64,000 nucleotides of DNA, taken from positions 5,494-69,493 of the forward strand of contig CAMZKV010000037.1 in the NCBI GenBank assembly GCA_947311445.1. Direction: 5' to 3'. The notes under the pieces were generated by a model that ran no database searches, was not told the origin of the DNA, and saw only the letters and a program-made list of their open reading frames with translations. Source of the stretch: an uncultured Chlorobiota bacterium. GTDB taxonomy: Bacteria; Bacteroidota; Bacteroidia; Bacteroidales; JAADGE01. Positions 1 to 64,000 of this stretch are shown here, in pieces; within the stretch, counting starts at the first letter, position 1; each line of letters opens with the position of its first letter. A program made the translations under genes and the position numbers.

Positions 1-107
1 ATTTCTTAGTGAGTTTCGGGAAATGACAAATCCTATAAAATTTGTCTGTATTTCAATTTTTTTGGCAAAGTTTTTGATTATGATAATTACAATAAAGAAT
101 TATAACA

Positions 108-656
108 ATGCACAAGCCATTAAATTTAAAAAATGAACTTGAAAAGATAACGGATAAACAAGAATTTTCCGGTTTTTTTTCTGTAATAAACGATAAAAAA
201 AAAAGAGGAGTATTGTTTATTCAAAATGGAAAACTTACAAATGCTTGCATCAGTAATGATTTTTATAAAAAAAAAGCCAGTGAGATTTTAGAGTGGAATA
301 CCAAAGATGTATTCTACAAAGAATGGAGTACAGATTTTGAAGTTAGTTTTAAATATATATATGAAGTACTCTGCTATGTTGAACTATTTTGTTTAAGTGT
401 TAGCTTGGATTTTGTTTTTAAAAATAAGCAAGTAAGAATTTTTTGTTCAGAAGGTTCAATTTCTAAGATTGAACCACAGCCTAACAATGTTTATACGTTC
501 TTTTATAATGTCCTTAACGAGAATAAAGGGAAATTTAAAATAAAAAAAATAAAACCACACATTAACAATCAGATTTTTTCTTTTACAGAAATTATTAATA
601 CAATAATAAAAACAAAAAAAAAAGTAACAATAAAACACCAATATCAAACAATATAG
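108..656 (+). CDS. Hypothetical protein with two tandem DUF4388/PATAN-like domains
   Basis: Two similar blocks (KRGVLFIQNGKLTNA...EILEW and KQVRIFCSEGSISKI...KGKFKI) resemble the beta-beta-beta-alpha DUF4388 pattern. Confidence 0.45.
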   Translation: MHKPLNLKNELEKITDKQEFSGFFSVINDKKKRGVLFIQNGKLTNACISNDFYKKKASEILEWNTKDVFYKEWSTDFEVSFKYIYEVLCYVELFCLSVSLDFVFKNKQVRIFCSEGSISKIEPQPNNVYTFFYNVLNENKGKFKIKKIKPHINNQIFSFTEIINTIIKTKKKVTIKHQYQTI

Positions 657-727
657 ATAAGAAAAACAATGAGATAAATATATTAAAGTTAAAAGAAAGA
701 AAAATAAACAATTTTAAAAACAAAGTT

Positions 728-1096
728 ATGGATGTAAAAAAATTAAACCAAGCAATTGAAGTATTGAAAGAAGATTTAAACGAAGCATTAATCTCGTCTG
801 ACATTTGGATTACAGGAACCGGACAGTCTATAGCAGCTTATAAAACTGAACCCAAGGCAACAGCTTTGTTTGAACAGGTTTCTGCTTATATGAAAAATGC
901 GTTAAAAGGTGCTGGGTTTCCCGGACTTAACAAGTATTATATGCTAGATTTAGAGGAAAATTCTATTATAATTGTTCTGCAATTTGAAAAATATCAATGG
1001 GGAATGCTTGTAAATGCTGAAAAAGTTCAATTAGGATTATTGCTAAATATTGCAATACCAAATGCAAGAAAAAACCTAAAAGCAGCAATAGAATAA
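728..1096 (+). CDS. Roadblock/LC7 (MglB-like) fold small protein
   Basis: 122 aa with helix, beta-hairpin (SDIWITGTGQS), helix (KATALFEQV), three strands (YYMLDL, IIIVLQF, WGMLV) and terminal LGLLLN..P helix, typical of Roadblock-like proteins. Confidence 0.5.
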   Translation: MDVKKLNQAIEVLKEDLNEALISSDIWITGTGQSIAAYKTEPKATALFEQVSAYMKNALKGAGFPGLNKYYMLDLEENSIIIVLQFEKYQWGMLVNAEKVQLGLLLNIAIPNARKNLKAAIE

Positions 1097-1143
1097 AAAA
1101 CTTATATGTTTAGTTTAAGGTTAAATCTGTTTTTGGCTTTTTT

Positions 1144-1180
1144 TAATCCGTATGACGATTTAAAGTCTTCATACGGATTA
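1144..1180. terminator. Hairpin, probable bidirectional terminator or REP-like element
   Basis: Perfect 12-bp stem taatccgtatga / tcatacggatta with a 13-nt loop, downstream of the roadblock-like gene. Confidence 0.55.
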
Positions 1181-1203
1181 TTGTTATGCCTATTATTTTT
1201 AAA

Positions 1204-1752
1204 TCAGTTTTTTCTCAATACTGTATCATCTCTTTTGATTGATATGGACAAATTAGAATATATATAACTAATTCTAGAGCTATACATATAAAATTTCTTA
1301 TTTGATTTTACTAAAGAGTCACATTTATGCATGAAAATATTTATATCGCATTTTAAAACATCTTTAAAAATATTCGCTACTTTATTATGCTGGTTTTTTA
1401 TCAAAGAAATAAAGCTGTCATAGTAACTTACTTTGTTTGAGAATAAAGATTAAATACATAAATTGTCAGTATAATTATTGAGATAGTCATTTTTTTTATC
1501 TTATTTGAATTTTTCTTTAATATAAAAGTTAAATAATTTATCAGGAGTACTATTATCTATCATTATTTAGGAATTTTAAAGCACTATCCAAATCTTCAAA
1601 ATGCTTAATTATATCAGTAACAATTTTTTATTTTTAAGTTCTTTATACAATTTATAAAATCCTTTTCGGTCAATAAACTTTTTTAGTACTATGTAAGAAA
1701 AAGTATCTTTAAGAGTTTTAGCATAATCTTCTTTTATTTGTTTTTTTTTCAT
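1204..1752 (-). pseudogene. Possible decayed, frameshifted ORF remnants next to the tRNA-Pro 3' end
   Basis: Protein-like segments join only across frameshifts: MKKKQIKEDYAKTLKDTF...FIDRKGFYKLYKELK...IIKHFEDLDSALKFLNNDR (1553-1752) and MTISIIILTIYVFNLYSQTK / SYYDSFISLIKNQH...VLRKN (1204-1490). Confidence 0.3.
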
Positions 1753-1839
1753 TAGTAATAAAGTTTGATTTTAATAATTTAACTAAAAAAGTACGAAATA
1801 AAAAAAAATAAAATGGAAAGTTGTGTGCAAATAGAAATG

Positions 1840-1869
1840 AAAAAGGTTTACAAATTAATGTAAACCTTT
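1840..1869 (-). terminator. Intrinsic terminator after tRNA-Pro
   Basis: Stem aaaggtttaca / tgtaaaccttt with a U-run on the minus strand. Confidence 0.65.
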
Positions 1870-1879
1870 GATTTTCAAG

Positions 1880-1954
1880 TCGGGGCGGCAGGATTCGAAC
1901 CTGCGACCCTCTGCTCCCAAAGCAGATGCGCTAACCGGGCTGCGCTACGCCCCG
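1880..1954 (-). tRNA. tRNA-Pro (TGG)
   Basis: Reverse complement CGGGGCG...TCTGC-TTTGGGA-GCAGA...GGTTCGAATCC...CGCCCCG-A folds as a cloverleaf with anticodon TGG. Confidence 0.97.
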
Positions 1955-2049
1955 AATGAATTTTTGCAATAAAACTAAACCCGTTTTTTTATTGCGAATG
2001 CAAAAGTAAAATAAAAATCTTAAAAAAAAACTTTTTCCTTTTTTAATTT

Positions 2050-2138
<89 letters not shown>

Positions 2139-2210
2139 TTAAAAGGGAGTGCAAATGTAAAATAATTATAAATTAAGACAAAAAAATAAGATAAAAAATG
2201 TTAAAAAAAA

Positions 2211-3473
2211 TTATTTTATTACAAAACGTGCAGTATGCCTACTTTTTTGGATTATTAAAACTTCTTTTTTATTTACCATTCTTTTAATAGACTCAGAATT
2301 GTAATGCCTAATTGTTATCAATGATAAGTTTTCATTAAATAAAACATTAAACATACTTTTTAATTTATTTATAAACTTAGGAATTTTAAACTTGTCATTT
2401 GTAACACAAACGGAGAAACTAATTGCTGAAGATTCCATTAAATTTACTTTTATAAGGTATTCTGAAAGCAATGAATATATCTTTACCAGATTATATTCTG
2501 TTATAAAAGAAAAATCTTTTGAAGAAATAGAAATTAATATTTGATTATCTTTAATTATGAAAATTGGAATATCTGGATAAAAGTTAGAATTAAATTTTGA
2601 AATATCAATAATTCTTGTTCCTTCTTCATTATCTTCATAAAAAGATTTAACTATTATTGGGATCTTTTTATTTTGAAGAGGCTTAATTGTTTTTGGGTGT
2701 AAAATTTTTGCACCATAGTATGCTTGCTCAACAGCTTCTTTATAAGACATCTCAGGAATCAGCTTACAATCAGCCATTTCAGAAGGGTCTGCATTATAAA
2801 TGCCATTAACTTCTTTCCAAAAAACAACTTCTTTAGCATTTACTGCAAAACCAACTATTGAAGCAGTAAAATCACTGCCTTCTCGCCCTAAGGTTGTAGC
2901 ATTACCATTTTTATCCGAAGAAATAAACCCCTGAGTTACACAAAAATTAAAATTACCTGAAATACAGTCTTTTTTTATATTTTTAATAGAAACTTCCCAA
3001 TTTACTTTTGCTTCTGTATGAACAGAATCTGTAATAATAACATTTCTTATATCGACATATCTACAGTTAAACTTTTGTTTTTTTAAAAATTCTGAAAGAA
3101 TAAATGAAGATAATAATTCTCCATAAGATACAATTTTGTCATATTCAAAATGATAATTATCGCTTAATCCTTTTTTAAAATAGTTCTCAATATTTTTAAA
3201 AACTTTTATAATTGAAATCTCAACATTTTTATTTTCAAATATTGAGTTTACTAAATTAAGATGAAAAGTTTTAATGTCATTAAAAACATTCCAATCAAAT
3301 TTATTTTCCGAAAAATAAATATTTAATAAGTTTTCAAATTTACTTGTAACTTTATAAAATGCAGAAAAAACAATAATTAATTTTTGATTTTCATATTTAT
3401 TCAATAAACTAACAAGTCTGAAAATATCATCCTTATTTCTTAAAATACCACCTCCAAATTTAAAAACTTTCAT
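2211..3473 (-). CDS. lysC: Aspartate kinase (monofunctional)
   Basis: KVFKFGG start, VSYGELLSS, TTLGREGSDFTA, PKILHPKTI-like motif, C-terminal ACT region. Confidence 0.9.
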   Translation of the reverse strand: MKVFKFGGGILRNKDDIFRLVSLLNKYENQKLIIVFSAFYKVTSKFENLLNIYFSENKFDWNVFNDIKTFHLNLVNSIFENKNVEISIIKVFKNIENYFKKGLSDNYHFEYDKIVSYGELLSSFILSEFLKKQKFNCRYVDIRNVIITDSVHTEAKVNWEVSIKNIKKDCISGNFNFCVTQGFISSDKNGNATTLGREGSDFTASIVGFAVNAKEVVFWKEVNGIYNADPSEMADCKLIPEMSYKEAVEQAYYGAKILHPKTIKPLQNKKIPIIVKSFYEDNEEGTRIIDISKFNSNFYPDIPIFIIKDNQILISISSKDFSFITEYNLVKIYSLLSEYLIKVNLMESSAISFSVCVTNDKFKIPKFINKLKSMFNVLFNENLSLITIRHYNSESIKRMVNKKEVLIIQKSRHTARFVIK

Positions 3474-3534
3474 TTTATATTATTTATATGTTGCCAAATA
3501 TCATAATTAATATCATAAATGAATAAAAAAAACT

Positions 3535-3542
3535 TATTTTTG
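3535..3542 (+). promoter_or_regulatory. Bacteroidota sigma-ABfr -7 element upstream of fbp
   Basis: TATTTTTG matches TAnnTTTG about 27 nt before the fbp ATG. Confidence 0.6.
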
Positions 3543-3569
3543 TGCAAATTTTAATAAAAATCTTAAATC

Positions 3570-4595
3570 ATGTCAGTTATAACATTAAATGAGTTTATTA
3601 TTGAAAGACAAGCTGATTTTCCCTATGCAAAAGGAGAATTAACAAGATTACTAACACATATAGGGGTTGCAGCTAAGGTTGTAAACAGAGAAGTTAATAA
3701 AGCAGGCTTGGTAGACATTTTAGGAGAAGCAGGCTCAGATAATATTCAAGGAGAGCAACAAAAAAAATTAGATGTTTACGCTGATGAAAAATTTATAAGT
3801 TCCCTTCGTTCAAGTGGAGAATGCTGTGGAATAGCATCAGAAGAAAACGAAAATGTTGTTGCATTTGATGATGAACTGGCAAAAAATGGGAAATACATTG
3901 TTACAATGGATCCTCTTGATGGTTCATCCAACATAGATGTAAATGTTTCAATAGGAACTATTTTCTCAATCTATAAGCGTATTTCTCCAATCGGGCATAA
4001 GGCAAAAATTGAAGATTTTATACAAGAAGGCACAAAACAACTTGCAGCCGGATATATAATTTATGGTTCATCAACCATGATGGTTTACACAACAGGAAGG
4101 GGAGTTAACGGTTTCACTTTAGACCCTTCAATAGGAGAGTTTTGTTTGTCGCATCCCGACATAAAAACACCTGTTTCTGGAAGCCTATATTCAATAAATG
4201 AAGGTAACTATATTAAATTTCCGGAAGGAGTAAAACAATATTTAAAATATTGCCAAGAAATTGATGAGCCCACTGGAAGACCATATACATCTAGATATAT
4301 TGGATCATTAGTTGCTGATTTTCATAGGAATTTATTAAAAGGTGGAATTTTTATTTATCCTAAATCTGCAGGATATCCTTCAGGAAAATTAAGACTTCTG
4401 TACGAATGTAACCCCATGGCAATGCTGGTTGAACAAGCAGGAGGAAAAGCTACTGACGGCAGAGGAAACAGAACAATGGATATAAAACCTAAGTCTCTTC
4501 ATCAAAGAGAACCTTTTTTTGTCGGTTCAAGAAATATGATAGACAAAGCTGAAAAATTTATGCTAAAATATGGTCATACAGAGCCTAAATTATAA
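3570..4595 (+). CDS. fbp: Class 1 fructose-1,6-bisphosphatase
   Basis: [50 protein letters not shown] motifs. Confidence 0.97.
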
Positions 4596-4883
4596 AGCAT
4601 TTAGCATTTTCAATATTGCATGAAATAGTTTTCCTATTAGTATATTGAAAAAAATAAATTCAATAATAAATATTGGCTTGTGGGGTAGGGTGCAACTATA
4701 TTTATAAATCCTTAAGAATGCTAAGTTTTTAGTTTTTCAATCCTCTAAAAATAAAATATAAAAAAATAAACCAATAATCTTATTTTAACGACTTTGTAAT
4801 CAATTATTCAATACGTACTATAAAAGTATTATATCATAAACAATTACTTACAAAAATAATAGAAGAATCAGCAACTTACAAAT

Positions 4884-5747
4884 ATGAAAACAATCTTAGT
4901 TACAGGAGCTAATGGACAACTTGGAAATGAAATTAAAAAAGCATCTAATAAATTTAGTTTTTTTAATTTTTTATTTACGGATGTAAATACTCTTAATATT
5001 GCTGATGAAAAAGAACTTGAAGACTTCTTTTCATTAAATAAAATTAATTTCATTATAAATTGTGCTGCATATACAAATGTTGATAAAGCAGAAACGGAAA
5101 AAGATAAAGCAGAAAAAATTAATATTTTTGCAGTAGAAAACCTTGCTAAACTCTCAAAAAGACATAAAGCTCATTTAATTCATATTTCAACTGATTATGT
5201 TTTTGATGGAAATAGAAAAACTCCATACATAGAAACTGACAAAACAAACCCCCAGTCTATATATGGAAAAACTAAATTAGGAGGTGAAAATTCAGCAAAA
5301 AAAGCATATAAATATATTATTATTAGAACTTCATGGCTATATTCATCATTTGGAGATAACTTTGTTAAAACAATGTTGCGTTTAGGAGTCGATAAAGAGG
5401 AAATAAATGTAGTTTCAGACCAAATTGGTTCACCAACTTATGCAAAAGATTTAGCATTGATAATTTTAAAAATAATTTCAAAAACAAACAAAGATACTAA
5501 TAACTTCATTGAAGGCATTTTTCATTTTTCAAATGAAGGCATATGTTCTTGGCAAGAATTTGCAGCAGAAATTATGCAACAAAAAAAGTTTAAATGTAAA
5601 GTTAATCCTATTTCTACATCAGAATACCCAACTCCTGCTAAACGTCCAAAATACAGTTTATTAAACAAAACAAAAATAAAAAAAACTTTTAATATTGAAA
5701 TAAGAAATTGGAAAAGTGCTTTATCAGAATGTCTATCCCTTTTTTAA
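4884..5747 (+). CDS. rfbD: dTDP-4-dehydrorhamnose reductase
   Basis: GANGQLG, NCAAYTNVDKAE, HISTDYVFDG, YGKTK, DQIGSPT, RP.YS motifs. Confidence 0.95.
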   Translation: MKTILVTGANGQLGNEIKKASNKFSFFNFLFTDVNTLNIADEKELEDFFSLNKINFIINCAAYTNVDKAETEKDKAEKINIFAVENLAKLSKRHKAHLIHISTDYVFDGNRKTPYIETDKTNPQSIYGKTKLGGENSAKKAYKYIIIRTSWLYSSFGDNFVKTMLRLGVDKEEINVVSDQIGSPTYAKDLALIILKIISKTNKDTNNFIEGIFHFSNEGICSWQEFAAEIMQQKKFKCKVNPISTSEYPTPAKRPKYSLLNKTKIKKTFNIEIRNWKSALSECLSLF

Positions 5748-5886
5748 AATTAAAAAAAATATAAAAATTCTGTTTTATACTATAGAACAAGTCAAAAAAT
5801 GTTTTATAATAGGTAAATATATAACGATACTAACATCTTTTTTATTTACTTTGTAGAATTATAAAAAATAAACTAAACTTATTAAA

Positions 5887-7509
5887 ATGGCAAAATTAGA
5901 TTTAAGCAAATACGGAATTAATGATGTACAAACAATATATCATAATATTTCATATGAAGAATTATTCAAACATGAAACAGACAGCAAGTTAGAAGGCTTT
6001 GAGAAAGGTTATTTAACTAATCTTGATGCAGTTACAGTTGATACAGGTATTTTTACAGGACGTTCTCCGAAAGATAAATATATTGTAGAAGAAGATGAAA
6101 ACAAAGCTAATATTTGGTGGCGAAATGACCATAGACCTGCATCTGACAATAAACCTATTTCACAAGAAATTTGGGAAGACCTAAAAGCAAATAGTATAAA
6201 ACAATTATCAGGAAAAAAATTATATGTCCAAGATGGCTATGCCGGGGCAAATGAAAATACAAGACTTAAAGTAAGATTTATTGTTGAAGTTGCATGGCAA
6301 GCACATTTTGTAAAAAATATGTTTATCAGACCAAGCGATGCCGAGCTTGAAAACTTTGAACCGGATTTTGTAGTATTTAACTCTTCAAAAACTTCAAACC
6401 CAAAATGGAAAGAACACGGATTAAATAGTGAAGTTTATGCAGCATTTAATTTAAAAGAAAAAATGGCTGTTATTGGAGGTAGTTGGTATGGTGGAGAAAT
6501 GAAAAAAGGCATTTTCTCTGTAATGAATTATTATTTACCACTTAAAGGAATTGCAGCAATGCACTGCTCTGCAAATGTAGGTAAAGATGGAGATACTGCT
6601 ATTTTCTTTGGTCTTTCAGGAACAGGAAAAACTACTTTATCAGCAGATCCGAACAGAGCCTTAATTGGTGATGATGAACACGGATGGGACGATGAAGGCG
6701 TTTTCAATTTTGAAGGTGGATGTTATGCAAAAACTATTGACTTAGACCCTGAAAAAGAACCTGATATTTACAATGCAATTAGAAGAGATGCTCTTCTTGA
6801 AAACGTTGGTTTTGATGAAAATGGGGTAATTGATTTTGCAGATACATCAAAAACAAAAAACACAAGAGTTTCATATCCAATATATCATATTGAAAATATT
6901 GTAAAACCTGTTTCAAAAGCAGGACATGCAAAAAAAGTTATTTTCCTTACTGCTGATGCTTTTGGAGTTTTACCCCCAGTATCAAAATTAACACCAGACC
7001 AAATAAGATACCATTTTATTAGTGGCTACACTGCAAAAGTTGCAGGAACAGAAAGAGGAATTACAGAACCTGTACCTTCATTCTCAGCTTGTTTTGGAGC
7101 AGCATTCTTATTATTAGACCCAATTAAATATGCTGATGAGTTAATAAGAAAAATGGAAATGAACGGAGCAACCGGATATCTTGTAAATACAGGTTGGATT
7201 GGTGGTGCTTATGGTACTGGTAAACGTATTGATCTTCCTTCAACAAGAAATATTATAAATGCTATTCTTGATGGTTCTATTGATGAAGGTGAATTTGAAA
7301 ATATTCCGGTATTCAATCTTGCAGTACCAAAATCTGTAAAAAATGTTGACAGTAATTTATTAAACCCAAGAAACCTTTGGAATGACCCAAAAGACTGGGA
7401 TGCTGCCTCATTAGATTTAGCACAAAGATTTATTGATAACTTTGAATTCTTTACCGATAATGATGCAGCTAAGAAATTAGTAGATACAGCAGGACCGAAG
7501 ATAGTTTAA
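5887..7509 (+). CDS. pckA: Phosphoenolpyruvate carboxykinase (ATP)
   Basis: [54 protein letters not shown]. Confidence 0.98.
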
Positions 7510-7566
7510 TTTTTTACAACATTAATTAAAACCTTTATAGGTTTATAAATTTCTTTTTATTTATTA

Positions 7567-7600
7567 ATCACAGCAAATACAATTTGCTGTGATTTTTTTT
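7567..7600 (+). terminator. Intrinsic terminator of pckA
   Basis: aatcacagcaaat / atttgctgtgatt stem followed by a T-run. Confidence 0.8.
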
Positions 7601-7712
7601 TAATTTTGCGCTAAATAAATTATAATTTGTTTATTAGAAGTTTTTAGAAAGATACAAAAACATAAAGTTAAGGAGCAATTATATATTTTCAAACAATTAT
7701 TTCAGAATTAAA

Positions 7713-8051
7713 ATGATATTAAAAAATTTATTAAACATTGAAGATTTTAAATCAGTATTAGAAGATGAAGACGGAGTTTTAGTTTATTTTTCCCACGAAC
7801 AATGTAATGTTTGTAAAGTCTTAAAACCAAAAATCCATGAAATGCTTGGCTCAGACTTTCCTAAAATAAAAATGGTTTATGCAGATACTGTTAAAGTTCC
7901 TGAGATTGCAGGTCAGAATAGTGTTTTTACAGTTCCTACAATTATTTGCTTTTTTGCAGGGAAAGAAACTATTAGGAAAAGTAGAAATATAGGTATCGAA
8001 GAATTAAAAAATATGATTTCAAGACCATATGAAATGGTTTTTGAGATTTAA
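7713..8051 (+). CDS. Thioredoxin family protein
   Basis: CNVC active site, FTVPT cis-Pro motif; TAATTTTG -7 element at 7601-7608. Confidence 0.85.
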   Translation: MILKNLLNIEDFKSVLEDEDGVLVYFSHEQCNVCKVLKPKIHEMLGSDFPKIKMVYADTVKVPEIAGQNSVFTVPTIICFFAGKETIRKSRNIGIEELKNMISRPYEMVFEI

Positions 8052-8075
8052 AATATTTGGTTAATAAAAAAGCAT

Positions 8076-9218
8076 ATGGAAAAACTCAATTTTGATAATA
8101 TCCGTTCATATAGAGATGATGAAGTTAATGATAAATTAAGAAAACTTGTAAAAGATAAAGAGTTTATTTATATTCTGAGAAAAATTTTTACAGATGAAAG
8201 AATTGCAAATTTAAGTGAAGAGCTTAATGAAGTAAATTCGGTTTACGATTTTCAATCAAAATATATTTCATATTATGTAAAAAGTCTATTAGACTTGTCA
8301 ATTTCTGAACTTTCAATTTCGGGAATTGAGAAACTAAAAAAAAATAAATCATACCTTTTCATTTCTAATCATAGAGATATTATAATTGATTCGGCTCTAA
8401 TTAATGAAATTTTATTGTCAAATGGGTTCTCAACTTCCGAAAATGCAATAGGAAATAATCTTCTGATATACAAATGGATAGAAACTCTTGTCAGACTAAA
8501 CAAATCTTTTATAGTTAGACGAGATTTGGTTGGAAGAGAAATGCTACAAGCTTCAATTAAATTATCAGCATATATAAGAGATGCAATAACAAACAGAAAT
8601 ACATCAGTTTGGATAGCACAAAGAGAAGGAAGAACAAAAGATGGCAATGATGTAACAGAAGAAGCTTTACTAAAAATGTTAAACCTTAGTGGAACAAATA
8701 ATTTTGAGAAAGATTTCTCAGAACTTAATATTATCCCAATCAGTATTTCATACGAAACAGAACCTACCATAGAATCTAAAATTGCATCAACATACTCAAA
8801 TATAAAAGGTCTTAATAATGAAAAAACAGTTGATGACGATTTAACTGACATGGGAAGAGGTTTGTATAGTGCAAAAGGAAAAGTAACTGTTGTTTTTGGA
8901 GATGAAATTAATAATAATATTAAAAAACTTGACAAAATAGCAAACAGGAATGAAAAGATTAAACTTCTTTCAAAAATTATAGACAATAGTATTTATTCTA
9001 ATTTCAAATTAACAAAAAACAATTATATTGCTTTTGATATTCTTACAAACTCAAAAAAATGTTTAAAAGAAAATAAATATCAAAAAGCAGATGAAACTAA
9101 ACTTAGATTCCAATGTCAAAAAACAATTAGTACAATTGAAGGAGAAAAAGAATTATTAGAAAACATATTTTATAGGATTTATGCAAATCCTTTAATAAAT
9201 AAAATCCAAATCCCTTAA
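8076..9218 (+). CDS. PlsC-like glycerol/lysophospholipid acyltransferase
   Basis: NHRDIIID (HX4D), SFIVRR, WIAQREGRTKDG motifs. Confidence 0.85.
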   Translation: MEKLNFDNIRSYRDDEVNDKLRKLVKDKEFIYILRKIFTDERIANLSEELNEVNSVYDFQSKYISYYVKSLLDLSISELSISGIEKLKKNKSYLFISNHRDIIIDSALINEILLSNGFSTSENAIGNNLLIYKWIETLVRLNKSFIVRRDLVGREMLQASIKLSAYIRDAITNRNTSVWIAQREGRTKDGNDVTEEALLKMLNLSGTNNFEKDFSELNIIPISISYETEPTIESKIASTYSNIKGLNNEKTVDDDLTDMGRGLYSAKGKVTVVFGDEINNNIKKLDKIANRNEKIKLLSKIIDNSIYSNFKLTKNNYIAFDILTNSKKCLKENKYQKADETKLRFQCQKTISTIEGEKELLENIFYRIYANPLINKIQIP

Positions 9219-9355
9219 TAACAGTTATTTACTTTCAATTAAAAACCTAAATTATTTCTGTCTTTTTTTTGAGAAGCAGTATGAATTAGGGTTTTTTATT
9301 TTTTTTTATTATCTTGCACTCTAACTATTTTACATAACTAACAAAACAAACTACT

Positions 9356-9793
9356 ATGAAATATTTAAAACTGATAATCCCAGTTTTTTTACTTTGCTCA
9401 TTTTCAATAATAAGCTGCTTATCAGTTGATAAAGCTCAAATTACTGCCGATGAGTTTTTTGAAGCCCTTAATAATGAAAATGAAGAAAAAATGGAAGCCT
9501 TACTTGACCCTATATCTGTAATTGATGCAGGTATTAAAGATGATTTTTACAATGTCTTTAATCAACATAAACAAGGATTTGGAAAAGTAATATCTCATAA
9601 AAGATATGGATTTCACACAAGTACTAATGATGGAGTTACAACAGTTGCTCTAAAGTTCAAATGCGAAACAGAAAAAGGCTCACGATTATACGAAAGCCTA
9701 AAATTTGTAAAAAGAGGGAATAATTATAAAATTTATGAATATCAATACAATATTAGCCAGTTAGAAATTGACAGAGAAGACAATACAAATTAG
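9356..9793 (+). CDS. Hypothetical lipoprotein or exported protein (possibly NTF2-like fold)
   Basis: N-terminal hydrophobic segment with LLCS..ISC; helices then strands ending in L.FVK...YKI. Confidence 0.5.
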   Translation: MKYLKLIIPVFLLCSFSIISCLSVDKAQITADEFFEALNNENEEKMEALLDPISVIDAGIKDDFYNVFNQHKQGFGKVISHKRYGFHTSTNDGVTTVALKFKCETEKGSRLYESLKFVKRGNNYKIYEYQYNISQLEIDREDNTN

Positions 9794-9975
9794 AATTTTA
9801 TAAAAATAAAATCGTTATTGATGTTTTTAATTTTAAATCAAAGTGTGATAAAAAAAATGAGTTTGCAAACTTAAACCAGCTAGTCTTTTTCTATTAACCT
9901 TATTATAAAAAAATAAAATGGAAAATTTTAATATTATTAAGAAAAATCAACAATAACTAAAAAAATATTTAAATT

Positions 9976-10791
9976 ATGAAAAAACTATTTTCAATACTCG
10001 TATTAATCCTTTTTGTAAGTATTATTAATGCCCAAGAAGATTCAAAAAAAACAAATTACTTTTATGATATGAAGTTTGGAGAGCAGTATAATGTGTTTAT
10101 ATCTGCAAAAAACATTGTATCTAAACACAATTACTTAAAATTAGCATTAGAAATTCAAAATAAAACAGATGACTATATTTTATTTAAAGAAGACAAGTGT
10201 AAATTTGTAATTGATGAAAATTCATATTTTCCAAAGAAAAAAAAGAAAAATACTATAATAAAACCAAATAAGAAAAAGACAATAACTATTGCTTCCAAAA
10301 ATGCTACTAACTATTTGGTTGAAACATTTGATTTTCATCCGTCTGGAATATATATCTTTACTGAAAAAGGAGAAATTACTAAAACAGAACCTTTTCATCT
10401 TCCTCCGAATAAAAACCAAATTGAAGCAGGTTCTTTTAAAATTAATATGTTAAAACTTAAGAAGGAAACAAGTGAAACAGCTGTAAAATTCAAATTTACT
10501 TATACAGGAGATAAAGTTGCTGTAATTAATACTGCAAATTGCGTTTTGCGTACAAAAGATGGGAAAGAATGGGCAACAGTTAAGTCAAAATCAAAACCCT
10601 ATATTTTGCAAAAAAATGAAAGTAAAAGTTTTACTCTAATTTTTAAGATCCCAGGCAAAACAACAGATATGCAATTTGCTGAAATGGATATTTTATGGAA
10701 AAATACTTTTAGCGAATCAGATATAAAAGAACTTAATTTTGATATTCAAAGAACAAATATTGATGATGTAAAAACAAAAGAAAAGAATTAA
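9976..10791 (+). CDS. Secreted hypothetical protein with two beta-sandwich-like halves
   Basis: Signal peptide MKKLFSILVLILFVSIINA-Q; two similar segments (LEIQNKTDDYIL...IIKPNKKKTITI and FKFTYTGDKVAV...ILQKNESKSFTL). Confidence 0.55.
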   Translation: MKKLFSILVLILFVSIINAQEDSKKTNYFYDMKFGEQYNVFISAKNIVSKHNYLKLALEIQNKTDDYILFKEDKCKFVIDENSYFPKKKKKNTIIKPNKKKTITIASKNATNYLVETFDFHPSGIYIFTEKGEITKTEPFHLPPNKNQIEAGSFKINMLKLKKETSETAVKFKFTYTGDKVAVINTANCVLRTKDGKEWATVKSKSKPYILQKNESKSFTLIFKIPGKTTDMQFAEMDILWKNTFSESDIKELNFDIQRTNIDDVKTKEKN

Positions 10792-10885
10792 TAACTTTCT
10801 CAACAAGCAAAACCAAATAAAAAAGATATTAAATTTGTTTTCTATATATTAATATGACAATAAAAAACTCTTCTAAACTAAAAAT

Positions 10886-12577
10886 ATGTCAATATTAAAT
10901 AAAATTACAGAAGTATTAAAACATTTTCATAAAAATGAAGAATCGGAGATTAACCAAAAATATATGTTTCTAAATTTTTCTTTAATTTTCTTCAGTTTCT
11001 TTTCATTAATATTTTCAGTATTGCATTTTTTCTTTTCAGAAAGAATTACAAGCTATGTTTTATTTGTATTTTCATTTTTATCTTTTTTATTATTCTTTTA
11101 TTTTAAAAAGAAAATAGATTCTAATAAATATTCTACACTTTCAATAATTATTATATTTTCTTTCTTTGTTTATATTCTAATTAGTGGAGTAGGGAACAGC
11201 ACAGGATTAGTTTTTGGGCTTACATTTCCAGTAATTTTAGCGTTTTCTTTCAACATTAAAAAGGCAAATCTTTTTTCAATTTTATTCTTACTTATTACCA
11301 TAGTAGTTTTTTATGTCCCTTCAAGTTTTTGGGCAGACTATTCAACTGAATTTAAATTTAGATATTTAAGTGCATTTATCACAATTTTTATTTTTATTCA
11401 ATATTATTTAAAAATTAAACAACAAGATATTTATAAAAAGGAAAAACAAATTTTAGAATTGGAACAAAAAATTAGAAAACAAAGCGTTCTATTATCTAAT
11501 TTATCATACAAATTAAGAACTCCATTAAATAATATTTCCGGTTTTATAAATTTAAAAAGCAACGAATTTGAAGAAAGTGACGTGGAAGATGTTGAGCTTT
11601 CTGTTAGTAATTTAATAGCAATAATTAATTCAATATCTAGTGATTTTAATAGTAACACATTACAAAAAAGAGAAAAGAAAATACATTTTAAATTTAACTC
11701 AGCAATAAAAAAAACTGCTTCCTTATTTTATACCGATAAATACAGAAACTTAAAAATAAATTTGCAACTTTCAGACACTCATAACAAAATTGTTTTTGGA
11801 GAGCGAATTATTTTAATTCAAATTATATTATCTTCAATAGATTTTTTTTATAACAATAATAATAATAATGGCATTCTTAAAATCAAGATTATTTCTGAAG
11901 ATTTAAAGAGCTCAACAGGCGAAAAAATTAAAATTAAAATAATTAGCAATTCAAATTACAATTTTAATAAACAACTTGAAAATAATTCAACTATTATAAC
12001 ACCTGAAAAAAATAACAAAGAATTAACAACGCTAAAAGAGTTAGTAAATACATTCTCAGGTAAATTGTTAATAGAAACAGAACCATCTAAATCTTCTTTT
12101 ATTTTTGATTTAAATTTCAACACAAAACTTGAAAAGATAGTAAAAACAAGTACTTTAGCATTGATTAATGAAGACATACAAACAACTAATCCAAAAATAA
12201 AACTAGAAAATGCCAACATACTTTTAGTTGAAGATGATGTTGATAATAGTAAAATAATGATTTTAAATTTAAAATCCCATGTAAATAAAATAATTCTTGC
12301 AGAAAATGGGAAAGAAGCATTAGAAAAATTTGCTAGTACTAAAATTGACTTAATATTAATGGATGTTAGAATGCCCTTAATGGATGGATTTAAAACTACC
12401 GAAAAAATTAGAGAAGCCGAAGCTGGAATTGGACGAAAAATACCAATTATTGCAGTAACTGCTAATGCATCATCCGAAGTAAAGAAAAAATGTTTAGACT
12501 CGGGAATGACTACATATATGACAAAACCCACAAATTACAAACTTCTTCTAAAAAAAATGAAAAAACTACTAGACTAA
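10886..12577 (+). CDS. Membrane-anchored hybrid sensor with degenerate histidine-kinase core and intact receiver domain
   Basis: About 5 N-terminal TM segments; H-box reads SYKLRTPLNN; no recognisable N/G boxes; receiver has VEDD, LILMDVRMP, AVTA and TKP. Confidence 0.8.
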   Translation: MSILNKITEVLKHFHKNEESEINQKYMFLNFSLIFFSFFSLIFSVLHFFFSERITSYVLFVFSFLSFLLFFYFKKKIDSNKYSTLSIIIIFSFFVYILISGVGNSTGLVFGLTFPVILAFSFNIKKANLFSILFLLITIVVFYVPSSFWADYSTEFKFRYLSAFITIFIFIQYYLKIKQQDIYKKEKQILELEQKIRKQSVLLSNLSYKLRTPLNNISGFINLKSNEFEESDVEDVELSVSNLIAIINSISSDFNSNTLQKREKKIHFKFNSAIKKTASLFYTDKYRNLKINLQLSDTHNKIVFGERIILIQIILSSIDFFYNNNNNNGILKIKIISEDLKSSTGEKIKIKIISNSNYNFNKQLENNSTIITPEKNNKELTTLKELVNTFSGKLLIETEPSKSSFIFDLNFNTKLEKIVKTSTLALINEDIQTTNPKIKLENANILLVEDDVDNSKIMILNLKSHVNKIILAENGKEALEKFASTKIDLILMDVRMPLMDGFKTTEKIREAEAGIGRKIPIIAVTANASSEVKKKCLDSGMTTYMTKPTNYKLLLKKMKKLLD

Positions 12578-12629
12578 AAATGTAAAATATATTTTTATCT
12601 AATTAAAAAATATTTTTTAAATTTTATAT

Positions 12630-14768
12630 ATGCGCAAGTTGTTATTTATCTTTCTGACTTTTAACATAGCAATTAATGGATATTCCCAAAGCAATCTACT
12701 AGATTCTTTATTAAAAGAATACAACTATGAAAAAAATGATTCTTCTAAAATTAGCAAACTAATTAATATTGGAACAATCTTTTTGAATACTAATCCGGAT
12801 TCTTCAGAATATTACTTTTCAAAAGCCGGAGAATTATGCAACTTAATGATTAAATCAGATAATCCTAAAACAAAAGAAGATGGGCTATTTTTATACTCAA
12901 AATCATTATTTAAAAAAGCATTATACAAATCTTTAATTAGCGATTATCTTAAAGCAGAAGAATTATTTTTAACAGTAATTAATAAATTAACAGAACTTAT
13001 TAATTCATCTAAAAACGAAACAATAATATCAAATTCTAAAATAATAGAAGCCAATTGTTTTGAAGGAATTGCTGATATTTATTATGAAAAAGGATATTAT
13101 ACAATTGCTTTAAAAAACTATATTGAAGCAACTAAAATTAAAGAAATTCTAATTAAAAATGGCATAGTGAAAGAAAGTGAATCGGCAGGACAATACTTTC
13201 ATCTTGGCATGGTTCATTTTGAATTGAAAAATTATAAACGTGCACTAAAAAACTACACAAAATGCCTTGAAATTTCAAAAAAATTTAATAATGAAACTGG
13301 TATAGCAAAGTCAAATAACAATATTGGACTAATATATTTGGAGTTAAACAAACCTAAGGTCGCAATTTCATATATAAACCAATCATTAAAGTATGCAAAA
13401 CATACAAATAATTTAATCTTAAAAGCTCAAGCATATGATGGACTAGCAGAGTGTTATATTTCTTTAAAAAACTTCAAACAAGCTGAACTAAATTTAGTTA
13501 AAGCAATAATAATTGCAAGAAAAGTTGGAAACAAACAAGGAGAAATATATATATTACTAGGATTAGCAAATTTATATCAAAAAACAAATAAATATTCAAA
13601 ATCAATTTTGTATTGTAAAAAAGCAATTGAAATTTCAAAAAATATTGGCTCTATTATTTTAGAAAAAAATGCTTATGAGCAAATGTTTGAAACTTATGAT
13701 TCTCAAAAGGACTATAAAAATGCTCTTTTTTATCATAAAAAATTCAAAGCATTACAAGATTCTATTTTCAGCAAAGAAAAAAATAAACAACTTGAAGAAG
13801 TTGAAGCAAAATTTATGGCAAATAAAAAACAAAAAGAAATTGACAGAAAAAACATTGAATTATTTAAAAAAGATGAACATTTAAAACGAAAAAAATTAGA
13901 AAATATCACATTTATTTTTCTAACATCAATTCTTTTAATTCTTATAACTATTATATTCATAAGTTTAAGAAACAGAAAGAAAAAAGGAATTCTTATAAGC
14001 GAACAAAATAAAAAAATAACGGACAGCATAAAGTATGCTAAAACAATCCAAAATGCTACGCTACCAACTTTTAAGTATTTAAAACAAATTTCAAAAGACT
14101 TCTTTATCTTTTACAAACCACTTCAAATTGTGAGTGGAGACTTTTATTGGGCTTTAAAAAAAGAAGACCTTACTGTTTTTGTTGTTGCTGATTGTACCGG
14201 ACATGGAGTGCCAGGTGCTTTTGTAAGTATGTTTGGAATATCGCTCTTAAATGAATTAATCTTGAAATCCGATTTAAAAACGCCCCATCTTATTTTAGAA
14301 GAAATGAGGTTTATTTTAAAAAAATCATTTAAACAAACTGGAAAATTTAAAGATCAAACAGATGGGATTGATATAGCCTTAGCAGTTATCAATAATATAA
14401 CTAATGAACTATATTTTGCCAGTGCAAATCAAACGGCATACCTAATGCGAAAAAGTGCAATAACTGAACTCATCGCAGTTAAAAATCCTGTTGGAATTTA
14501 CCCAAAAGAAGTTTTATTTAAAATGCAAACAATTAATTTAGAAAAAGACGACATAATATATCTGTTTACCGATGGTTATTCTGACCAATTTGGAGGAAAC
14601 TCTTTAAAACCAAAGAAATTTACAGAACAAAGATTTAAAAATTTACTGTCTGAAATTTATACTAAGCCAATGAAAGAACAAAAAGAAATATTAGAATTGA
14701 AATTTAATGAGTGGAAAAAAGGAAAGAAACAAATTGATGATGTTCTAATTTTTGGAATAAAATATTAA
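12630..14768 (+). CDS. TPR-repeat sensor / TM / SpoIIE (PP2C) protein phosphatase
   Basis: Signal peptide, multiple TPR-like helical repeats, one TM helix, then VSGDFYW, ADCTGHGVPGA, DGIDI, FTDGYSDQFGG, DDVLI. Confidence 0.9.
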   Translation: MRKLLFIFLTFNIAINGYSQSNLLDSLLKEYNYEKNDSSKISKLINIGTIFLNTNPDSSEYYFSKAGELCNLMIKSDNPKTKEDGLFLYSKSLFKKALYKSLISDYLKAEELFLTVINKLTELINSSKNETIISNSKIIEANCFEGIADIYYEKGYYTIALKNYIEATKIKEILIKNGIVKESESAGQYFHLGMVHFELKNYKRALKNYTKCLEISKKFNNETGIAKSNNNIGLIYLELNKPKVAISYINQSLKYAKHTNNLILKAQAYDGLAECYISLKNFKQAELNLVKAIIIARKVGNKQGEIYILLGLANLYQKTNKYSKSILYCKKAIEISKNIGSIILEKNAYEQMFETYDSQKDYKNALFYHKKFKALQDSIFSKEKNKQLEEVEAKFMANKKQKEIDRKNIELFKKDEHLKRKKLENITFIFLTSILLILITIIFISLRNRKKKGILISEQNKKITDSIKYAKTIQNATLPTFKYLKQISKDFFIFYKPLQIVSGDFYWALKKEDLTVFVVADCTGHGVPGAFVSMFGISLLNELILKSDLKTPHLILEEMRFILKKSFKQTGKFKDQTDGIDIALAVINNITNELYFASANQTAYLMRKSAITELIAVKNPVGIYPKEVLFKMQTINLEKDDIIYLFTDGYSDQFGGNSLKPKKFTEQRFKNLLSEIYTKPMKEQKEILELKFNEWKKGKKQIDDVLIFGIKY

Positions 14769-14923
14769 ACATAAAACCTAAAAAAAAATGAAACACCCAT
14801 GAATTTAACTATTAAATAGCATACAGACTACTTGCAAAAAAACAAGTGTTTCTATATGCAGAATAAAACAATTACAATAAATACAACTTATTTAAAATTA
14901 ATTAATTACAAAATATTAGACAC

Positions 14924-15796
14924 ATGAAATTTGAAATGAATAAAATTATTGTCAAAGCAAATAGCAAGATTAATATTGAAAGTTATGATACAAAATATGT
15001 TGGAGAATTTGACAAAGATTCTGCAAAAAAAGCTTTGAAAAAAAACACAAAAGAATTAAAAGAAATTCAAGAAATGTTCTATGCAGATGATACCCATTCT
15101 TTATTAATAATTCTTCAGGCATCAGATGCTGCCGGTAAAGATGGAGCAATAAGACACGTAATGGGAGGTATTAACCCGCAAGGATGCAGAGTTCATAGCT
15201 TTAAAGCCCCGTCCAAGAATGAACTAGAACACGATTTTATTTGGAGACATTACAAAGCTCTTCCTGAACGAGGAATGATAGAAATTTTCAACCGATCTCA
15301 TTATGAAAATGTTTTAGTAACAAAGGTTCATCCAGAATGGATACTTGGAGAAAATATCCCTTATATTAATTCAGTTGCTGATATTGATGAAAACTTTTGG
15401 GCAGACCGCTACAAAAGAATAAATGATTTTGAATATCATATACATAAAAGTGGAACACGAATTTTGAAATTCTTTTTAAATATCTCAAAAGAAGAACAAA
15501 AGAACAGGTTTCTAGCGAGATTAGATACTCCTAAAAAACAATGGAAATTTAGTACCGGAGATTTAAAAGAACGAAAATATTGGAAAGAATATCGTAAAGC
15601 TTTTGAAGATATGATTAATAATACCTCAACTGAATACGCGCCTTGGCATATTATTCCTGCCGACAATAAATGGTTCTCTAGAATAGCAATTGGTGAAATA
15701 ATTTACAAAACAATGAAAGATTTGAATTTAAAATATCCAAAGCCCGAAAATCAAGAATTACTTAATGAAGCCAGAAAACAACTAATGGACGAATAA
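14924..15796 (+). CDS. ppk2: Polyphosphate kinase 2 family protein (class III-like)
   Basis: LQASDAAGKDG Walker A, SFKAPS.EL.HDF.WR, IFNRSHYE, KFFLNISKEEQ..RF, APWHIIPADNKW. Confidence 0.9.
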   Translation: MKFEMNKIIVKANSKINIESYDTKYVGEFDKDSAKKALKKNTKELKEIQEMFYADDTHSLLIILQASDAAGKDGAIRHVMGGINPQGCRVHSFKAPSKNELEHDFIWRHYKALPERGMIEIFNRSHYENVLVTKVHPEWILGENIPYINSVADIDENFWADRYKRINDFEYHIHKSGTRILKFFLNISKEEQKNRFLARLDTPKKQWKFSTGDLKERKYWKEYRKAFEDMINNTSTEYAPWHIIPADNKWFSRIAIGEIIYKTMKDLNLKYPKPENQELLNEARKQLMDE

Positions 15797-15808
15797 TGAA
15801 ACTTTTAT

Positions 15809-15843
15809 AACCCTGTCAGTGTCTTTAAGACCTGACAGCGGTT
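15809..15843. repeat. REP-like GC-rich palindrome (CCTGTCAG...CTGACAGG type)
   Basis: aaccctgtcag-tgtctttaagac-ctgacagcggtt directly after the ppk2 stop. Confidence 0.55.
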
Positions 15844-15888
15844 TTAGTTTTATGTTTATCCAATATGCCTTTTTTATAAAAAAAATAC

Positions 15889-15916
15889 AAAAAAAAGAGC
15901 TATAAAAAATAGCTCT
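15889..15916 (-). terminator. Intrinsic terminator after tRNA-Arg
   Basis: agagctat / atagctct stem with a U-run on the minus strand. Confidence 0.7.
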
Positions 15917-15930
15917 AAATAATAATAAAG

Positions 15931-16002
15931 TACCCCCAACAAGAATCGAACTTGTATCTACAGTTTAGGAAACTGCTATTCTATCCGTTGAACTATGAGG
16001 GC
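15931..16002 (-). tRNA. tRNA-Arg (CCT)
   Basis: GCCCTCA...GCAGT-TTCCTAA-ACTGT...AGTTCGATTCT...TGGGGGT-A; TATTTTTG -7 element upstream. Confidence 0.95.
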
Positions 16003-16098
16003 TAAATTTATTCGCAAAAATAGAAAAAAAATCAATTTTTCCCACTTTAAGTTTTAGAATTTTGTTGGGAGCCTACAAACTACAAAAAAAATAGACTT

Positions 16099-16200
16099 AT
16101 ACTTCCTTTTGCATAGCACCACAACGGTTAACCTGAATTATTTACAGGTTTTCGTTATGAAAAATAAAAATACCATTAGAAGTCGGAAGCGTAGAAGTAT
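16099..16200 (-). ncRNA. ssrS: Candidate 6S-Flavo-type 6S RNA
   Basis: 102-nt rod: closing stem ATACTTC/GAAGTAT, large central bubble, inner stems CATAACG/CGTTGTG (G-U pair favours the minus strand) and AACCTG/CAGGTT, followed by a U-run. Confidence 0.6.
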
Positions 16201-16395
16201 TTTACTGAACAAATTGTAGCCCCAATTTTGAGCTAAATAAATTTTAAAATTTTTAATTATAGCAAGTAATTTAGCTTTGTAATAGTAAATTTGTGAATAA
16301 ATTAGGCTAAAGCAAAAAACTTAGAAAAGTGATATGTTTTGCACTAATTTGAGACCTAAAAAAATAGTGAAAAAGCTGTAACAACAATCAAACAC

Positions 16396-16623
16396 CTATA
16401 TTTTTTCAACTTTTATAATATTTACAGGACAAACATCAGCAGCTTCATTATTGCTTTCAAAATCATCATCTGAACTAATAGAAATATAAATTCCGTTCTT
16501 AACACTTGATTCCAAAAGTGTGCTTTTCCCATCTGTTTCATCCATAATCCAATTTGAAGGAGCAACTTCTACACAATAATTACAACCAATACATTTTATT
16601 CTTTGATGACTTATTCTTATCAT
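16396..16623 (-). CDS. Single-cluster ferredoxin
   Basis: CIGCNYC...CPV cysteine pattern in 75 aa. Confidence 0.85.
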   Translation of the reverse strand: MIRISHQRIKCIGCNYCVEVAPSNWIMDETDGKSTLLESSVKNGIYISISSDDDFESNNEAADVCPVNIIKVEKI

Positions 16624-16707
16624 AATTTATTTTAAAAGCACAATTTTATTAATTTTGATGATTATTAAAAAATAAATGTTTTTTTACTTTTTTATCTTAA
16701 AAAACCA

Positions 16708-19587
16708 ATGCAAATATTAAATAATAAATTACTGAATAAAAATAAAATAATTATTAGTTTAACTATTTCTGTATTTTTTGTTGTAGGCTGTGCACAAGTA
16801 GGTTCTTTATCGGGAGGAGAAAAAGACAAAGATCCTCCTGTTCTTTTAAAAAGCAAACCAAAAATGCAAGCCTTAAATTTTAATGATAATAAAATAGTAC
16901 TTTTTTTTGACGAATATATTGTTTTAGATAATTTAAACTCAAAATTTATTTCTTCGCCACCAATGAAAGAAAAACCAGAATTTAAATTAAAAGGCAAAAA
17001 ATTAATTATAAAACTAAAAGAAAAACTATTAGACACAACAACATATTCTTTCCGCTTTGGCGATGCAATTCAAGACAACAATGAAAAAAACCCTTTAAAA
17101 GATTTTGAATTTATATTCTCAACAGGAAATATAATTGATACAATGGAAATTTCAGGAAATTTAAAAGATGCTTTTACAGGAAAACCGGAAGAAGAAATGT
17201 TTGTTATGCTATACCGAGAATATAACGATTCAACTCCAATCAATAAAATTCCGTATTACATCACAAAAACCGATACTTCCGGAAATTTTTCCATAGATTA
17301 TATGAAGTATGGAAAGTACAAGGTATTTGCTCTCAAAGATTTGAATTTTGACTATAAATTTAGTTTGCCAAATGAAAAAATAGCATTTTTAGACAGCCTT
17401 ATTTCTCCGAAAGTTAAAACAAAAACAAAAATTGACAGTCTAAAAGCAGGAACAGTTATACACAGAAATAATAATGATAAAATTGGAGATACTCTTGTAA
17501 ATGATACAGTTATCATTTCGCAAGAAGTAATTTATCTTACAAATAATATAAATTTATTGAGTTTTGAAGAAGATAATGCAAAACAATATATTATTGACTC
17601 TAAACGAGAAATGAAAGGAAAATGTGAATTTGTTTTTAATAAAAAACCAGATTCTATTTCTATTTTTAGCATAGATTTTCCCTTAATAAAAAATAATTAT
17701 TTTGTTGAAAAATCAGACACAGGAAAATCTATTACTTATTGGCTAAAAGAAAAAGATATGTTTGAAAAAGATTCTTTAAAATTCTCTGTTTCATATTTAA
17801 ATAAAGACTCTCTTGAAAACATTGTAAAAGAAACAGATACACTAATTTTCTCGTATAATATTCTAAAAGATACAATTAAACATTATACTGAGTTTAATAA
17901 TTTAAAAACCGAGCAAGATTCTTTTCTAAATTACACTATTGAAACAAACACGCCTATTTATAAAATTGACAGCACAAAAATAAAACTATTTTCAATTCTA
18001 GATACTGCTGTTATAGACACAAAAAAACAAAAACTTTTAAACTATTACAGACCATCTCCGGACTCTTTATTTTTTTCTTTAAAAAGACCTTTTTTAAACG
18101 ACTTTTATGTTGAAGCTCTTAATTTTGATACTACAAAAAAATGGTATGATAAAGAATACTATAAAGACACTCTTTTAAAATGCAAAATAACTAATGAAAA
18201 CTTATATAAAAAAGACACATTAAAACTTGTATTGCACTACGATAATAATTTTTTCAAAAACCAAACCCAAAAATTTGCAGATACTATATCCATACCACTT
18301 TTAAAACAAGGAGTAATTTCAGTAAGAAGAGAATCTGCCGACACAATACAAATAACATTTAAAAAACACATTTCAGAAGATACAAAATTAATTATTAATA
18401 ATGATAATGATTGGTATGAAAGAATTAAATCTAAAAACAAGAGTACATTAAATCTTAAAATAACAAAACAAGCATTTTCCGACAAAGACACTCTTATTTT
18501 AACAATAAAAACAAAAGATTACGACAACACTTCCGGTAAAATGATTTTTTATGAATACTCAAAAAATGCAATTTTTAAATTTAACAAACAAAAAATTAAA
18601 AAAGCTACAAGGCCTGAAAGAAATAAATTATTTTTTGTCATGAACAAAGCATTAATAAATAATTTTGAATTAAAATCTTTAAGTTTTACATTAAATACAG
18701 AATGGTATGAAAAAGAAATTTGCAAAACAAAAGATACTGTTAAAATCACAATAACAGATAGATTTGTTTCTAATATGGATACTATTAAATTAGAACTTAA
18801 ATACAAAACAATAAATAGATTCAATAAAAATATTGAAGAAAAAGACACTATTACTCTTACATATAAAAAAACAAGAAAAAGAAGAGGAAGAAGATCTTCA
18901 AACCAAGCTACTTCCAAAAAAGAATCTAAAACAAAACAATTACAAAACGTAAGTATTGAAGTTCCAGTAAAATACAAAATATTAAAAGACACAATGTCTG
19001 AAAGAAAATATCAAATTAATTATCCATGGATATCAGGTCGAAAATATGTTTTAAAAATAGATTCAATAGCTTTTATAGATATATATGAAAATTATTCAAA
19101 AACACAAGAAACAAGTTTCAGTATAAGAGAAAAAGATTACTATAGTAAAATGAAATTTAATCTTTCAAATGTTTTGAACATAAGCAAAGCAAATTTCTTT
19201 TCAAAAACTAAGATAGACACAACTAACTTGGTTCAAGCAGACACTAGCAAAACCAATATAGCTTCTTCTGATACAATAAAACAAGAAAAATTTATTACAG
19301 ATTCAATTGCAAACAGTAAATTAGAAAAAGGACAGATAATTTTTGAATTATATAATGAAAATGAAGAATTAATAAAAACTAAATATACAAATTCAAATAT
19401 TATATTTTTTATTGATAATCTTGTACCGGGAAAATATAAAGTAAAATTAATTTATGATGAAAATAACAATAAAAAATGGGATACCGGTAATTACTTAAAA
19501 AACAAACAACCTGAAAGAGTAATTTTCTATTCAAAAGAAATAAATTTAAGCTCCGGCATAGAAACAACTTTTGATTGGGTTTTATAA
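16708..19587 (+). CDS. Ig-like (Big_5-type) domain lipoprotein with internal repeat expansion
   Basis: Lipobox VVGC followed by CAQVGSLSGGEKDKDPP, F.FDEY, TYSFRFGDAIQDNNE, and C-terminal PGKYKVKLIYDENNNKKWDTG...QPERV typical of this Bacteroidota family. Confidence 0.8.
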   Translation: MQILNNKLLNKNKIIISLTISVFFVVGCAQVGSLSGGEKDKDPPVLLKSKPKMQALNFNDNKIVLFFDEYIVLDNLNSKFISSPPMKEKPEFKLKGKKLIIKLKEKLLDTTTYSFRFGDAIQDNNEKNPLKDFEFIFSTGNIIDTMEISGNLKDAFTGKPEEEMFVMLYREYNDSTPINKIPYYITKTDTSGNFSIDYMKYGKYKVFALKDLNFDYKFSLPNEKIAFLDSLISPKVKTKTKIDSLKAGTVIHRNNNDKIGDTLVNDTVIISQEVIYLTNNINLLSFEEDNAKQYIIDSKREMKGKCEFVFNKKPDSISIFSIDFPLIKNNYFVEKSDTGKSITYWLKEKDMFEKDSLKFSVSYLNKDSLENIVKETDTLIFSYNILKDTIKHYTEFNNLKTEQDSFLNYTIETNTPIYKIDSTKIKLFSILDTAVIDTKKQKLLNYYRPSPDSLFFSLKRPFLNDFYVEALNFDTTKKWYDKEYYKDTLLKCKITNENLYKKDTLKLVLHYDNNFFKNQTQKFADTISIPLLKQGVISVRRESADTIQITFKKHISEDTKLIINNDNDWYERIKSKNKSTLNLKITKQAFSDKDTLILTIKTKDYDNTSGKMIFYEYSKNAIFKFNKQKIKKATRPERNKLFFVMNKALINNFELKSLSFTLNTEWYEKEICKTKDTVKITITDRFVSNMDTIKLELKYKTINRFNKNIEEKDTITLTYKKTRKRRGRRSSNQATSKKESKTKQLQNVSIEVPVKYKILKDTMSERKYQINYPWISGRKYVLKIDSIAFIDIYENYSKTQETSFSIREKDYYSKMKFNLSNVLNISKANFFSKTKIDTTNLVQADTSKTNIASSDTIKQEKFITDSIANSKLEKGQIIFELYNENEELIKTKYTNSNIIFFIDNLVPGKYKVKLIYDENNNKKWDTGNYLKNKQPERVIFYSKEINLSSGIETTFDWVL

Positions 19588-19664
19588 AAATATAATTTAC
19601 TGATTAAAATCTAATAAAAAAGCAAATAAAATAATTTTTTAAACAAACAGTTAAATACTTAACA

Positions 19665-21815
19665 ATGGCAAATCATAGAAATAAAAAACAAAAACATAAA
19701 AAACAAATTGCATACAACAGAAAAACATTACAAAACCATGTAATGAATATTTTCAGAGACAGACCAAAGCAATTTTTTAATTACAAACAACTAGCAAAAA
19801 AATTAAGAATATCAGACCTTAGAACAAAACAGCTTCTTAATGAGGTGCTTACAGACCTCGCAAAACACAATAAATTAGAAGAAGAAAGAAGAGGAAGCTA
19901 TAAATTTGTACCTACTACAAATACAATTACAGGAAGAGTACAATTAATTGCATCAGGCTCTGCATTTGTAATTTCCGACGAAACTGAAGAAGATATTTAC
20001 ATCCCACGAAAATACATGAGCGGAGCATTAAATGGAGATACAGTTTCTGTAACAATATGGGCAAGACGTAAAAAATTTAAACCCGAAGGTGAAATAACCG
20101 AAATACTTAAAAGAAACAAAACAAAATTTGCAGGAATAGTTAGCATTACAAAAGATGATATTGCATTCCTAGTTGTTACTGAAAAAAATATGCCCTACGA
20201 TATATTTATTCCAATGAAGAACTTAAATGGTGCAGAACATGGAAAAAAAGCTGTAGCTGAAATTACTCACTGGGAAGAACACCAAAAAAACCCAAGCGGA
20301 AAAATAATCGATATTCTTGGAGATCAAGGAGATAATGATGCAGAAATGCACGCAATTTTAACCGAATTTAATTTGCCATATAAATTCCCCGAACACCTAA
20401 ATATACTTGCAGAGAAAATCCCTGTTGAAATTACCGAAGAAGAAATAAGCAAGAGAAAAGATTTTAGGAAAATTACTACCTTTACAATTGACCCTCACGA
20501 TGCAAAAGATTTTGATGATGCACTATCATACCGAAAGCTAGAAAACGGTAATGTTGAAGTTGGAATTCACATTGCAGATGTTACACACTATGTGAAAGAA
20601 GGTAGCAAAATTGATAAAGAAGCATATGAAAGAGCAACATCAGTTTATCTTGTTGACAGAACAGTTCCTATGCTACCCGAAAAACTTTCAAATAACGTTT
20701 GCTCTCTAAGACCAAATGAAGAAAAACTTACATATTCAGCTGTTTTTGAGTTAGATACTGATGCAAATGTTAAAAAACAATGGTTCGGAAGAACTGTAAT
20801 ACTTTCCGACAGAAGATTTAATTATGAAGAAGCACAAGAAGTAATTGAAACAGGAAAAGGAGATTTGCATCAGGAAATACTAGAATTAGATAAACTAGCA
20901 AAAAAACTTAAAGATAAACGTTTTAAAAACGGATCAATTTCTTTTGAAAGAATTGAAGTTAGATTTCATCTAGACGAAAACGGCAAACCAACAGGTGTAT
21001 ATTTCAAAGAAGCAAAAGACTCAAACCATTTAATTGAAGAATTTATGTTGCTTGCAAACAGAAAAGTAGCTACATATGTAGGCAAAACTTTAAAAAAACC
21101 ATTTGTATATAGAGTCCATGATGAGCCGGATATGGAAAAATTACATTCATTTTCTCAATTTATAAAACAATTTGGATACGATTTAAAATTTAAAAACGAA
21201 GCAGAAGTTTCAAGTTCTTTAAACAAACTTTTATCCGAAGTTAAAGGAAAAAGCGAACAAAATATGATTGAACAACTTGCAGTACGTTCAATGGCAAAAG
21301 CAGAATATACTGCTGATAATGTCGGTCATTACGGATTAGCATTTGACTATTACTCACACTTCACTTCTCCCATACGTAGGTATCCTGACATGATGGTTCA
21401 CAGGCTTTTAACACAATACCTTAAAAAAGGCAAACCCGCAATGACGAATGTTCTGAATGAAAAATGCAAACACTCCTCAGACATGGAAAGAAGAGCTGCA
21501 ATGGCTGAAAGAGCTTCAATTAAATATAAACAAGCAGAATTTATGCATGATAAATTAGGATATGTTTTTGACGCTGTTATTTCGGGCGTTACCGAACGTG
21601 GCTTATATGTAGAAATTAACGAAAATAAAATAGAGGGAATGATTGCAATGCGAGATTTAGATGACGATTATTATATTTATGATGACAAAAACCATAATAT
21701 TACTGGTCAACGTAACAAAAAGGAATTTCAACTTGGAGACCCTATAAAAATTCAAGTTGTAAAAGTAAATATGCAAAACAGAACTCTGGATTTTTTACCT
21801 GCTGTTGATTTATAA
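19665..21815 (+). CDS. rnr: Ribonuclease R
   Basis: TFTIDPHDAKDFDDA, HIADV, SVYL..R.VPMLPE.LS, HFTSPIRRYPD, C-terminal S1 domain. Confidence 0.97.
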   Translation: MANHRNKKQKHKKQIAYNRKTLQNHVMNIFRDRPKQFFNYKQLAKKLRISDLRTKQLLNEVLTDLAKHNKLEEERRGSYKFVPTTNTITGRVQLIASGSAFVISDETEEDIYIPRKYMSGALNGDTVSVTIWARRKKFKPEGEITEILKRNKTKFAGIVSITKDDIAFLVVTEKNMPYDIFIPMKNLNGAEHGKKAVAEITHWEEHQKNPSGKIIDILGDQGDNDAEMHAILTEFNLPYKFPEHLNILAEKIPVEITEEEISKRKDFRKITTFTIDPHDAKDFDDALSYRKLENGNVEVGIHIADVTHYVKEGSKIDKEAYERATSVYLVDRTVPMLPEKLSNNVCSLRPNEEKLTYSAVFELDTDANVKKQWFGRTVILSDRRFNYEEAQEVIETGKGDLHQEILELDKLAKKLKDKRFKNGSISFERIEVRFHLDENGKPTGVYFKEAKDSNHLIEEFMLLANRKVATYVGKTLKKPFVYRVHDEPDMEKLHSFSQFIKQFGYDLKFKNEAEVSSSLNKLLSEVKGKSEQNMIEQLAVRSMAKAEYTADNVGHYGLAFDYYSHFTSPIRRYPDMMVHRLLTQYLKKGKPAMTNVLNEKCKHSSDMERRAAMAERASIKYKQAEFMHDKLGYVFDAVISGVTERGLYVEINENKIEGMIAMRDLDDDYYIYDDKNHNITGQRNKKEFQLGDPIKIQVVKVNMQNRTLDFLPAVDL

Positions 21816-21818
21816 AAC

Positions 21819-21864
21819 TTTCCCTGCTTCCTTCATTTGACATCAAATGAAGGAAGCAGGGAAA
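21819..21864. repeat. Near-perfect 46-nt palindrome between convergent genes (terminator or REP-like)
   Basis: tttccctgcttccttcatttga-ca-tcaaatgaaggaagcagggaaa: 22-bp perfect stem. Confidence 0.75.
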
Positions 21865-21917
21865 TCAACTTTACACACTTAAATGTATAATACTTTTTTT
21901 AAGTACAATACAAAGCT

Positions 21918-22319
21918 TTATTTTCTTATTTTAGAAACATCTTCTTCTTTTATTTCTTTATAATTATTCCCAAAAGATTTATTAATGTATGTTGCTAGTT
22001 TTGCAATTTCTTTATCTGACAATTCTTTTTTAAAAGAAGGCATTACTAGTCCTTTAGAACCATTTAAAATTATTGCAATGCTACATTCTTTTCCTTTTAA
22101 AGAAGGGAAAGAACCGTCAACCCCTTCTCCTTTTTCTTGATGACAAGCTAAACAATGTTTAGTATAAATTTCTTGTCCACTAAGACTTTTCACAGTAGTT
22201 TCTATATTTTTTGCAGTATTTCCCTTGTTATTTTCACAAGAAAAAAATGCAGATGAAATAAAAATTAAAAGAATTAAATAAAGTAACTTCATTTTGTTAT
22301 TTTTTAAATTTAAAACCAT
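21918..22319 (-). CDS. Monoheme cytochrome c lipoprotein
   Basis: Lipobox AFFSC, G..IY..HCLACHQ..G.G, distal MPSF methionine ligand. Confidence 0.85.
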   Translation of the reverse strand: MVLNLKNNKMKLLYLILLIFISSAFFSCENNKGNTAKNIETTVKSLSGQEIYTKHCLACHQEKGEGVDGSFPSLKGKECSIAIILNGSKGLVMPSFKKELSDKEIAKLATYINKSFGNNYKEIKEEDVSKIRK

Positions 22320-22390
22320 TTTTTGTCATGATAAAATCTGTGATAAAATCATTAATTCCAAACATTAAGTTATAAAGTCATTTCACATGA

Positions 22391-23143
22391 TTAGTGTTTC
22401 ATCTTGTTAATTAAACTGTTATGTCCTTTCTGTTTCATTTGTTGTTCAGTAGGAACTTTTAGTTTTTTATCCGGTGGACTAATAAACATAATTCCTAATC
22501 CCATTCCTCTTAAAATAAACAATATGCCAAGTATAACAATAGTTACAGGAATTAATTTTGCTAATTTAGTTCTTAATTTAGTGCTAATTTTATTTCCTAT
22601 TAAAGAAAGTGTAAGCATTATTGGAATTGTTCCTATTCCAAAAAGAAACATAAAACTTGTGCCATAAATTACACTTCCTGTGGCTATTGCTCCGGCTAAA
22701 GCTGCATAAACAGGACCACAAGGTAATAGTCCGTTTAATAATCCAATTACAAAAAGACTTGTATATGAACGTTTTCCAAAAAGCACAGCTAATCTTTTTC
22801 TTAAAGGACCAGTGTATTTGTATCCAAAACTTTCTACTGAGAATTTGCTTTTAAAAAAGAATGGGAATATAACGTATAATATCATAACAATTCCCATAAC
22901 AATTCCTACCCATTTTTGAAAACCTGCCATTGCAAAGCTTTGACCAAAAAAGCCAAAAATCATTCCCATAAGTGCATAAGTTATTGAACGACCTAAATTA
23001 TACAATATAGCACTTGAAACTTTTGAAAAGTTATTTGATTTTTTAAGAGGTAAAGAAATTGCAATAGGTCCGCACATTCCTATGCAATGAATTCCTGTTA
23101 CTAGCCCCAAGAGTAGGGCAGATCCAATTATTTGATAGTCCAT
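22391..23143 (-). CDS. TauE/SafE-like (DsbD_2) membrane protein of cbb3 clusters
   Basis: HCIGMCGP and GLLPCGPVY motifs; multiple TM helices; position in the cco cluster. Confidence 0.88.
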   Translation of the reverse strand: MDYQIIGSALLLGLVTGIHCIGMCGPIAISLPLKKSNNFSKVSSAILYNLGRSITYALMGMIFGFFGQSFAMAGFQKWVGIVMGIVMILYVIFPFFFKSKFSVESFGYKYTGPLRKRLAVLFGKRSYTSLFVIGLLNGLLPCGPVYAALAGAIATGSVIYGTSFMFLFGIGTIPIMLTLSLIGNKISTKLRTKLAKLIPVTIVILGILFILRGMGLGIMFISPPDKKLKVPTEQQMKQKGHNSLINKMKH

Positions 23144-23586
23144 TAAATTGAAAGTTTAAATTCTTGAAAATAATTAATGCTGTCCGAAGCCCAATCTATT
23201 TTAATATAATATCTTCCTTTTTGTATGTCTCCAATATTAATAATTTGTTTTCCTGAATTATCCGGTTTTATTGTAACAGTTTTGTCATGCCTATAACTTG
23301 TAACATAGTACAAAAGTATTTTACCTGAAATATTGTTACTTTTATCTTTTGGATAACTTATAATTATTTTATCATTTTCTTTTTTTAATGATATTTTTTC
23401 AGCAAGTTTATCAGCATTATTTATTTTTTCTAATTTGCTTGCATAAGCAATTTCTTCTGGAAAATAATCTTTTGATACTAAATTTATGTCTTGTGTAAGA
23501 CTAAATAAAATAAAGCTAACAAAAAAAGATACTCCTAAAATAATTGTTATTAATAGACCTGTGCCCCAAGTGAATTTTATTTTCAT
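23143..23586 (-). CDS. ccoH: FixH/CcoH family protein
   Basis: TWGTG..TM..LV.KDY..EE..Y motif; C-terminal KGRYYIKIDW. Confidence 0.85.
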   Translation of the reverse strand: MKIKFTWGTGLLITIILGVSFFVSFILFSLTQDINLVSKDYFPEEIAYASKLEKINNADKLAEKISLKKENDKIIISYPKDKSNNISGKILLYYVTSYRHDKTVTIKPDNSGKQIINIGDIQKGRYYIKIDWASDSINYFQEFKLSI

Positions 23587-23602
23587 TTTTTTAATTTTTA
23601 AC

Positions 23603-23680
23603 TATACCATAAATCCGCAGAATTTTTTATAAGATATTGAATCTTAAGATAATTAGCGTGGTTACGTATTTAAGGCTATA
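23603..23680. mobile_element. Miniature inverted-repeat (MITE-like) element, degenerate
   Basis: Left end tataccataaatccgcag; reverse complement of right end tatagccttaaatacgtaac, which matches the 25285 element end at 13 of 14 nt. Confidence 0.4.
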
Positions 23681-23721
23681 AATAAACTAGTAAATATCTA
23701 CAAAAGTAGTCAATTTTTTAA

Positions 23722-25122
23722 TTAATGTATGTCAGGACCCACAAAATTTGTTTGAGTTTCTTCTAAAAGCTTATCTCCCGAATATATATTAAATTTCAAA
23801 ATTAAATTTTTTGTTTTAATTTTCTCTTTGGGTATATAAACAATCATTTTTGGCTGTGTTTTCTGTCCGCTTTCAACATGTAAGTTATCTCCAAAAAACT
23901 TGAGCTCTCCTTCAATATTTGTTAGTTCAATTCTTAAATCCATAGTATTATGAGTTTTGTTAAGAATTCTAACATTATATATATTGCTTATTACAGTGTC
24001 TCCTTGAACGTTGTACATAAAGTTTTTATCTCTAAGAATATTTGTTTCAATATCTGGTCTTGTAAATAATAAAATAGATAAGAAAATTAATATTATTCCT
24101 AAAACAACTGAGTATGCAATATTTCTAGGAGTGAGTTTTAGTTTTTGACCATTTTTTATTCCTTCCTCAGAAGCAAATTTAATAAGTCCTTTTGGTTTTC
24201 CAATCTTTGTCATAGTTGCATTGCAAGCATCTATACATGCTGTACAGTTAACACATTCGAGTTGAGTTCCGTTTCTTATATCAATTCCTGTTGGGCAAAC
24301 GTTTACACATTGTTTACAATCAATGCAATCTCCATATTTATTATCCTCTCCTTTTTTTGCCACACCTTTTGGTTCTCCTCTAAAATAATCATAAGAAACT
24401 ATTATGGAGTTAGAGTCCAAAAGAACTCCTTGTAATCTCCCGTAGGGGCACATAATAGTACAAACTTGTTCTCTAAACCATGCGTATAAAAAATAAAAAA
24501 CAGATGTAAAAACAAGTAATGCAATAAATCCTTTTGTGTTTTCAGGAAAAGGATGTTTTACAAAATCAATTACAGTTTCCACTCCAAGAATAAATGATAA
24601 TAGTGCTAAAACACTAACAAAAGAAACTAACCAAAATATTGTGTGTTTTAAGATTCTTTTAAAAATTTTAGAAGCATTCCATTCTTGGGCTTTTAATTTT
24701 TTTTGTTGTGTAGGGTTTCCATCAATAAGCCATTCAATTCTTCTGAAAACAAGTTCAAGAAAAACTGTTTGCGGACATGCCCAACCACAAAAAAGCCTTC
24801 CGTAAACAACTGTAAACAAGACAATAAACAGTATTGCTGAAAGCATCATAAGGTAGAAAAGAAATGAATCTTGTGGCCAAAATATAACTCCAAATATTAT
24901 AAATTTTCTTTCAATTACATTAAACAGCATTAAAGGCTCTCCATTTATTTTAATAAACGGAACAATAAATAAAAATGTTAAAAGAAAATATCCAAAAAGC
25001 TGTCTGTAATTATATAGTTTTCCTTTTGGCTTTTTTGCATGTACCCAAATTCTTTTGCCATCTTCATCAATTGTGGCAAGTTTATCTCTATACGTTACTT
25101 CTTTATTTTCATCGAGTTTCAT
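23722..25122 (-). CDS. ccoG: Cytochrome c oxidase accessory protein CcoG
   Basis: GRLFCGWACPQTVF, REQVC..MCPYGRLQ, CIDCKQCVNVCPTGIDIR.G.QLECVNCTACIDAC. Confidence 0.96.
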   Translation of the reverse strand: MKLDENKEVTYRDKLATIDEDGKRIWVHAKKPKGKLYNYRQLFGYFLLTFLFIVPFIKINGEPLMLFNVIERKFIIFGVIFWPQDSFLFYLMMLSAILFIVLFTVVYGRLFCGWACPQTVFLELVFRRIEWLIDGNPTQQKKLKAQEWNASKIFKRILKHTIFWLVSFVSVLALLSFILGVETVIDFVKHPFPENTKGFIALLVFTSVFYFLYAWFREQVCTIMCPYGRLQGVLLDSNSIIVSYDYFRGEPKGVAKKGEDNKYGDCIDCKQCVNVCPTGIDIRNGTQLECVNCTACIDACNATMTKIGKPKGLIKFASEEGIKNGQKLKLTPRNIAYSVVLGIILIFLSILLFTRPDIETNILRDKNFMYNVQGDTVISNIYNVRILNKTHNTMDLRIELTNIEGELKFFGDNLHVESGQKTQPKMIVYIPKEKIKTKNLILKFNIYSGDKLLEETQTNFVGPDIH

Positions 25123-25135
25123 TATTTTGCATTTT

Positions 25136-25151
25136 AGTGATATGTGTCATA
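25136..25151. promoter_or_regulatory. Candidate Crp/Fnr-type site upstream of ccoG
   Basis: TGA-tatgtg-TCA (TGA-N6-TCA; minus strand TGAC-acat-ATCA) about 15 nt before the ccoG start. Confidence 0.35.
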
Positions 25152-25230
25152 TTTTATTGTGATTTTTTTCAAAAAACATTTGTTTAATATTAAAAAAACT
25201 ACAATCTAATAAATTAGTTGCAGTTTTATT

Positions 25231-25256
25231 ATAACCCACAATAAATCATGGGTTAT
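25231..25256. repeat. Degenerate copy of the 63087 palindrome
   Basis: ataaccca-caataaatca-tgggttat; right half aaatcatgggttat compared with aagtcgtgggttat at 63098. Confidence 0.5.
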
Positions 25257-25284
25257 GATATTTAGAAAAGAAAAAATATTAAAT

Positions 25285-25425
25285 ATAATACCTTAAATCC
25301 GTAAGTCGGGATGTGAATAAATTAATAAATAGTAAGTTAAAACAAATAACTTTTTACTCTTTTTAAACAATCAACACACTGACTATCAATAAATTATATG
25401 TAAACTCATGGAATTTAGGTAGTAT
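25285..25425. mobile_element. Miniature inverted-repeat (MITE-like) element, degenerate
   Basis: Terminal inverted repeats ataataccttaaatccgtaagt and atactacctaaattccatgagt (reverse complement) match at 17 of 22 nt. Confidence 0.45.
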
Positions 25426-25452
25426 AAAAACTTTTTATTTTTAAATTATTTT

Positions 25453-25992
25453 TTATAACTTTTTCAGTAAGAAACTAGACACTTTAAGTATATCTTCATC
25501 TCCAAGAGATTTGAATGATGTCATGCCTTTTTCCGTGCCATTTTTAACTACACCAAAAACTTTGCTTATATCTTTTCCGTATATCCATTCATTATCTTTT
25601 AAGTTTGGTCCTATACCTCCTTGTCCTTCTGCTCCATGACAAGCAACACAAGATTTTTTGTAAATTTCAGCACCTCTTACTAAGTCTTCTTCTGCTGTTA
25701 AAATATTAATAGTTTCAGTATCCATTGCAGTTACTTTATATTTTTGAGCTGCTTCTTCAATTTCGTGTTGGTAATCAGCCTCTTGAAGTCTTCCCATATC
25801 AAACCAATGAAACCAAGCTAAATACCAAACTGCCCATATTACAGTAAAATAGAAGAGCCACATGAGCCATGGTGGTGGTGGATTGTCTAATTCTTTAATT
25901 CCATCATAATCATGGTCAATCATTAATTTTTTATCAAATTTTTCGTTATATTCTTTGTAAACCTCTTTTGGGTCAATATTTTTGTTTTCCAT
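25453..25992 (-). CDS. ccoP: cbb3-type cytochrome c oxidase subunit III (monoheme, short)
   Basis: DHDYDGIKELDNPPPPW N-terminal FixP motif; one CVACH heme site. Confidence 0.93.
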   Translation of the reverse strand: MENKNIDPKEVYKEYNEKFDKKLMIDHDYDGIKELDNPPPPWLMWLFYFTVIWAVWYLAWFHWFDMGRLQEADYQHEIEEAAQKYKVTAMDTETINILTAEEDLVRGAEIYKKSCVACHGAEGQGGIGPNLKDNEWIYGKDISKVFGVVKNGTEKGMTSFKSLGDEDILKVSSFLLKKL

Positions 25993-26019
25993 TTTTGTTT
26001 TTTTTTAATGAAGTTAATT

Positions 26020-26217
26020 CTAATTAGAATGATTATTGTCAGTATCAGTTCCGTCATTAAGAGGCATAGCTTCCCATTCCTCAACATCTTTTTTCTTAAA
26101 AGTTATTACCACATAAACAATAAATAAAAAGACTATTGTAAAAAGCACAACTGATATTCTAGGCCATAAAGTTGCCCAATCATACTCACTCAAAAATTTA
26201 AATTTTTCTCCTAACAT
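26020..26217 (-). CDS. ccoQ: cbb3-type oxidase subunit CcoQ/FixQ-like
   Basis: Single TM helix followed by MPLND, between ccoNO and ccoP. Confidence 0.8.
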   Translation of the reverse strand: MLGEKFKFLSEYDWATLWPRISVVLFTIVFLFIVYVVITFKKKDVEEWEAMPLNDGTDTDNNHSN

Positions 26218-26268
26218 AATTAATGAAATTAAAGTATCAAGGCAATTTTTTGCCTTGATACAAGTTAA

Positions 26269-28773
26269 TTATTTTATTTCTTCTCCTTCTGGCTCTTTCC
26301 CATTTTCAGGATTTGTACCAATAAGTGAAGTTGTATATGCAGTAAGGTTTGCAATTTCACTTTCTGTAAATTTCTTAAATGGGGGCATTATTCCAGCACC
26401 ATTTAAAATTACATTTTTAATGTCATCGTTTGATGCTCCATGTAATGTAAAATTATCTCCTAAGTTTGATCCCATACCTCCTTCTCCTTTTTGTCCGTGG
26501 CAAGCTGCACAATCATTTGCAAAAATAGTTGCACCTGCTTCTAAGTTTATTTCTCCTGAGTTTGTTTGTTCAACTTTAGGTTCATTCGCTTTCTTTTCAG
26601 CAATTTTTGCTAAGGAAATATCTTTTCCAAGTTTGTGCATATATGCAATCATTGCAATTATTTCTTTATCCCATGTAACATCTTTGCCCATGTCTTGAAG
26701 CTCTTTTGCAATTCCTTCTGCTTGTGTTTTATATGCTTTTTCAACCTTGTTATAATCAACATCCCCATTTTTATTTACAAAATTATAATCTTTTTCAGCA
26801 CCATCATATGGAACACCAAGAGTTATCATAACTTCTATTTTTCTTTTTAAAGTGCTGTTATCAATAGTGTTATCAAAAAACCAAGGATATGCAGGCATAA
26901 TTGATTTTTCAAATGTTTTTTGTGGGTTTAAAAAATGTTCGTAGTGCCAAATAGCAGGTCTGAACATTGTTCCTCCTCTGTATCCTGCACGAGCTAAATC
27001 CGGACCTGTTCGTTTTGAACCCCATTGGTATGGATGGTCATATACAAATTCTCCTTGTTTTGAATATTCTCCGTAACGTTCTGTTTCAGAACGGAAAGGA
27101 CGAACAACTTGCGAGTGGCAAGTATAACATCCTTCTCTAACATAAATATCTCGTCCTTGTAATTCAAGAGGTGTGTATGGTTTTACTGCTTCAATTGTAG
27201 GAATATTTGATTTTACAGTTATCATAGGAATAATCTCAACTAAACCTCCAATAATAATTGCTATTAAAATCCAAACTGTAAAATGTACTGCTTTTCTTTC
27301 TACCCATCTGTGAGGAGTTTCTCCCGCTAACCTTGCTTTAGCAACTTTTTCTCTTGGAGCAGCATGAGCTTCTTCGTTATTAATAATATGACCTGATTTT
27401 ACTGTTTTAACAATATTGAATATCATCATAACAGCTCCGCCAAAATAAAACAGACCACCTAAAGTACGAGTAACATACATTGGCATAATTTGAGTTACTG
27501 TATCTAAGAAATCAGGATATGCTAAGAAACCTGTATCTGTAAACTCTTTCCACATTAAAGTTTGTGTAAATGCTGCCCAGTATAATGGTACTGAATATAA
27601 TAACATACCAAATGTTCCAATCCAGAAGTGCATGTTTGCAGATTTTTCTGAATGTAGTTTTGTATTAAATAGTCTTGGAATTAACCAATATAACATACCA
27701 AAGGTTAAGAAACCGTTCCAGCCCATTCCTCCAATATGAACGTGAGCAATTGTCCAGTCTGTAAAATGACTTAATGCATTAACTGTTTTAAGTGATAACA
27801 TTGGACCTTCAAAAGTTGACATCCCATAAGCAGTAACACCAACAACAAAGAATTTAAGAATTGCACTGTCTCTTACTCTGTCCCATGCACCTCTCAATGT
27901 GAGAAGTCCGTTCATCATACCACCCCAAGATGGAGCAAGTAGCATGATTGAGAAAACAACTCCAAGAGTTTGTGCCCAATCCGGTAATGCTTGATATAAT
28001 AAATGGTGAGGTCCTGCCCACATGTATATAAAAATTAATGACCAAAAGTGAACAATAGAAAGTCTGTATGAATAAACAGGACGATTTGCAGCTTTTGGCA
28101 AGAAATAATACATTATGCCTAAGAATGGTGTTGTTAAGAAAAATGCAACAGCATTATGTCCATACCACCATTGAACAACAGCATCTTGTACACCTGCATA
28201 AACAGTGTAGCTTTTAAAGAAACTTACAGGTATTTCAATTGAGTTACCAATGTGCAGTACTGCAACTGCTACAAAACTTGCTAAGAAAAACCAAATAGCA
28301 ACATAAATGTGTTGTACTCTTCTTTTTATGAGAGTTCCAATCATATTCCATCCGAATGCAACCCAAACAACAGCAATTAAGATGTCAATAGGCCATTCTA
28401 GTTCAGCATATTCTTTACTAGTTGTGAAACCAGCTAAAAGTGTTATAGCAGCTAAAAGAATAATTGTTTGCCAACCCCAAAAGTTAAGTTTACTTAGAAA
28501 GTCGCTAAACATTCTTGCTTTTAAAAGACGTTGCATAGAATAATATGCACCTGTAAAAATGGCATTACCTGTAAATGCAAAAATAATTGCATTTGTGTGA
28601 ACAGGACGAACTCTACCAAAAGTGGTAAAGGACAAACCAAAGTTCAAAGATGGAAATGCAATCTGTGCTGCGGCTAACAAACCGACCAGCATACCTACAA
28701 TTCCCCAAAAAAGAGTTGCATAAGCAAATAGCTTCACAATCTTATTGTCATAGTAGAATTTTTCTTGTGTCAT
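26269..28773 (-). CDS. ccoN: cbb3-type oxidase fused CcoN-CcoO with an additional C-terminal cytochrome c domain
   Basis: FGRVRPVHTN, WWYGHNAV, WAGPHHL, WTIAHVH (CcoN); EGCYTCHSQ, WGSKRTGPDL (CcoO); extra CAACH domain at 26497-26511. Confidence 0.96.
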   Translation of the reverse strand: MTQEKFYYDNKIVKLFAYATLFWGIVGMLVGLLAAAQIAFPSLNFGLSFTTFGRVRPVHTNAIIFAFTGNAIFTGAYYSMQRLLKARMFSDFLSKLNFWGWQTIILLAAITLLAGFTTSKEYAELEWPIDILIAVVWVAFGWNMIGTLIKRRVQHIYVAIWFFLASFVAVAVLHIGNSIEIPVSFFKSYTVYAGVQDAVVQWWYGHNAVAFFLTTPFLGIMYYFLPKAANRPVYSYRLSIVHFWSLIFIYMWAGPHHLLYQALPDWAQTLGVVFSIMLLAPSWGGMMNGLLTLRGAWDRVRDSAILKFFVVGVTAYGMSTFEGPMLSLKTVNALSHFTDWTIAHVHIGGMGWNGFLTFGMLYWLIPRLFNTKLHSEKSANMHFWIGTFGMLLYSVPLYWAAFTQTLMWKEFTDTGFLAYPDFLDTVTQIMPMYVTRTLGGLFYFGGAVMMIFNIVKTVKSGHIINNEEAHAAPREKVAKARLAGETPHRWVERKAVHFTVWILIAIIIGGLVEIIPMITVKSNIPTIEAVKPYTPLELQGRDIYVREGCYTCHSQVVRPFRSETERYGEYSKQGEFVYDHPYQWGSKRTGPDLARAGYRGGTMFRPAIWHYEHFLNPQKTFEKSIMPAYPWFFDNTIDNSTLKRKIEVMITLGVPYDGAEKDYNFVNKNGDVDYNKVEKAYKTQAEGIAKELQDMGKDVTWDKEIIAMIAYMHKLGKDISLAKIAEKKANEPKVEQTNSGEINLEAGATIFANDCAACHGQKGEGGMGSNLGDNFTLHGASNDDIKNVILNGAGIMPPFKKFTESEIANLTAYTTSLIGTNPENGKEPEGEEIK

Positions 28774-28807
28774 ACTAATTTAATTTAATTGGTTTTTAGA
28801 ATTTATA

Positions 28808-28984
28808 TTAATTTTTGTTGTTATCTTTTTTCTGTTCATCAATTTCAATATCGTCAAATAAAATTCTCATAGCCGGAGTTTCATTATCATCAAACTGACC
28901 ATTTTTTACTGACCAAATATATAATGTTAAAAAAATTAATGCAACTATTAAGCTGAGACCTATAAGAATAAATATTACAATCAT
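28808..28984 (-). CDS. ccoS: cbb3-type oxidase assembly protein CcoS (58 aa, absent from the ORF track)
   Basis: Manual translation MIVIFILIGLSLIVALIFLTLYIWSVKNGQFDDNETPAMRILFDDIEIDEQKKDNNKN; W...GQFDD..PA.RIL.DD is the CcoS signature. Confidence 0.93.
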   Translation of the reverse strand: MIVIFILIGLSLIVALIFLTLYIWSVKNGQFDDNETPAMRILFDDIEIDEQKKDNNKN

Positions 28985-29187
28985 ATATAGTTGTTTTGAA
29001 CATTCAAAAATAATAAATAATAAAATAATATTAAAATATATTTTTATCTCTTTTGTTCCGAAGAATTTAAATAATATCTAATTATGGAGTTATGCTTATG
29101 TTGTGGGTTTATATTACTGTCATATTATCTTATCTAATTTAGAAACATTTTAAATAGTGTTTTATAAAAATATATAAAAAGTTTGTT

Positions 29188-32100
29188 TTAAAACTTAGCA
29201 CCAATAACAATGATATCATCAATTTGTTCATAATTACTCATCCAGCGTTCAATTGTATCGTCAAGATGTTGTCTTTGTTCTTTCATTGACATATCTTGAA
29301 TGTTGAGCAAAGTTTTTTTAAACCTTCCAATCATGAATTTTTTATCTCTGGGACCTCCAAATTGATCAGGGTATCCGTCAGAGAATGTGTAGAGTGTATC
29401 TCCTTTTTGTAATTTAACTGTTTGGTTTTTAAATCTTTGATTTATGTCATCATAATTATATATACCAATAGGCATCCTGTCTGCTTCAACAATAATTATT
29501 TCACCATTTCTAACAATATATAATGGATTAAATGCACCTGCAAATTCAACAATCTTTTTCTCTTTGTTAATTTTGCATAGGGCAATGTCCATACCGTCTT
29601 TTGCTTCTTGTGCTTCTCCGGTTTGGTGCAATGCTTCAATAACTTTTGCTTTTAGTAAGTCTAATACGTCAGATGCTTTTAGTTCGTTTTGTGAAGTTCT
29701 AATTATATCGTTAAGGAAAGAAATTCCTAGCATACTCATAAATGCACCTGGAACACCATGTCCTGTGCAATCTGCTGCTGCATAATATGTTATATTATTT
29801 TTTTCGGCTGCCCAATAAAAGTCTCCACTTACAATATCTCTTGGTTTAAACAGAATAAAACTATCTGGCATAAGTCTGTCTAGCAATTTATCTGGTGGCA
29901 ATATTGCATGTTGAATTCTTTTAGCGTAAAGAATACTGTCTTCAATTTCTTTTTTTTGATTTGTAATTTCATCTCTTTGTTGTTCTGCTATATCTCTTTG
30001 AGACTTAATTTCTTCTTTTTGAGCTTCAAGTTCTGTGTTTTTTTCAGTTATTTCTATTGTTCTTTCTGCAACAGTTTTTTCTAGTTTTTCATTTTGTTTT
30101 TTTAGAATTCTCATTCTCCATTTTTGAATTAGCCAAAAAACAAAAATAATCAGCAGAATTACCGGCAAAACAAACCACCATTCTTTGTAAAAAGGTTTTT
30201 TTATTTCAAAATCTACGCTTTGATAATAGCTCCATATTCCATCTTTTCCTTTTGTTCTGTATTTAAAACTGTATTTTCCCGGCGGTAGAATAGGGTAGGT
30301 TGCGATGTTTTTATTTACTTTTGATGCAACATAGGTGTTTAATCCTTGCAGATAATAATCATATTCAACAGAGTTTTCGTCTTTAAATGACAATCCTGAG
30401 ATTTCAAAAATTATGTTGTTTTGAGTTGAGTTCAAAACTTTTGGCATATTTAGAAATCTTTTACCATTTATGAGTATAGATTCTATTCGACAAACCGGTG
30501 TGTATTTTTCAGTTTTTTTCTTTTTTATATCAAAAGTTGCAATTCCGTGATATGTTCCTATCCAAAGGGTGTTTCTTTTATCAAGATAAAGCCCGTCAAC
30601 TGATATTTCATTTCCAAGAAGTCCGTCTCTTGAATCTATTATAAATTCAATTTTATTGTTTGTTTTGTTGTAGTAATATACTCCTCTGTCTGTTCCAATC
30701 CATAGCATATTAGGATTTTCTGCACTTTCAATTGCTGTTACAAGACGATTGCTAAATTCTTCTTTGTTTACAAATTCTACTTTTTCATTTTGATATTTGG
30801 CAAGACCATTTTGTGTTCCTATCCATAAGAATTTTTCAAAACTGGCTGTTTTTTTATTTTGGACAGAATCAATGTGAAGAGCCCAAGTATGGTAGTTTAT
30901 TTCTTTGAATTTTTGGAAAGTTTCGTTCTTAAATATCACTAATCCAGTATTATTTGCTCCAATAATGTTGTTGTCAAATTCAATTATTTGGGAAATTAAT
31001 GAAGTTTCGGAATTTTCAATTTTTAAAATGTCAGATTTAAAATCTTTTAGATAATAAATTATTCCAGAATTTCCTGATAATAGAAACATTTCATTTTTAG
31101 AAGAAATAAAAATGTCATTTAGATGGAATAAGTCTGTTTTAAAAATTTTAGATTTTTTTTGGCGAAGTGTATTTTTATCAATAAGATAAATTCCTTTTGT
31201 ATCTGCAATAACAATATCATTTTCTTTGTTTTCTGAGATTACAAATGAATTGTTTTTTAATTTTAGTTTATCTGTAAAGTTTAAGAGACTACCTTTTATA
31301 TAGTGAATGCCAGTGCTCATTCCTACCCAAACTCTTCCTGAATTATCTTTAAAAACTGAATTTATAGTACTGTTTATATCTTTTGGGTATAGTGTTCTTA
31401 AACTTTTATTAGTTAATTTCTGAACTCCTCCTGAAAAACCAAACCATGTGTTTTCTTCATTGTCAACTATAAAAGAGTTTATCTTATGATTTAGAAGTCC
31501 TATGTTTTTATCGTAAATTATTGGTTTTTGTTTTAATGTTAATATTTGATAAATTTTGTAGTCGGATATGAGCCAAACAGAGCCATTTTTTGTTTGTTTT
31601 ATTTTATTAATTTGTGTGTGAATATTAAGTGTTTCATTTAAAGGAATTGCTCTATTGATACTATCTATCTTATTATCAGTATAATAAACTCCTGACTTTG
31701 AAGAAATCCAAAGTCTTTCATCTGTATCATATAGAGCAGATAGACAAAATTCATTGGTTATTTTTCGTACAGTTTTATTTTCTAAAATAAATAGACCTTC
31801 TCCGGATGCAATAATTATTTGATTAGTTTTTTTATTTATAGATATAGAGTTAATTTTTTTGGGTAAATTATTGATTTGCATATTCATACAAATTTCTTTT
31901 CCTTCCTCAGAGATAGTATATAATCCGTCATCTCCAAAAAATAGTACTCTATTTTTGTCAATACAAATTCCTTTAAAAGAGATATTTTTAAAATATGTTT
32001 TAATTTTTTCATTTTTTTTATTTAAAACTGATATTCCGTTTAGCCCTGCGAAGTATATTTTTCCGTCAATACCTTGATTAATACTAAAAACAGAATTTCC

Positions 32101-33894
32101 TGCTAATCCGTTTTTTGAATTATATATTTTCATTTTTCTGCCATTATATTTTGCGACACCTGAATATGTGCCAAACCAAATATAGCCTTCTGTGTCTTGA
32201 AAAATAGAAAGGACATCTTCTTGTGGTAATCCTTTATCTTTACCATAAAATACGAAAGGAAAATACCCTTCTTGGTATGTTTCGTGAAGGACTGTGAGGT
32301 AATTTTTGGCAGATTGCATACTCATACCTGCCTGATGTTTAAAATATTCATCAAAAATTCCATTTTTTCGAGCATATTCAAAGAATTCAAGTATCTTTTG
32401 TCGTAAAAGTGGCTGATTTTTTTTAATTGCCCAGCCCATTTTTTTTATTTCTCCAATAATAAATTTTGCTTCTAACTTTGGGTAATCTGCTAGTTTAAAA
32501 ACGGATATGTTTGAAATTGTATAGTCTGCTTTGCCGGAAATAACATCGCTAAAAAAATTATTACCGGTATTATGATAATAATTTGTGATATTATTTTGGT
32601 TTAAAGCATATTCATAAGATGAGCCTTTGGATGTTACTCCTCTTAAATTTTTTAAATCGTTAATTGAACTTATTTTTGTGTCTTTTCTTCCAATTACAAC
32701 TTTTGCATTAGGAAGAAAATCTAGAACATCTACTTTTTTTAGTCGCCATTCCAATGGGTCAATTAGATCGCATGCAACATCAAATTCATTAAACCATTTT
32801 GGGTTGTATGCACTGTCTTTTAGAATTTGTCCTTTTTCATTTTCCCAATATCGAGAAAATTTTTCTGTAAAAACAAATTCGGGTTTAAGTCCAAGATATT
32901 TTGCAAAACTTTCGGCAAGAAGATGATTAAATTGTTTTTTTCCGGTAGGATGATATACTAAATCTCTGTCTCTTAGAGCAATAATGATTTTTCCTGATTT
33001 CATTATTTCTTCAATATCTCTTGTTTTATCTCCTTTTTGAAGGCTTGAGAATGAATTTATAATTTCAAGGTAAGTAGAATAATCAATATCATATTTTTCT
33101 CTAAATAGTTCATCTAATTTTCCGTTTCCTCTGATAGTTTCAAAAAAGTTTTGAATTTCTTCTTTTATCTTATTATTTCCTTTTTTTACTGCCCATCCAA
33201 CATTTTGGGGTTTATTAACAGGGAATGTAAGTTTAAAATTATTATTATTTTTAAGATAAGATAATGCAAGAAAAGAAACTGTAATTAGACCATCAGCTTT
33301 GCCTTCTTCAAGAAGTTTTAGGGATTCGTCTTCTGATTTTGTTTTTATGTATTCAATTCCTCCTCCAATTTTTTTATTAATAAGAGAAATGTTTGTTTCG
33401 TATGTTGAATTTTCTAAAAATGCAATTTTTAAACCTTTAAGGTCTTTTTTGCTTTTAATTTTTTTAGAAACATTTTTTTTAGTTATTAAGATGTCACTTA
33501 TTTGAATAATTCCTGAATAGTCAAAAAATTTTTTTCGCCACTCAAGTTCGTAAATTGTTCCACAAATTATGTCTGCTTTTTGCAGAGCATCCGGTGTGTA
33601 GCTAATTTTTGGGTTTGTTTTATAATCATTTGGAATTTTTCCATCTTTTGAGAATACATCATCCCATTTTATTGTTGTTTCTTCAAATTTAACATCTAAA
33701 AATTTTGCAAATTCTTGTGCTGCTGTGTAGTTTACAGTGTTTTTCCAACTTTCTGTAAAAGCGATTGTTATTTTTCCTTCTTTTTTTATTTTCTTTACTG
33801 TTTGAGAATATATAAAGAATGGTATGATGAAAAATAGTATGAATAGTAATTGTTTTTTCATTTTATTAAATGATTCAGTATTTTTTGTAGTCAT
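29188..33894 (-). CDS. Sensor PP2C/SpoIIE phosphatase: two family-3 substrate-binding domains, beta-propeller, Y_Y_Y, TM, coiled coil, SpoIIE
   Basis: Two SBP-like repeats (G.I.IA, DL.GL, G.AD, GWA.KK); repeated D..G..W.G propeller blades; PPGKYSFKYR Y_Y_Y; PRDIVSGDFYW, ADCTGHGVPGA, DGMD, FSDGYPDQFGG, DD catalytic motifs; start may be the later MKKQLL. Confidence 0.88.
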   Translation of the reverse strand: MTTKNTESFNKMKKQLLFILFFIIPFFIYSQTVKKIKKEGKITIAFTESWKNTVNYTAAQEFAKFLDVKFEETTIKWDDVFSKDGKIPNDYKTNPKISYTPDALQKADIICGTIYELEWRKKFFDYSGIIQISDILITKKNVSKKIKSKKDLKGLKIAFLENSTYETNISLINKKIGGGIEYIKTKSEDESLKLLEEGKADGLITVSFLALSYLKNNNNFKLTFPVNKPQNVGWAVKKGNNKIKEEIQNFFETIRGNGKLDELFREKYDIDYSTYLEIINSFSSLQKGDKTRDIEEIMKSGKIIIALRDRDLVYHPTGKKQFNHLLAESFAKYLGLKPEFVFTEKFSRYWENEKGQILKDSAYNPKWFNEFDVACDLIDPLEWRLKKVDVLDFLPNAKVVIGRKDTKISSINDLKNLRGVTSKGSSYEYALNQNNITNYYHNTGNNFFSDVISGKADYTISNISVFKLADYPKLEAKFIIGEIKKMGWAIKKNQPLLRQKILEFFEYARKNGIFDEYFKHQAGMSMQSAKNYLTVLHETYQEGYFPFVFYGKDKGLPQEDVLSIFQDTEGYIWFGTYSGVAKYNGRKMKIYNSKNGLAGNSVFSINQGIDGKIYFAGLNGISVLNKKNEKIKTYFKNISFKGICIDKNRVLFFGDDGLYTISEEGKEICMNMQINNLPKKINSISINKKTNQIIIASGEGLFILENKTVRKITNEFCLSALYDTDERLWISSKSGVYYTDNKIDSINRAIPLNETLNIHTQINKIKQTKNGSVWLISDYKIYQILTLKQKPIIYDKNIGLLNHKINSFIVDNEENTWFGFSGGVQKLTNKSLRTLYPKDINSTINSVFKDNSGRVWVGMSTGIHYIKGSLLNFTDKLKLKNNSFVISENKENDIVIADTKGIYLIDKNTLRQKKSKIFKTDLFHLNDIFISSKNEMFLLSGNSGIIYYLKDFKSDILKIENSETSLISQIIEFDNNIIGANNTGLVIFKNETFQKFKEINYHTWALHIDSVQNKKTASFEKFLWIGTQNGLAKYQNEKVEFVNKEEFSNRLVTAIESAENPNMLWIGTDRGVYYYNKTNNKIEFIIDSRDGLLGNEISVDGLYLDKRNTLWIGTYHGIATFDIKKKKTEKYTPVCRIESILINGKRFLNMPKVLNSTQNNIIFEISGLSFKDENSVEYDYYLQGLNTYVASKVNKNIATYPILPPGKYSFKYRTKGKDGIWSYYQSVDFEIKKPFYKEWWFVLPVILLIIFVFWLIQKWRMRILKKQNEKLEKTVAERTIEITEKNTELEAQKEEIKSQRDIAEQQRDEITNQKKEIEDSILYAKRIQHAILPPDKLLDRLMPDSFILFKPRDIVSGDFYWAAEKNNITYYAAADCTGHGVPGAFMSMLGISFLNDIIRTSQNELKASDVLDLLKAKVIEALHQTGEAQEAKDGMDIALCKINKEKKIVEFAGAFNPLYIVRNGEIIIVEADRMPIGIYNYDDINQRFKNQTVKLQKGDTLYTFSDGYPDQFGGPRDKKFMIGRFKKTLLNIQDMSMKEQRQHLDDTIERWMSNYEQIDDIIVIGAKF

Positions 33895-33905
33895 AAAATA
33901 ACATA

Positions 33906-33932
33906 AAAAAGTATCATTTAATGATACTTTTT
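33906..33932 (-). terminator. Terminator-like hairpin between xseB and the phosphatase gene
   Basis: aaaaagtatcat-tta-atgatacttttt perfect stem with a U-run on the minus strand. Confidence 0.6.
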
Positions 33933-34131
33933 AGGAGTTATTTTCTTCAAATATTTTTTCAATTTGTTTTTCTGTATTCAATAGTTTTAATTTGCATTTT
34001 TCCAAAAGTTCAGAAACTCTTTTTACTTTCCCGGATAATTGGTCAATTTCTACATTATTATTTTCAATATCTTCTAGAATAGTTTCTATTTCTAAAATTG
34101 CATCATTATATGAAATTTCTTTCTTTGCCAT
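33931..34131 (-). CDS. xseB: Exodeoxyribonuclease VII small subunit
   Basis: MAKKEISYNDAILEIETIL..IE....IDQLS.KVKR..ELL..CK.KL..TE..IEKI matches the XseB pattern. Confidence 0.88.
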   Translation of the reverse strand: MAKKEISYNDAILEIETILEDIENNNVEIDQLSGKVKRVSELLEKCKLKLLNTEKQIEKIFEENNS

Positions 34132-34135
34132 TTTA

Positions 34136-34525
34136 TTAGTCTTCAAAAGGAATCATTTCAATTTCTAATCCTGTGTCTAACATATAATCTTCAATGTCTT
34201 CTTCCATATCAATATCATCTTCGTCATAGTACCAATTTATTAATACTTCTCCTCCGTCTTCTTCATAATCTTTAATTATATTAAGTAAATCTAGGATGCT
34301 TCTAGAAGTACTTGTGTTAAAGTATGTTAGTTTTATTTCAAATGTTAAAGGATTTTTCACTTCTGTTGTAAATTCTTCAAGCCATTGAATAAGTGGATCG
34401 TAAAATTCAATTGTATCTTCGAGAAAAGATTCGCCTTCTAATAAGCAATATCCTGTTTCTGAATTAAAATCAACAGTTGGTATAAAAAAATTAGTGTGTG
34501 AACCTTCTATATGTATATTTTCCAT
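34136..34525 (-). CDS. SiaC family (DUF1987) regulatory phosphoprotein
   Basis: TP.VDF...G...GES..E....FY.P...WL, L.YFNTSTSR, INWYYDEDD.DM.E motifs. Confidence 0.88.
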   Translation of the reverse strand: MENIHIEGSHTNFFIPTVDFNSETGYCLLEGESFLEDTIEFYDPLIQWLEEFTTEVKNPLTFEIKLTYFNTSTSRSILDLLNIIKDYEEDGGEVLINWYYDEDDIDMEEDIEDYMLDTGLEIEMIPFED

Positions 34526-34538
34526 TATTTTATTTTTT

Positions 34539-35081
34539 TTATTTATCAACTTTTACTGAGATAGAAAAATAGGATGTTTTTTCATCAATTGGGTTTATTT
34601 CCAGGTCTAGAGGATTGCCGGATGTGAGAGCCACAGTTATTAAACCAATATTTGGACTATGGTTTTCGTCTTTGTTTTCTCGTCTGACGCTTCTTTTGTA
34701 TTCTCTCAATTCTGAATGGTCAAGTTCGTTAATGTTTTTGCTATTTTCCAAAACAGGAATTAGATGTTCATTTTTTATGGGATTTCCTGTAACTAAAATA
34801 AAATTTTTAACAGTTTCTTTAAGGATTATTGTTCCTGCTCCAACTTCTTTACCGTTTTTAAGTTTTATTTTCTCCGAAGAATATTTTGAAATATTTTCAG
34901 CAAGTTCAAAAAATATCTTAAATAATTTTTTTGTTGCTTTTTCTGAAAGAGTGTTTACAACTCCTATATAATCACCAAGATATGTAATTATCTTTCCGTC
35001 AACAGGACCTTTGTATGATATCCTAATTTCTTCTGAAAATAGGCTTTGTCCTAAACTTAGTTTTTTGTTAATTGTTGCCAT
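34539..35081 (-). CDS. SiaB family (DUF6272) protein kinase, paralog 2
   Basis: SYKGP, F.IFFELAENI.KYS, TGNPI, L...Y, NIGLI.VAL.SGNPL; its ATG directly follows the stop of paralog 1. Confidence 0.82.
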   Translation of the reverse strand: MATINKKLSLGQSLFSEEIRISYKGPVDGKIITYLGDYIGVVNTLSEKATKKLFKIFFELAENISKYSSEKIKLKNGKEVGAGTIILKETVKNFILVTGNPIKNEHLIPVLENSKNINELDHSELREYKRSVRRENKDENHSPNIGLITVALTSGNPLDLEINPIDEKTSYFSISVKVDK

Positions 35082-35082
35082 C

Positions 35083-35622
35083 TTATGCTTCTTTATTAAT
35101 TTTAACTGCAATAATATAGAATGATTTTTCTTTTTCAATTTCAATAAAAGAAACATTCAAAGGATTTCTAGAAAGCAGTGCTGCCTGAACCAGTCCAATG
35201 TTTCCCGTTCCTCTTTCTCCTTGCGGAAGTTTTCTGAGCTCTCTTTTGAATGTTCTTAACCCGTCTCTGTCATACGAATTTATTTTGTCGCATTTATCTT
35301 TTAGGATTATTTCATGTTTTTTGTCTATTGGGTTTCCTAAAATAAAATTATAATGATCATCATTATTTTGAATAATGAAAGTTCCAACACCGGAACTTTC
35401 TCCTTTTTTAGTTTGTTCTTGTTCGTTGGAATAGTATGAAACATTTTGTGCAAGTTCAATAAATACTTTAAATATTGTTTTGTTTAATTTCTTATCTGCA
35501 GATATAGAATGTTCAATGTTTTTTCCAAACATTGATAATACCTGACCATCAAACGGACCGGTGTATGACATAACAATATTTTTTCCGGTTAATCGTGTAA
35601 AAACACTTTTAGTAGCACTCAT
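35083..35622 (-). CDS. SiaB family (DUF6272) protein kinase, paralog 1
   Basis: SYTGPF, FKVFIELAQNV.YYS, GN.I, IN......LR, GNIGLV.AALLSRNPL. Confidence 0.82.
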   Translation of the reverse strand: MSATKSVFTRLTGKNIVMSYTGPFDGQVLSMFGKNIEHSISADKKLNKTIFKVFIELAQNVSYYSNEQEQTKKGESSGVGTFIIQNNDDHYNFILGNPIDKKHEIILKDKCDKINSYDRDGLRTFKRELRKLPQGERGTGNIGLVQAALLSRNPLNVSFIEIEKEKSFYIIAVKINKEA

Positions 35623-35664
35623 ATAATCTTATTTTTAGATGTGATTATACTATTTTTAAAAAAA

Positions 35665-35672
35665 CAAATATA
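35665..35672 (-). promoter_or_regulatory. -7 element of the siaB-siaB-siaC-xseB unit
   Basis: TATATTTG on the minus strand about 42 nt upstream of the first ATG. Confidence 0.55.
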
Positions 35673-35911
35673 TATAAAATCTTATACTACACAAAATATG
35701 ATATTTTTTATATACTCAAATACAAATTTTATTAATCTCATTTTATGTATTAAAACTTACACTTAAAAGGGGGGAAAGATGTAATTTATGAGCTGACGAG
35801 CAAAACAGTTCATTTTTTTGGACGAATTAATTTATGGACTAATGGGCAAAACTTGTTGGTTTATTATTTTTTATATAATAATTATTAAAATGTATTATGA
35901 AAAAGTGAATT

Positions 35912-35941
35912 AAAAAAAAAGCCGACAAGTAATTGTCGGCT
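35912..35941 (-). terminator. Intrinsic terminator ending the rhodanese/porin cluster
   Basis: agccgacaa / ttgtcggct stem with an 8-9 nt U-run on the minus strand. Confidence 0.85.
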
Positions 35942-35973
35942 CTGGGATTAACTAAAAATTAGAAAACGAAAAA

Positions 35974-36807
35974 TTATTTTTCAACTTTACCAGTTTTTAC
36001 CCATTCGTTTAATGCTCCATCGTAAACTTTTACATTAGGATATCCAAGAATTGATTTTAATACTAAAAATATAACTCCTGCTCTAACACTTGTTTTGCAA
36101 TAAAGAATTATTTTTTTATTTGAAGTTATTCCTGCGGATTTAAATGCACTTGCTAATTCTGTTTTTGATTTAAATTCCCCTTTCGAGTTTAAAACTTTTT
36201 TAAAATGAAAATTAACTGCTCCGGGAATATGACCCCCTAAACTTTTTTCAGTTTCTCCTTTAAATTCATCAGCCGGACGAACATCTACAAGTAGATAATT
36301 TCCGGATTTTACGTCTTTTAATTTTGCAATATAAGCAAATTTAACACTAGGTGTAAATGTTGTTTTTGATAAAGTTGTAGGAGATGATGAAAATGGTTTT
36401 CTTGCAGCAAACCATGCTTTGTAACCTCCGTTAAGCATTTTTACATTTTTAACACCTAAATATTTAAGTACCCAATACATTCTTCCAGCGTATTTGCCTG
36501 AACCATTATCATACACAACAATTGGTTTTGTGTTGCTTACACCTTTACTTCCAAGTATTGTAGCAATAGCAGAAGATGCTTTTAATTTGCCTTCGGAAGA
36601 CGAATTTAATTCTTTATAATGAATATTAATTGCACCTTTAATATGTGCTTTTGCATATTTCTTTGCTTTTCCTGCATAAATTACAATACATTCTTTCTTT
36701 TTAATCTTTGCTGCCAAATCTTTTGCTGATATAAAATCTTGTGCTTTAATATTCATACTTGAAAGAACAAATATAAATACCATAATTATTGAACTTAATT
36801 TTTTCAT
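35974..36807 (-). CDS. Exported tandem-domain sulfurtransferase (rhodanese, SseA/TST-like)
   Basis: Signal peptide ending in IKA-Q; HIKGA, VVYD.G...AGR.YW.L...G...V..LNGG..AW, DVR...EF.G...GHIPGA, active loop YCKTSVRA, YDGA..EW. Confidence 0.92.
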   Translation of the reverse strand: MKKLSSIIMVFIFVLSSMNIKAQDFISAKDLAAKIKKKECIVIYAGKAKKYAKAHIKGAINIHYKELNSSSEGKLKASSAIATILGSKGVSNTKPIVVYDNGSGKYAGRMYWVLKYLGVKNVKMLNGGYKAWFAARKPFSSSPTTLSKTTFTPSVKFAYIAKLKDVKSGNYLLVDVRPADEFKGETEKSLGGHIPGAVNFHFKKVLNSKGEFKSKTELASAFKSAGITSNKKIILYCKTSVRAGVIFLVLKSILGYPNVKVYDGALNEWVKTGKVEK

Positions 36808-36825
36808 TTTTTTTTTTTAGTATTT

Positions 36826-37920
36826 TTAGAATTTAATTTGAACTTGCATTAAAAACGCATCGTTAGCTACTTCCACATAATTATCTCCAACTCCTAATTC
36901 GCTGTTCATTAAGTAATTAAGTTGAAGCCTTGTATTGTCGTTGAAGAAATAGTTTACTCCTATTGTTATTGTTGATAATTTATCAATTACAGTATTCTCG
37001 ATTTTGTTTTCTGTATCAGGATCAAAAAATTCATATTTAACAATAGGCTGTAAATTAAAATTTGTCATATACATTGCTTGTACAAATGCTCCACCTCTTT
37101 TTTCTCCCATCAAAACAGGATCAGCACCACAACCTCCTCCAGAAGCACCAATGCCTCCTTGGTCTGCAATGTATTCTGCTTGAACTGTAAAATCTTTATA
37201 TTTGAATTCAAGTTCCCCTGCATAGCTTGTTCTATTAATAGTATCTTTGTCTGGAAAACCATATCTAAAACTTCCTCCAACTCTCAAAAAATCTAGAGGT
37301 TTTAATGTAACACGACCAATAACATCTTTTTTTCTATTATTATCGCCGTGTGTATTTGTAAGAGAGCCTATTCCGTTTCCGTTCATAAGAGCAATTGCAT
37401 ATTTTATAAGAGTTTTATTGTCGCCTCCAAGTAACATAATTCCCATATCCCTTTGTGGCGAAACTATTTGGTCTGAAACATTTGCTCTGTTTATTGTATG
37501 CAATCCGTTGCAAGGTGTATTTATTTCCATTCCAAAAGGTTGCTTAAAAGAACCCATGGAAACTTTAGCCCATTTGTACCTTGTATATGAAACAAAGGCA
37601 TCTAACAAATATGGGTATCCTCCGCCAACAAAAGCACTATTTTCGAGAACTACATAATATTTAAAATCATAAGGAATATTACCTTTTACTCCGAGCCTAG
37701 CTCTTTTAAATTTAAAAGTATTTGTATTTTCATTTAAATCAGGAGTATTTTTATCATCATTAAAATGAAATTCATATTGAGGTTGTATAAATCCAAATAA
37801 TTTTGGCTTTCCGCTGTCATCTGTTCCTTCATCTCCATCATCATCGCAACCTTGAGCAAATGCGACTGAATAAATTAAAATAAAAAATAATGACATTAAA
37901 ATAACTGTTAGTTTTTTCAT
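36826..37920 (-). CDS. Phosphate-selective porin O/P-like outer membrane beta-barrel
   Basis: Signal peptide (start MKKLTV), FGFIQPQY, FKFKRARLG..G, LLDAF, G.FKQPFG.E, terminal QVQIKF aromatic residue. Confidence 0.82.
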   Translation of the reverse strand: MKKLTVILMSLFFILIYSVAFAQGCDDDGDEGTDDSGKPKLFGFIQPQYEFHFNDDKNTPDLNENTNTFKFKRARLGVKGNIPYDFKYYVVLENSAFVGGGYPYLLDAFVSYTRYKWAKVSMGSFKQPFGMEINTPCNGLHTINRANVSDQIVSPQRDMGIMLLGGDNKTLIKYAIALMNGNGIGSLTNTHGDNNRKKDVIGRVTLKPLDFLRVGGSFRYGFPDKDTINRTSYAGELEFKYKDFTVQAEYIADQGGIGASGGGCGADPVLMGEKRGGAFVQAMYMTNFNLQPIVKYEFFDPDTENKIENTVIDKLSTITIGVNYFFNDNTRLQLNYLMNSELGVGDNYVEVANDAFLMQVQIKF

Positions 37921-37941
37921 TTTTTTTTTATGAAGTTTAAC

Positions 37942-37972
37942 AAAAAAAGCCTTGAAGATATACAAGGCTTTT
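37942..37972 (-). terminator. Internal terminator-like hairpin between the rhodanese lipoprotein and porin genes
   Basis: aaaagccttg / caaggctttt stem flanked by A/T runs on both sides. Confidence 0.7.
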
Positions 37973-37987
37973 ATTTCTAAAATTTTT

Positions 37988-39004
37988 TTATTTTGTAACT
38001 AAAGGATAATCTTTTGGATTTGCTGTAACTCCCCATTGGTTAGGTCCTGTCCAGAAACTACTTGAATTAAATAAACCATTCAATCCAAATTTTAAACTGT
38101 ATGCATTGTAACCAAGAACTCTTAAATAAGCAGTTAATACACCAGAAGTTTGTCCTGTATAGCAATAAGTTATAACATCTTTGCTTGCATCTAAATTTTT
38201 ATATTCTTTATTTTCCAAAGTTAAAGGATTGATTCTATATGCACCTTTTATATGTCCGTAGCCTGCATAATCTGTACCTGAGAAGTAATTATTTATACAA
38301 TAATTATCAGGAGTGTCAATAATATCACTTGCAGATTTACCCTTAAATCCAGCTTTAAGAACTTTGTTAATTCTGTCGTCAAGTAGGGCTTTTCCTGTTA
38401 ATGAAGAACTTATTTCAGGATCACTAAATGTAACGGGTGCAGTTGCATCTGTTGTCCAATTATTATGCCCGTCAGCTACATCTCCAATATTTGGAGTCCA
38501 TTTATCAAGTGTTGAATTCCAACCGCTCATTCCCCATTTTAATGCTTGTGTATTTCTGTATCCCGCTAATCTTAATAATGCAGTTGTAAAGCATGCAACC
38601 TGACCTGTGTAACAAACAACAAGAATTGGTTTATCTCCTGCATTTGCAGCTTCTGTTAAAGCTCCTGTTAAATCTCCATCATCAGTAGGAGCTGTATTAA
38701 TTGCTCCGTCAACATGACCTGCTGCATAATCAGCAGCACTTCTAATATCAATAATATGATATTTTGCTAAGAAAGCATCAACTTCATCTGATGTTGCGGG
38801 TGCCGGTACAACAAATTTAATATCAGTTTCGCCATGATATTTAATAATACTAGGTAAATCTAAATTGTTACTTTTCATATAATCCGTAAGAACTTTAAAA
38901 GCTGGATCTGCGTTTGGTTCAATAGGTTTAGTATCTTTACAGCTTGTAAATAATACTGTCGGCACTAAAAATAATGCAATAAAATAAATTGTTAATTTTT
39001 TCAT
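37988..39004 (-). CDS. Lipoprotein with two rhodanese domains
   Basis: Lipobox LFTSC; IIDIRS..DY..GHVDGA and GHIKGA; both domains keep CYTGQ active loops; LKWGM.GW and LKFGLNG. Confidence 0.88.
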   Translation of the reverse strand: MKKLTIYFIALFLVPTVLFTSCKDTKPIEPNADPAFKVLTDYMKSNNLDLPSIIKYHGETDIKFVVPAPATSDEVDAFLAKYHIIDIRSAADYAAGHVDGAINTAPTDDGDLTGALTEAANAGDKPILVVCYTGQVACFTTALLRLAGYRNTQALKWGMSGWNSTLDKWTPNIGDVADGHNNWTTDATAPVTFSDPEISSSLTGKALLDDRINKVLKAGFKGKSASDIIDTPDNYCINNYFSGTDYAGYGHIKGAYRINPLTLENKEYKNLDASKDVITYCYTGQTSGVLTAYLRVLGYNAYSLKFGLNGLFNSSSFWTGPNQWGVTANPKDYPLVTK

Positions 39005-39071
39005 TTTTTTTAATTTTTAAAATATGTATCTTAATTTGTTTAAAATTTTATTATTTATTATTTGAGCTATT

Positions 39072-39650
39072 TTAACATCCACCGTCATCTTCTTCTGCTC
39101 CTTCTGGCTCGAAACCCTCAGCTTGTACAGGAATTTCTATATTGTCTGGATATGCTTTTTTAATTGCATTATATCCTCCTACCAGACTTTTTACATTTGT
39201 ATAACCCATTGTCATAAGTGTTAATGTGGCTAAAGCACTCCTTTTACCACTTTTGCAATTAAGAATTATTAATTCATCTTTTTTTGGTGTGTAAATCATT
39301 GCATCTTCCCAAAAACTGTCTTTTTGAATTCTAAATTCAAGAACTCCTCTGGGGATATTAAGTGCATTTTTAATATGCCCTTTGTTAAAATCTTTTTCTG
39401 CTCTTAAATCTATCAGAACAAATGTTTCTTCTCCGTCAACTTTTGCCTTAAATTCATCAGGTGTAATTTCAGAAATTTTTGTTTTTGCGTCTGCAATCAT
39501 GTCATCAACAGTATTAAATTCGGCTGTTGCTTTGGGCATTACGTCGGTCTTTGTATCATTTTTTCCTTCATTTTGACTTTCTTTTGTTTCGTTGCAACTA
39601 ACTGCAAATAAGAAAATTAATAATACTAATACTAAATTTACTTTTTTCAT
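39072..39650 (-). CDS. Single-domain rhodanese lipoprotein with acidic GGC C-terminus
   Basis: Lipobox FAVSC; IDLR...F..GHI..A.NIPRG.LEF, NCKSGKRS active loop, L.GG; ends EEDDGGC. Confidence 0.88.
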   Translation of the reverse strand: MKKVNLVLVLLIFLFAVSCNETKESQNEGKNDTKTDVMPKATAEFNTVDDMIADAKTKISEITPDEFKAKVDGEETFVLIDLRAEKDFNKGHIKNALNIPRGVLEFRIQKDSFWEDAMIYTPKKDELIILNCKSGKRSALATLTLMTMGYTNVKSLVGGYNAIKKAYPDNIEIPVQAEGFEPEGAEEDDGGC

Positions 39651-39794
39651 AACTTTTTTACTTTTTTTAATTAACAAATTGAATAAAAATTTTTCGTTTT
39701 TTGATAGTGCAAATATCCAGACTTTTCACAAGGCAGCAAAGGAATTAGACGTGAAACAAAATATAAAAAAAACTATAAAATTTCATAACAAAAA

Positions 39795-39808
39795 TTGATG
39801 TATATCAT
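39795..39808. promoter_or_regulatory. FNR-like box in the divergent rhodanese / crp-fnr promoter region
   Basis: TTGAT-gtat-ATCAT, one mismatch from TTGAT-N4-ATCAA; TATATTTG -7 element at 39828-39835. Confidence 0.55.
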
Positions 39809-39856
39809 GTTTTTTATTGAAATGTGTTATATTTGTAATATTTATGAATTTAATAT

Positions 39857-40552
39857 ATGGAAAAGAATAATGTCCAATCTAGTTGTACAGTAGCAGATTA
39901 CAAGTGTAAGTGCTTTGATGTATTAAAACCTTCTGAAATTGAACTTATAAAAAATAATGAAGTTTATGTAACTTATAAACGTGGGGAAACTATTTGTAAG
40001 CAAGGAACTTTTGCTTCGCATATTGTTATTATGGAAGAAGGTTTAGCAAAAGTTTCTATTGAGGATTGTAATAAATCTTTAATATTAAAAATTATTCCCG
40101 AAGGAAATATGATTGGTTTAACTGCACTCTCACAGACTAATAATACATTTCAATATTCTGCAAGTGCCTATGTTGATTCAAAAGCAAGACTCATAGATAT
40201 TAAAATCTTTAAGAAAATTGTTAAGCAAAATTCTGACTTTTCATTTGAATTGTTAAATCTACTTGCATCCAATAGTGTACAGATATATGGTCGTTTCTTT
40301 TGTCTAACAAATAAGCAATCATACGGTAAGTTAGCAGATATTATTTTGTGTCTTTCTAATAGGGTATATAAAAAACGAGAGTTTGAGCTATTATTAAGCA
40401 GAAAAGATTTGGCTGAATTGTCTGATATGTCAACGGAGAACGTTATTCGAATGTTAAAAAAGTTTAAAGAAGATGGTTTAATTGAGATGAAAGGAAAACA
40501 ATTTAAAATTATAGATTATAAAAATTTAGTAAAAATAAGTGAAATTGGATAA
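39857..40552 (+). CDS. Crp/Fnr family transcriptional regulator
   Basis: cNMP-like barrel (YKRGETICKQG, G.AKV, G..IG), C-terminal HTH (LSRKDLAEL..MSTENVIR.L..F...G.I); N-terminal Cys cluster. Confidence 0.93.
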   Translation: MEKNNVQSSCTVADYKCKCFDVLKPSEIELIKNNEVYVTYKRGETICKQGTFASHIVIMEEGLAKVSIEDCNKSLILKIIPEGNMIGLTALSQTNNTFQYSASAYVDSKARLIDIKIFKKIVKQNSDFSFELLNLLASNSVQIYGRFFCLTNKQSYGKLADIILCLSNRVYKKREFELLLSRKDLAELSDMSTENVIRMLKKFKEDGLIEMKGKQFKIIDYKNLVKISEIG

Positions 40553-40587
40553 AATATATCAAATCCTAATCAATTATTTATTTTAGA

Positions 40588-40618
40588 GCAAATACTTTAA
40601 GAGTATTTGTTTTTTTTT
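40588..40618 (+). terminator. Intrinsic terminator of the crp/fnr gene
   Basis: gcaaatact / agtatttgt stem with a T8 run. Confidence 0.7.
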
Positions 40619-40700
40619 GCTTTTTCTGAAACATCATGGTTACAAGGTAAATTTGTTTACTTATGGGTTAACTCGTTTTTTTAGAAGAAATTAGTTTATG

Positions 40701-40728
40701 AGATGGGGATATTCCCATCTTTTTTTTT
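40701..40728 (+). terminator. Second strong terminator with no ORF directly upstream
   Basis: agatggg-gatatt-cccatct followed by T8. Confidence 0.7.
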
Positions 40729-40930
40729 GGCTAGCTTTTGCGTTTGTTTTTAATTTATAATGATAGTAGCATAGTTATTTTAAATAATTTGCAGATAAAT
40801 ATGCAATAAATTGATAATAAACATTGTTTTATATCATATATTTTAAATATTTATTGTATATTTGATTATTATTTTAAATAGAGTAACTAAGCTATTTAAT
40901 TTATAGACACAAATTTAAAAAATATTGGCT

Positions 40931-42448
40931 ATGAAAACAACTATAAATAGTCTTTATGAAAAAAAAGACGATTGCATAAAATTAATTATTGAAAATTCAG
41001 AAGATATTATTTCAATTCATGATTTTGAAGGAACATATTTATTTTTTTTGGGAAGGCATAAATTTAATTATTTATCTGATGAAATAATTGGAAAAAAACC
41101 TTCTGATTTTTATGAACAAGATATTGCAGATAGAATTGTAAATAATATAAAAGATGCATATATAACTGGTGAAAAGAATATATTTGAAACTAAACTTTTA
41201 TTAAATAATGAATTTATTTGTTTTCAAATTAAAACTTTTCCTATAAAAGAAAACAATAAAATTGTTTCAGTTATGAAAATTTGTAAAGATATAACTGAAA
41301 AGGTAAAGAATAAACAAGATATATTAAAACAAAAAGAATTTCTGAATAATATTTTAAATTCAATAACTCATCCATTATACGTAATAGATGTTGAGACATA
41401 TAATATTGTTCTTGCAAACAAAGCAACTAATTTTAATGGATTTTCTGAGTTTAAAACTTGCTACTCATTATCTCATAATTTTAATAAGCCATGTAACGAA
41501 GCGGGTTATTCATGTCCAGTAGAAATTATAAAAAAAACAAAAGAATCTTGCATTACTGAACATATTCATTTTGATAAGAATAAAGAAAAAAAGGTTTTTG
41601 AAGTTCATGGGTTTCCTGTTTTTGATGAAAATAATAAGCTAATTCAAGTTATAGAATATAATATTGATATATCTGAAAAGAAAAAGCTAGAAGAATTATT
41701 ACTTATTGAAAAGGAAAAGGCAAATGAAAGTAATAGGTTAAAAACTGCTTTTCTTACAAATATGTCGCATGAAATTAGAACACCAATGAATGCAATTCTT
41801 GGCTTTGGAGAATTAATGAAAAATGAAAAACTTGAAGTTGAAAAAAGAAATAAATTTATTGGCATTATTAATAATTCAGGAAATTATCTTTTAGAATTAA
41901 TTGATGATATTATCGATATTTCTAAAATTGATGCAAAACAATTAGAAATTGTTGAATCAGAGGTTAACATTATTTCATTAGTTAATTAAATTTATATGTC
42001 TTTTATTTCTGAGCTTCATAATAATAAAAATAAATCGCTTATTGTAAATTGTGAAATTAAGAAGGGAGATGATTTAATACTAATTGACAGACAACGTTTA
42101 AGGCAGATTTTGACAAATTTGATTAGTAATGCTATTAAATTTACTGAAAAAGGTATAATTGAAATTAAATACTCGATTATACAGGAAAAAGAAATTTTGT
42201 TTGAAATTAAAGACAATGGAATTGGTATATCAAAAAAAGATATTCAATATATATTTGAAAGATTTAGGCAAGCCAATAATAAAACTAAAAAAGTTTATGG
42301 AGGCACAGGTTTAGGTTTAGCAATTTCAAAAGGTTTTGTTGAGTTAATGGGAGGTAAAATATCGGTAGAGTCAATAGAAGGGAAAGGTTCAATTTTTAGT
42401 TTTACTATTCCATATAATCAGGTCAAATTAGTTAATAATAAGTACTAA
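40931..42448 (+). pseudogene. PAS-PAS histidine kinase interrupted by one in-frame TAA (split into 40931-41989 and 41996-42448)
   Basis: gtt aat TAA att tat ATG: both ORFs are in frame; upstream part has two PAS-like domains and MSHEIRTPMN, downstream part has QIL.NL..NA.KF, DNGIGI, FERF, GGTGLGL. Confidence 0.85.
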
Positions 42449-42460
42449 CATATGGCTGTA

Positions 42461-43852
42461 TTACTTACTATTATCTTTCAAATATTGAACAATAATATTC
42501 GGAGAATTTATACTTTCAGCATATTGTTGTATTGATAAGTTTTTATATTTAATTTTAAAATTTGCTCCATTTTCTTTTAGTAGTTTAATCATTGGAAGAT
42601 TATGTCTTTTAATTGCTATGGATAAACAAGTTTCTCCATATTTATTTTTGTAATTTAAGTTTGCATCTTCGTTAATGAGTGTTTGGGCAGATATATAATG
42701 GTCATAATCAACAGCATACATTAAAGGTGTTTTATTAAAATATCCTTTGTATTCTTTATTAGCTCCAGCATCAAGTAATAATTTAATAATAATATCATTG
42801 TCCGTATTAACTGCAGATATCAGTGCAGAACGCTTTGTCCAGTCTTTTTCGTTTACGTTTGCTCCTTTTTGAATGTAATATTCTAAAATGTCTTTTTTCT
42901 GACTTTTAATTACTGCAAATAAAGGAGTGTTATTAACATTTGCTTCTTTAATTTTGTAAAAGATGTCAATTCCATAAGTTTCTAATTTTTTTATAGTTTT
43001 TAAATCTGAATATTTTATAGCATTAAAAATTAAAGGTTTATTATCAGGAAATTTTCCTTTAGCAGTATTATTTAAACCAGCTTCTAAAAGAAAATTTAAA
43101 GTTTGTTCATTATTAAAAATTGTTCTAAAGTTTAATTCTGCGTTGTTAATATTAGGCTTTAAAAGTAAAATTCTTTTTAAATCAGCTTCATTTTCTAATG
43201 CAAAATTAATATTGATGGTTTTAGTGCTTGTTCCGAGATTAACCATTTTTTCAATAAGTTCTATATCTTTACATTCTGATAAGTTAGCGTTTTTAATATT
43301 ACATTTGTTTTCTACAAGAAGATTAATCATATTTAAATTTTCGTTTTTTAAGGCAATATCAATAGGGAAGATTTTGTTTCTTGAAGGTGTATTGACATCT
43401 GCTCCCAAACTAATCATTTTATTAACAATTTTTAGGTTTCTTGTATTAACCGCTTCTATAAATGGAGTAGAGTTGTTAGAATAGGTTCTATATTTCTTTT
43501 TATAAAAACTTTTCACAATAGGAATATAAGTTCCGAGCTTTCTTACAGAGTATTTATATTCTACAACGGCATTTGGGTTTGCTCCTCTATCAATTAGCAC
43601 ATTGATATTTGCTAATATTTTTTCTTCTGAATATAAATTATTATCAACAAGCAAATTAAAAAGTGCTAAATCTAATGAATCGTTAGAAATAACAATTTTT
43701 GAGAAATCTATTTCATCATTTGGAAAAACATTATTCTTTTCAGAAATACTTCCTACCAAAGTTTGTGAACAGGAACTCTTCTCAGGATTTTTAATGCAGG
43801 AGGCAAAAATTATTGAACTAAATAAAATAAATAGGATTAAAATATATCTCAT
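42461..43852 (-). CDS. Ankyrin-repeat lipoprotein
   Basis: Lipobox IFASC; repeated TP(L/F)..A...N..I...L...GA.VN motifs. Confidence 0.85.
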   Translation of the reverse strand: MRYILILFILFSSIIFASCIKNPEKSSCSQTLVGSISEKNNVFPNDEIDFSKIVISNDSLDLALFNLLVDNNLYSEEKILANINVLIDRGANPNAVVEYKYSVRKLGTYIPIVKSFYKKKYRTYSNNSTPFIEAVNTRNLKIVNKMISLGADVNTPSRNKIFPIDIALKNENLNMINLLVENKCNIKNANLSECKDIELIEKMVNLGTSTKTININFALENEADLKRILLLKPNINNAELNFRTIFNNEQTLNFLLEAGLNNTAKGKFPDNKPLIFNAIKYSDLKTIKKLETYGIDIFYKIKEANVNNTPLFAVIKSQKKDILEYYIQKGANVNEKDWTKRSALISAVNTDNDIIIKLLLDAGANKEYKGYFNKTPLMYAVDYDHYISAQTLINEDANLNYKNKYGETCLSIAIKRHNLPMIKLLKENGANFKIKYKNLSIQQYAESINSPNIIVQYLKDNSK

Positions 43853-45243
43853 ATTTTTCGTTTTAAAAAAATTCCTTTAATATCTGATGAAATAAATTCT
43901 TTATTTTTTATACATACTTTACCTGCTTTTATAACAATTTCGGGTTTTCCATTAATTATTGTTCCTTCATAAATATTCAAATCGCAATTTGAATGATGAT
44001 ATTTAGAACTTATTATTTCATTAATTTTAGAGTTCCAGATTACTAAATCTGTATCTGAACCAACAGTAATTTCACCTTTTTTAGGATATAATCCAAAAAT
44101 TTTTGCAGTATTTGTTGAAGTTAATTTTACAAAGTCATTTAGCGAAATTTTATTTTTTCTAACTCCATATGTATATAGTAAAGATAAACGGTGCTCAACT
44201 CCTCCTGCTCCATTTGGTATTTTTCTAAAATCATTTTCTCCAAGTTTTTTTTGAGAAAGATTAAAAGGACAATGGTCTGTGCCAACAGTTTGTATATTTT
44301 CAGTTTTAAGAGCTTTCCATAAAGCAAAATTATCTTTTTCTTTTCTTAAAACCGGACTGAAAACATATTTTGATGTTTCATTAAATTCTCCAAATAATTT
44401 ATCGTCAGTTAGTAAAAGGTATTGAGGACAAGTTTCTGCCAATATTTTAATTCCTTTTTTTTGAGCGTTTCTTATATGTTCTAGACTTTCTTTTGTGGAA
44501 ACATGAACAATATAAACAGTGCAATTTGTTTGTTCAGAAAAATTAATAATTTTTTTTACAGCATCAGATTCAGTGTAGTTTGGTCTTGAAACAGCATGAT
44601 ATTTGGGACTTAAATTTCCATTTTTCGCACTATTATTTCTTAATTTATCAATTTCATCTCCTAATTCAGCATGCACTGTAATAATGCCTTTTGATTTGGC
44701 AACAATTTTCATAATTTTTAATAAAACATCATCTTTCAGTCCTATATTGTATGCCATGTAAACTTTAAATGAATTTATTCCTGACTTTGTGATTTCACAT
44801 ATTTCATTTTCAATATTTTCATGAAAATCAATTGGTGAAACGTGGAAACTATAATCTGTTAATGAGTTACTTGCTTCATTTTTTCTCTCAGAAAGAGCAT
44901 TAACAAGATTCTGTCCTTTTTTGGGTGTAACAAAATCTAAAATTGTAGTTGTTCCTCCAAAAAGTGCTGCTTTGCTACCGGTGTAAAAATTGTCAGAAGA
45001 AAAACCTGCAGGAGTTGGAAGTTGCATATGTACATGAGGGTCAATTCCTCCGGGAAAAATATATTTTCCTTTTGCATCAATTATAGTTTCATTACCTTTA
45101 GCTTCTATTTTTTGCGAAATTTCTGTAATTATACCATTTTCTGATAATATATCAGATTTAAAAATCTTATCAGAAGTAACAATAATTCCATTAATGATTA
45201 AAGTTTTTTCAATCTTTTTAACTTCTTTGTTACTTGTGTACAT
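43849..45243 (-). CDS. hydA: Dihydropyrimidinase / D-hydantoinase
   Basis: PGGIDPHVH, AA..GGTTT, SFKVYMAY (carbamylated Lys), VHAE, VHVS, AETCPQYL, TDHCPF, IPNG..GVE. Confidence 0.93.
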   Translation of the reverse strand: MYTSNKEVKKIEKTLIINGIIVTSDKIFKSDILSENGIITEISQKIEAKGNETIIDAKGKYIFPGGIDPHVHMQLPTPAGFSSDNFYTGSKAALFGGTTTILDFVTPKKGQNLVNALSERKNEASNSLTDYSFHVSPIDFHENIENEICEITKSGINSFKVYMAYNIGLKDDVLLKIMKIVAKSKGIITVHAELGDEIDKLRNNSAKNGNLSPKYHAVSRPNYTESDAVKKIINFSEQTNCTVYIVHVSTKESLEHIRNAQKKGIKILAETCPQYLLLTDDKLFGEFNETSKYVFSPVLRKEKDNFALWKALKTENIQTVGTDHCPFNLSQKKLGENDFRKIPNGAGGVEHRLSLLYTYGVRKNKISLNDFVKLTSTNTAKIFGLYPKKGEITVGSDTDLVIWNSKINEIISSKYHHSNCDLNIYEGTIINGKPEIVIKAGKVCIKNKEFISSDIKGIFLKRKI

Positions 45244-45272
45244 TATTTGGCAGTAATTCAAAATTTTTAATT

Positions 45273-45893
45273 TTATTGAATAATATTCATAACAAAAAGT
45301 CCGTCATTATCTTTTTTAAATCCAACTTTCTTCAAGTATTTTATATGATCAAAAGTTTGTGGAACAACAATAATTTTTTCTATACCATTTTCAATAAAAT
45401 CGTTTTTTAATCTATGGTATATGAATTTTGCGTTTTTATAGTCTCTATATTCAGGAACAACAAAGTCTAGACCAACACTTAAAGTTTTACTGTCTTTTTT
45501 ATGAGCTAAAAAAATACCGGCAACAGCCATATTTCTTAAAACAAAAAAACTTACAGTATTTAGTTCAGGTTTATATTTGAAACCGGGAAAAAATTTTTGA
45601 ATTCCTTTATCATGAAATTTTAAAAAATTCAATAAATATTTGTTACCACTTCTAATCTCAAGAGTTGTGAATAACTCTTTTTTATTGTATATTCTATACA
45701 GGTAATATATGTCTGTTAAAATTATAAATACATTTAAAATAACTATTGGAATTGAGTTAAATAATAAACCATAAATTAAAAAAGAAATTGCTCCTACTAA
45801 ATTAACCCAGCGGAATTTCACTATTGAGCTCATTGTCATTGAAATTGCAATAATTACAGAAGCTGCATATCCTATTATTTGTATGTAATCCAT
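45273..45893 (-). CDS. YgjV-like membrane protein with C-terminal GNAT-like domain
   Basis: Three N-terminal TM helices (IGY.AS......M......R..N..G...F..YG); C-terminal LDFVVPEYRD and YLKKVGF. Confidence 0.6.
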   Translation of the reverse strand: MDYIQIIGYAASVIIAISMTMSSIVKFRWVNLVGAISFLIYGLLFNSIPIVILNVFIILTDIYYLYRIYNKKELFTTLEIRSGNKYLLNFLKFHDKGIQKFFPGFKYKPELNTVSFFVLRNMAVAGIFLAHKKDSKTLSVGLDFVVPEYRDYKNAKFIYHRLKNDFIENGIEKIIVVPQTFDHIKYLKKVGFKKDNDGLFVMNIIQ

Positions 45894-46004
45894 TATTATA
45901 TTATTTAAGTAAATTTTTATTAGTTTAAGTGTGTATTTATTATTTAAAATTTTAGTATTCAGGCACAAAGGTATTTAAATTTACATCATTATAAAATCAT
46001 TTTT

Positions 46005-46532
46005 CTAACAATATTTTTGAAGTTTCCTGTAATATTTTTTTATATCTCCATTTAGTCTGAATACACCTTTTGATAAATTAAATTCAATTGAAGCTAATAA
46101 TTCCGGTTTTAAATCAGAAAATTTTTCTGAAATATTAAAAAGTAAAGTTAAACAATTAAATTTTACTGCAACCTTTTCATTTGAAAGCATATATGAGAAA
46201 CAGGTTTCAATTAATTTTGTGAGATTATCTTCGGACAAATATTTAACATATTTTGATAATACAAAGGCATAGCTTCTTTTTAATCCGTCGTTTTTAAATT
46301 CAGGAAAAAGATTTGCAATTTTATTAACATATGGAACAAATAAATTTGGGTATTTTAAAATACTCAATCCAATAACTCTTGCCGCACGCCAATTTTCGGG
46401 AGATTTTTCTTCCAAACTTAACATAAGTACTTCTTTAAAATAAAGTTGCTTGTTTCCAATTGCTTCGCATGCTATATCTGCGGTAGCTCGTAAACTATCT
46501 GTTTTTATAATGTTTTTGAAGTCTGGTTTCAA
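46005..46532 (-). CDS. Hypothetical HEAT/ARM-like helical protein
   Basis: All-alpha pattern, WRAA.V, DG.KR, EKVAVK...L..L; TTG start. Confidence 0.55.
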   Translation of the reverse strand: MKPDFKNIIKTDSLRATADIACEAIGNKQLYFKEVLMLSLEEKSPENWRAARVIGLSILKYPNLFVPYVNKIANLFPEFKNDGLKRSYAFVLSKYVKYLSEDNLTKLIETCFSYMLSNEKVAVKFNCLTLLFNISEKFSDLKPELLASIEFNLSKGVFRLNGDIKKYYRKLQKYC

Positions 46533-46665
46533 AACTTTATTGAATATTTTTAAGATTGCTCTTTGTTAAAATTTAAAACATTGTTGTCCGAAAAAGATAT
46601 TAAAACTGGTAAAAAAACCTTTCAAATAGGAATACTAAGAATTTCTAACTTGTTTTATTGTTTTG

Positions 46666-47448
46666 TCAAAACCTTATAATAAAATCTTCTTTTGATAACT
46701 CTTTTTTAAAAAAGACTATTCCACAAAAGAATAAATCAATTGTTAAACTTACATCCTTATTTTTTTTTATTTCTTCCCATGCCTCATTCATACCTTTTGA
46801 CCAATTTATATCATCAAACCAAAAAATAGTATTATTATGTTTTTTACTTAAACACTGATTAAAATAATTAATAGTAGCATTTTTTTGGTGATTGCCATCA
46901 AAATATACAAAATCTAATTTTTCTAAGTTTTTTAGCAATTCAGGTAATTCTGTATTAATATTTCCTATTTTTTGCTGAATGTTTTTAATTTTTAATTCTT
47001 TAAAGTTTTTAGAGGCTTTTTTTGCTGTTTCAGGGCAACCTTCTATTGTGTATATTTTTGCCTTACTGTTTGGCATTGCCAAATATAAAGATCCAATTCC
47101 AAGAGATGTTCCAAGTTCTAAAATTGTTTTGGGTTTAAAATATTCTATTAATCGGAATAACAATTCTCCAAATTTTTCATTAATTGCTGAATATTTAGTA
47201 ATATCTTTTACTTTTCTGTAAGCTGAACTCATTTTTTTTGAACCTGCACCAAAATCTTTCACATTTATTCTTTCTGTTGAATCTAGTAGATCATATCTCA
47301 AATTTGCAATATCATCTAGAGCATAATAATTTGAATCTTCTGATATTACATTTCTTACTAAATTATACAAAAAAGGGGAGTGGATTCCATATCCATTCTT
47401 GTGTTTTGCTGTAAGCTTATATTTTATGTATTTTAATTGTTGATACAT
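46666..47448 (-). CDS. Class I SAM-dependent methyltransferase (O-methyltransferase-like)
   Basis: GIHSPF, ILELGTSLG, TIEGC, D.VYFDGNH, FDDI.WS..M..AW. Confidence 0.88.
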   Translation of the reverse strand: MYQQLKYIKYKLTAKHKNGYGIHSPFLYNLVRNVISEDSNYYALDDIANLRYDLLDSTERINVKDFGAGSKKMSSAYRKVKDITKYSAINEKFGELLFRLIEYFKPKTILELGTSLGIGSLYLAMPNSKAKIYTIEGCPETAKKASKNFKELKIKNIQQKIGNINTELPELLKNLEKLDFVYFDGNHQKNATINYFNQCLSKKHNNTIFWFDDINWSKGMNEAWEEIKKNKDVSLTIDLFFCGIVFFKKELSKEDFIIRF

Positions 47449-47526
47449 TTTATTCAGAATATTAGTACTAAATTGCTATAAAACTATAATTTAGTACAAG
47501 ATTTGTTTTTTTTAATGCAAATTTAT

Positions 47527-47563
47527 AAAAAAAAGAAACCGAAAAGATAATTTCTTTTCGGTT
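47527..47563 (-). terminator. Intrinsic terminator
   Basis: aaaccgaaaaga / tcttttcggttt stem with a U-run on the minus strand. Confidence 0.7.
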
Positions 47564-47589
47564 TTATTTTACAAAATGTTGTATTGTTT

Positions 47590-47946
47590 TTATGCCTGTT
47601 GTGCTTCTTTTGCGGCAGGTCCTTGGTATTGTGCATCTCCAAATCCAAGCATTGGAATAAAGATAAATCCTAAGAAAAGCATTCCTAAGGTATAACCTAC
47701 ATCCTTTCCAAAACTTTTTGAAAGTAAGTTAATCGTCCAAATACCCCAAATCATACCAACATAAGGTATCATCATTAAGAAAAACCACCACCAAGGTTTC
47801 CCAACTATCTCTAGCATCACAATAGTACTATATATTGGCACTAATGCTGCCCAACCTGGTTTTCCTGCTTTAACAAAAATTTTCCACATTGATGCAAACA
47901 TAAAAATTACTAATGCTAATACTAAAATTATAACAACAATTTCCAT
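47590..47946 (-). CDS. DUF5684 family membrane protein
   Basis: WKIF.KAG.PGWA.LVPIY, G.PWWW, L.KSFGK..G motifs. Confidence 0.85.
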   Translation of the reverse strand: MEIVVIILVLALVIFMFASMWKIFVKAGKPGWAALVPIYSTIVMLEIVGKPWWWFFLMMIPYVGMIWGIWTINLLSKSFGKDVGYTLGMLFLGFIFIPMLGFGDAQYQGPAAKEAQQA

Positions 47947-48048
47947 AATAAGTTTTTTTTAATTTTTGCTTACTCTATACAGTTTTCAGCATACCTGTAA
48001 AAAAAGCAGAAATAAATCTGCTTTTAATATTTTAAAAAAGAGTGTTTA

Positions 48049-48408
48049 TTATGCTTCAACTGCTTTAGCACCCCAATTGTTATCTTCTTCAACTCCGTCT
48101 TTTATCCAGAAAATAATTAAAATAATTATTCCGATAAAAGGAATTAAAGCTAATAGTTGTAACCAACCGCTTTTGCCTATATCGTGTAATCTTCTTGCTC
48201 CAATTGCTAAACTTGGAATCATAACAGCTAGCCCAAATATGCCGCTAAAAATCTTCATTCCAATAATATTATCAATAATTGATAATACAATGTTAATTAC
48301 AATTGAGAACAAGATAAACATCCAAAAATCTTTTTTTGCAGTTCTGCCTTTAAAATCAGCATACTGACCTTTTAAAACGTCTAAAAAATACTTGTTAAAA
48401 ATTTCCAT
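48049..48408 (-). CDS. DUF805 family membrane protein
   Basis: YADFKGR...K.FW.F, P.LA.GARRLHDIGKSGW, D....N.WG. Confidence 0.9.
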   Translation of the reverse strand: MEIFNKYFLDVLKGQYADFKGRTAKKDFWMFILFSIVINIVLSIIDNIIGMKIFSGIFGLAVMIPSLAIGARRLHDIGKSGWLQLLALIPFIGIIILIIFWIKDGVEEDNNWGAKAVEA

Positions 48409-48587
48409 AAAATAATTTTTTTTATAATTTATTTACCTACTCTTTTGTATTCAGTTTTCGGTATCCCTGAATATTGGTCAAATATATAAACAGTTTTTAT
48501 ATATTTCAAATTATTTTTTTAAATATAAGATATTTAGTGTGTTTAATTGCAATTTTAAACAATAAAATTCGTTGTTTATTAATCTGT

Positions 48588-49868
48588 TTATTTCGCTCCT
48601 ACAACAATTTCAATCATTGTATTTTCATTAAGATACTTTTTAGCTGTATTCATTATAATTTCAGGTGTTATTTCTTTCACAGTTTCAAAAAATCTTTTAT
48701 AATAATCTAAATTCATATCATATAAAATAACTGTTCTTAAAGTTTCTGAGACAGCAAATGCACCATCAAACATTCTCGAAAAGTTTCCAATTAAATAATT
48801 TTTTACTCTATTTAATTCTTCTGATGACATCAAAGTTGTTCTTAATATTTTTAATTCTTTGTAAATCTCAACAATGGCTTTTTTATATACATCTTTCCCC
48901 GATTCCGCAGAAATTTGAAACACTCCTGCTTCAATCATAGAAGTAGTACTTGCATAAATGCCGTATGTATATCCTTTGTCTTCACGAATATTTGTCATTA
49001 ATCTTGAACCAAAATATCCTCCTAAGATAATGGATGTTATGTTCAAATTAAAATAATCATGATGAGTTCTATTTATTGTTTTCTTACCTATGCGAATAGA
49101 AGATTGAACAGTGTTTTCAATACTTATAAACTTTCTTGTTTTTTTTATCGGAATTTTTGGAAATATAATTTCCTTATTTTTTAGTTTTTTTACTTTTGTT
49201 TTTCCAAAAAAATCATTTAATAAACTAATATGATCTTCGTTTATTTTACCTGCAAGAATTATTGTTAAATTTTCAGACTTAAATTTTTTATTGTAAAATT
49301 TTTTTACTTTTTCTGAAGTAATATCTTTGAATTCTTTTTCCGTTATATTAATACCGTAGGAATGATTTTTACCAAATATTGTTTCATAAAAAACTTCATG
49401 CGAAACTGCATTAGTTTTTTGCCTCTCAATTAAGTATGTTTGATACTTGTTTTGTAGATAAAGTTCAATTTCACTTTCCGGAAATGTTGCATTGTAGAAT
49501 ACATCTGCAACAATAGATATTGTTTCTTTCAAATATTTATTTAATGTGTAAAGAGTAATTTTTGAAAAGTGCATTCCTGCTTTTAATTCTAAAAATGCTC
49601 CATAAAAATCAAGTTTTTCTGCAATTTGTTCGGCTGTTTTATTTTTAGTCCCTACATCTGCAAGTACAATTGCGGCATCAGCAATTAAAGGGTTTTTGTT
49701 GTACACTTTACCTGCTTTAATTATAAAATCAATTTTAACAACTTCTTGTTCTCCTCCATTAATTAAATAATATGGTATTCCATTTGAAAGTTCTTGTTTT
49801 TCAATATTTATAATATCTAACTTTTCTGCAGTTTTAAATTTAGGTTTTGCTTTTATTTGCTTTGTCAT
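48588..49868 (-). CDS. M16 family peptidase, probably the non-catalytic subunit
   Basis: LSNG, GT....A..IAE.LDFYGA, ILGGYFGSRLM.NIRE.KGYTYGI; no HXXEH motif. Confidence 0.85.
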   Translation of the reverse strand: MTKQIKAKPKFKTAEKLDIINIEKQELSNGIPYYLINGGEQEVVKIDFIIKAGKVYNKNPLIADAAIVLADVGTKNKTAEQIAEKLDFYGAFLELKAGMHFSKITLYTLNKYLKETISIVADVFYNATFPESEIELYLQNKYQTYLIERQKTNAVSHEVFYETIFGKNHSYGINITEKEFKDITSEKVKKFYNKKFKSENLTIILAGKINEDHISLLNDFFGKTKVKKLKNKEIIFPKIPIKKTRKFISIENTVQSSIRIGKKTINRTHHDYFNLNITSIILGGYFGSRLMTNIREDKGYTYGIYASTTSMIEAGVFQISAESGKDVYKKAIVEIYKELKILRTTLMSSEELNRVKNYLIGNFSRMFDGAFAVSETLRTVILYDMNLDYYKRFFETVKEITPEIIMNTAKKYLNENTMIEIVVGAK

Positions 49869-49914
49869 TTTGAATTTATTTTATTGATTATTAAAGTTTT
49901 ATAATACATAATAA

Positions 49915-51486
49915 TTACAGCTCTTTGTTTTGTATAAAACTCATTGCTCGCTCACTTATTGCCGTAATACTCAATGCAGGATTTACACCAGGATTAGCTG
50001 AAATCATTGAACCATCGCAAACATACATGTTTTCATAGCCAAAAACTTTATTGTTTTTATCAATTACGCCGTTTTCAATATCTTTTCCCATTACGGCACC
50101 GCCCAAAATATGTGCAGTTGAGGGTATTCCTGTAAGAGTTTCCGTAAACATAACTGTTGGTTTTCCGTTTATTATTTTACCATATTTATGTGCAACTTCA
50201 TGTGCTTCGGGAATAAATGCAGTTGGGTTTTTACCTTTTTCAATTTTTGTTCCTGTTCTAAGAAATTTCTTTCTTAATTTTAAAGTGCTGTCAAGATATT
50301 GCATAAATAAAATAACAGATGTTTGTTTTCCAAAATTTGGAGCAAAGAAAATTTTAAGCCACATTAAAGGTGCCGTAAACGGAATAATAAATAACTTAAA
50401 AATTCTTAAAAAGAAATTCTTTTCACTTACCATTGGCATTACTAAAACTCGCCAAAAACCTGAACCTTTGCCATATCTTACAGGTTCAATATTGCTGTTC
50501 TCATCCACTTCAATTATTGAGCCTATTGCAATTCCGTCCGACATATTTTTGTTTTTATCAGAACTTACGGTAAGTATTAATGCTTCATTATTTGTTCTTA
50601 TGTTATCTCCAATTTTTTTACTTAAATTTGGTAAATTTTTCTTTTTTTGTTTCAACAAAAGCGGAACCGTACCAAGCACACCGCCTGATAAAACTATTCC
50701 TTTTGCTTTAACAGTTTGTTTCTTTTTTAATAATTTAGTAGATTGCTTAAAAATAACTTCATAAGCTGTTGTTCCGGTCTTTCCGTCAAGCGGAATTATA
50801 TCTGTTACTTCTTGTTCTGCAATAATTTCAGCACCAAGTTGTTGTGCAAGGTGTAAATAGTTTTTATCCAAAGTGTTTTTTGCATTATGGCGGCAACCTG
50901 TCATGCAACTTCCACATTGAATGCATCCTGTTCTTGTTGGTCCTTTGCCGTTAAAATATGGGTCATCAACCGTAAGATCATTTTCTCCAAAATAAATAGC
51001 AACTTTTACAGTTTTAAATTTATCTTCTTTTCCAATTTCCTTTGCAAGTTGTTTAAATGCCAAATCACTCTCTCCGAAATATGTATTTTCAGTTGCTCCG
51101 AGCATTTTCCATGCAGTTTCGTAATGAGGTGCAAGTTCTTTTTCCCAGTCAGCAAGTTTTGCCCACGAGCCATGATTAAAAAACGGTGTTTTAGGTTTTG
51201 GTAAAGTGTTGGCATACACCAATGAACCACCACCAACGCCAACACCACTCATTGCAGAAATATGCCTTAAAAAACTTATTTTTTGAATGCCAAATAAACC
51301 AAACTTTGGTAGCCATAACCATTTTCGTAAGTTCCAATTTGTTTTTGGGAAATCATTATCTTTAAACCATTTGCCTTTTTCTATAACAAGAACTTTATAA
51401 CCCTTTTCGGAAAGCCGCAATGCCGAAACCGCTCCGCCAAAACCGGAACCTATTATTATGTAGTCGTATTCTTTTTTTAATTTCAT
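49915..51486 (-). CDS. GMC oxidoreductase, cholesterol oxidase (ChoD)-like
   Basis: IIGSGFGG.V.A.RL.EKG..V.V.EKG, GVGGGSL.YAN, C..CG.CM.GC...AKNTL..NYL, TAHILGG, DGS...N.GVNP.L.I. Confidence 0.88.
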   Translation of the reverse strand: MKLKKEYDYIIIGSGFGGAVSALRLSEKGYKVLVIEKGKWFKDNDFPKTNWNLRKWLWLPKFGLFGIQKISFLRHISAMSGVGVGGGSLVYANTLPKPKTPFFNHGSWAKLADWEKELAPHYETAWKMLGATENTYFGESDLAFKQLAKEIGKEDKFKTVKVAIYFGENDLTVDDPYFNGKGPTRTGCIQCGSCMTGCRHNAKNTLDKNYLHLAQQLGAEIIAEQEVTDIIPLDGKTGTTAYEVIFKQSTKLLKKKQTVKAKGIVLSGGVLGTVPLLLKQKKKNLPNLSKKIGDNIRTNNEALILTVSSDKNKNMSDGIAIGSIIEVDENSNIEPVRYGKGSGFWRVLVMPMVSEKNFFLRIFKLFIIPFTAPLMWLKIFFAPNFGKQTSVILFMQYLDSTLKLRKKFLRTGTKIEKGKNPTAFIPEAHEVAHKYGKIINGKPTVMFTETLTGIPSTAHILGGAVMGKDIENGVIDKNNKVFGYENMYVCDGSMISANPGVNPALSITAISERAMSFIQNKEL

Positions 51487-51585
51487 ACTTTATTCTATGT
51501 AAAAATGTTTCGCACCATTGCTGCTGAAATTTAATTTAAAAATCTTTCAAATTTAATATATTTGTTGAAATTTAAGAAATGTAAG

Positions 51586-52461
51586 ATGAACGAAAAAATA
51601 ATGTTAGCAATAATTCTGCTTTTTATAGTGATTATAATAATCTATATAAAAAAGAAAAATGCATGGAAAATCCCAAAAGGTGAATTTTCCAAAAAATGGC
51701 GAGTAATTCTTTCTGAAAAAATAATTTTTTATAATAATTTGAATGATGAAGAAAAAAAACAATTTGAATTTAAAGTCCAAGAATTTTTATTGAATTGCAA
51801 AATTACGGGAATAAAGACGAAAGTTGAAGATGTTGACCGAATTTTAATTGCTGCAAGTGCAATAATTCCAATTTTTGAATTTCCTGAATGGCGTTATTTG
51901 AATATTGATGAAGTTTTACTTTATCCGAAATCTTTTAATATGGATTTTGGCGTAAATAATGAAAGCACTGTTCTTGGCATGGTCGGTTCAGGTGTTATGG
52001 AGGGCAAAATGATTTTATCTAAACAAAGTTTAATTAACGGTTTCCAAAACGAAACAGATAAAAAAAATACCGCAATTCATGAATTTGTGCATTTAATTGA
52101 TAAATCTGACGGAGCAATTGATGGTCTGCCAAAACTTCTTCTTGAAAAACAATATACAATTCCTTGGATAGATTTAATAAAGCAAAAAATAGATGAGATT
52201 TATAAAGGGAAGTCTGATATAAATCCTTATGGAGCAACAAGTAAGGCAGAGTTTTTCTCTGTAATAAGCGAATATTTTTTTGAACGGCCTGAACTTCTGA
52301 AAAAGAAACACCCAAAACTTTATAAACTTTTAGAACAAATTTTTAAGACCGACGGAATAAGCCGTTTTAAAATAAAAAAACGAAAAATAACCGGCAGAAA
52401 TTCACCTTGCCCTTGCGGAAGCGGCAAGAAATATAAGCATTGTTGCGGGGAAAATATATAA
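51586..52461 (+). CDS. MtfA / peptidase M90-like zinc protein with C-terminal SEC-C motif
   Basis: N-terminal TM, IAASA.IP, V..YP..F, N..IHEFVH..D, YGAT..AEFF.V.SE.FFE.P; tail GRNSPCPCGSGKKYKHCC; TATATTTG -7 element at 51557-51564. Confidence 0.88.
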   Translation: MNEKIMLAIILLFIVIIIIYIKKKNAWKIPKGEFSKKWRVILSEKIIFYNNLNDEEKKQFEFKVQEFLLNCKITGIKTKVEDVDRILIAASAIIPIFEFPEWRYLNIDEVLLYPKSFNMDFGVNNESTVLGMVGSGVMEGKMILSKQSLINGFQNETDKKNTAIHEFVHLIDKSDGAIDGLPKLLLEKQYTIPWIDLIKQKIDEIYKGKSDINPYGATSKAEFFSVISEYFFERPELLKKKHPKLYKLLEQIFKTDGISRFKIKKRKITGRNSPCPCGSGKKYKHCCGENI

Positions 52462-52526
52462 ATGTAATAAGCTGTAAAGTTATTTAATCAGCTAAGATTT
52501 TTGCTGTTTTACTATATTGGCAAAAA

Positions 52527-52565
52527 TACCGATAATTGCAATATATCGGTAATTTAACCGATATT
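52527..52565. promoter_or_regulatory. Candidate operator upstream of xdhA
   Basis: taccgata-attgcaat-a-tatcggta palindrome plus a third accgata half-site; TATATTTG -7 element at 52598-52605. Confidence 0.45.
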
Positions 52566-52691
52566 TACAGAAAATACTTTTTTTTATTGATATTTTTTAT
52601 ATTTGTAAAAATAATGATTATTTAATTCAACATATCAGCAGATATAGGAGTACAACTTATTTAAAAAGTTTATATAAAAAAGCAAAGAATC

Positions 52692-54050
52692 ATGATACAA
52701 TTCATTTTAAACAACAAATTAATAAAAACCGAAAAAAAAGCAAGTTCAATTTTGCTAGATTTTATAAGATACGACCAACACCTTAAAGGAACAAAATCCG
52801 GTTGCAGAGAAGGTGATTGCGGTGCATGTACAGTTCTTGTAGGAACTCTTGAAAACGGTATTGTAAATTATAAAAGTATGGCATCTTGCCTTACGCCGCT
52901 TGGGAATGTGGCAGGAAAACATGTTGTAACTGTTGAAGGAATTAACGGAAAAGATTTAACCCCTATTCAGAAAGCATTACATGAACATTCAGGAACTCAA
53001 TGTGGTTTTTGCACACCGGGTTTTGTAGTTTCTTTAACAGCACACGCAATGTCAAAAAAAGAAAATACAAATGAAGCTGCAAAGCTCTCAATTTCAGGAA
53101 ATATTTGCAGATGTACAGGCTACAAATCAATTGAAAAATCCGTTGATGATATCGTTGATGATTTGAAAGAAAAACCAAAAACGGCATCCTTAAATTGGAT
53201 GATTGAACATAATTATTTACCAAAATATTTTAAGGACATTTCAAAACGACTATCTGAAATAAAAACTGAGAAACAAAAAGGTAAAAAAATAATAGGAGGA
53301 GGAACAGATTTATATGTGCAAAATCCAGATGAAACCTCTGACACAGAAGCAAGTTTTTATTTAAATAAAAATGAATATAAAGAAATATCAGAAAACAATG
53401 AAATTATAACAGTAGGAGCATCAGTTACAGCTAATGAAATTATGTATTCGAAAATTTTTAATAAACATTTTCCAAAAATAAAAGATTGGTTTAAACTAAT
53501 ATCATCTGAACAAATAAGAAATGTAGGAACTGTTGCAGGAAACTTTGTAAATGCCTCACCAATAGGAGATTTAACTATTTTTTTCTTAGCACTAAATGCA
53601 GAATTGAATTTAAAAAATTCCAAAGGAAAAGTAAGAAAAATTGCTTTAAAAAACTTCTATAAAGGATACAAAACAATAGATTTACAAAAAGATGAGATTA
53701 TTGAAAGTTTAAATTTCAATATACCTAAAAGCAATTTTAAATTTAACTTTGAAAAAGTGTCAAAAAGAACATTCTTAGATATTGCAACTGTAAATACTGC
53801 TCTTTCATATACATTAGCAAAAAATGTAATTGAAGATATTCATATTTCGGGTGGTGGTTTGGCTGCAATTCCAAAATATTTTGATAAAACACGAAATTTT
53901 TTGAAAGGAAAAGAACTAAATATGTCAAATCTGAATGATGCAAGCGAAATCCTAATTTCAGAAGTAAGTCCCATAAGTGATATAAGAGGAAGTAAAGAAT
54001 ATAAGAGTTTGTTGCTGAAACAATTGTTCTTTGCTCATTTTGAAATCTGA
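52692..54050 (+). CDS. xdhA: Xanthine dehydrogenase small subunit (2x[2Fe-2S] plus FAD)
   Basis: GTKSGCREGDCGACTV, QCGFCTPG, GNICRCTGY, GGGTDL, QIRNVGTVAGN..NASPIGD, FEKVSKR..LDIA. Confidence 0.92.
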   Translation: MIQFILNNKLIKTEKKASSILLDFIRYDQHLKGTKSGCREGDCGACTVLVGTLENGIVNYKSMASCLTPLGNVAGKHVVTVEGINGKDLTPIQKALHEHSGTQCGFCTPGFVVSLTAHAMSKKENTNEAAKLSISGNICRCTGYKSIEKSVDDIVDDLKEKPKTASLNWMIEHNYLPKYFKDISKRLSEIKTEKQKGKKIIGGGTDLYVQNPDETSDTEASFYLNKNEYKEISENNEIITVGASVTANEIMYSKIFNKHFPKIKDWFKLISSEQIRNVGTVAGNFVNASPIGDLTIFFLALNAELNLKNSKGKVRKIALKNFYKGYKTIDLQKDEIIESLNFNIPKSNFKFNFEKVSKRTFLDIATVNTALSYTLAKNVIEDIHISGGGLAAIPKYFDKTRNFLKGKELNMSNLNDASEILISEVSPISDIRGSKEYKSLLLKQLFFAHFEI

Positions 54051-54203
54051 AACTAAGATTTTTTAAAGGAATACTTTTTAAATTATTCATTATTTTTTTT
54101 TAGTTCTTAAAATTTAAGTGCAAAAAACTAATTCTAATTAGATGTCTTAAACACATCCAGATAATCAAATAATTAGTATTAAAATCTAACAAAGCAACAT
54201 AAA

Positions 54204-56756
54204 ATGATAAGATTCAAACTAAATAACCAACAAATAACGTACAAAGGAAACAAAGATAAAACATTACTCGATTTCATAAGAAAAGATAAAGGATTAACCT
54301 CTGTGAAAGATGGTTGCTCCGGACAATCTGCCTGCGGTGCATGTACTGTTGAAGTAAATGGTAAAGCTGTATTATCCTGCGTAACAAAACTAGGCAAATT
54401 ACAAGATGCTGAAGTTTTTACTCCGGAAGGATTTCCTGAATATGTGAAAGATACCATAGCAAAAGCCCTTGTAAACGAAGGTGGTGTGCAATGCGGTTTT
54501 TGCACTCCCGGATTTTTAAGTAGAACAAAAGTTCTTTTACAAGATAATTCGCAACCTTCAGTTGCCGAAATAAGAAAAGCAATAAAATCACACATTTGCA
54601 GATGTACCGGATATAAAAAAATTGAAAAAGGAATTTTAACAGCCGCAAATGCAATAAAAGAAAATAAAACATTAGAAATCAGAAAAACTTCCGGCAAAAT
54701 AGGACAATCGCAACCAAAATACGGAGCATATGAAACTGCAATAGGAGAAAGGAAATTTGTAGATGATATGAACTTTGAAGGAATGTTGCATGGAGCATTA
54801 AAATTTAGCAATTTTCCCAAAGCAAAAGTTTTGAAAATAGATACTAAAAAAGCTGAACAAATTACTGGAGTACATAAAATTGTAACTGCGAAAGATATTC
54901 CTGGCAAAAAAATAATAGGTCTAATTTATCAGGATTGGTCGGTTATGATTGATGAAGGAAAAACTACACATTACATTGGTGATGTAATTGCTGGAGTAAT
55001 TGCAGATACCGATAAAATTGCTCGACAAGCAGTTGATTTAATAGAAATTAAATACGAAATTTTAAAACCCGAAACTGATGTTTTTGATGCCATAAACGGA
55101 GAAAGAGTTCACCCCGAAAAGCCTAATAACTTTAATACAACACAATTTACTATTGGAGATGCTGATAAAGCAATTAAGAATTCAAAATACACTTCAAAAG
55201 GAACCTACCAAACCCAAAGAATAGAACACGGTTTTCTTGAAAAAGAAGCGGCAATTGCACTACCATACAAAAATGGAGGTATTCATCTCTACAGCCAATC
55301 ACAAGGAGTTTATGAAGATCAAAGACAAGTTGCAGACATTCTAGGATTACCAATTGAAAAAGTAAGAGTTACACTCATTCCAAATGGAGGAGGTTTTGGT
55401 GGAAAGGAAGATATAAGCATACAAGGACACACGTCACTTTTTGCTTTTTTAATACAAAAACCTGTAAAAATATCTTTAACTAGAGAAGAATCAATTAGAT
55501 TACACCCAAAAAGACATCCTGTTTTTATGGATATTGAACTTGGAGCAGATGAAAACGGAAAACTAACAGGAATAAAATTGAGAGCAGTAGGAGATACAGG
55601 TGCCTACGCATCAGTTGGCACAAAAGTGCTTGAAAGAGTTGCTGGACACGCAACAGGTGGGTATTTTGTTCCAAATGTTGATGTGGAAGCAAAAACAGTT
55701 TACACAAATAACATTCCATGTGGAGCAATGCGTGGTTTTGGTGCAAACCAAGTTGCTTTTGCTCTTGAATCTTGTATTGACGATATTTGTGAGAAAGCAA
55801 AATTTGACCGTTGGCAATTTCGTTGGGACAACGCTTTAACTGATGGACTCAGAACATCAACAGGGCAAAAAGTAACCGGTGTAGGTATTCGAAAATCATT
55901 GGAAGCAATAAAAGAAGATTTTTATAATGCTAAATATGCAGGTTTAGCAACAGCAATTAAAAACTCTGGTGTAGGAAACGGTATGATTGACGAATCTAAA
56001 GTTACAATTGATATAGTATCAGAAAATTACGTTATTCTACAGCACGGTTGGACAGAAATGGGACAAGGAGTGCATAATATGGCTTTGCAAACCCTTTGCC
56101 AAGAAACAGGTATTTCTCCTGATATAATTAAAGTTATTGTTGATACAGATGCAAATATTAAAACAGGAATGACAACTTCGTCAAGGGGAACAGCATTAGT
56201 TGGACTTGCAACTATAAATGCATCAAAGACTTTGGTTGAAGATTTGAAAACTAAAACTTTAAAAGAACTATCTGGCAAACAATACAGAGGACAATTTGTA
56301 TGCGATTGGACAACTAAGCCAGGCGATGACGTTGAAGAGCCTATAATTCATTATTCTTACGGTTATGCTGCACAATTATGCATATTAAATGATGAAGGTA
56401 AAGTTGAAAAAATTGTTGCTGCTCACGATGCAGGAAAAATTATGAACCAAATGCTTTTTGAAGGACAAATTGAAGGCGGAGTTCACATGGGATTAGGCTA
56501 TGCCTTAACAGAAGACTTACCAATGAAAGACGGCTTTCTCGTTCACGATAAATACAGAAAACTTGGAATATTAAAAGCTCATGAAACTCCTGAAATAATA
56601 GTAAAAGGCGTTGAAGTTAAAGACCCCATAGGACCGTACGGAGCAAAGGGTATTGGTGAAATTGGTTTAGTGCCAACCGCAGGTGCTGTTGCTAATGCCT
56701 TGTATCAATTTGATAAAATTAGACGGTTTAAATTACCTTTGTTTCCAAGAAAATGA
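54204..56756 (+). CDS. xdh: Selenium-dependent-type xanthine dehydrogenase / molybdenum hydroxylase (fused [2Fe-2S] and Mo domains)
   Basis: SVKDGCS.Q.ACGACT, QCGFCTPG, ICRCTGY; GGGFGGKED, HPKRHP, MRGFG.NQ, KNSGVGNG..D, TT.SR.T, YGAKG.GE; about 850 aa architecture. Confidence 0.85.
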   Translation: MIRFKLNNQQITYKGNKDKTLLDFIRKDKGLTSVKDGCSGQSACGACTVEVNGKAVLSCVTKLGKLQDAEVFTPEGFPEYVKDTIAKALVNEGGVQCGFCTPGFLSRTKVLLQDNSQPSVAEIRKAIKSHICRCTGYKKIEKGILTAANAIKENKTLEIRKTSGKIGQSQPKYGAYETAIGERKFVDDMNFEGMLHGALKFSNFPKAKVLKIDTKKAEQITGVHKIVTAKDIPGKKIIGLIYQDWSVMIDEGKTTHYIGDVIAGVIADTDKIARQAVDLIEIKYEILKPETDVFDAINGERVHPEKPNNFNTTQFTIGDADKAIKNSKYTSKGTYQTQRIEHGFLEKEAAIALPYKNGGIHLYSQSQGVYEDQRQVADILGLPIEKVRVTLIPNGGGFGGKEDISIQGHTSLFAFLIQKPVKISLTREESIRLHPKRHPVFMDIELGADENGKLTGIKLRAVGDTGAYASVGTKVLERVAGHATGGYFVPNVDVEAKTVYTNNIPCGAMRGFGANQVAFALESCIDDICEKAKFDRWQFRWDNALTDGLRTSTGQKVTGVGIRKSLEAIKEDFYNAKYAGLATAIKNSGVGNGMIDESKVTIDIVSENYVILQHGWTEMGQGVHNMALQTLCQETGISPDIIKVIVDTDANIKTGMTTSSRGTALVGLATINASKTLVEDLKTKTLKELSGKQYRGQFVCDWTTKPGDDVEEPIIHYSYGYAAQLCILNDEGKVEKIVAAHDAGKIMNQMLFEGQIEGGVHMGLGYALTEDLPMKDGFLVHDKYRKLGILKAHETPEIIVKGVEVKDPIGPYGAKGIGEIGLVPTAGAVANALYQFDKIRRFKLPLFPRK

Positions 56757-56769
56757 AAAAAATAAAAAT

Positions 56770-57516
56770 ATGTTTATTAAATACTTAAAATTACAGCAGA
56801 TCTTTCTGTTTTTTTTGTTTTTATTTTTTTTCTTATCATGCACTAATAATAATTGTCTAAAAAGCAAAGGAGAAATAAAATCTGAAACAAGATTGCTTAA
56901 TTCTTTCAAAAAAATAGAAATAAACGATTTGTTTAATATTTATTTAGTGAATGATAGTATCGAAAAAATTGACATTGAAACAAATAAAAATATTTTAAGT
57001 AATGTCTTAACTGATGTAGAAGATTCAGTATTAGTATTAAATAATACAACAAAATGTAGATTTCTAAAAGAAAATAATAAATTTCCAAATTTAATAATCC
57101 ATATTAAATATTTAAATTTTATTGAAATTAATGAAGCCTGTAATATATATACTATTGATACTTTAAAAATTAACAGATTTTTAATTAGAAATAAAGGTAA
57201 TATAGGGTTTGCTGATTTGAATATTGAAACAAATCATTTCTTTTTTGAATTATGGGAAACATCAACCGGAAAATATTATATTAGAGGAAAAACAACTTAT
57301 TTTACAACTACATCTTATGGAAATTCTTATATATTTGCAGATAATTTTTTTTCAAAATACACATCTGTAAAATCTAATTCTACCGGAGATTATTATTTAA
57401 ATTGCACAAAAAAAATTGTAGGAGAAATTAAAAGTAGCGGAGATGTTTTCTTATTGGGAAACCCTAATACTATTAATATAAATGAAGAATCATCAGGAAA
57501 ACTAATATTAAAATGA
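56770..57516 (+). CDS. Head GIN domain (DUF2807) lipoprotein
   Basis: Lipobox FFLSC; G....E.R....F..I, L.L.N...C..L, G.....G.P beta-helix repeats. Confidence 0.8.
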   Translation: MFIKYLKLQQIFLFFLFLFFFLSCTNNNCLKSKGEIKSETRLLNSFKKIEINDLFNIYLVNDSIEKIDIETNKNILSNVLTDVEDSVLVLNNTTKCRFLKENNKFPNLIIHIKYLNFIEINEACNIYTIDTLKINRFLIRNKGNIGFADLNIETNHFFFELWETSTGKYYIRGKTTYFTTTSYGNSYIFADNFFSKYTSVKSNSTGDYYLNCTKKIVGEIKSSGDVFLLGNPNTININEESSGKLILK

Positions 57517-58607
57517 ATTTTCAACAAAAATTTAAAAATATAATTCTCATAAGCATAATTTTTATGTTTTTCATTAAAGAATCATTTTCACAATATAAAA
57601 ATGATGTAAATTATTCTTTACAAATTAATTATGGTCCGGTTATTCCACATCATAAATCAATAAATTATCTTATTAAAGGGTTTTCAAAATCAACTGAATT
57701 TAGATTAGGATTCCAAACAAATGGGAATAAAAAATGGCATATAACCCATAAATTTCCTAACATTGGTTTCTTATATAAATTTTCAGCTTTTGGAAATCCT
57801 GATGTTCTTGGAAATGCTCATTCGTTAGGAGGATTTATTAATAAAAATCTTATAAAACTAAATAAATTTGAACTAAATTTTGATTTTGCTTTTGGTTTTG
57901 CATTTTTAAATAAACCTTTTAATATAGAAAATAATTATACTAACTTTATAATTGGTTCACACTTTAATTCTAATCCTCATCTTTTATTAGATTTTAAATT
58001 TAAAATACATCAAAATTATAAATTAAAAACAGGCTTTGGAATAACACACTTTTCTAATGGAGCAGAAAAACAACCAAATTTAGGAATTAATTTATTAACT
58101 CTTTATGGAGCAATATTATTTCAAAAAACACATTCAAAAAGAGCAAGTTTAGATTATTTTAAAGAAAAATTTACAAAAACAAATCAACTAACTGCATATT
58201 TCTCTAATGGATGGAAAGAATATAAACCTCCATGGGATAAAATATTTTTAGTATCCGTTTTAACCCTAACCGGCGAAAGACAATTTACAGAAAAAAGTAG
58301 GGCAGGTATTGGTATAGATCTTTTTTATGATGAATCAGAAACAAATAAAAATAAAAGATTAAAGGAAAAATTTACTAACAAAGTTTTTACAGGAATTTTC
58401 ATTTCATACGATTTTATTTATGGTAAAATGGCATTTACAATTCAATCTGGCTTTCACCCTACACTTCCAACAACAAATTATTATAAAATTTATCAAAGAT
58501 ATGGACTGAAATATTATTTAAATAAACATATAGCTCTAAAACTCACAATGAAAGCTCGTTTTGGAATGGCACAATTTATTGAATATGGACTAGGATATAG
58601 ATTTTGA
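57513..58607 (+). CDS. Acyloxyacyl hydrolase family (PagL-like) outer membrane beta-barrel
   Basis: W...Y/H..P..G, GN...LG, N..IGSH.N, THFSNG...PNLG.N, YQR.G..YY, A.FIE.G.GYRF C-terminus; commonly adjacent to GIN-domain genes. Confidence 0.75.
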   Translation: MNFQQKFKNIILISIIFMFFIKESFSQYKNDVNYSLQINYGPVIPHHKSINYLIKGFSKSTEFRLGFQTNGNKKWHITHKFPNIGFLYKFSAFGNPDVLGNAHSLGGFINKNLIKLNKFELNFDFAFGFAFLNKPFNIENNYTNFIIGSHFNSNPHLLLDFKFKIHQNYKLKTGFGITHFSNGAEKQPNLGINLLTLYGAILFQKTHSKRASLDYFKEKFTKTNQLTAYFSNGWKEYKPPWDKIFLVSVLTLTGERQFTEKSRAGIGIDLFYDESETNKNKRLKEKFTNKVFTGIFISYDFIYGKMAFTIQSGFHPTLPTTNYYKIYQRYGLKYYLNKHIALKLTMKARFGMAQFIEYGLGYRF

Positions 58608-58611
58608 AATT

Positions 58612-59583
58612 ATGATAAAATTATTTAATATAATCATTCTGCTTTTTGCAATCTCTGCTGTAAATTGCCAGAATATTGACAAAAAATCATCAACAGAAAA
58701 CAAAACCATGAAATATAACAAATTAACAAAAGAAGAACAATATGTAATTCTTAATAAAGGAACTGAAAGACCACATACCGGAAAATATGATAACTTTTTT
58801 AAAGAAGGAACATATAATTGTAAGCAATGCGGAGCAGCACTTTATAAATCAGACTCTAAATTTGAAGGACATTGTGGTTGGCCATCTTTCGATGATGAAA
58901 TTGAAGGGGCAGTAAAACGAATTCCGGATGCAGATGGGAGAAGAACAGAAATCGTTTGTGCAAATTGCGGAGGCCATCTTGGTCATGTTTTTTTAGGTGA
59001 AGGATTTACTGACAAGAATACACGACATTGTGTAAACTCTATTTCTCTTTCGTTTGAAAATGCAAATTCTCCAAATTTCAAAAATTTGAAAAAGTTTCAA
59101 GAAAATGAAACTGCAATTTTTGCATCTGGCTGTTTCTGGGGTACAGAACATTGGATGAAAAAACAAAAGGGTGTAATATCTACAACCGTTGGCTATATTG
59201 GAGGAACAGTTCGAAATCCTACTTACGAACAAGTATGCAGCAAAACAACAGGGCACGCAGAAGCCGTAAAAGTTGTTTTTAACCCTAATGAAATAAGTTT
59301 TGAACAACTTGCCAAAATTTTCTTTGAAACTCACGACCCCACACAAATTGATAGACAAGGACCGGATATAGGAAATCAATATCGTTCTGAAATATTTTAT
59401 ACAAATGATAAGCAAAAAGAAATTTCAATAAAACTAATTAAAATTTTAGAAGAAAAAGGTTTTAAAGTATCCACAAAACTAACAGAAGCACCAAAATTTT
59501 GGCAAGCGGAAAAATATCATCAAGATTACTATGAAAATAATGGAGCAACTCCATATTGTCATTTCTATACTAAAAGATTTTAA
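58612..59583 (+). CDS. msrAB: Bifunctional methionine sulfoxide reductase MsrB-MsrA with signal peptide
   Basis: GTERP..G.Y, CKQC, KF...CGWPSF, RTEI.CANC.GHLGHVF, RHCVNS; then GCFWG, GY.GG, GHAE, HDPTQ..RQG.D.G.QYRS, AE.YHQ.YY. Confidence 0.95.
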   Translation: MIKLFNIIILLFAISAVNCQNIDKKSSTENKTMKYNKLTKEEQYVILNKGTERPHTGKYDNFFKEGTYNCKQCGAALYKSDSKFEGHCGWPSFDDEIEGAVKRIPDADGRRTEIVCANCGGHLGHVFLGEGFTDKNTRHCVNSISLSFENANSPNFKNLKKFQENETAIFASGCFWGTEHWMKKQKGVISTTVGYIGGTVRNPTYEQVCSKTTGHAEAVKVVFNPNEISFEQLAKIFFETHDPTQIDRQGPDIGNQYRSEIFYTNDKQKEISIKLIKILEEKGFKVSTKLTEAPKFWQAEKYHQDYYENNGATPYCHFYTKRF

Positions 59584-59600
59584 ACTTTAACATTGCAAAC

Positions 59601-60878
59601 ATGATTTTACTTAAAAATGCAACATACATAGATTGGAAATCATTAGAATTTAGACAAACTGATATTCTTGTTGAAGAAGGAATTAACGGAAAGATTTCAT
59701 TTAAAGACCATGCAGATTATGAAAATTCACAGGGTCTGAATGAAGAAATTATTGATTGTGCAGGGAAAATTGTTACAAAGTCATTCGCAGTTGGTCATCA
59801 CCATGTATATTCTGCACTTGCAAGAGGAATGAATGCCCCAAAAAAAACACCTGAAAATTTCTATGAAATTCTAAAATATATTTGGTGGAATTTAGACAAA
59901 TCACTCGACAAAGAAATGATTGAAGCAAGTGCATTATCAACTGCAATTGCTTGTGCAAAAAATGGTTCTACATTTGCAATTGACCATCATGCTTCGCCAA
60001 ATTTTATTGAAGGCTCATTAGATATTATTGCAAATGCTTTCGATAGAGTAGGAGTGAGTAGGCTTTTATGCTATGAAATTACAGACCGCGATGGTAAAAA
60101 AAAGGCAGAACAAGGACTCTCAGAAACCGAGAACTATCTCAAAAATAATCAAGCACTTATTGGATTACACGCATCTTTTACCGTAGGTAATGAAAGTATG
60201 AAAAAAGCCGCAGATTTAATGCTCAAATACAATTCAGGTTTTCATATTCACGTTGCCGAAGACCGCTATGACCAAGACCATTCCTTAATAAATTATGGAA
60301 AAAGAGTAATTGAACGTTTAAATGATTATGATGTTTTGAGTTCATCAAAAACAATACTAGGACATTGCTTGCATCTTTCTGAAAATGAGAAAGATATTAT
60401 TATAAATTCTAATGCGTACATAGTTCAAAATACAGAAAGTAATTTAAATAATAATGTAGGATATTTTAATGCAAAAAATTTAGGCAACAACCTTATGTTT
60501 GGAACTGACGGAATGCACAGCGATATGTTACGCTCAGCACAACAAGCATTTTTTGTTGGACAAGGATTTGATACAATAGATTATCCTGGAGTTTATGAAC
60601 GTTTCAGAAATGTACATAATTATATTTCAAAAAATAATTTTTTAGGTGACGGAGAAAATAATCTTGTAATTTTGGATTATAAATCTCCAACACCAATTAA
60701 TAAAGACAATTTTCTAGGGCATTTCGTTTTTGGTTTTAATTCAAATGATATCCAACACGTAATTTCAGACGGAAAACTGATTGTAAAAGATAAAATAATT
60801 CAGAACATAAACGAAAAAGATGTTATGGTATTTGCTCAGGAACAGGCAGTTAGACTTTGGGAACGAATGTCAAAATAA
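59601..60878 (+). CDS. ssnA: SsnA-like amidohydrolase of selenium-dependent molybdenum hydroxylase systems
   Basis: H.H.YSALARG, F..IL...WW.LDK.LD, IDHHASP, GLHASFT, HIHVAE, HC.H, N..SN.NN.VG, GTDG. Confidence 0.85.
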   Translation: MILLKNATYIDWKSLEFRQTDILVEEGINGKISFKDHADYENSQGLNEEIIDCAGKIVTKSFAVGHHHVYSALARGMNAPKKTPENFYEILKYIWWNLDKSLDKEMIEASALSTAIACAKNGSTFAIDHHASPNFIEGSLDIIANAFDRVGVSRLLCYEITDRDGKKKAEQGLSETENYLKNNQALIGLHASFTVGNESMKKAADLMLKYNSGFHIHVAEDRYDQDHSLINYGKRVIERLNDYDVLSSSKTILGHCLHLSENEKDIIINSNAYIVQNTESNLNNNVGYFNAKNLGNNLMFGTDGMHSDMLRSAQQAFFVGQGFDTIDYPGVYERFRNVHNYISKNNFLGDGENNLVILDYKSPTPINKDNFLGHFVFGFNSNDIQHVISDGKLIVKDKIIQNINEKDVMVFAQEQAVRLWERMSK

Positions 60879-60886
60879 AAAAACAA

Positions 60887-61897
60887 ATGAAACTTTCAAC
60901 AAGAATAAAGGCTTTCTCAAAACTTGGAGAAGCAATAACAAAAAATAAAGAAAAATTAAAATTAGGAAAACAAAATTCTTGGTTTACAAAAGATAATATT
61001 GATTTTGCATTAACAGAAATAAGCCAATCTTTAAGAAAAGAAAATATAGAAAAATGGCTTGGAAATTATCCTGAATTTCACAAAAAATCATCACAAAAAA
61101 AAATAGGAGTAATTACTGCAGGAAATATTCCCTTGGTTGGCTTTCATGATTTTATTTCTGTGCTTATCTCCGGAAATATTTTTGTAGGAAAACTGTCATC
61201 AAAAGACGATGTTTTACTACCAAAAGTAATTGATATATTAATTGAAATTGAGCCGGAATTTAAAAATTATATTAGCTTGTCGGAAAAAAAACTAACTGAT
61301 TTTGAAGCAGTAATAGCAACCGGAAGTAATAATTCTGCAAGATATTTTGAATATTATTTTGGAAAATATCCGCATATTATAAGAAAAAACAGAAATTCTG
61401 TTGCAGTTTTAAACGGAAATGAAACAGATGAAAAATTACAACTTTTAGCAGATGATATATTTTTATATTTTGGTTTAGGATGCAGAAGCGTTTCAAAATT
61501 ATTCTTACCTGATAATTACAACTTAGATAATATTTTTAGAAACTCTTTAAAACACAAAGAAATTATACATCATAATAAATATGCAAATAATTACGATTAT
61601 AACAGAGCAATTTATTTAATGAATTTAACACAGTTTAAAGACAACGGAATTATGCTTATGAAAGAAGACATTAATTTGGCTTCTCCAATTTCAGTTGTTT
61701 ATTACGAAAATTATTCAAAAATAGAAACAGTTATAGAAAGACTTCATATTGAGGATGATAAAATACAATGTGTTGTTTCTGACAATGCAGATTTAAAACA
61801 TACAATTCCTTTTGGAACTAGCCAAAAACCACAACTTTGGGATTATGCAGATAATGTTGATACAGTAGAATTTTTGCTAAATTTACAATATAAATAA
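60887..61897 (+). CDS. Acyl-CoA reductase (LuxC-like, Bacteroidota type)
   Basis: AGNIPLVGFHD, K.SS.D, VIATGSNNSARYFEYYF.KYPHIIRKNR.S, YFGLGCRSVSK. Confidence 0.9.
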   Translation: MKLSTRIKAFSKLGEAITKNKEKLKLGKQNSWFTKDNIDFALTEISQSLRKENIEKWLGNYPEFHKKSSQKKIGVITAGNIPLVGFHDFISVLISGNIFVGKLSSKDDVLLPKVIDILIEIEPEFKNYISLSEKKLTDFEAVIATGSNNSARYFEYYFGKYPHIIRKNRNSVAVLNGNETDEKLQLLADDIFLYFGLGCRSVSKLFLPDNYNLDNIFRNSLKHKEIIHHNKYANNYDYNRAIYLMNLTQFKDNGIMLMKEDINLASPISVVYYENYSKIETVIERLHIEDDKIQCVVSDNADLKHTIPFGTSQKPQLWDYADNVDTVEFLLNLQYK

Positions 61898-61940
61898 AAA
61901 CTGTGCTTACAAACTGTAATTTTTATTAAAAAAAATGATT

Positions 61941-61977
61941 AAAAAAAAGACTCCGTTTTATGCGAAGCCTTTTTTTT
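61941..61977. terminator. Bidirectional terminator between convergent genes
   Basis: Minus strand ggcttcg / cggagtc stem (two G-U pairs) flanked by A8 and T runs. Confidence 0.65.
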
Positions 61978-61981
61978 AATA

Positions 61982-62164
61982 TTAACCTGCAACTAAATTT
62001 TCAGCACCATCAATCATTCCAACTAATTTTTGAGGATCATGAATAAGAACCGGCATATGTTGAGGGCAAATTCTTAATTCTTGTCCTTTATATTTCATTA
62101 AAATTAAAGGAGTTTCATTTTCATCTTTTTTACATACAAGACATGTATTTGTTTTATTTTCCAT
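61982..62164 (-). CDS. Small hypothetical protein with a CxxC...CxxH motif (60 aa)
   Basis: MENKTNTCLVC...ICPQHMP.LIH.P; own TATATTTG -7 element (62192-62199) and terminator. Confidence 0.7.
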   Translation of the reverse strand: MENKTNTCLVCKKDENETPLILMKYKGQELRICPQHMPVLIHDPQKLVGMIDGAENLVAG

Positions 62165-62294
62165 TTTTATATATTTTAAGTTTAAAAGATGCAAATATAT
62201 TTTATTTAACTTACTGCTGAAAATATTTTCAACTTTTATTAAAAAACATATTTATAATTGATTAAATTTTTATTCTTTTGAAAAAAAAAGCAAA

Positions 62295-63065
62295 ATGCAA
62301 AAGATTATTAAATTCTTATTAAAATATATCCCTCGTCCATTATTAATAAAACTTAGTCTTATTTTAAATAAACCAATAAGTCTTTTTTACAGAGGAAACG
62401 AGGTAGAATGCACAATTTGTAAAAAAACATTTAAAAAATTTATGCCCTATGGATATGGAAGTGCAAACAAATCTAATAGGCTGTGTCCTAATTGTTTATC
62501 CTTAGAAAGGCATAGACTGTTATGGCTATATCTTCATGAAAAAACCAATTTTTTTACAAAAAAACTTGATGTTCTTCATATGGCACCGGAACAACCCTTT
62601 ATAAAACGTTTTAAGAAATTAGAAAATATTAACTATACAACCGCAGATTTATTTTCGCCAATCGCTGATGTAAAAACTGACATCAGAAACATGAGTTTTA
62701 GAGATAATAGCTATGATGTTTTTATCTGCAACCATGTTATGGAGCATATTGACCAAGAGCAAAAAGCATTAAAAGAAGTTATAAGAATTTTAAAACCCGG
62801 TGGTTGGGCAATTTTGCAAGTACCCATAGATTATTCTCTTGAAAAAACCTATGAAGATAGTTCAATAAACAATCCAAAAGACAGAGAAAAACACTTTGGA
62901 CAATATGACCATGTTAGGCAATACGGTTTGGATTATCCTGAAAGATTAAAAAAAGCAGGATTTAAAGTTATTGAAGATGATTTTGTAAAAACTTTTTCAG
63001 AAAGCGAAATTGAGAAATATAGATTTGATGAAAATGAAATTATTTATTTTTGTTTGAATGAATAA
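62295..63065 (+). CDS. Class I SAM-dependent methyltransferase with Zn-ribbon
   Basis: CTIC...CPNC.SLERHRL, VLH.APE, D...M.F...S.D...CNHV.EH, HFGQ.DHVR.YG. Confidence 0.88.
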   Translation: MQKIIKFLLKYIPRPLLIKLSLILNKPISLFYRGNEVECTICKKTFKKFMPYGYGSANKSNRLCPNCLSLERHRLLWLYLHEKTNFFTKKLDVLHMAPEQPFIKRFKKLENINYTTADLFSPIADVKTDIRNMSFRDNSYDVFICNHVMEHIDQEQKALKEVIRILKPGGWAILQVPIDYSLEKTYEDSSINNPKDREKHFGQYDHVRQYGLDYPERLKKAGFKVIEDDFVKTFSESEIEKYRFDENEIIYFCLNE

Positions 63066-63086
63066 TATTTATAATAGGATGAAAAC

Positions 63087-63108
63087 ACCCACGACTTAAG
63101 TCGTGGGT
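63087..63108. repeat. Perfect 22-bp palindrome of IS200/IS605-end or REP-like type
   Basis: acccacgacttaagtcgtgggt between convergent genes. Confidence 0.65.
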
Positions 63109-63154
63109 TATATATAACACATTAAAATAAAAATATCAACGAAATATAAAAAAA

Positions 63155-63865
63155 CTAACTAATATTAGTAAAACAAGCCTGAACATCATCATCTTCTTCA
63201 ATTTTATCAATCAAGATTTCAATTTCTTCAAGTTGTTCTTCTGAAAAATCAACTGGTGATGTAGGTATTCTTTGCAAAGCAGCTTTTGTAATTTCAATGC
63301 CTTTTTCTTCAACAGCTTTTGTTAGACTCCCAAAATCAGTATAATCTGCATAAATATAAACTGTTCCATCATTAATATCAATTTCTTCTAAACCTGCATC
63401 AATTAATTCAAGTTCAAGTTCTTCAATATCAATTTCATCAGTTTCTTTAAACTCTATAACAGCTTTCCTGGAAAATAAAAATTCTAATGAACCAGAAGGT
63501 ACTAAACCGTTTCCATATTTATTAAAATAATATTTAATATTTGCAACAGTTCTTGTTGTATTATCAGTTGCACATTCAACAAAAACCAATACTCCATGAG
63601 GTCCTTTGCCTTCATAATTTACTTCTGAAAAATCAGTTGCATCTTTTCCTGTCGCTCTTTTTATCGCTGCCGAAATATTATCTTTCGGCATATTTTGAGC
63701 CTTGGCATTTTGAATTGCTGTACGTAATTTTGCATTCATTTCAGGATCATCACCTCCTTCTTTTGCAGCAATAGTAATTGCTTTTGCAAGTTTTGGAAAT
63801 ATTCTGGACATTTTATCCCAGCGTTTCATTTTTGCAGCTTTTCTATATTCAAATGCTCTTCCCAT
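63155..63865 (-). CDS. yebC: YebC/PmpR family DNA-binding regulator
   Basis: [47 protein letters not shown]; TACTTTTG -7 element at 63889-63896. Confidence 0.95.
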
Positions 63866-64000
63866 ATTTTCTTTTTTTTAGTATTACGCAAAAGTAGAAA
63901 AAATCTTATAAAACTTAAATTAGGATTAATATTTTTTTATATTGCGATTGTTTAAAAAATGTAAAAACGGATTTATGCAAGAAAAGAAACCTCAAAATAA

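Follow-up and report, generated by a model that had tools for sequence, protein, structure and literature searches.

In the Sox thiosulfate-oxidising system, the SoxY protein bears a C-terminal GGCGG carrier arm. The Sud protein of Wolinella succinogenes is soluble, holds sulfur on its active-site cysteine and has neither a lipid anchor nor a terminal carrier tail; to our knowledge, no dedicated porin serves it. Outer-membrane thiol proteins have long been proposed in the acidophile literature to mobilise elemental sulfur. [quoted passage not shown] In Geobacter sulfurreducens, the extHIJKL... cluster encodes a rhodanese-like lipoprotein, ExtH, and a porin, ExtI (PMC5877670; PMC13510729), both linked to selenite and tellurite and not directly to sulfur (PMC5877670).

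We analysed a 64,000-nt stretch of DNA (the window) from an uncultured Chlorobiota bacterium, and describe here a module that unites a porin in which three cysteines are invariant and one of them is exchangeable with selenocysteine (Sec), GGC-tailed rhodaneses and a tight genetic linkage to PsrABC. The conserved cysteines on the loops and tails of these proteins probably handle sulfur chemically en route to a sulfur-respiring enzyme, given their strict conservation and the presence of Sec at one porin cysteine in relatives.

The three-cysteine porin and its selenocysteine form

The porin gene (36826..37920, minus strand) encodes 364 aa from its ATG, and the product matches the Porin_O_P family (Pfam PF07396) with 65.5 bits, above the gathering threshold of 20.9 bits. 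The AlphaFold2 model has 16 strands (pLDDT 86) and a 30-residue loop L3 with short helices, and Foldseek returned OmpF, OmpC, PorB and OprP with E-values of about 1e-12. Loops were assigned by the strand pattern and the canonical porin topology. The protein has three cysteines: Cys25 in an N-terminal arm (QGC), Cys137 in L3 and Cys264 in loop L6 (GGGCG). Alignment of 120 homologues, which the first-pass annotation of this DNA had named as a check, confirmed that they are conserved; Cys25 and Cys137 are invariant (120/120), while Cys264 is found in 116 and shifted by one column in three more. The three residues occur as a package in this subfamily, which is always flanked by rhodaneses. The earlier annotation had counted two cysteine motifs on the porin; both are present, but the third cysteine, Cys137, was missed. 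Its description of the Gly/Cys motif, located at residues 255-268 (GGIGASGGGCGADP), as an insertion did not hold, since the motif belongs to L6, a conserved loop of the subfamily.

Past the signal peptide the porin reads ...AFA|QGCDDDGDEG..., and residues 23-39 (37804..37854, minus strand) form an arm of QGC plus an acidic linker with pLDDT below 50. The triplet Q23, G24 and C25 is invariant (Cys25 codon at 37846-37848), and in 119 of 120 homologues the arm has 12-22 residues and a net negative charge. Residues preceding the Gln fit signal peptidase I: position -1 is A, S, G or T in 119/119 sequences, a small or aliphatic residue stands at -3, and Lys, Phe or Tyr is frequent at -2. A Gln at +1 conforms to the Q-rule of Bacteroidetes (PMC5837995). 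From the cleavage pattern and this rule we infer that the mature porin begins with QGC. The Cys137 codon (37510..37512, minus strand; NTPCNG) lies in L3, residues 127-156, between strands 119-126 and 157-165, which is the classical position of the constriction loop. Loop L6, residues 256-273 (37102..37155, minus strand), contains the Cys264 codon at 37129-37131. By topology L6 is an extracellular or lumen loop and not a periplasmic arm.

At the Cys264 column, an in-frame TGA was found in five genomes of two lineages (G118, G595, G596, G093 and G597), flanked on either side by a conserved reading frame, so that the search for Sec substitution in other taxa, also proposed in the earlier annotation, gave a positive result for this residue. 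A sister genus (G598) has Cys and not TGA at this column. TGA occurs at the same position in two metagenome contigs, both of g119 type. A SECIS-like hairpin begins 15-17 nt past the TGA. The two species of genus g94 differ in its stem (GGGUUU/AAACUC and GAUCUU/AAGAUC), with two fully compensatory stem pairs between G093 and G597. In G118 and G093, the two TGA genomes examined for both SelB and tRNA-Sec, these two and SelD lie close together and score above cut-off; in three genomes with the Cys form (G000, G154 and G106) neither SelB nor tRNA-Sec reached it. Among porin-bearing genomes of the order sample, TGA was found in 2 of the 5 with SelB and in none of the 26 without it. The window's genome has the Cys form and lacks Sec machinery, and the Sec argument therefore rests on homology. 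Two truncated porin representatives (P0261 and P0263) break off after ...GG at the Cys264 column and are candidate Sec forms as well; a metagenome scan seeded with them returned only Cys-form relatives and the two g119-type contigs. The terminus of a third one, P0257, resembles that of the Sec form of g94.

Rhodaneses of the operon and their GGC tails

The single-domain rhodanese lipoprotein (192 aa; 39072..39650, minus strand; Pfam Rhodanese, 67 bits) has the lipobox ...AVSC and an intact catalytic loop, CKSGKRS. Its profile matches Wolinella Sud (PDB 1QXN) with an E-value of 6e-11. The C-terminal tail, residues 173-192 (39075..39134, minus strand), is predicted to be flexible. As first noted, the protein ends in DDGGC followed by TAA and not TGA; this was read directly from the open reading frame at 39650..39072, the stop codon being at 39072-39074. 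The tail cysteine proved conserved: an ending of GGC, GGCG or GGCGx was found in 59 of the 62 best homologues, with a variable linker before it and with GGCGG or GGCGD in many relatives, and in 0/58 of those ranked next, all of them cytoplasmic. In 51 aligned homologues the lipobox Cys19, Gly190, Gly191 and Cys192 are invariant; beyond a few core and signal residues, the terminal GGC is the only fully invariant feature of the family. Among 17 locus copies, the tail Cys is retained in all and the catalytic Cys (Cys132) in 14, and the three copies without the catalytic cysteine still carry that of the tail. The GGC tail is thus better conserved than the catalytic cysteine. This finding and the census of GGC endings are new; our literature search found no paper on either.

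AlphaFold2 gave the tail no secondary structure, with pLDDT values by block of 76, 55 and 38 against >94 for the core. The model thus agrees with the flexibility first proposed for this tail and for the N-terminal arm of the porin. Acidity, included in the first description of the motifs, does not define these tails: the net charge of the 20 residues upstream of GGC ranges from +3 to -10 across rhodanese tails, the glycines and the cysteine alone being fixed.

GGC endings are otherwise rare in this genome. They were found in 4 of 3113 open reading frames of at least 80 aa, where composition predicts 0.09, and all four encode rhodanese proteins. The other three are on contig C39, after genes for a PsrABC/PhsA-like reductase and a split YeeE, and one of them, of 237 aa, has the tail cysteine and has lost the catalytic one. 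No Sec was found in the tails of this genome, with TAA as the stop codon in 4/4 cases, nor in those beside the Sec porin of G093, where both tailed copies end in Cys. At several loci the core trio of the module is present without an adjoining GGC-tail gene. A tailed rhodanese is encoded elsewhere in 4/5 genomes whose porin locus has none; in G003 none was found at the porin locus or elsewhere in the genome. The tails may therefore be accessory.

Upstream of the porin, the operon encodes a two-domain rhodanese lipoprotein (338 aa; 37988..39004, minus strand), matched by Pfam Rhodanese in two stretches. Each domain has a catalytic cysteine in a CYTGQ loop (Cys131 and Cys281, invariant in 19/19), and the gene was found at every locus with sufficient flank; no sequence relative of the protein was found in PDB. 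Export of lipoproteins to the surface in Bacteroidetes is signalled by a polar or positive residue and then at least two acidic ones right after the lipid Cys (PMC5080379). An acidic stretch follows the lipid cysteine of the two-domain protein (mean of 3.0 acidic residues at +2 to +7), and the strict pattern was fitted by 29/93 sequences, the match of the window's own copy (CKDTK...) being weak. For the GGC-tail lipoprotein the corresponding values are 0/36 and a mean of 1.2. Downstream of the porin lies the gene for a periplasmic tandem rhodanese of TST/3-MST type (277 aa; 35974..36807, minus strand; two Pfam Rhodanese matches), in which the N-domain is inactive and the C-domain has the catalytic Cys237, invariant in 19/19. 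Its score against the NCBIfam 3-MST model, 123.6 bits, is below cut-off. All three exported rhodaneses score above the PF00581 cut-off and their catalytic cysteines are conserved. A terminator-like hairpin closes the operon (35918..35943, minus strand). A Crp/Fnr-family regulator (39857..40552, plus strand; Pfam cNMP_binding and HTH_Crp_2) is encoded divergently, as in most Bacteroidales loci.

In a phylum-wide sample, the porin was detected in 2 of 400 other genomes, and a scan of named genomes showed that many Flavobacteriaceae carry it. Of 80 named genome loci, about half have PsrABC directly upstream of the module, those of Lutibacter, Algibacter and Flavivirga among them, and YeeE/DsrE/MvhD/HdrA-like genes are found beside it in others. 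Cultured bacteria with the module belong to Lutibacter, Algibacter, Carboxylicivirga and Labilibacter, with psrABC adjoining it also in Carboxylicivirga marina and Labilibacter sediminis, which makes mutants and persulfide mass spectrometry feasible.

Proposed sulfur carriage and alternative roles of the cysteines

The first-pass annotation had viewed the motifs as swinging arms handing sulfur between the channel and the rhodaneses. Our best reading, to which we assign a probability of about 0.55, is likewise that they are sulfur-carrier arms that feed a sulfur reductase. The motifs would be part of a conserved envelope module for the uptake and passing-on of sulfane sulfur, with polysulfide, elemental sulfur or thiosulfate as candidate substrates. 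This module would consist of the two-domain rhodanese lipoprotein, the three-cysteine porin, the TST-like rhodanese of the periplasm and at least one rhodanese with a disordered C-terminus ending in GGC (GGCGG or GGCGD in relatives), and would serve a Psr/Phs-type molybdopterin reductase or, in other genomes, a cytoplasmic set of YeeE/DsrE/Hdr-like type. Most likely, the GGC tails act like the C-terminal arm of SoxY, the tethered cysteine carrying persulfide or polysulfide covalently and, placed among small glycines on a flexible tether, reaching the active sites of partners. In the porin, Cys264 of L6, replaced by Sec where the machinery exists, would be a redox-active nucleophile that probably opens S-S bonds in the arriving sulfur species, and Cys137 and Cys25, in L3 and on the periplasmic arm, could relay sulfur further inward, towards the rhodaneses and the GGC tails. 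Against sulfur carriage count a report that the psr-carrying Lutibacter profundi is not stimulated by thiosulfate (PMC5219744) and the link of Geobacter ExtH/ExtI, the nearest relatives that have been studied, to selenite and tellurite (PMC5877670).

A more demanding form of this proposal, which we consider doubtful, has the porin relay sulfur covalently over the outer membrane by thiols or a selenol, from the Cys or Sec of L6 through the Cys of L3 to that of the N-terminal arm. The L6 residue would attack extracellular sulfur or polysulfide, the sulfane sulfur would move to L3 and then to the arm, and the arm would load GGC-tailed rhodaneses anchored to both membranes, carriers that would supply PsrABC or YeeE. 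If such a relay is true, no earlier beta-barrel porin would be a selenoprotein, and the long-postulated sulfur-mobilising thiol proteins of the outer membrane would gain a molecular identity. Should the porin be catalytic, it would represent a novel type of outer-membrane protein and a selenoprotein family not yet listed.

Rather unlikely, in our view, is that the cysteines are a redox switch or resolving residues and not carriers. As a switch, a disulfide or selenylsulfide between Cys137 and Cys264 (Sec) would gate or tune the pore by the redox state of the envelope; porin lumens are shaped by L3 and L6, and Sec/Cys exchange is a general sign of redox-active sites, thiol/disulfide exchangers included, yet two cysteines would suffice for it and the third invariant Cys, on a separate periplasmic arm, would be superfluous. 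As resolving residues, the GGC tails would release sulfide from the rhodanese persulfide in a thiol-dependent reductase cycle, with no delivery involved. Most tailed rhodaneses indeed keep the catalytic Cys within reach of the 20-residue tail, but the tail is kept also in copies that have no catalytic cysteine to resolve, and the GGCGG ending resembles a known carrier and not known resolving cysteines.

To a structural role we give low odds. Here intra- or intermolecular disulfides would hold the complex together without carrying sulfur, tethering the N-terminus of the porin to the C-termini of the rhodaneses or porin subunits to each other. Invariance by itself is compatible with this, and the terminal Cys of the porin arm could pair with the terminal cysteines of its partners. 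A purely structural disulfide is unlikely, however, as Sec and Cys replace each other at one position and the porin cysteines are odd in number; selenocysteine would be a costly choice for such a bond. Furthermore, Cys25 is kept also at loci, and in genomes, for which no tailed rhodanese was detected, and one genome has four different tailed proteins for a single porin.

Import of selenium or tellurium oxyanions, as with Geobacter ExtI/ExtH, has a slight probability; the cysteines would then bind selenite as selenotrisulfide-type adducts. The best NCBIfam matches are indeed the equivalog models porin_ExtI (NF040900) for the porin (59 bits) and ExtH (NF040901) for the tandem rhodanese (75.6 bits), ExtI affects the reduction and uptake of selenite and tellurite (PMC5877670), and genomes with the porin have SelD somewhat more often (18/31 vs. 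65/170). These scores are far under the cut-offs of 150 and 200 bits, though, which makes the porin a distant relative of ExtI and neither protein a member of its family; ten porin relatives of ~400 aa, scored as possible ExtI, gave none at cut-off, and for the remaining two operon rhodaneses the NCBIfam search did not list the ExtH model. SelD was not found in this genome or in 12 other porin-bearing genomes, and G000 has no SelB or tRNA-Sec above family cut-offs. For this genome a selenium-supply role was rejected, as SelD was not found and neither SelB nor tRNA-Sec scored above family cut-offs. The neighbouring genes are sulfur genes (PsrABC, YeeE, DsrE and Hdr-like), the ext cluster's own enzyme is a polysulfide reductase (PMC13510729) and ExtI has a single cysteine (PMC5877670).

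Lipidation of Cys25, with AQG|C as a lipobox and the acidic run as a surface-export signal of a lipidated barrel, was rejected as highly improbable: the Gly at -1 and the acidic run do resemble export-signal lipoproteins of Bacteroidetes (PMC5080379) and lipidated barrels occur in the phylum (TamL preprint), but the invariant Gln would stand at -2, where a cleaved-off lipobox does not require it, the residues before it fit signal peptidase I, with A, S, G or T at -1 in 119/119, Gln at +1 conforms to the Q-rule (PMC5837995), and in the operon's true lipoproteins the lipoboxes are ordinary and vary in sequence.

Comparison with described systems

By profile score and description, ExtH and ExtI supply the best NCBIfam models for the tandem rhodanese and the porin of the window. 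In both systems a rhodanese lipoprotein gene lies beside that of a porin with a remote relationship to phosphate-selective porins, and the ext cluster is connected with a polysulfide reductase of the periplasm. In contrast to the three invariant cysteines of the window porin, one of them Sec in relatives, a single cysteine is reported for ExtI; the enzyme of the ext system, MccSep, is a selenocysteine multihaem cytochrome, whereas here it is a molybdenum enzyme (PsrABC/PhsA-like), and neither of the two Geobacter papers mentions a GGC tail on ExtH (PMC5877670, PMC13510729). The phosphate-selective porins OprP/OprO (PDB 2O4V) share the Porin_O_P family and the 16-strand barrel fold with the window porin, but all three cysteines are missing from more distant Porin_O_P relatives. 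Wolinella Sud resembles the GGC-tailed protein as a single-domain periplasmic rhodanese serving a PsrABC-type reductase, and psrABC adjoins the module in many relatives.

With SoxY, the window rhodanese shares a Gly-flanked Cys on a stretch, predicted to be flexible in the rhodanese, at the extreme C-terminus of a periplasmic protein, and many of its relatives end exactly in GGCGG, although its own tail is GGC-stop. The folds are unrelated, rhodanese being the only Pfam match and SoxY giving none. SoxZ and Sox enzymes were not found among the conserved neighbours at module loci, and the context is reductive (Psr) or one of import (YeeE) instead of Sox oxidation. Should the tails be carriers, a rhodanese scaffold would have acquired the principle of SoxY by independent evolution.

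Operon structure and porin cysteines

Four genes of the window are arranged in one direction on the minus strand, with a Crp/Fnr regulator gene placed divergently (39857-40552). They encode a single-domain rhodanese lipoprotein of 192 aa (39650-39072), a two-domain rhodanese lipoprotein of 338 aa (39004-37988), a 364-aa Porin_O_P porin (37920-36826) and an exported 277-aa tandem rhodanese of the TST/3-MST type (36807-35974). Past the stop of the two-domain lipoprotein gene, and ahead of the porin start codon, is a terminator-like hairpin of 10 pairs followed by a T-run (37945-37972, minus strand), which may tune how much of the downstream products is made relative to the upstream ones. The TTG at 37965, previously chosen as the porin start, falls within this hairpin, which makes the ATG at 37920 the more probable start. 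Near their N-termini the divergent regulators (window 39857-39930 and the regulators of loci L021-L037) have a Cys pattern in common, S-C at around residue 8-12 and, some ten residues on, C-x-C-F-D, which is suggestive of a thiol switch or of a cluster that senses redox state or sulfur.

The first-pass annotation had read Gly/acidic-Cys motifs on the porin and the small rhodanese lipoprotein as swinging persulfide-carrier arms. We found the porin motifs as described: QGC and an acidic run follow the signal peptide, and a glycine-rich GGGCG segment spans residues 260-265. A third cysteine, Cys137, had been overlooked. Conservation of the cysteines, on which that reading depended, was clear, as Cys25 and Cys137 are invariant in 120 porin homologues and Cys264 is present in 116, plus 3 in which it is shifted by one column. 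A profile search against 1.8 billion representatives drew a sharp line around the subfamily: the three cysteines occur together in its full-length members, almost all of which score above about 240 bits, and are all missing from more distant Porin_O_P relatives. The porin was modeled (pLDDT 86) as a classical 16-strand barrel, with OmpF, OmpC, PorB and OprP as top structural matches. The succession of long loops and short turns would place Cys137 in loop L3 (30 residues, where classical porins have their constriction loop), Cys264 in loop L6 (18 residues) and Cys25 on a disordered arm at the periplasmic side, 15 residues before the first strand.

The C-terminal tail of the rhodaneses

The 192-aa lipoprotein does end in D-D-G-G-C followed by TAA, as initially noted. 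Among its best database homologues, 59 of 62 end in GGC, GGCG or GGCGx; these proteins, whose identity falls to about 36%, are lipoproteins. The tail is missing from all 58 next-ranked hits, which are cytoplasmic and about 127 aa long. When 51 homologues are aligned, Gly190, Gly191 and Cys192 are invariant, and the preceding linker is unconserved in sequence, length and charge (net +3 to -10). The glycine-flanked terminal Cys is the one fixed feature of the set besides the lipid-anchor Cys and a dozen or so core-fold residues. AlphaFold2 gave the rhodanese core a pLDDT above 94 and left the last 20 residues without secondary structure (pLDDT down to 38).

Across the whole genome, GGC endings occur in exactly 4 of the 3113 ORFs that are 80 aa or longer (0.09 expected), and all four encode a rhodanese domain. 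The other three, each ending ...EEEGGC, belong to a second sulfur cluster on contig C39 (L047:1-7509), in the order PhsA/PsrA-like molybdoenzyme (749 aa), Fe-S subunit, NrfD subunit, two genes that together make up a split YeeE, and the three rhodaneses. Two of these rhodaneses are anchored by an N-terminal membrane helix, and one of the two is devoid of the catalytic Cys and keeps the tail. Two of the C39 tails are near-identical, suggesting recent duplication or gene conversion. In locus copies from other genomes the tail Cys is kept in 17/17 and the catalytic Cys in 14/17. As the terminal Cys is fixed and outlasts the catalytic one, the conservation pattern is better explained by a carrier arm than by an accessory to catalysis. 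Many relatives end in GGCGG or GGCGD, the ending of SoxY, and where the porin locus has no tailed rhodanese, four of five genomes encode such proteins elsewhere, in several architectures.

Selenocysteine at the Cys264 position

Selenocysteine (Sec) substitution in other taxa, a check proposed in the first-pass annotation, was positive. The porin frame of genome G118 has a single TGA, exactly at the Cys264 column (GGG-U-G), and that of G093 has a TGA at the same column (GG-U-GG). The codon is kept in 3/3 species of the first genus and 2/2 of the second, whose sister genus has Cys there. The 60 nt past the TGA fold to hairpins starting 15-17 nt downstream; in genus g94 the stem is GGGUUU/AAACUC in one species and GAUCUU/AAGAUC in the other, with two fully compensatory pairs despite a changed encoded peptide. 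SelB, tRNA-Sec and SelD are above cut-off and near each other in G118 and G093, whereas neither SelB nor tRNA-Sec exceeds the family cut-offs in three Cys-form genomes, the window's own included. In the order sample SelB was detected in 5/31 porin-bearing genomes, and the TGA porin in 2/5 of these vs. 0/26 without SelB; among metagenome loci the Sec form accounts for 2/77. Cys25 and Cys137 remain Cys in all Sec-form porins, and the tailed rhodaneses adjoining the Sec porin of G093 end in Cys. Such a Sec/Cys exchange is the classical mark of a redox-active residue.

G118 encodes two SelB-like genes above the family cut-off (G118:C34:36111-38000 and G118:C38:24569-25711), of which only the latter adjoins tRNA-Sec and SelD. 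One in-frame TGA was also seen in each of the SelD genes G025:C36:13422-14345 and G166:C154:2143-3060, which are probably SelD selenoproteins, a known phenomenon. In the window's genome (94% complete) no SelD was found; therefore, the earlier reading of window 43849-60878 as a selenium-dependent molybdenum hydroxylase system needs re-checking.

Gene neighborhood, sulfur relay and known systems

The genomes compared in this work are related rather than independent, so all counts are descriptive. In 20 genomes of the order, every locus with enough flank encodes the porin together with the two-domain rhodanese lipoprotein and the TST-like rhodanese, usually with a Crp/Fnr gene and one or two tailed rhodaneses. 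One class of neighbors comprises PsrABC-like genes; the other has YeeE upstream and DsrE-like, MvhD, two HdrA-like and HdrC/B-like genes downstream. Among 80 named genome loci, most Flavobacteriaceae (e.g., Lutibacter, Algibacter, Flavivirga, Gaetbulibacter, Namhaeicola) have a single co-directional cluster of PsrA-PsrB-PsrC, in some cases a tailed rhodanese, a pair of two-domain lipoproteins and, last, the porin. In L041 and L042 (genus g119) and L068-L127 (Flavobacteriaceae) two or three tandem genes for the two-domain lipoprotein precede the porin gene, and the downstream TST-like gene is often absent. The only other species of the window's genus in the collection (G129, 99% complete) gave no porin match at E<=1e-40, so the module seems to be an accessory one even among species of a single genus. 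Past its lipid Cys the two-domain lipoprotein carries an acidic stretch like the Bacteroidetes surface-export signal (PMC5080379), which hints at a location at the cell surface beside the porin loops; the tailed lipoprotein has no such stretch.

The best reading of these data is an envelope relay of sulfane sulfur that supplies either a YeeE importer or a reductase of the Psr/Phs type. On this reading the sulfur would be carried covalently by the GGC tails, much as by SoxY, and the cysteines of the porin would act on its passage as reactive thiols or a selenol. The data show the gene linkage, the conservation, the predicted disorder and the Sec exchange, whereas we infer persulfide loading, direction and substrate. 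Rival explanations are a redox-gated pore, for which the tails would serve as resolving thiols, and an uptake of selenite like that reported for ExtI. Disulfides with a structural or tethering role are a further rival, the structural case having been set against carrier arms from the start; the Sec exchange at Cys264 makes a purely structural disulfide unlikely. Lipidation of Cys25 is opposed by the invariant Gln23 and Gly24 and by the signal peptidase I fit of the residues before Gln in 119/119 sequences, which, in agreement with the Bacteroidetes Q-rule (PMC5837995), make pyroGlu-Gly-Cys the most likely mature N-terminus and Cys25 most likely no lipidation site.

Neither GGC-tailed rhodaneses nor a porin that is a selenoprotein turned up in our literature search; the tail analysis is an addition made by this work. 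Among systems that have been studied, ExtH/ExtI of Geobacter comes closest (PMC5877670); MccSep, a polysulfide reductase, is encoded in the same cluster (PMC13510729). The ExtI and ExtH models match the porin and the tandem rhodanese of the window far below cut-offs, and ExtI has one cysteine vs. three in our porin; the window's system is thus a distant relative and not a member. SoxY, differing in fold, is only a functional analogue of the tailed rhodanese, and a rhodanese that feeds Psr has its closest functional precedent in Wolinella Sud/PsrABC.
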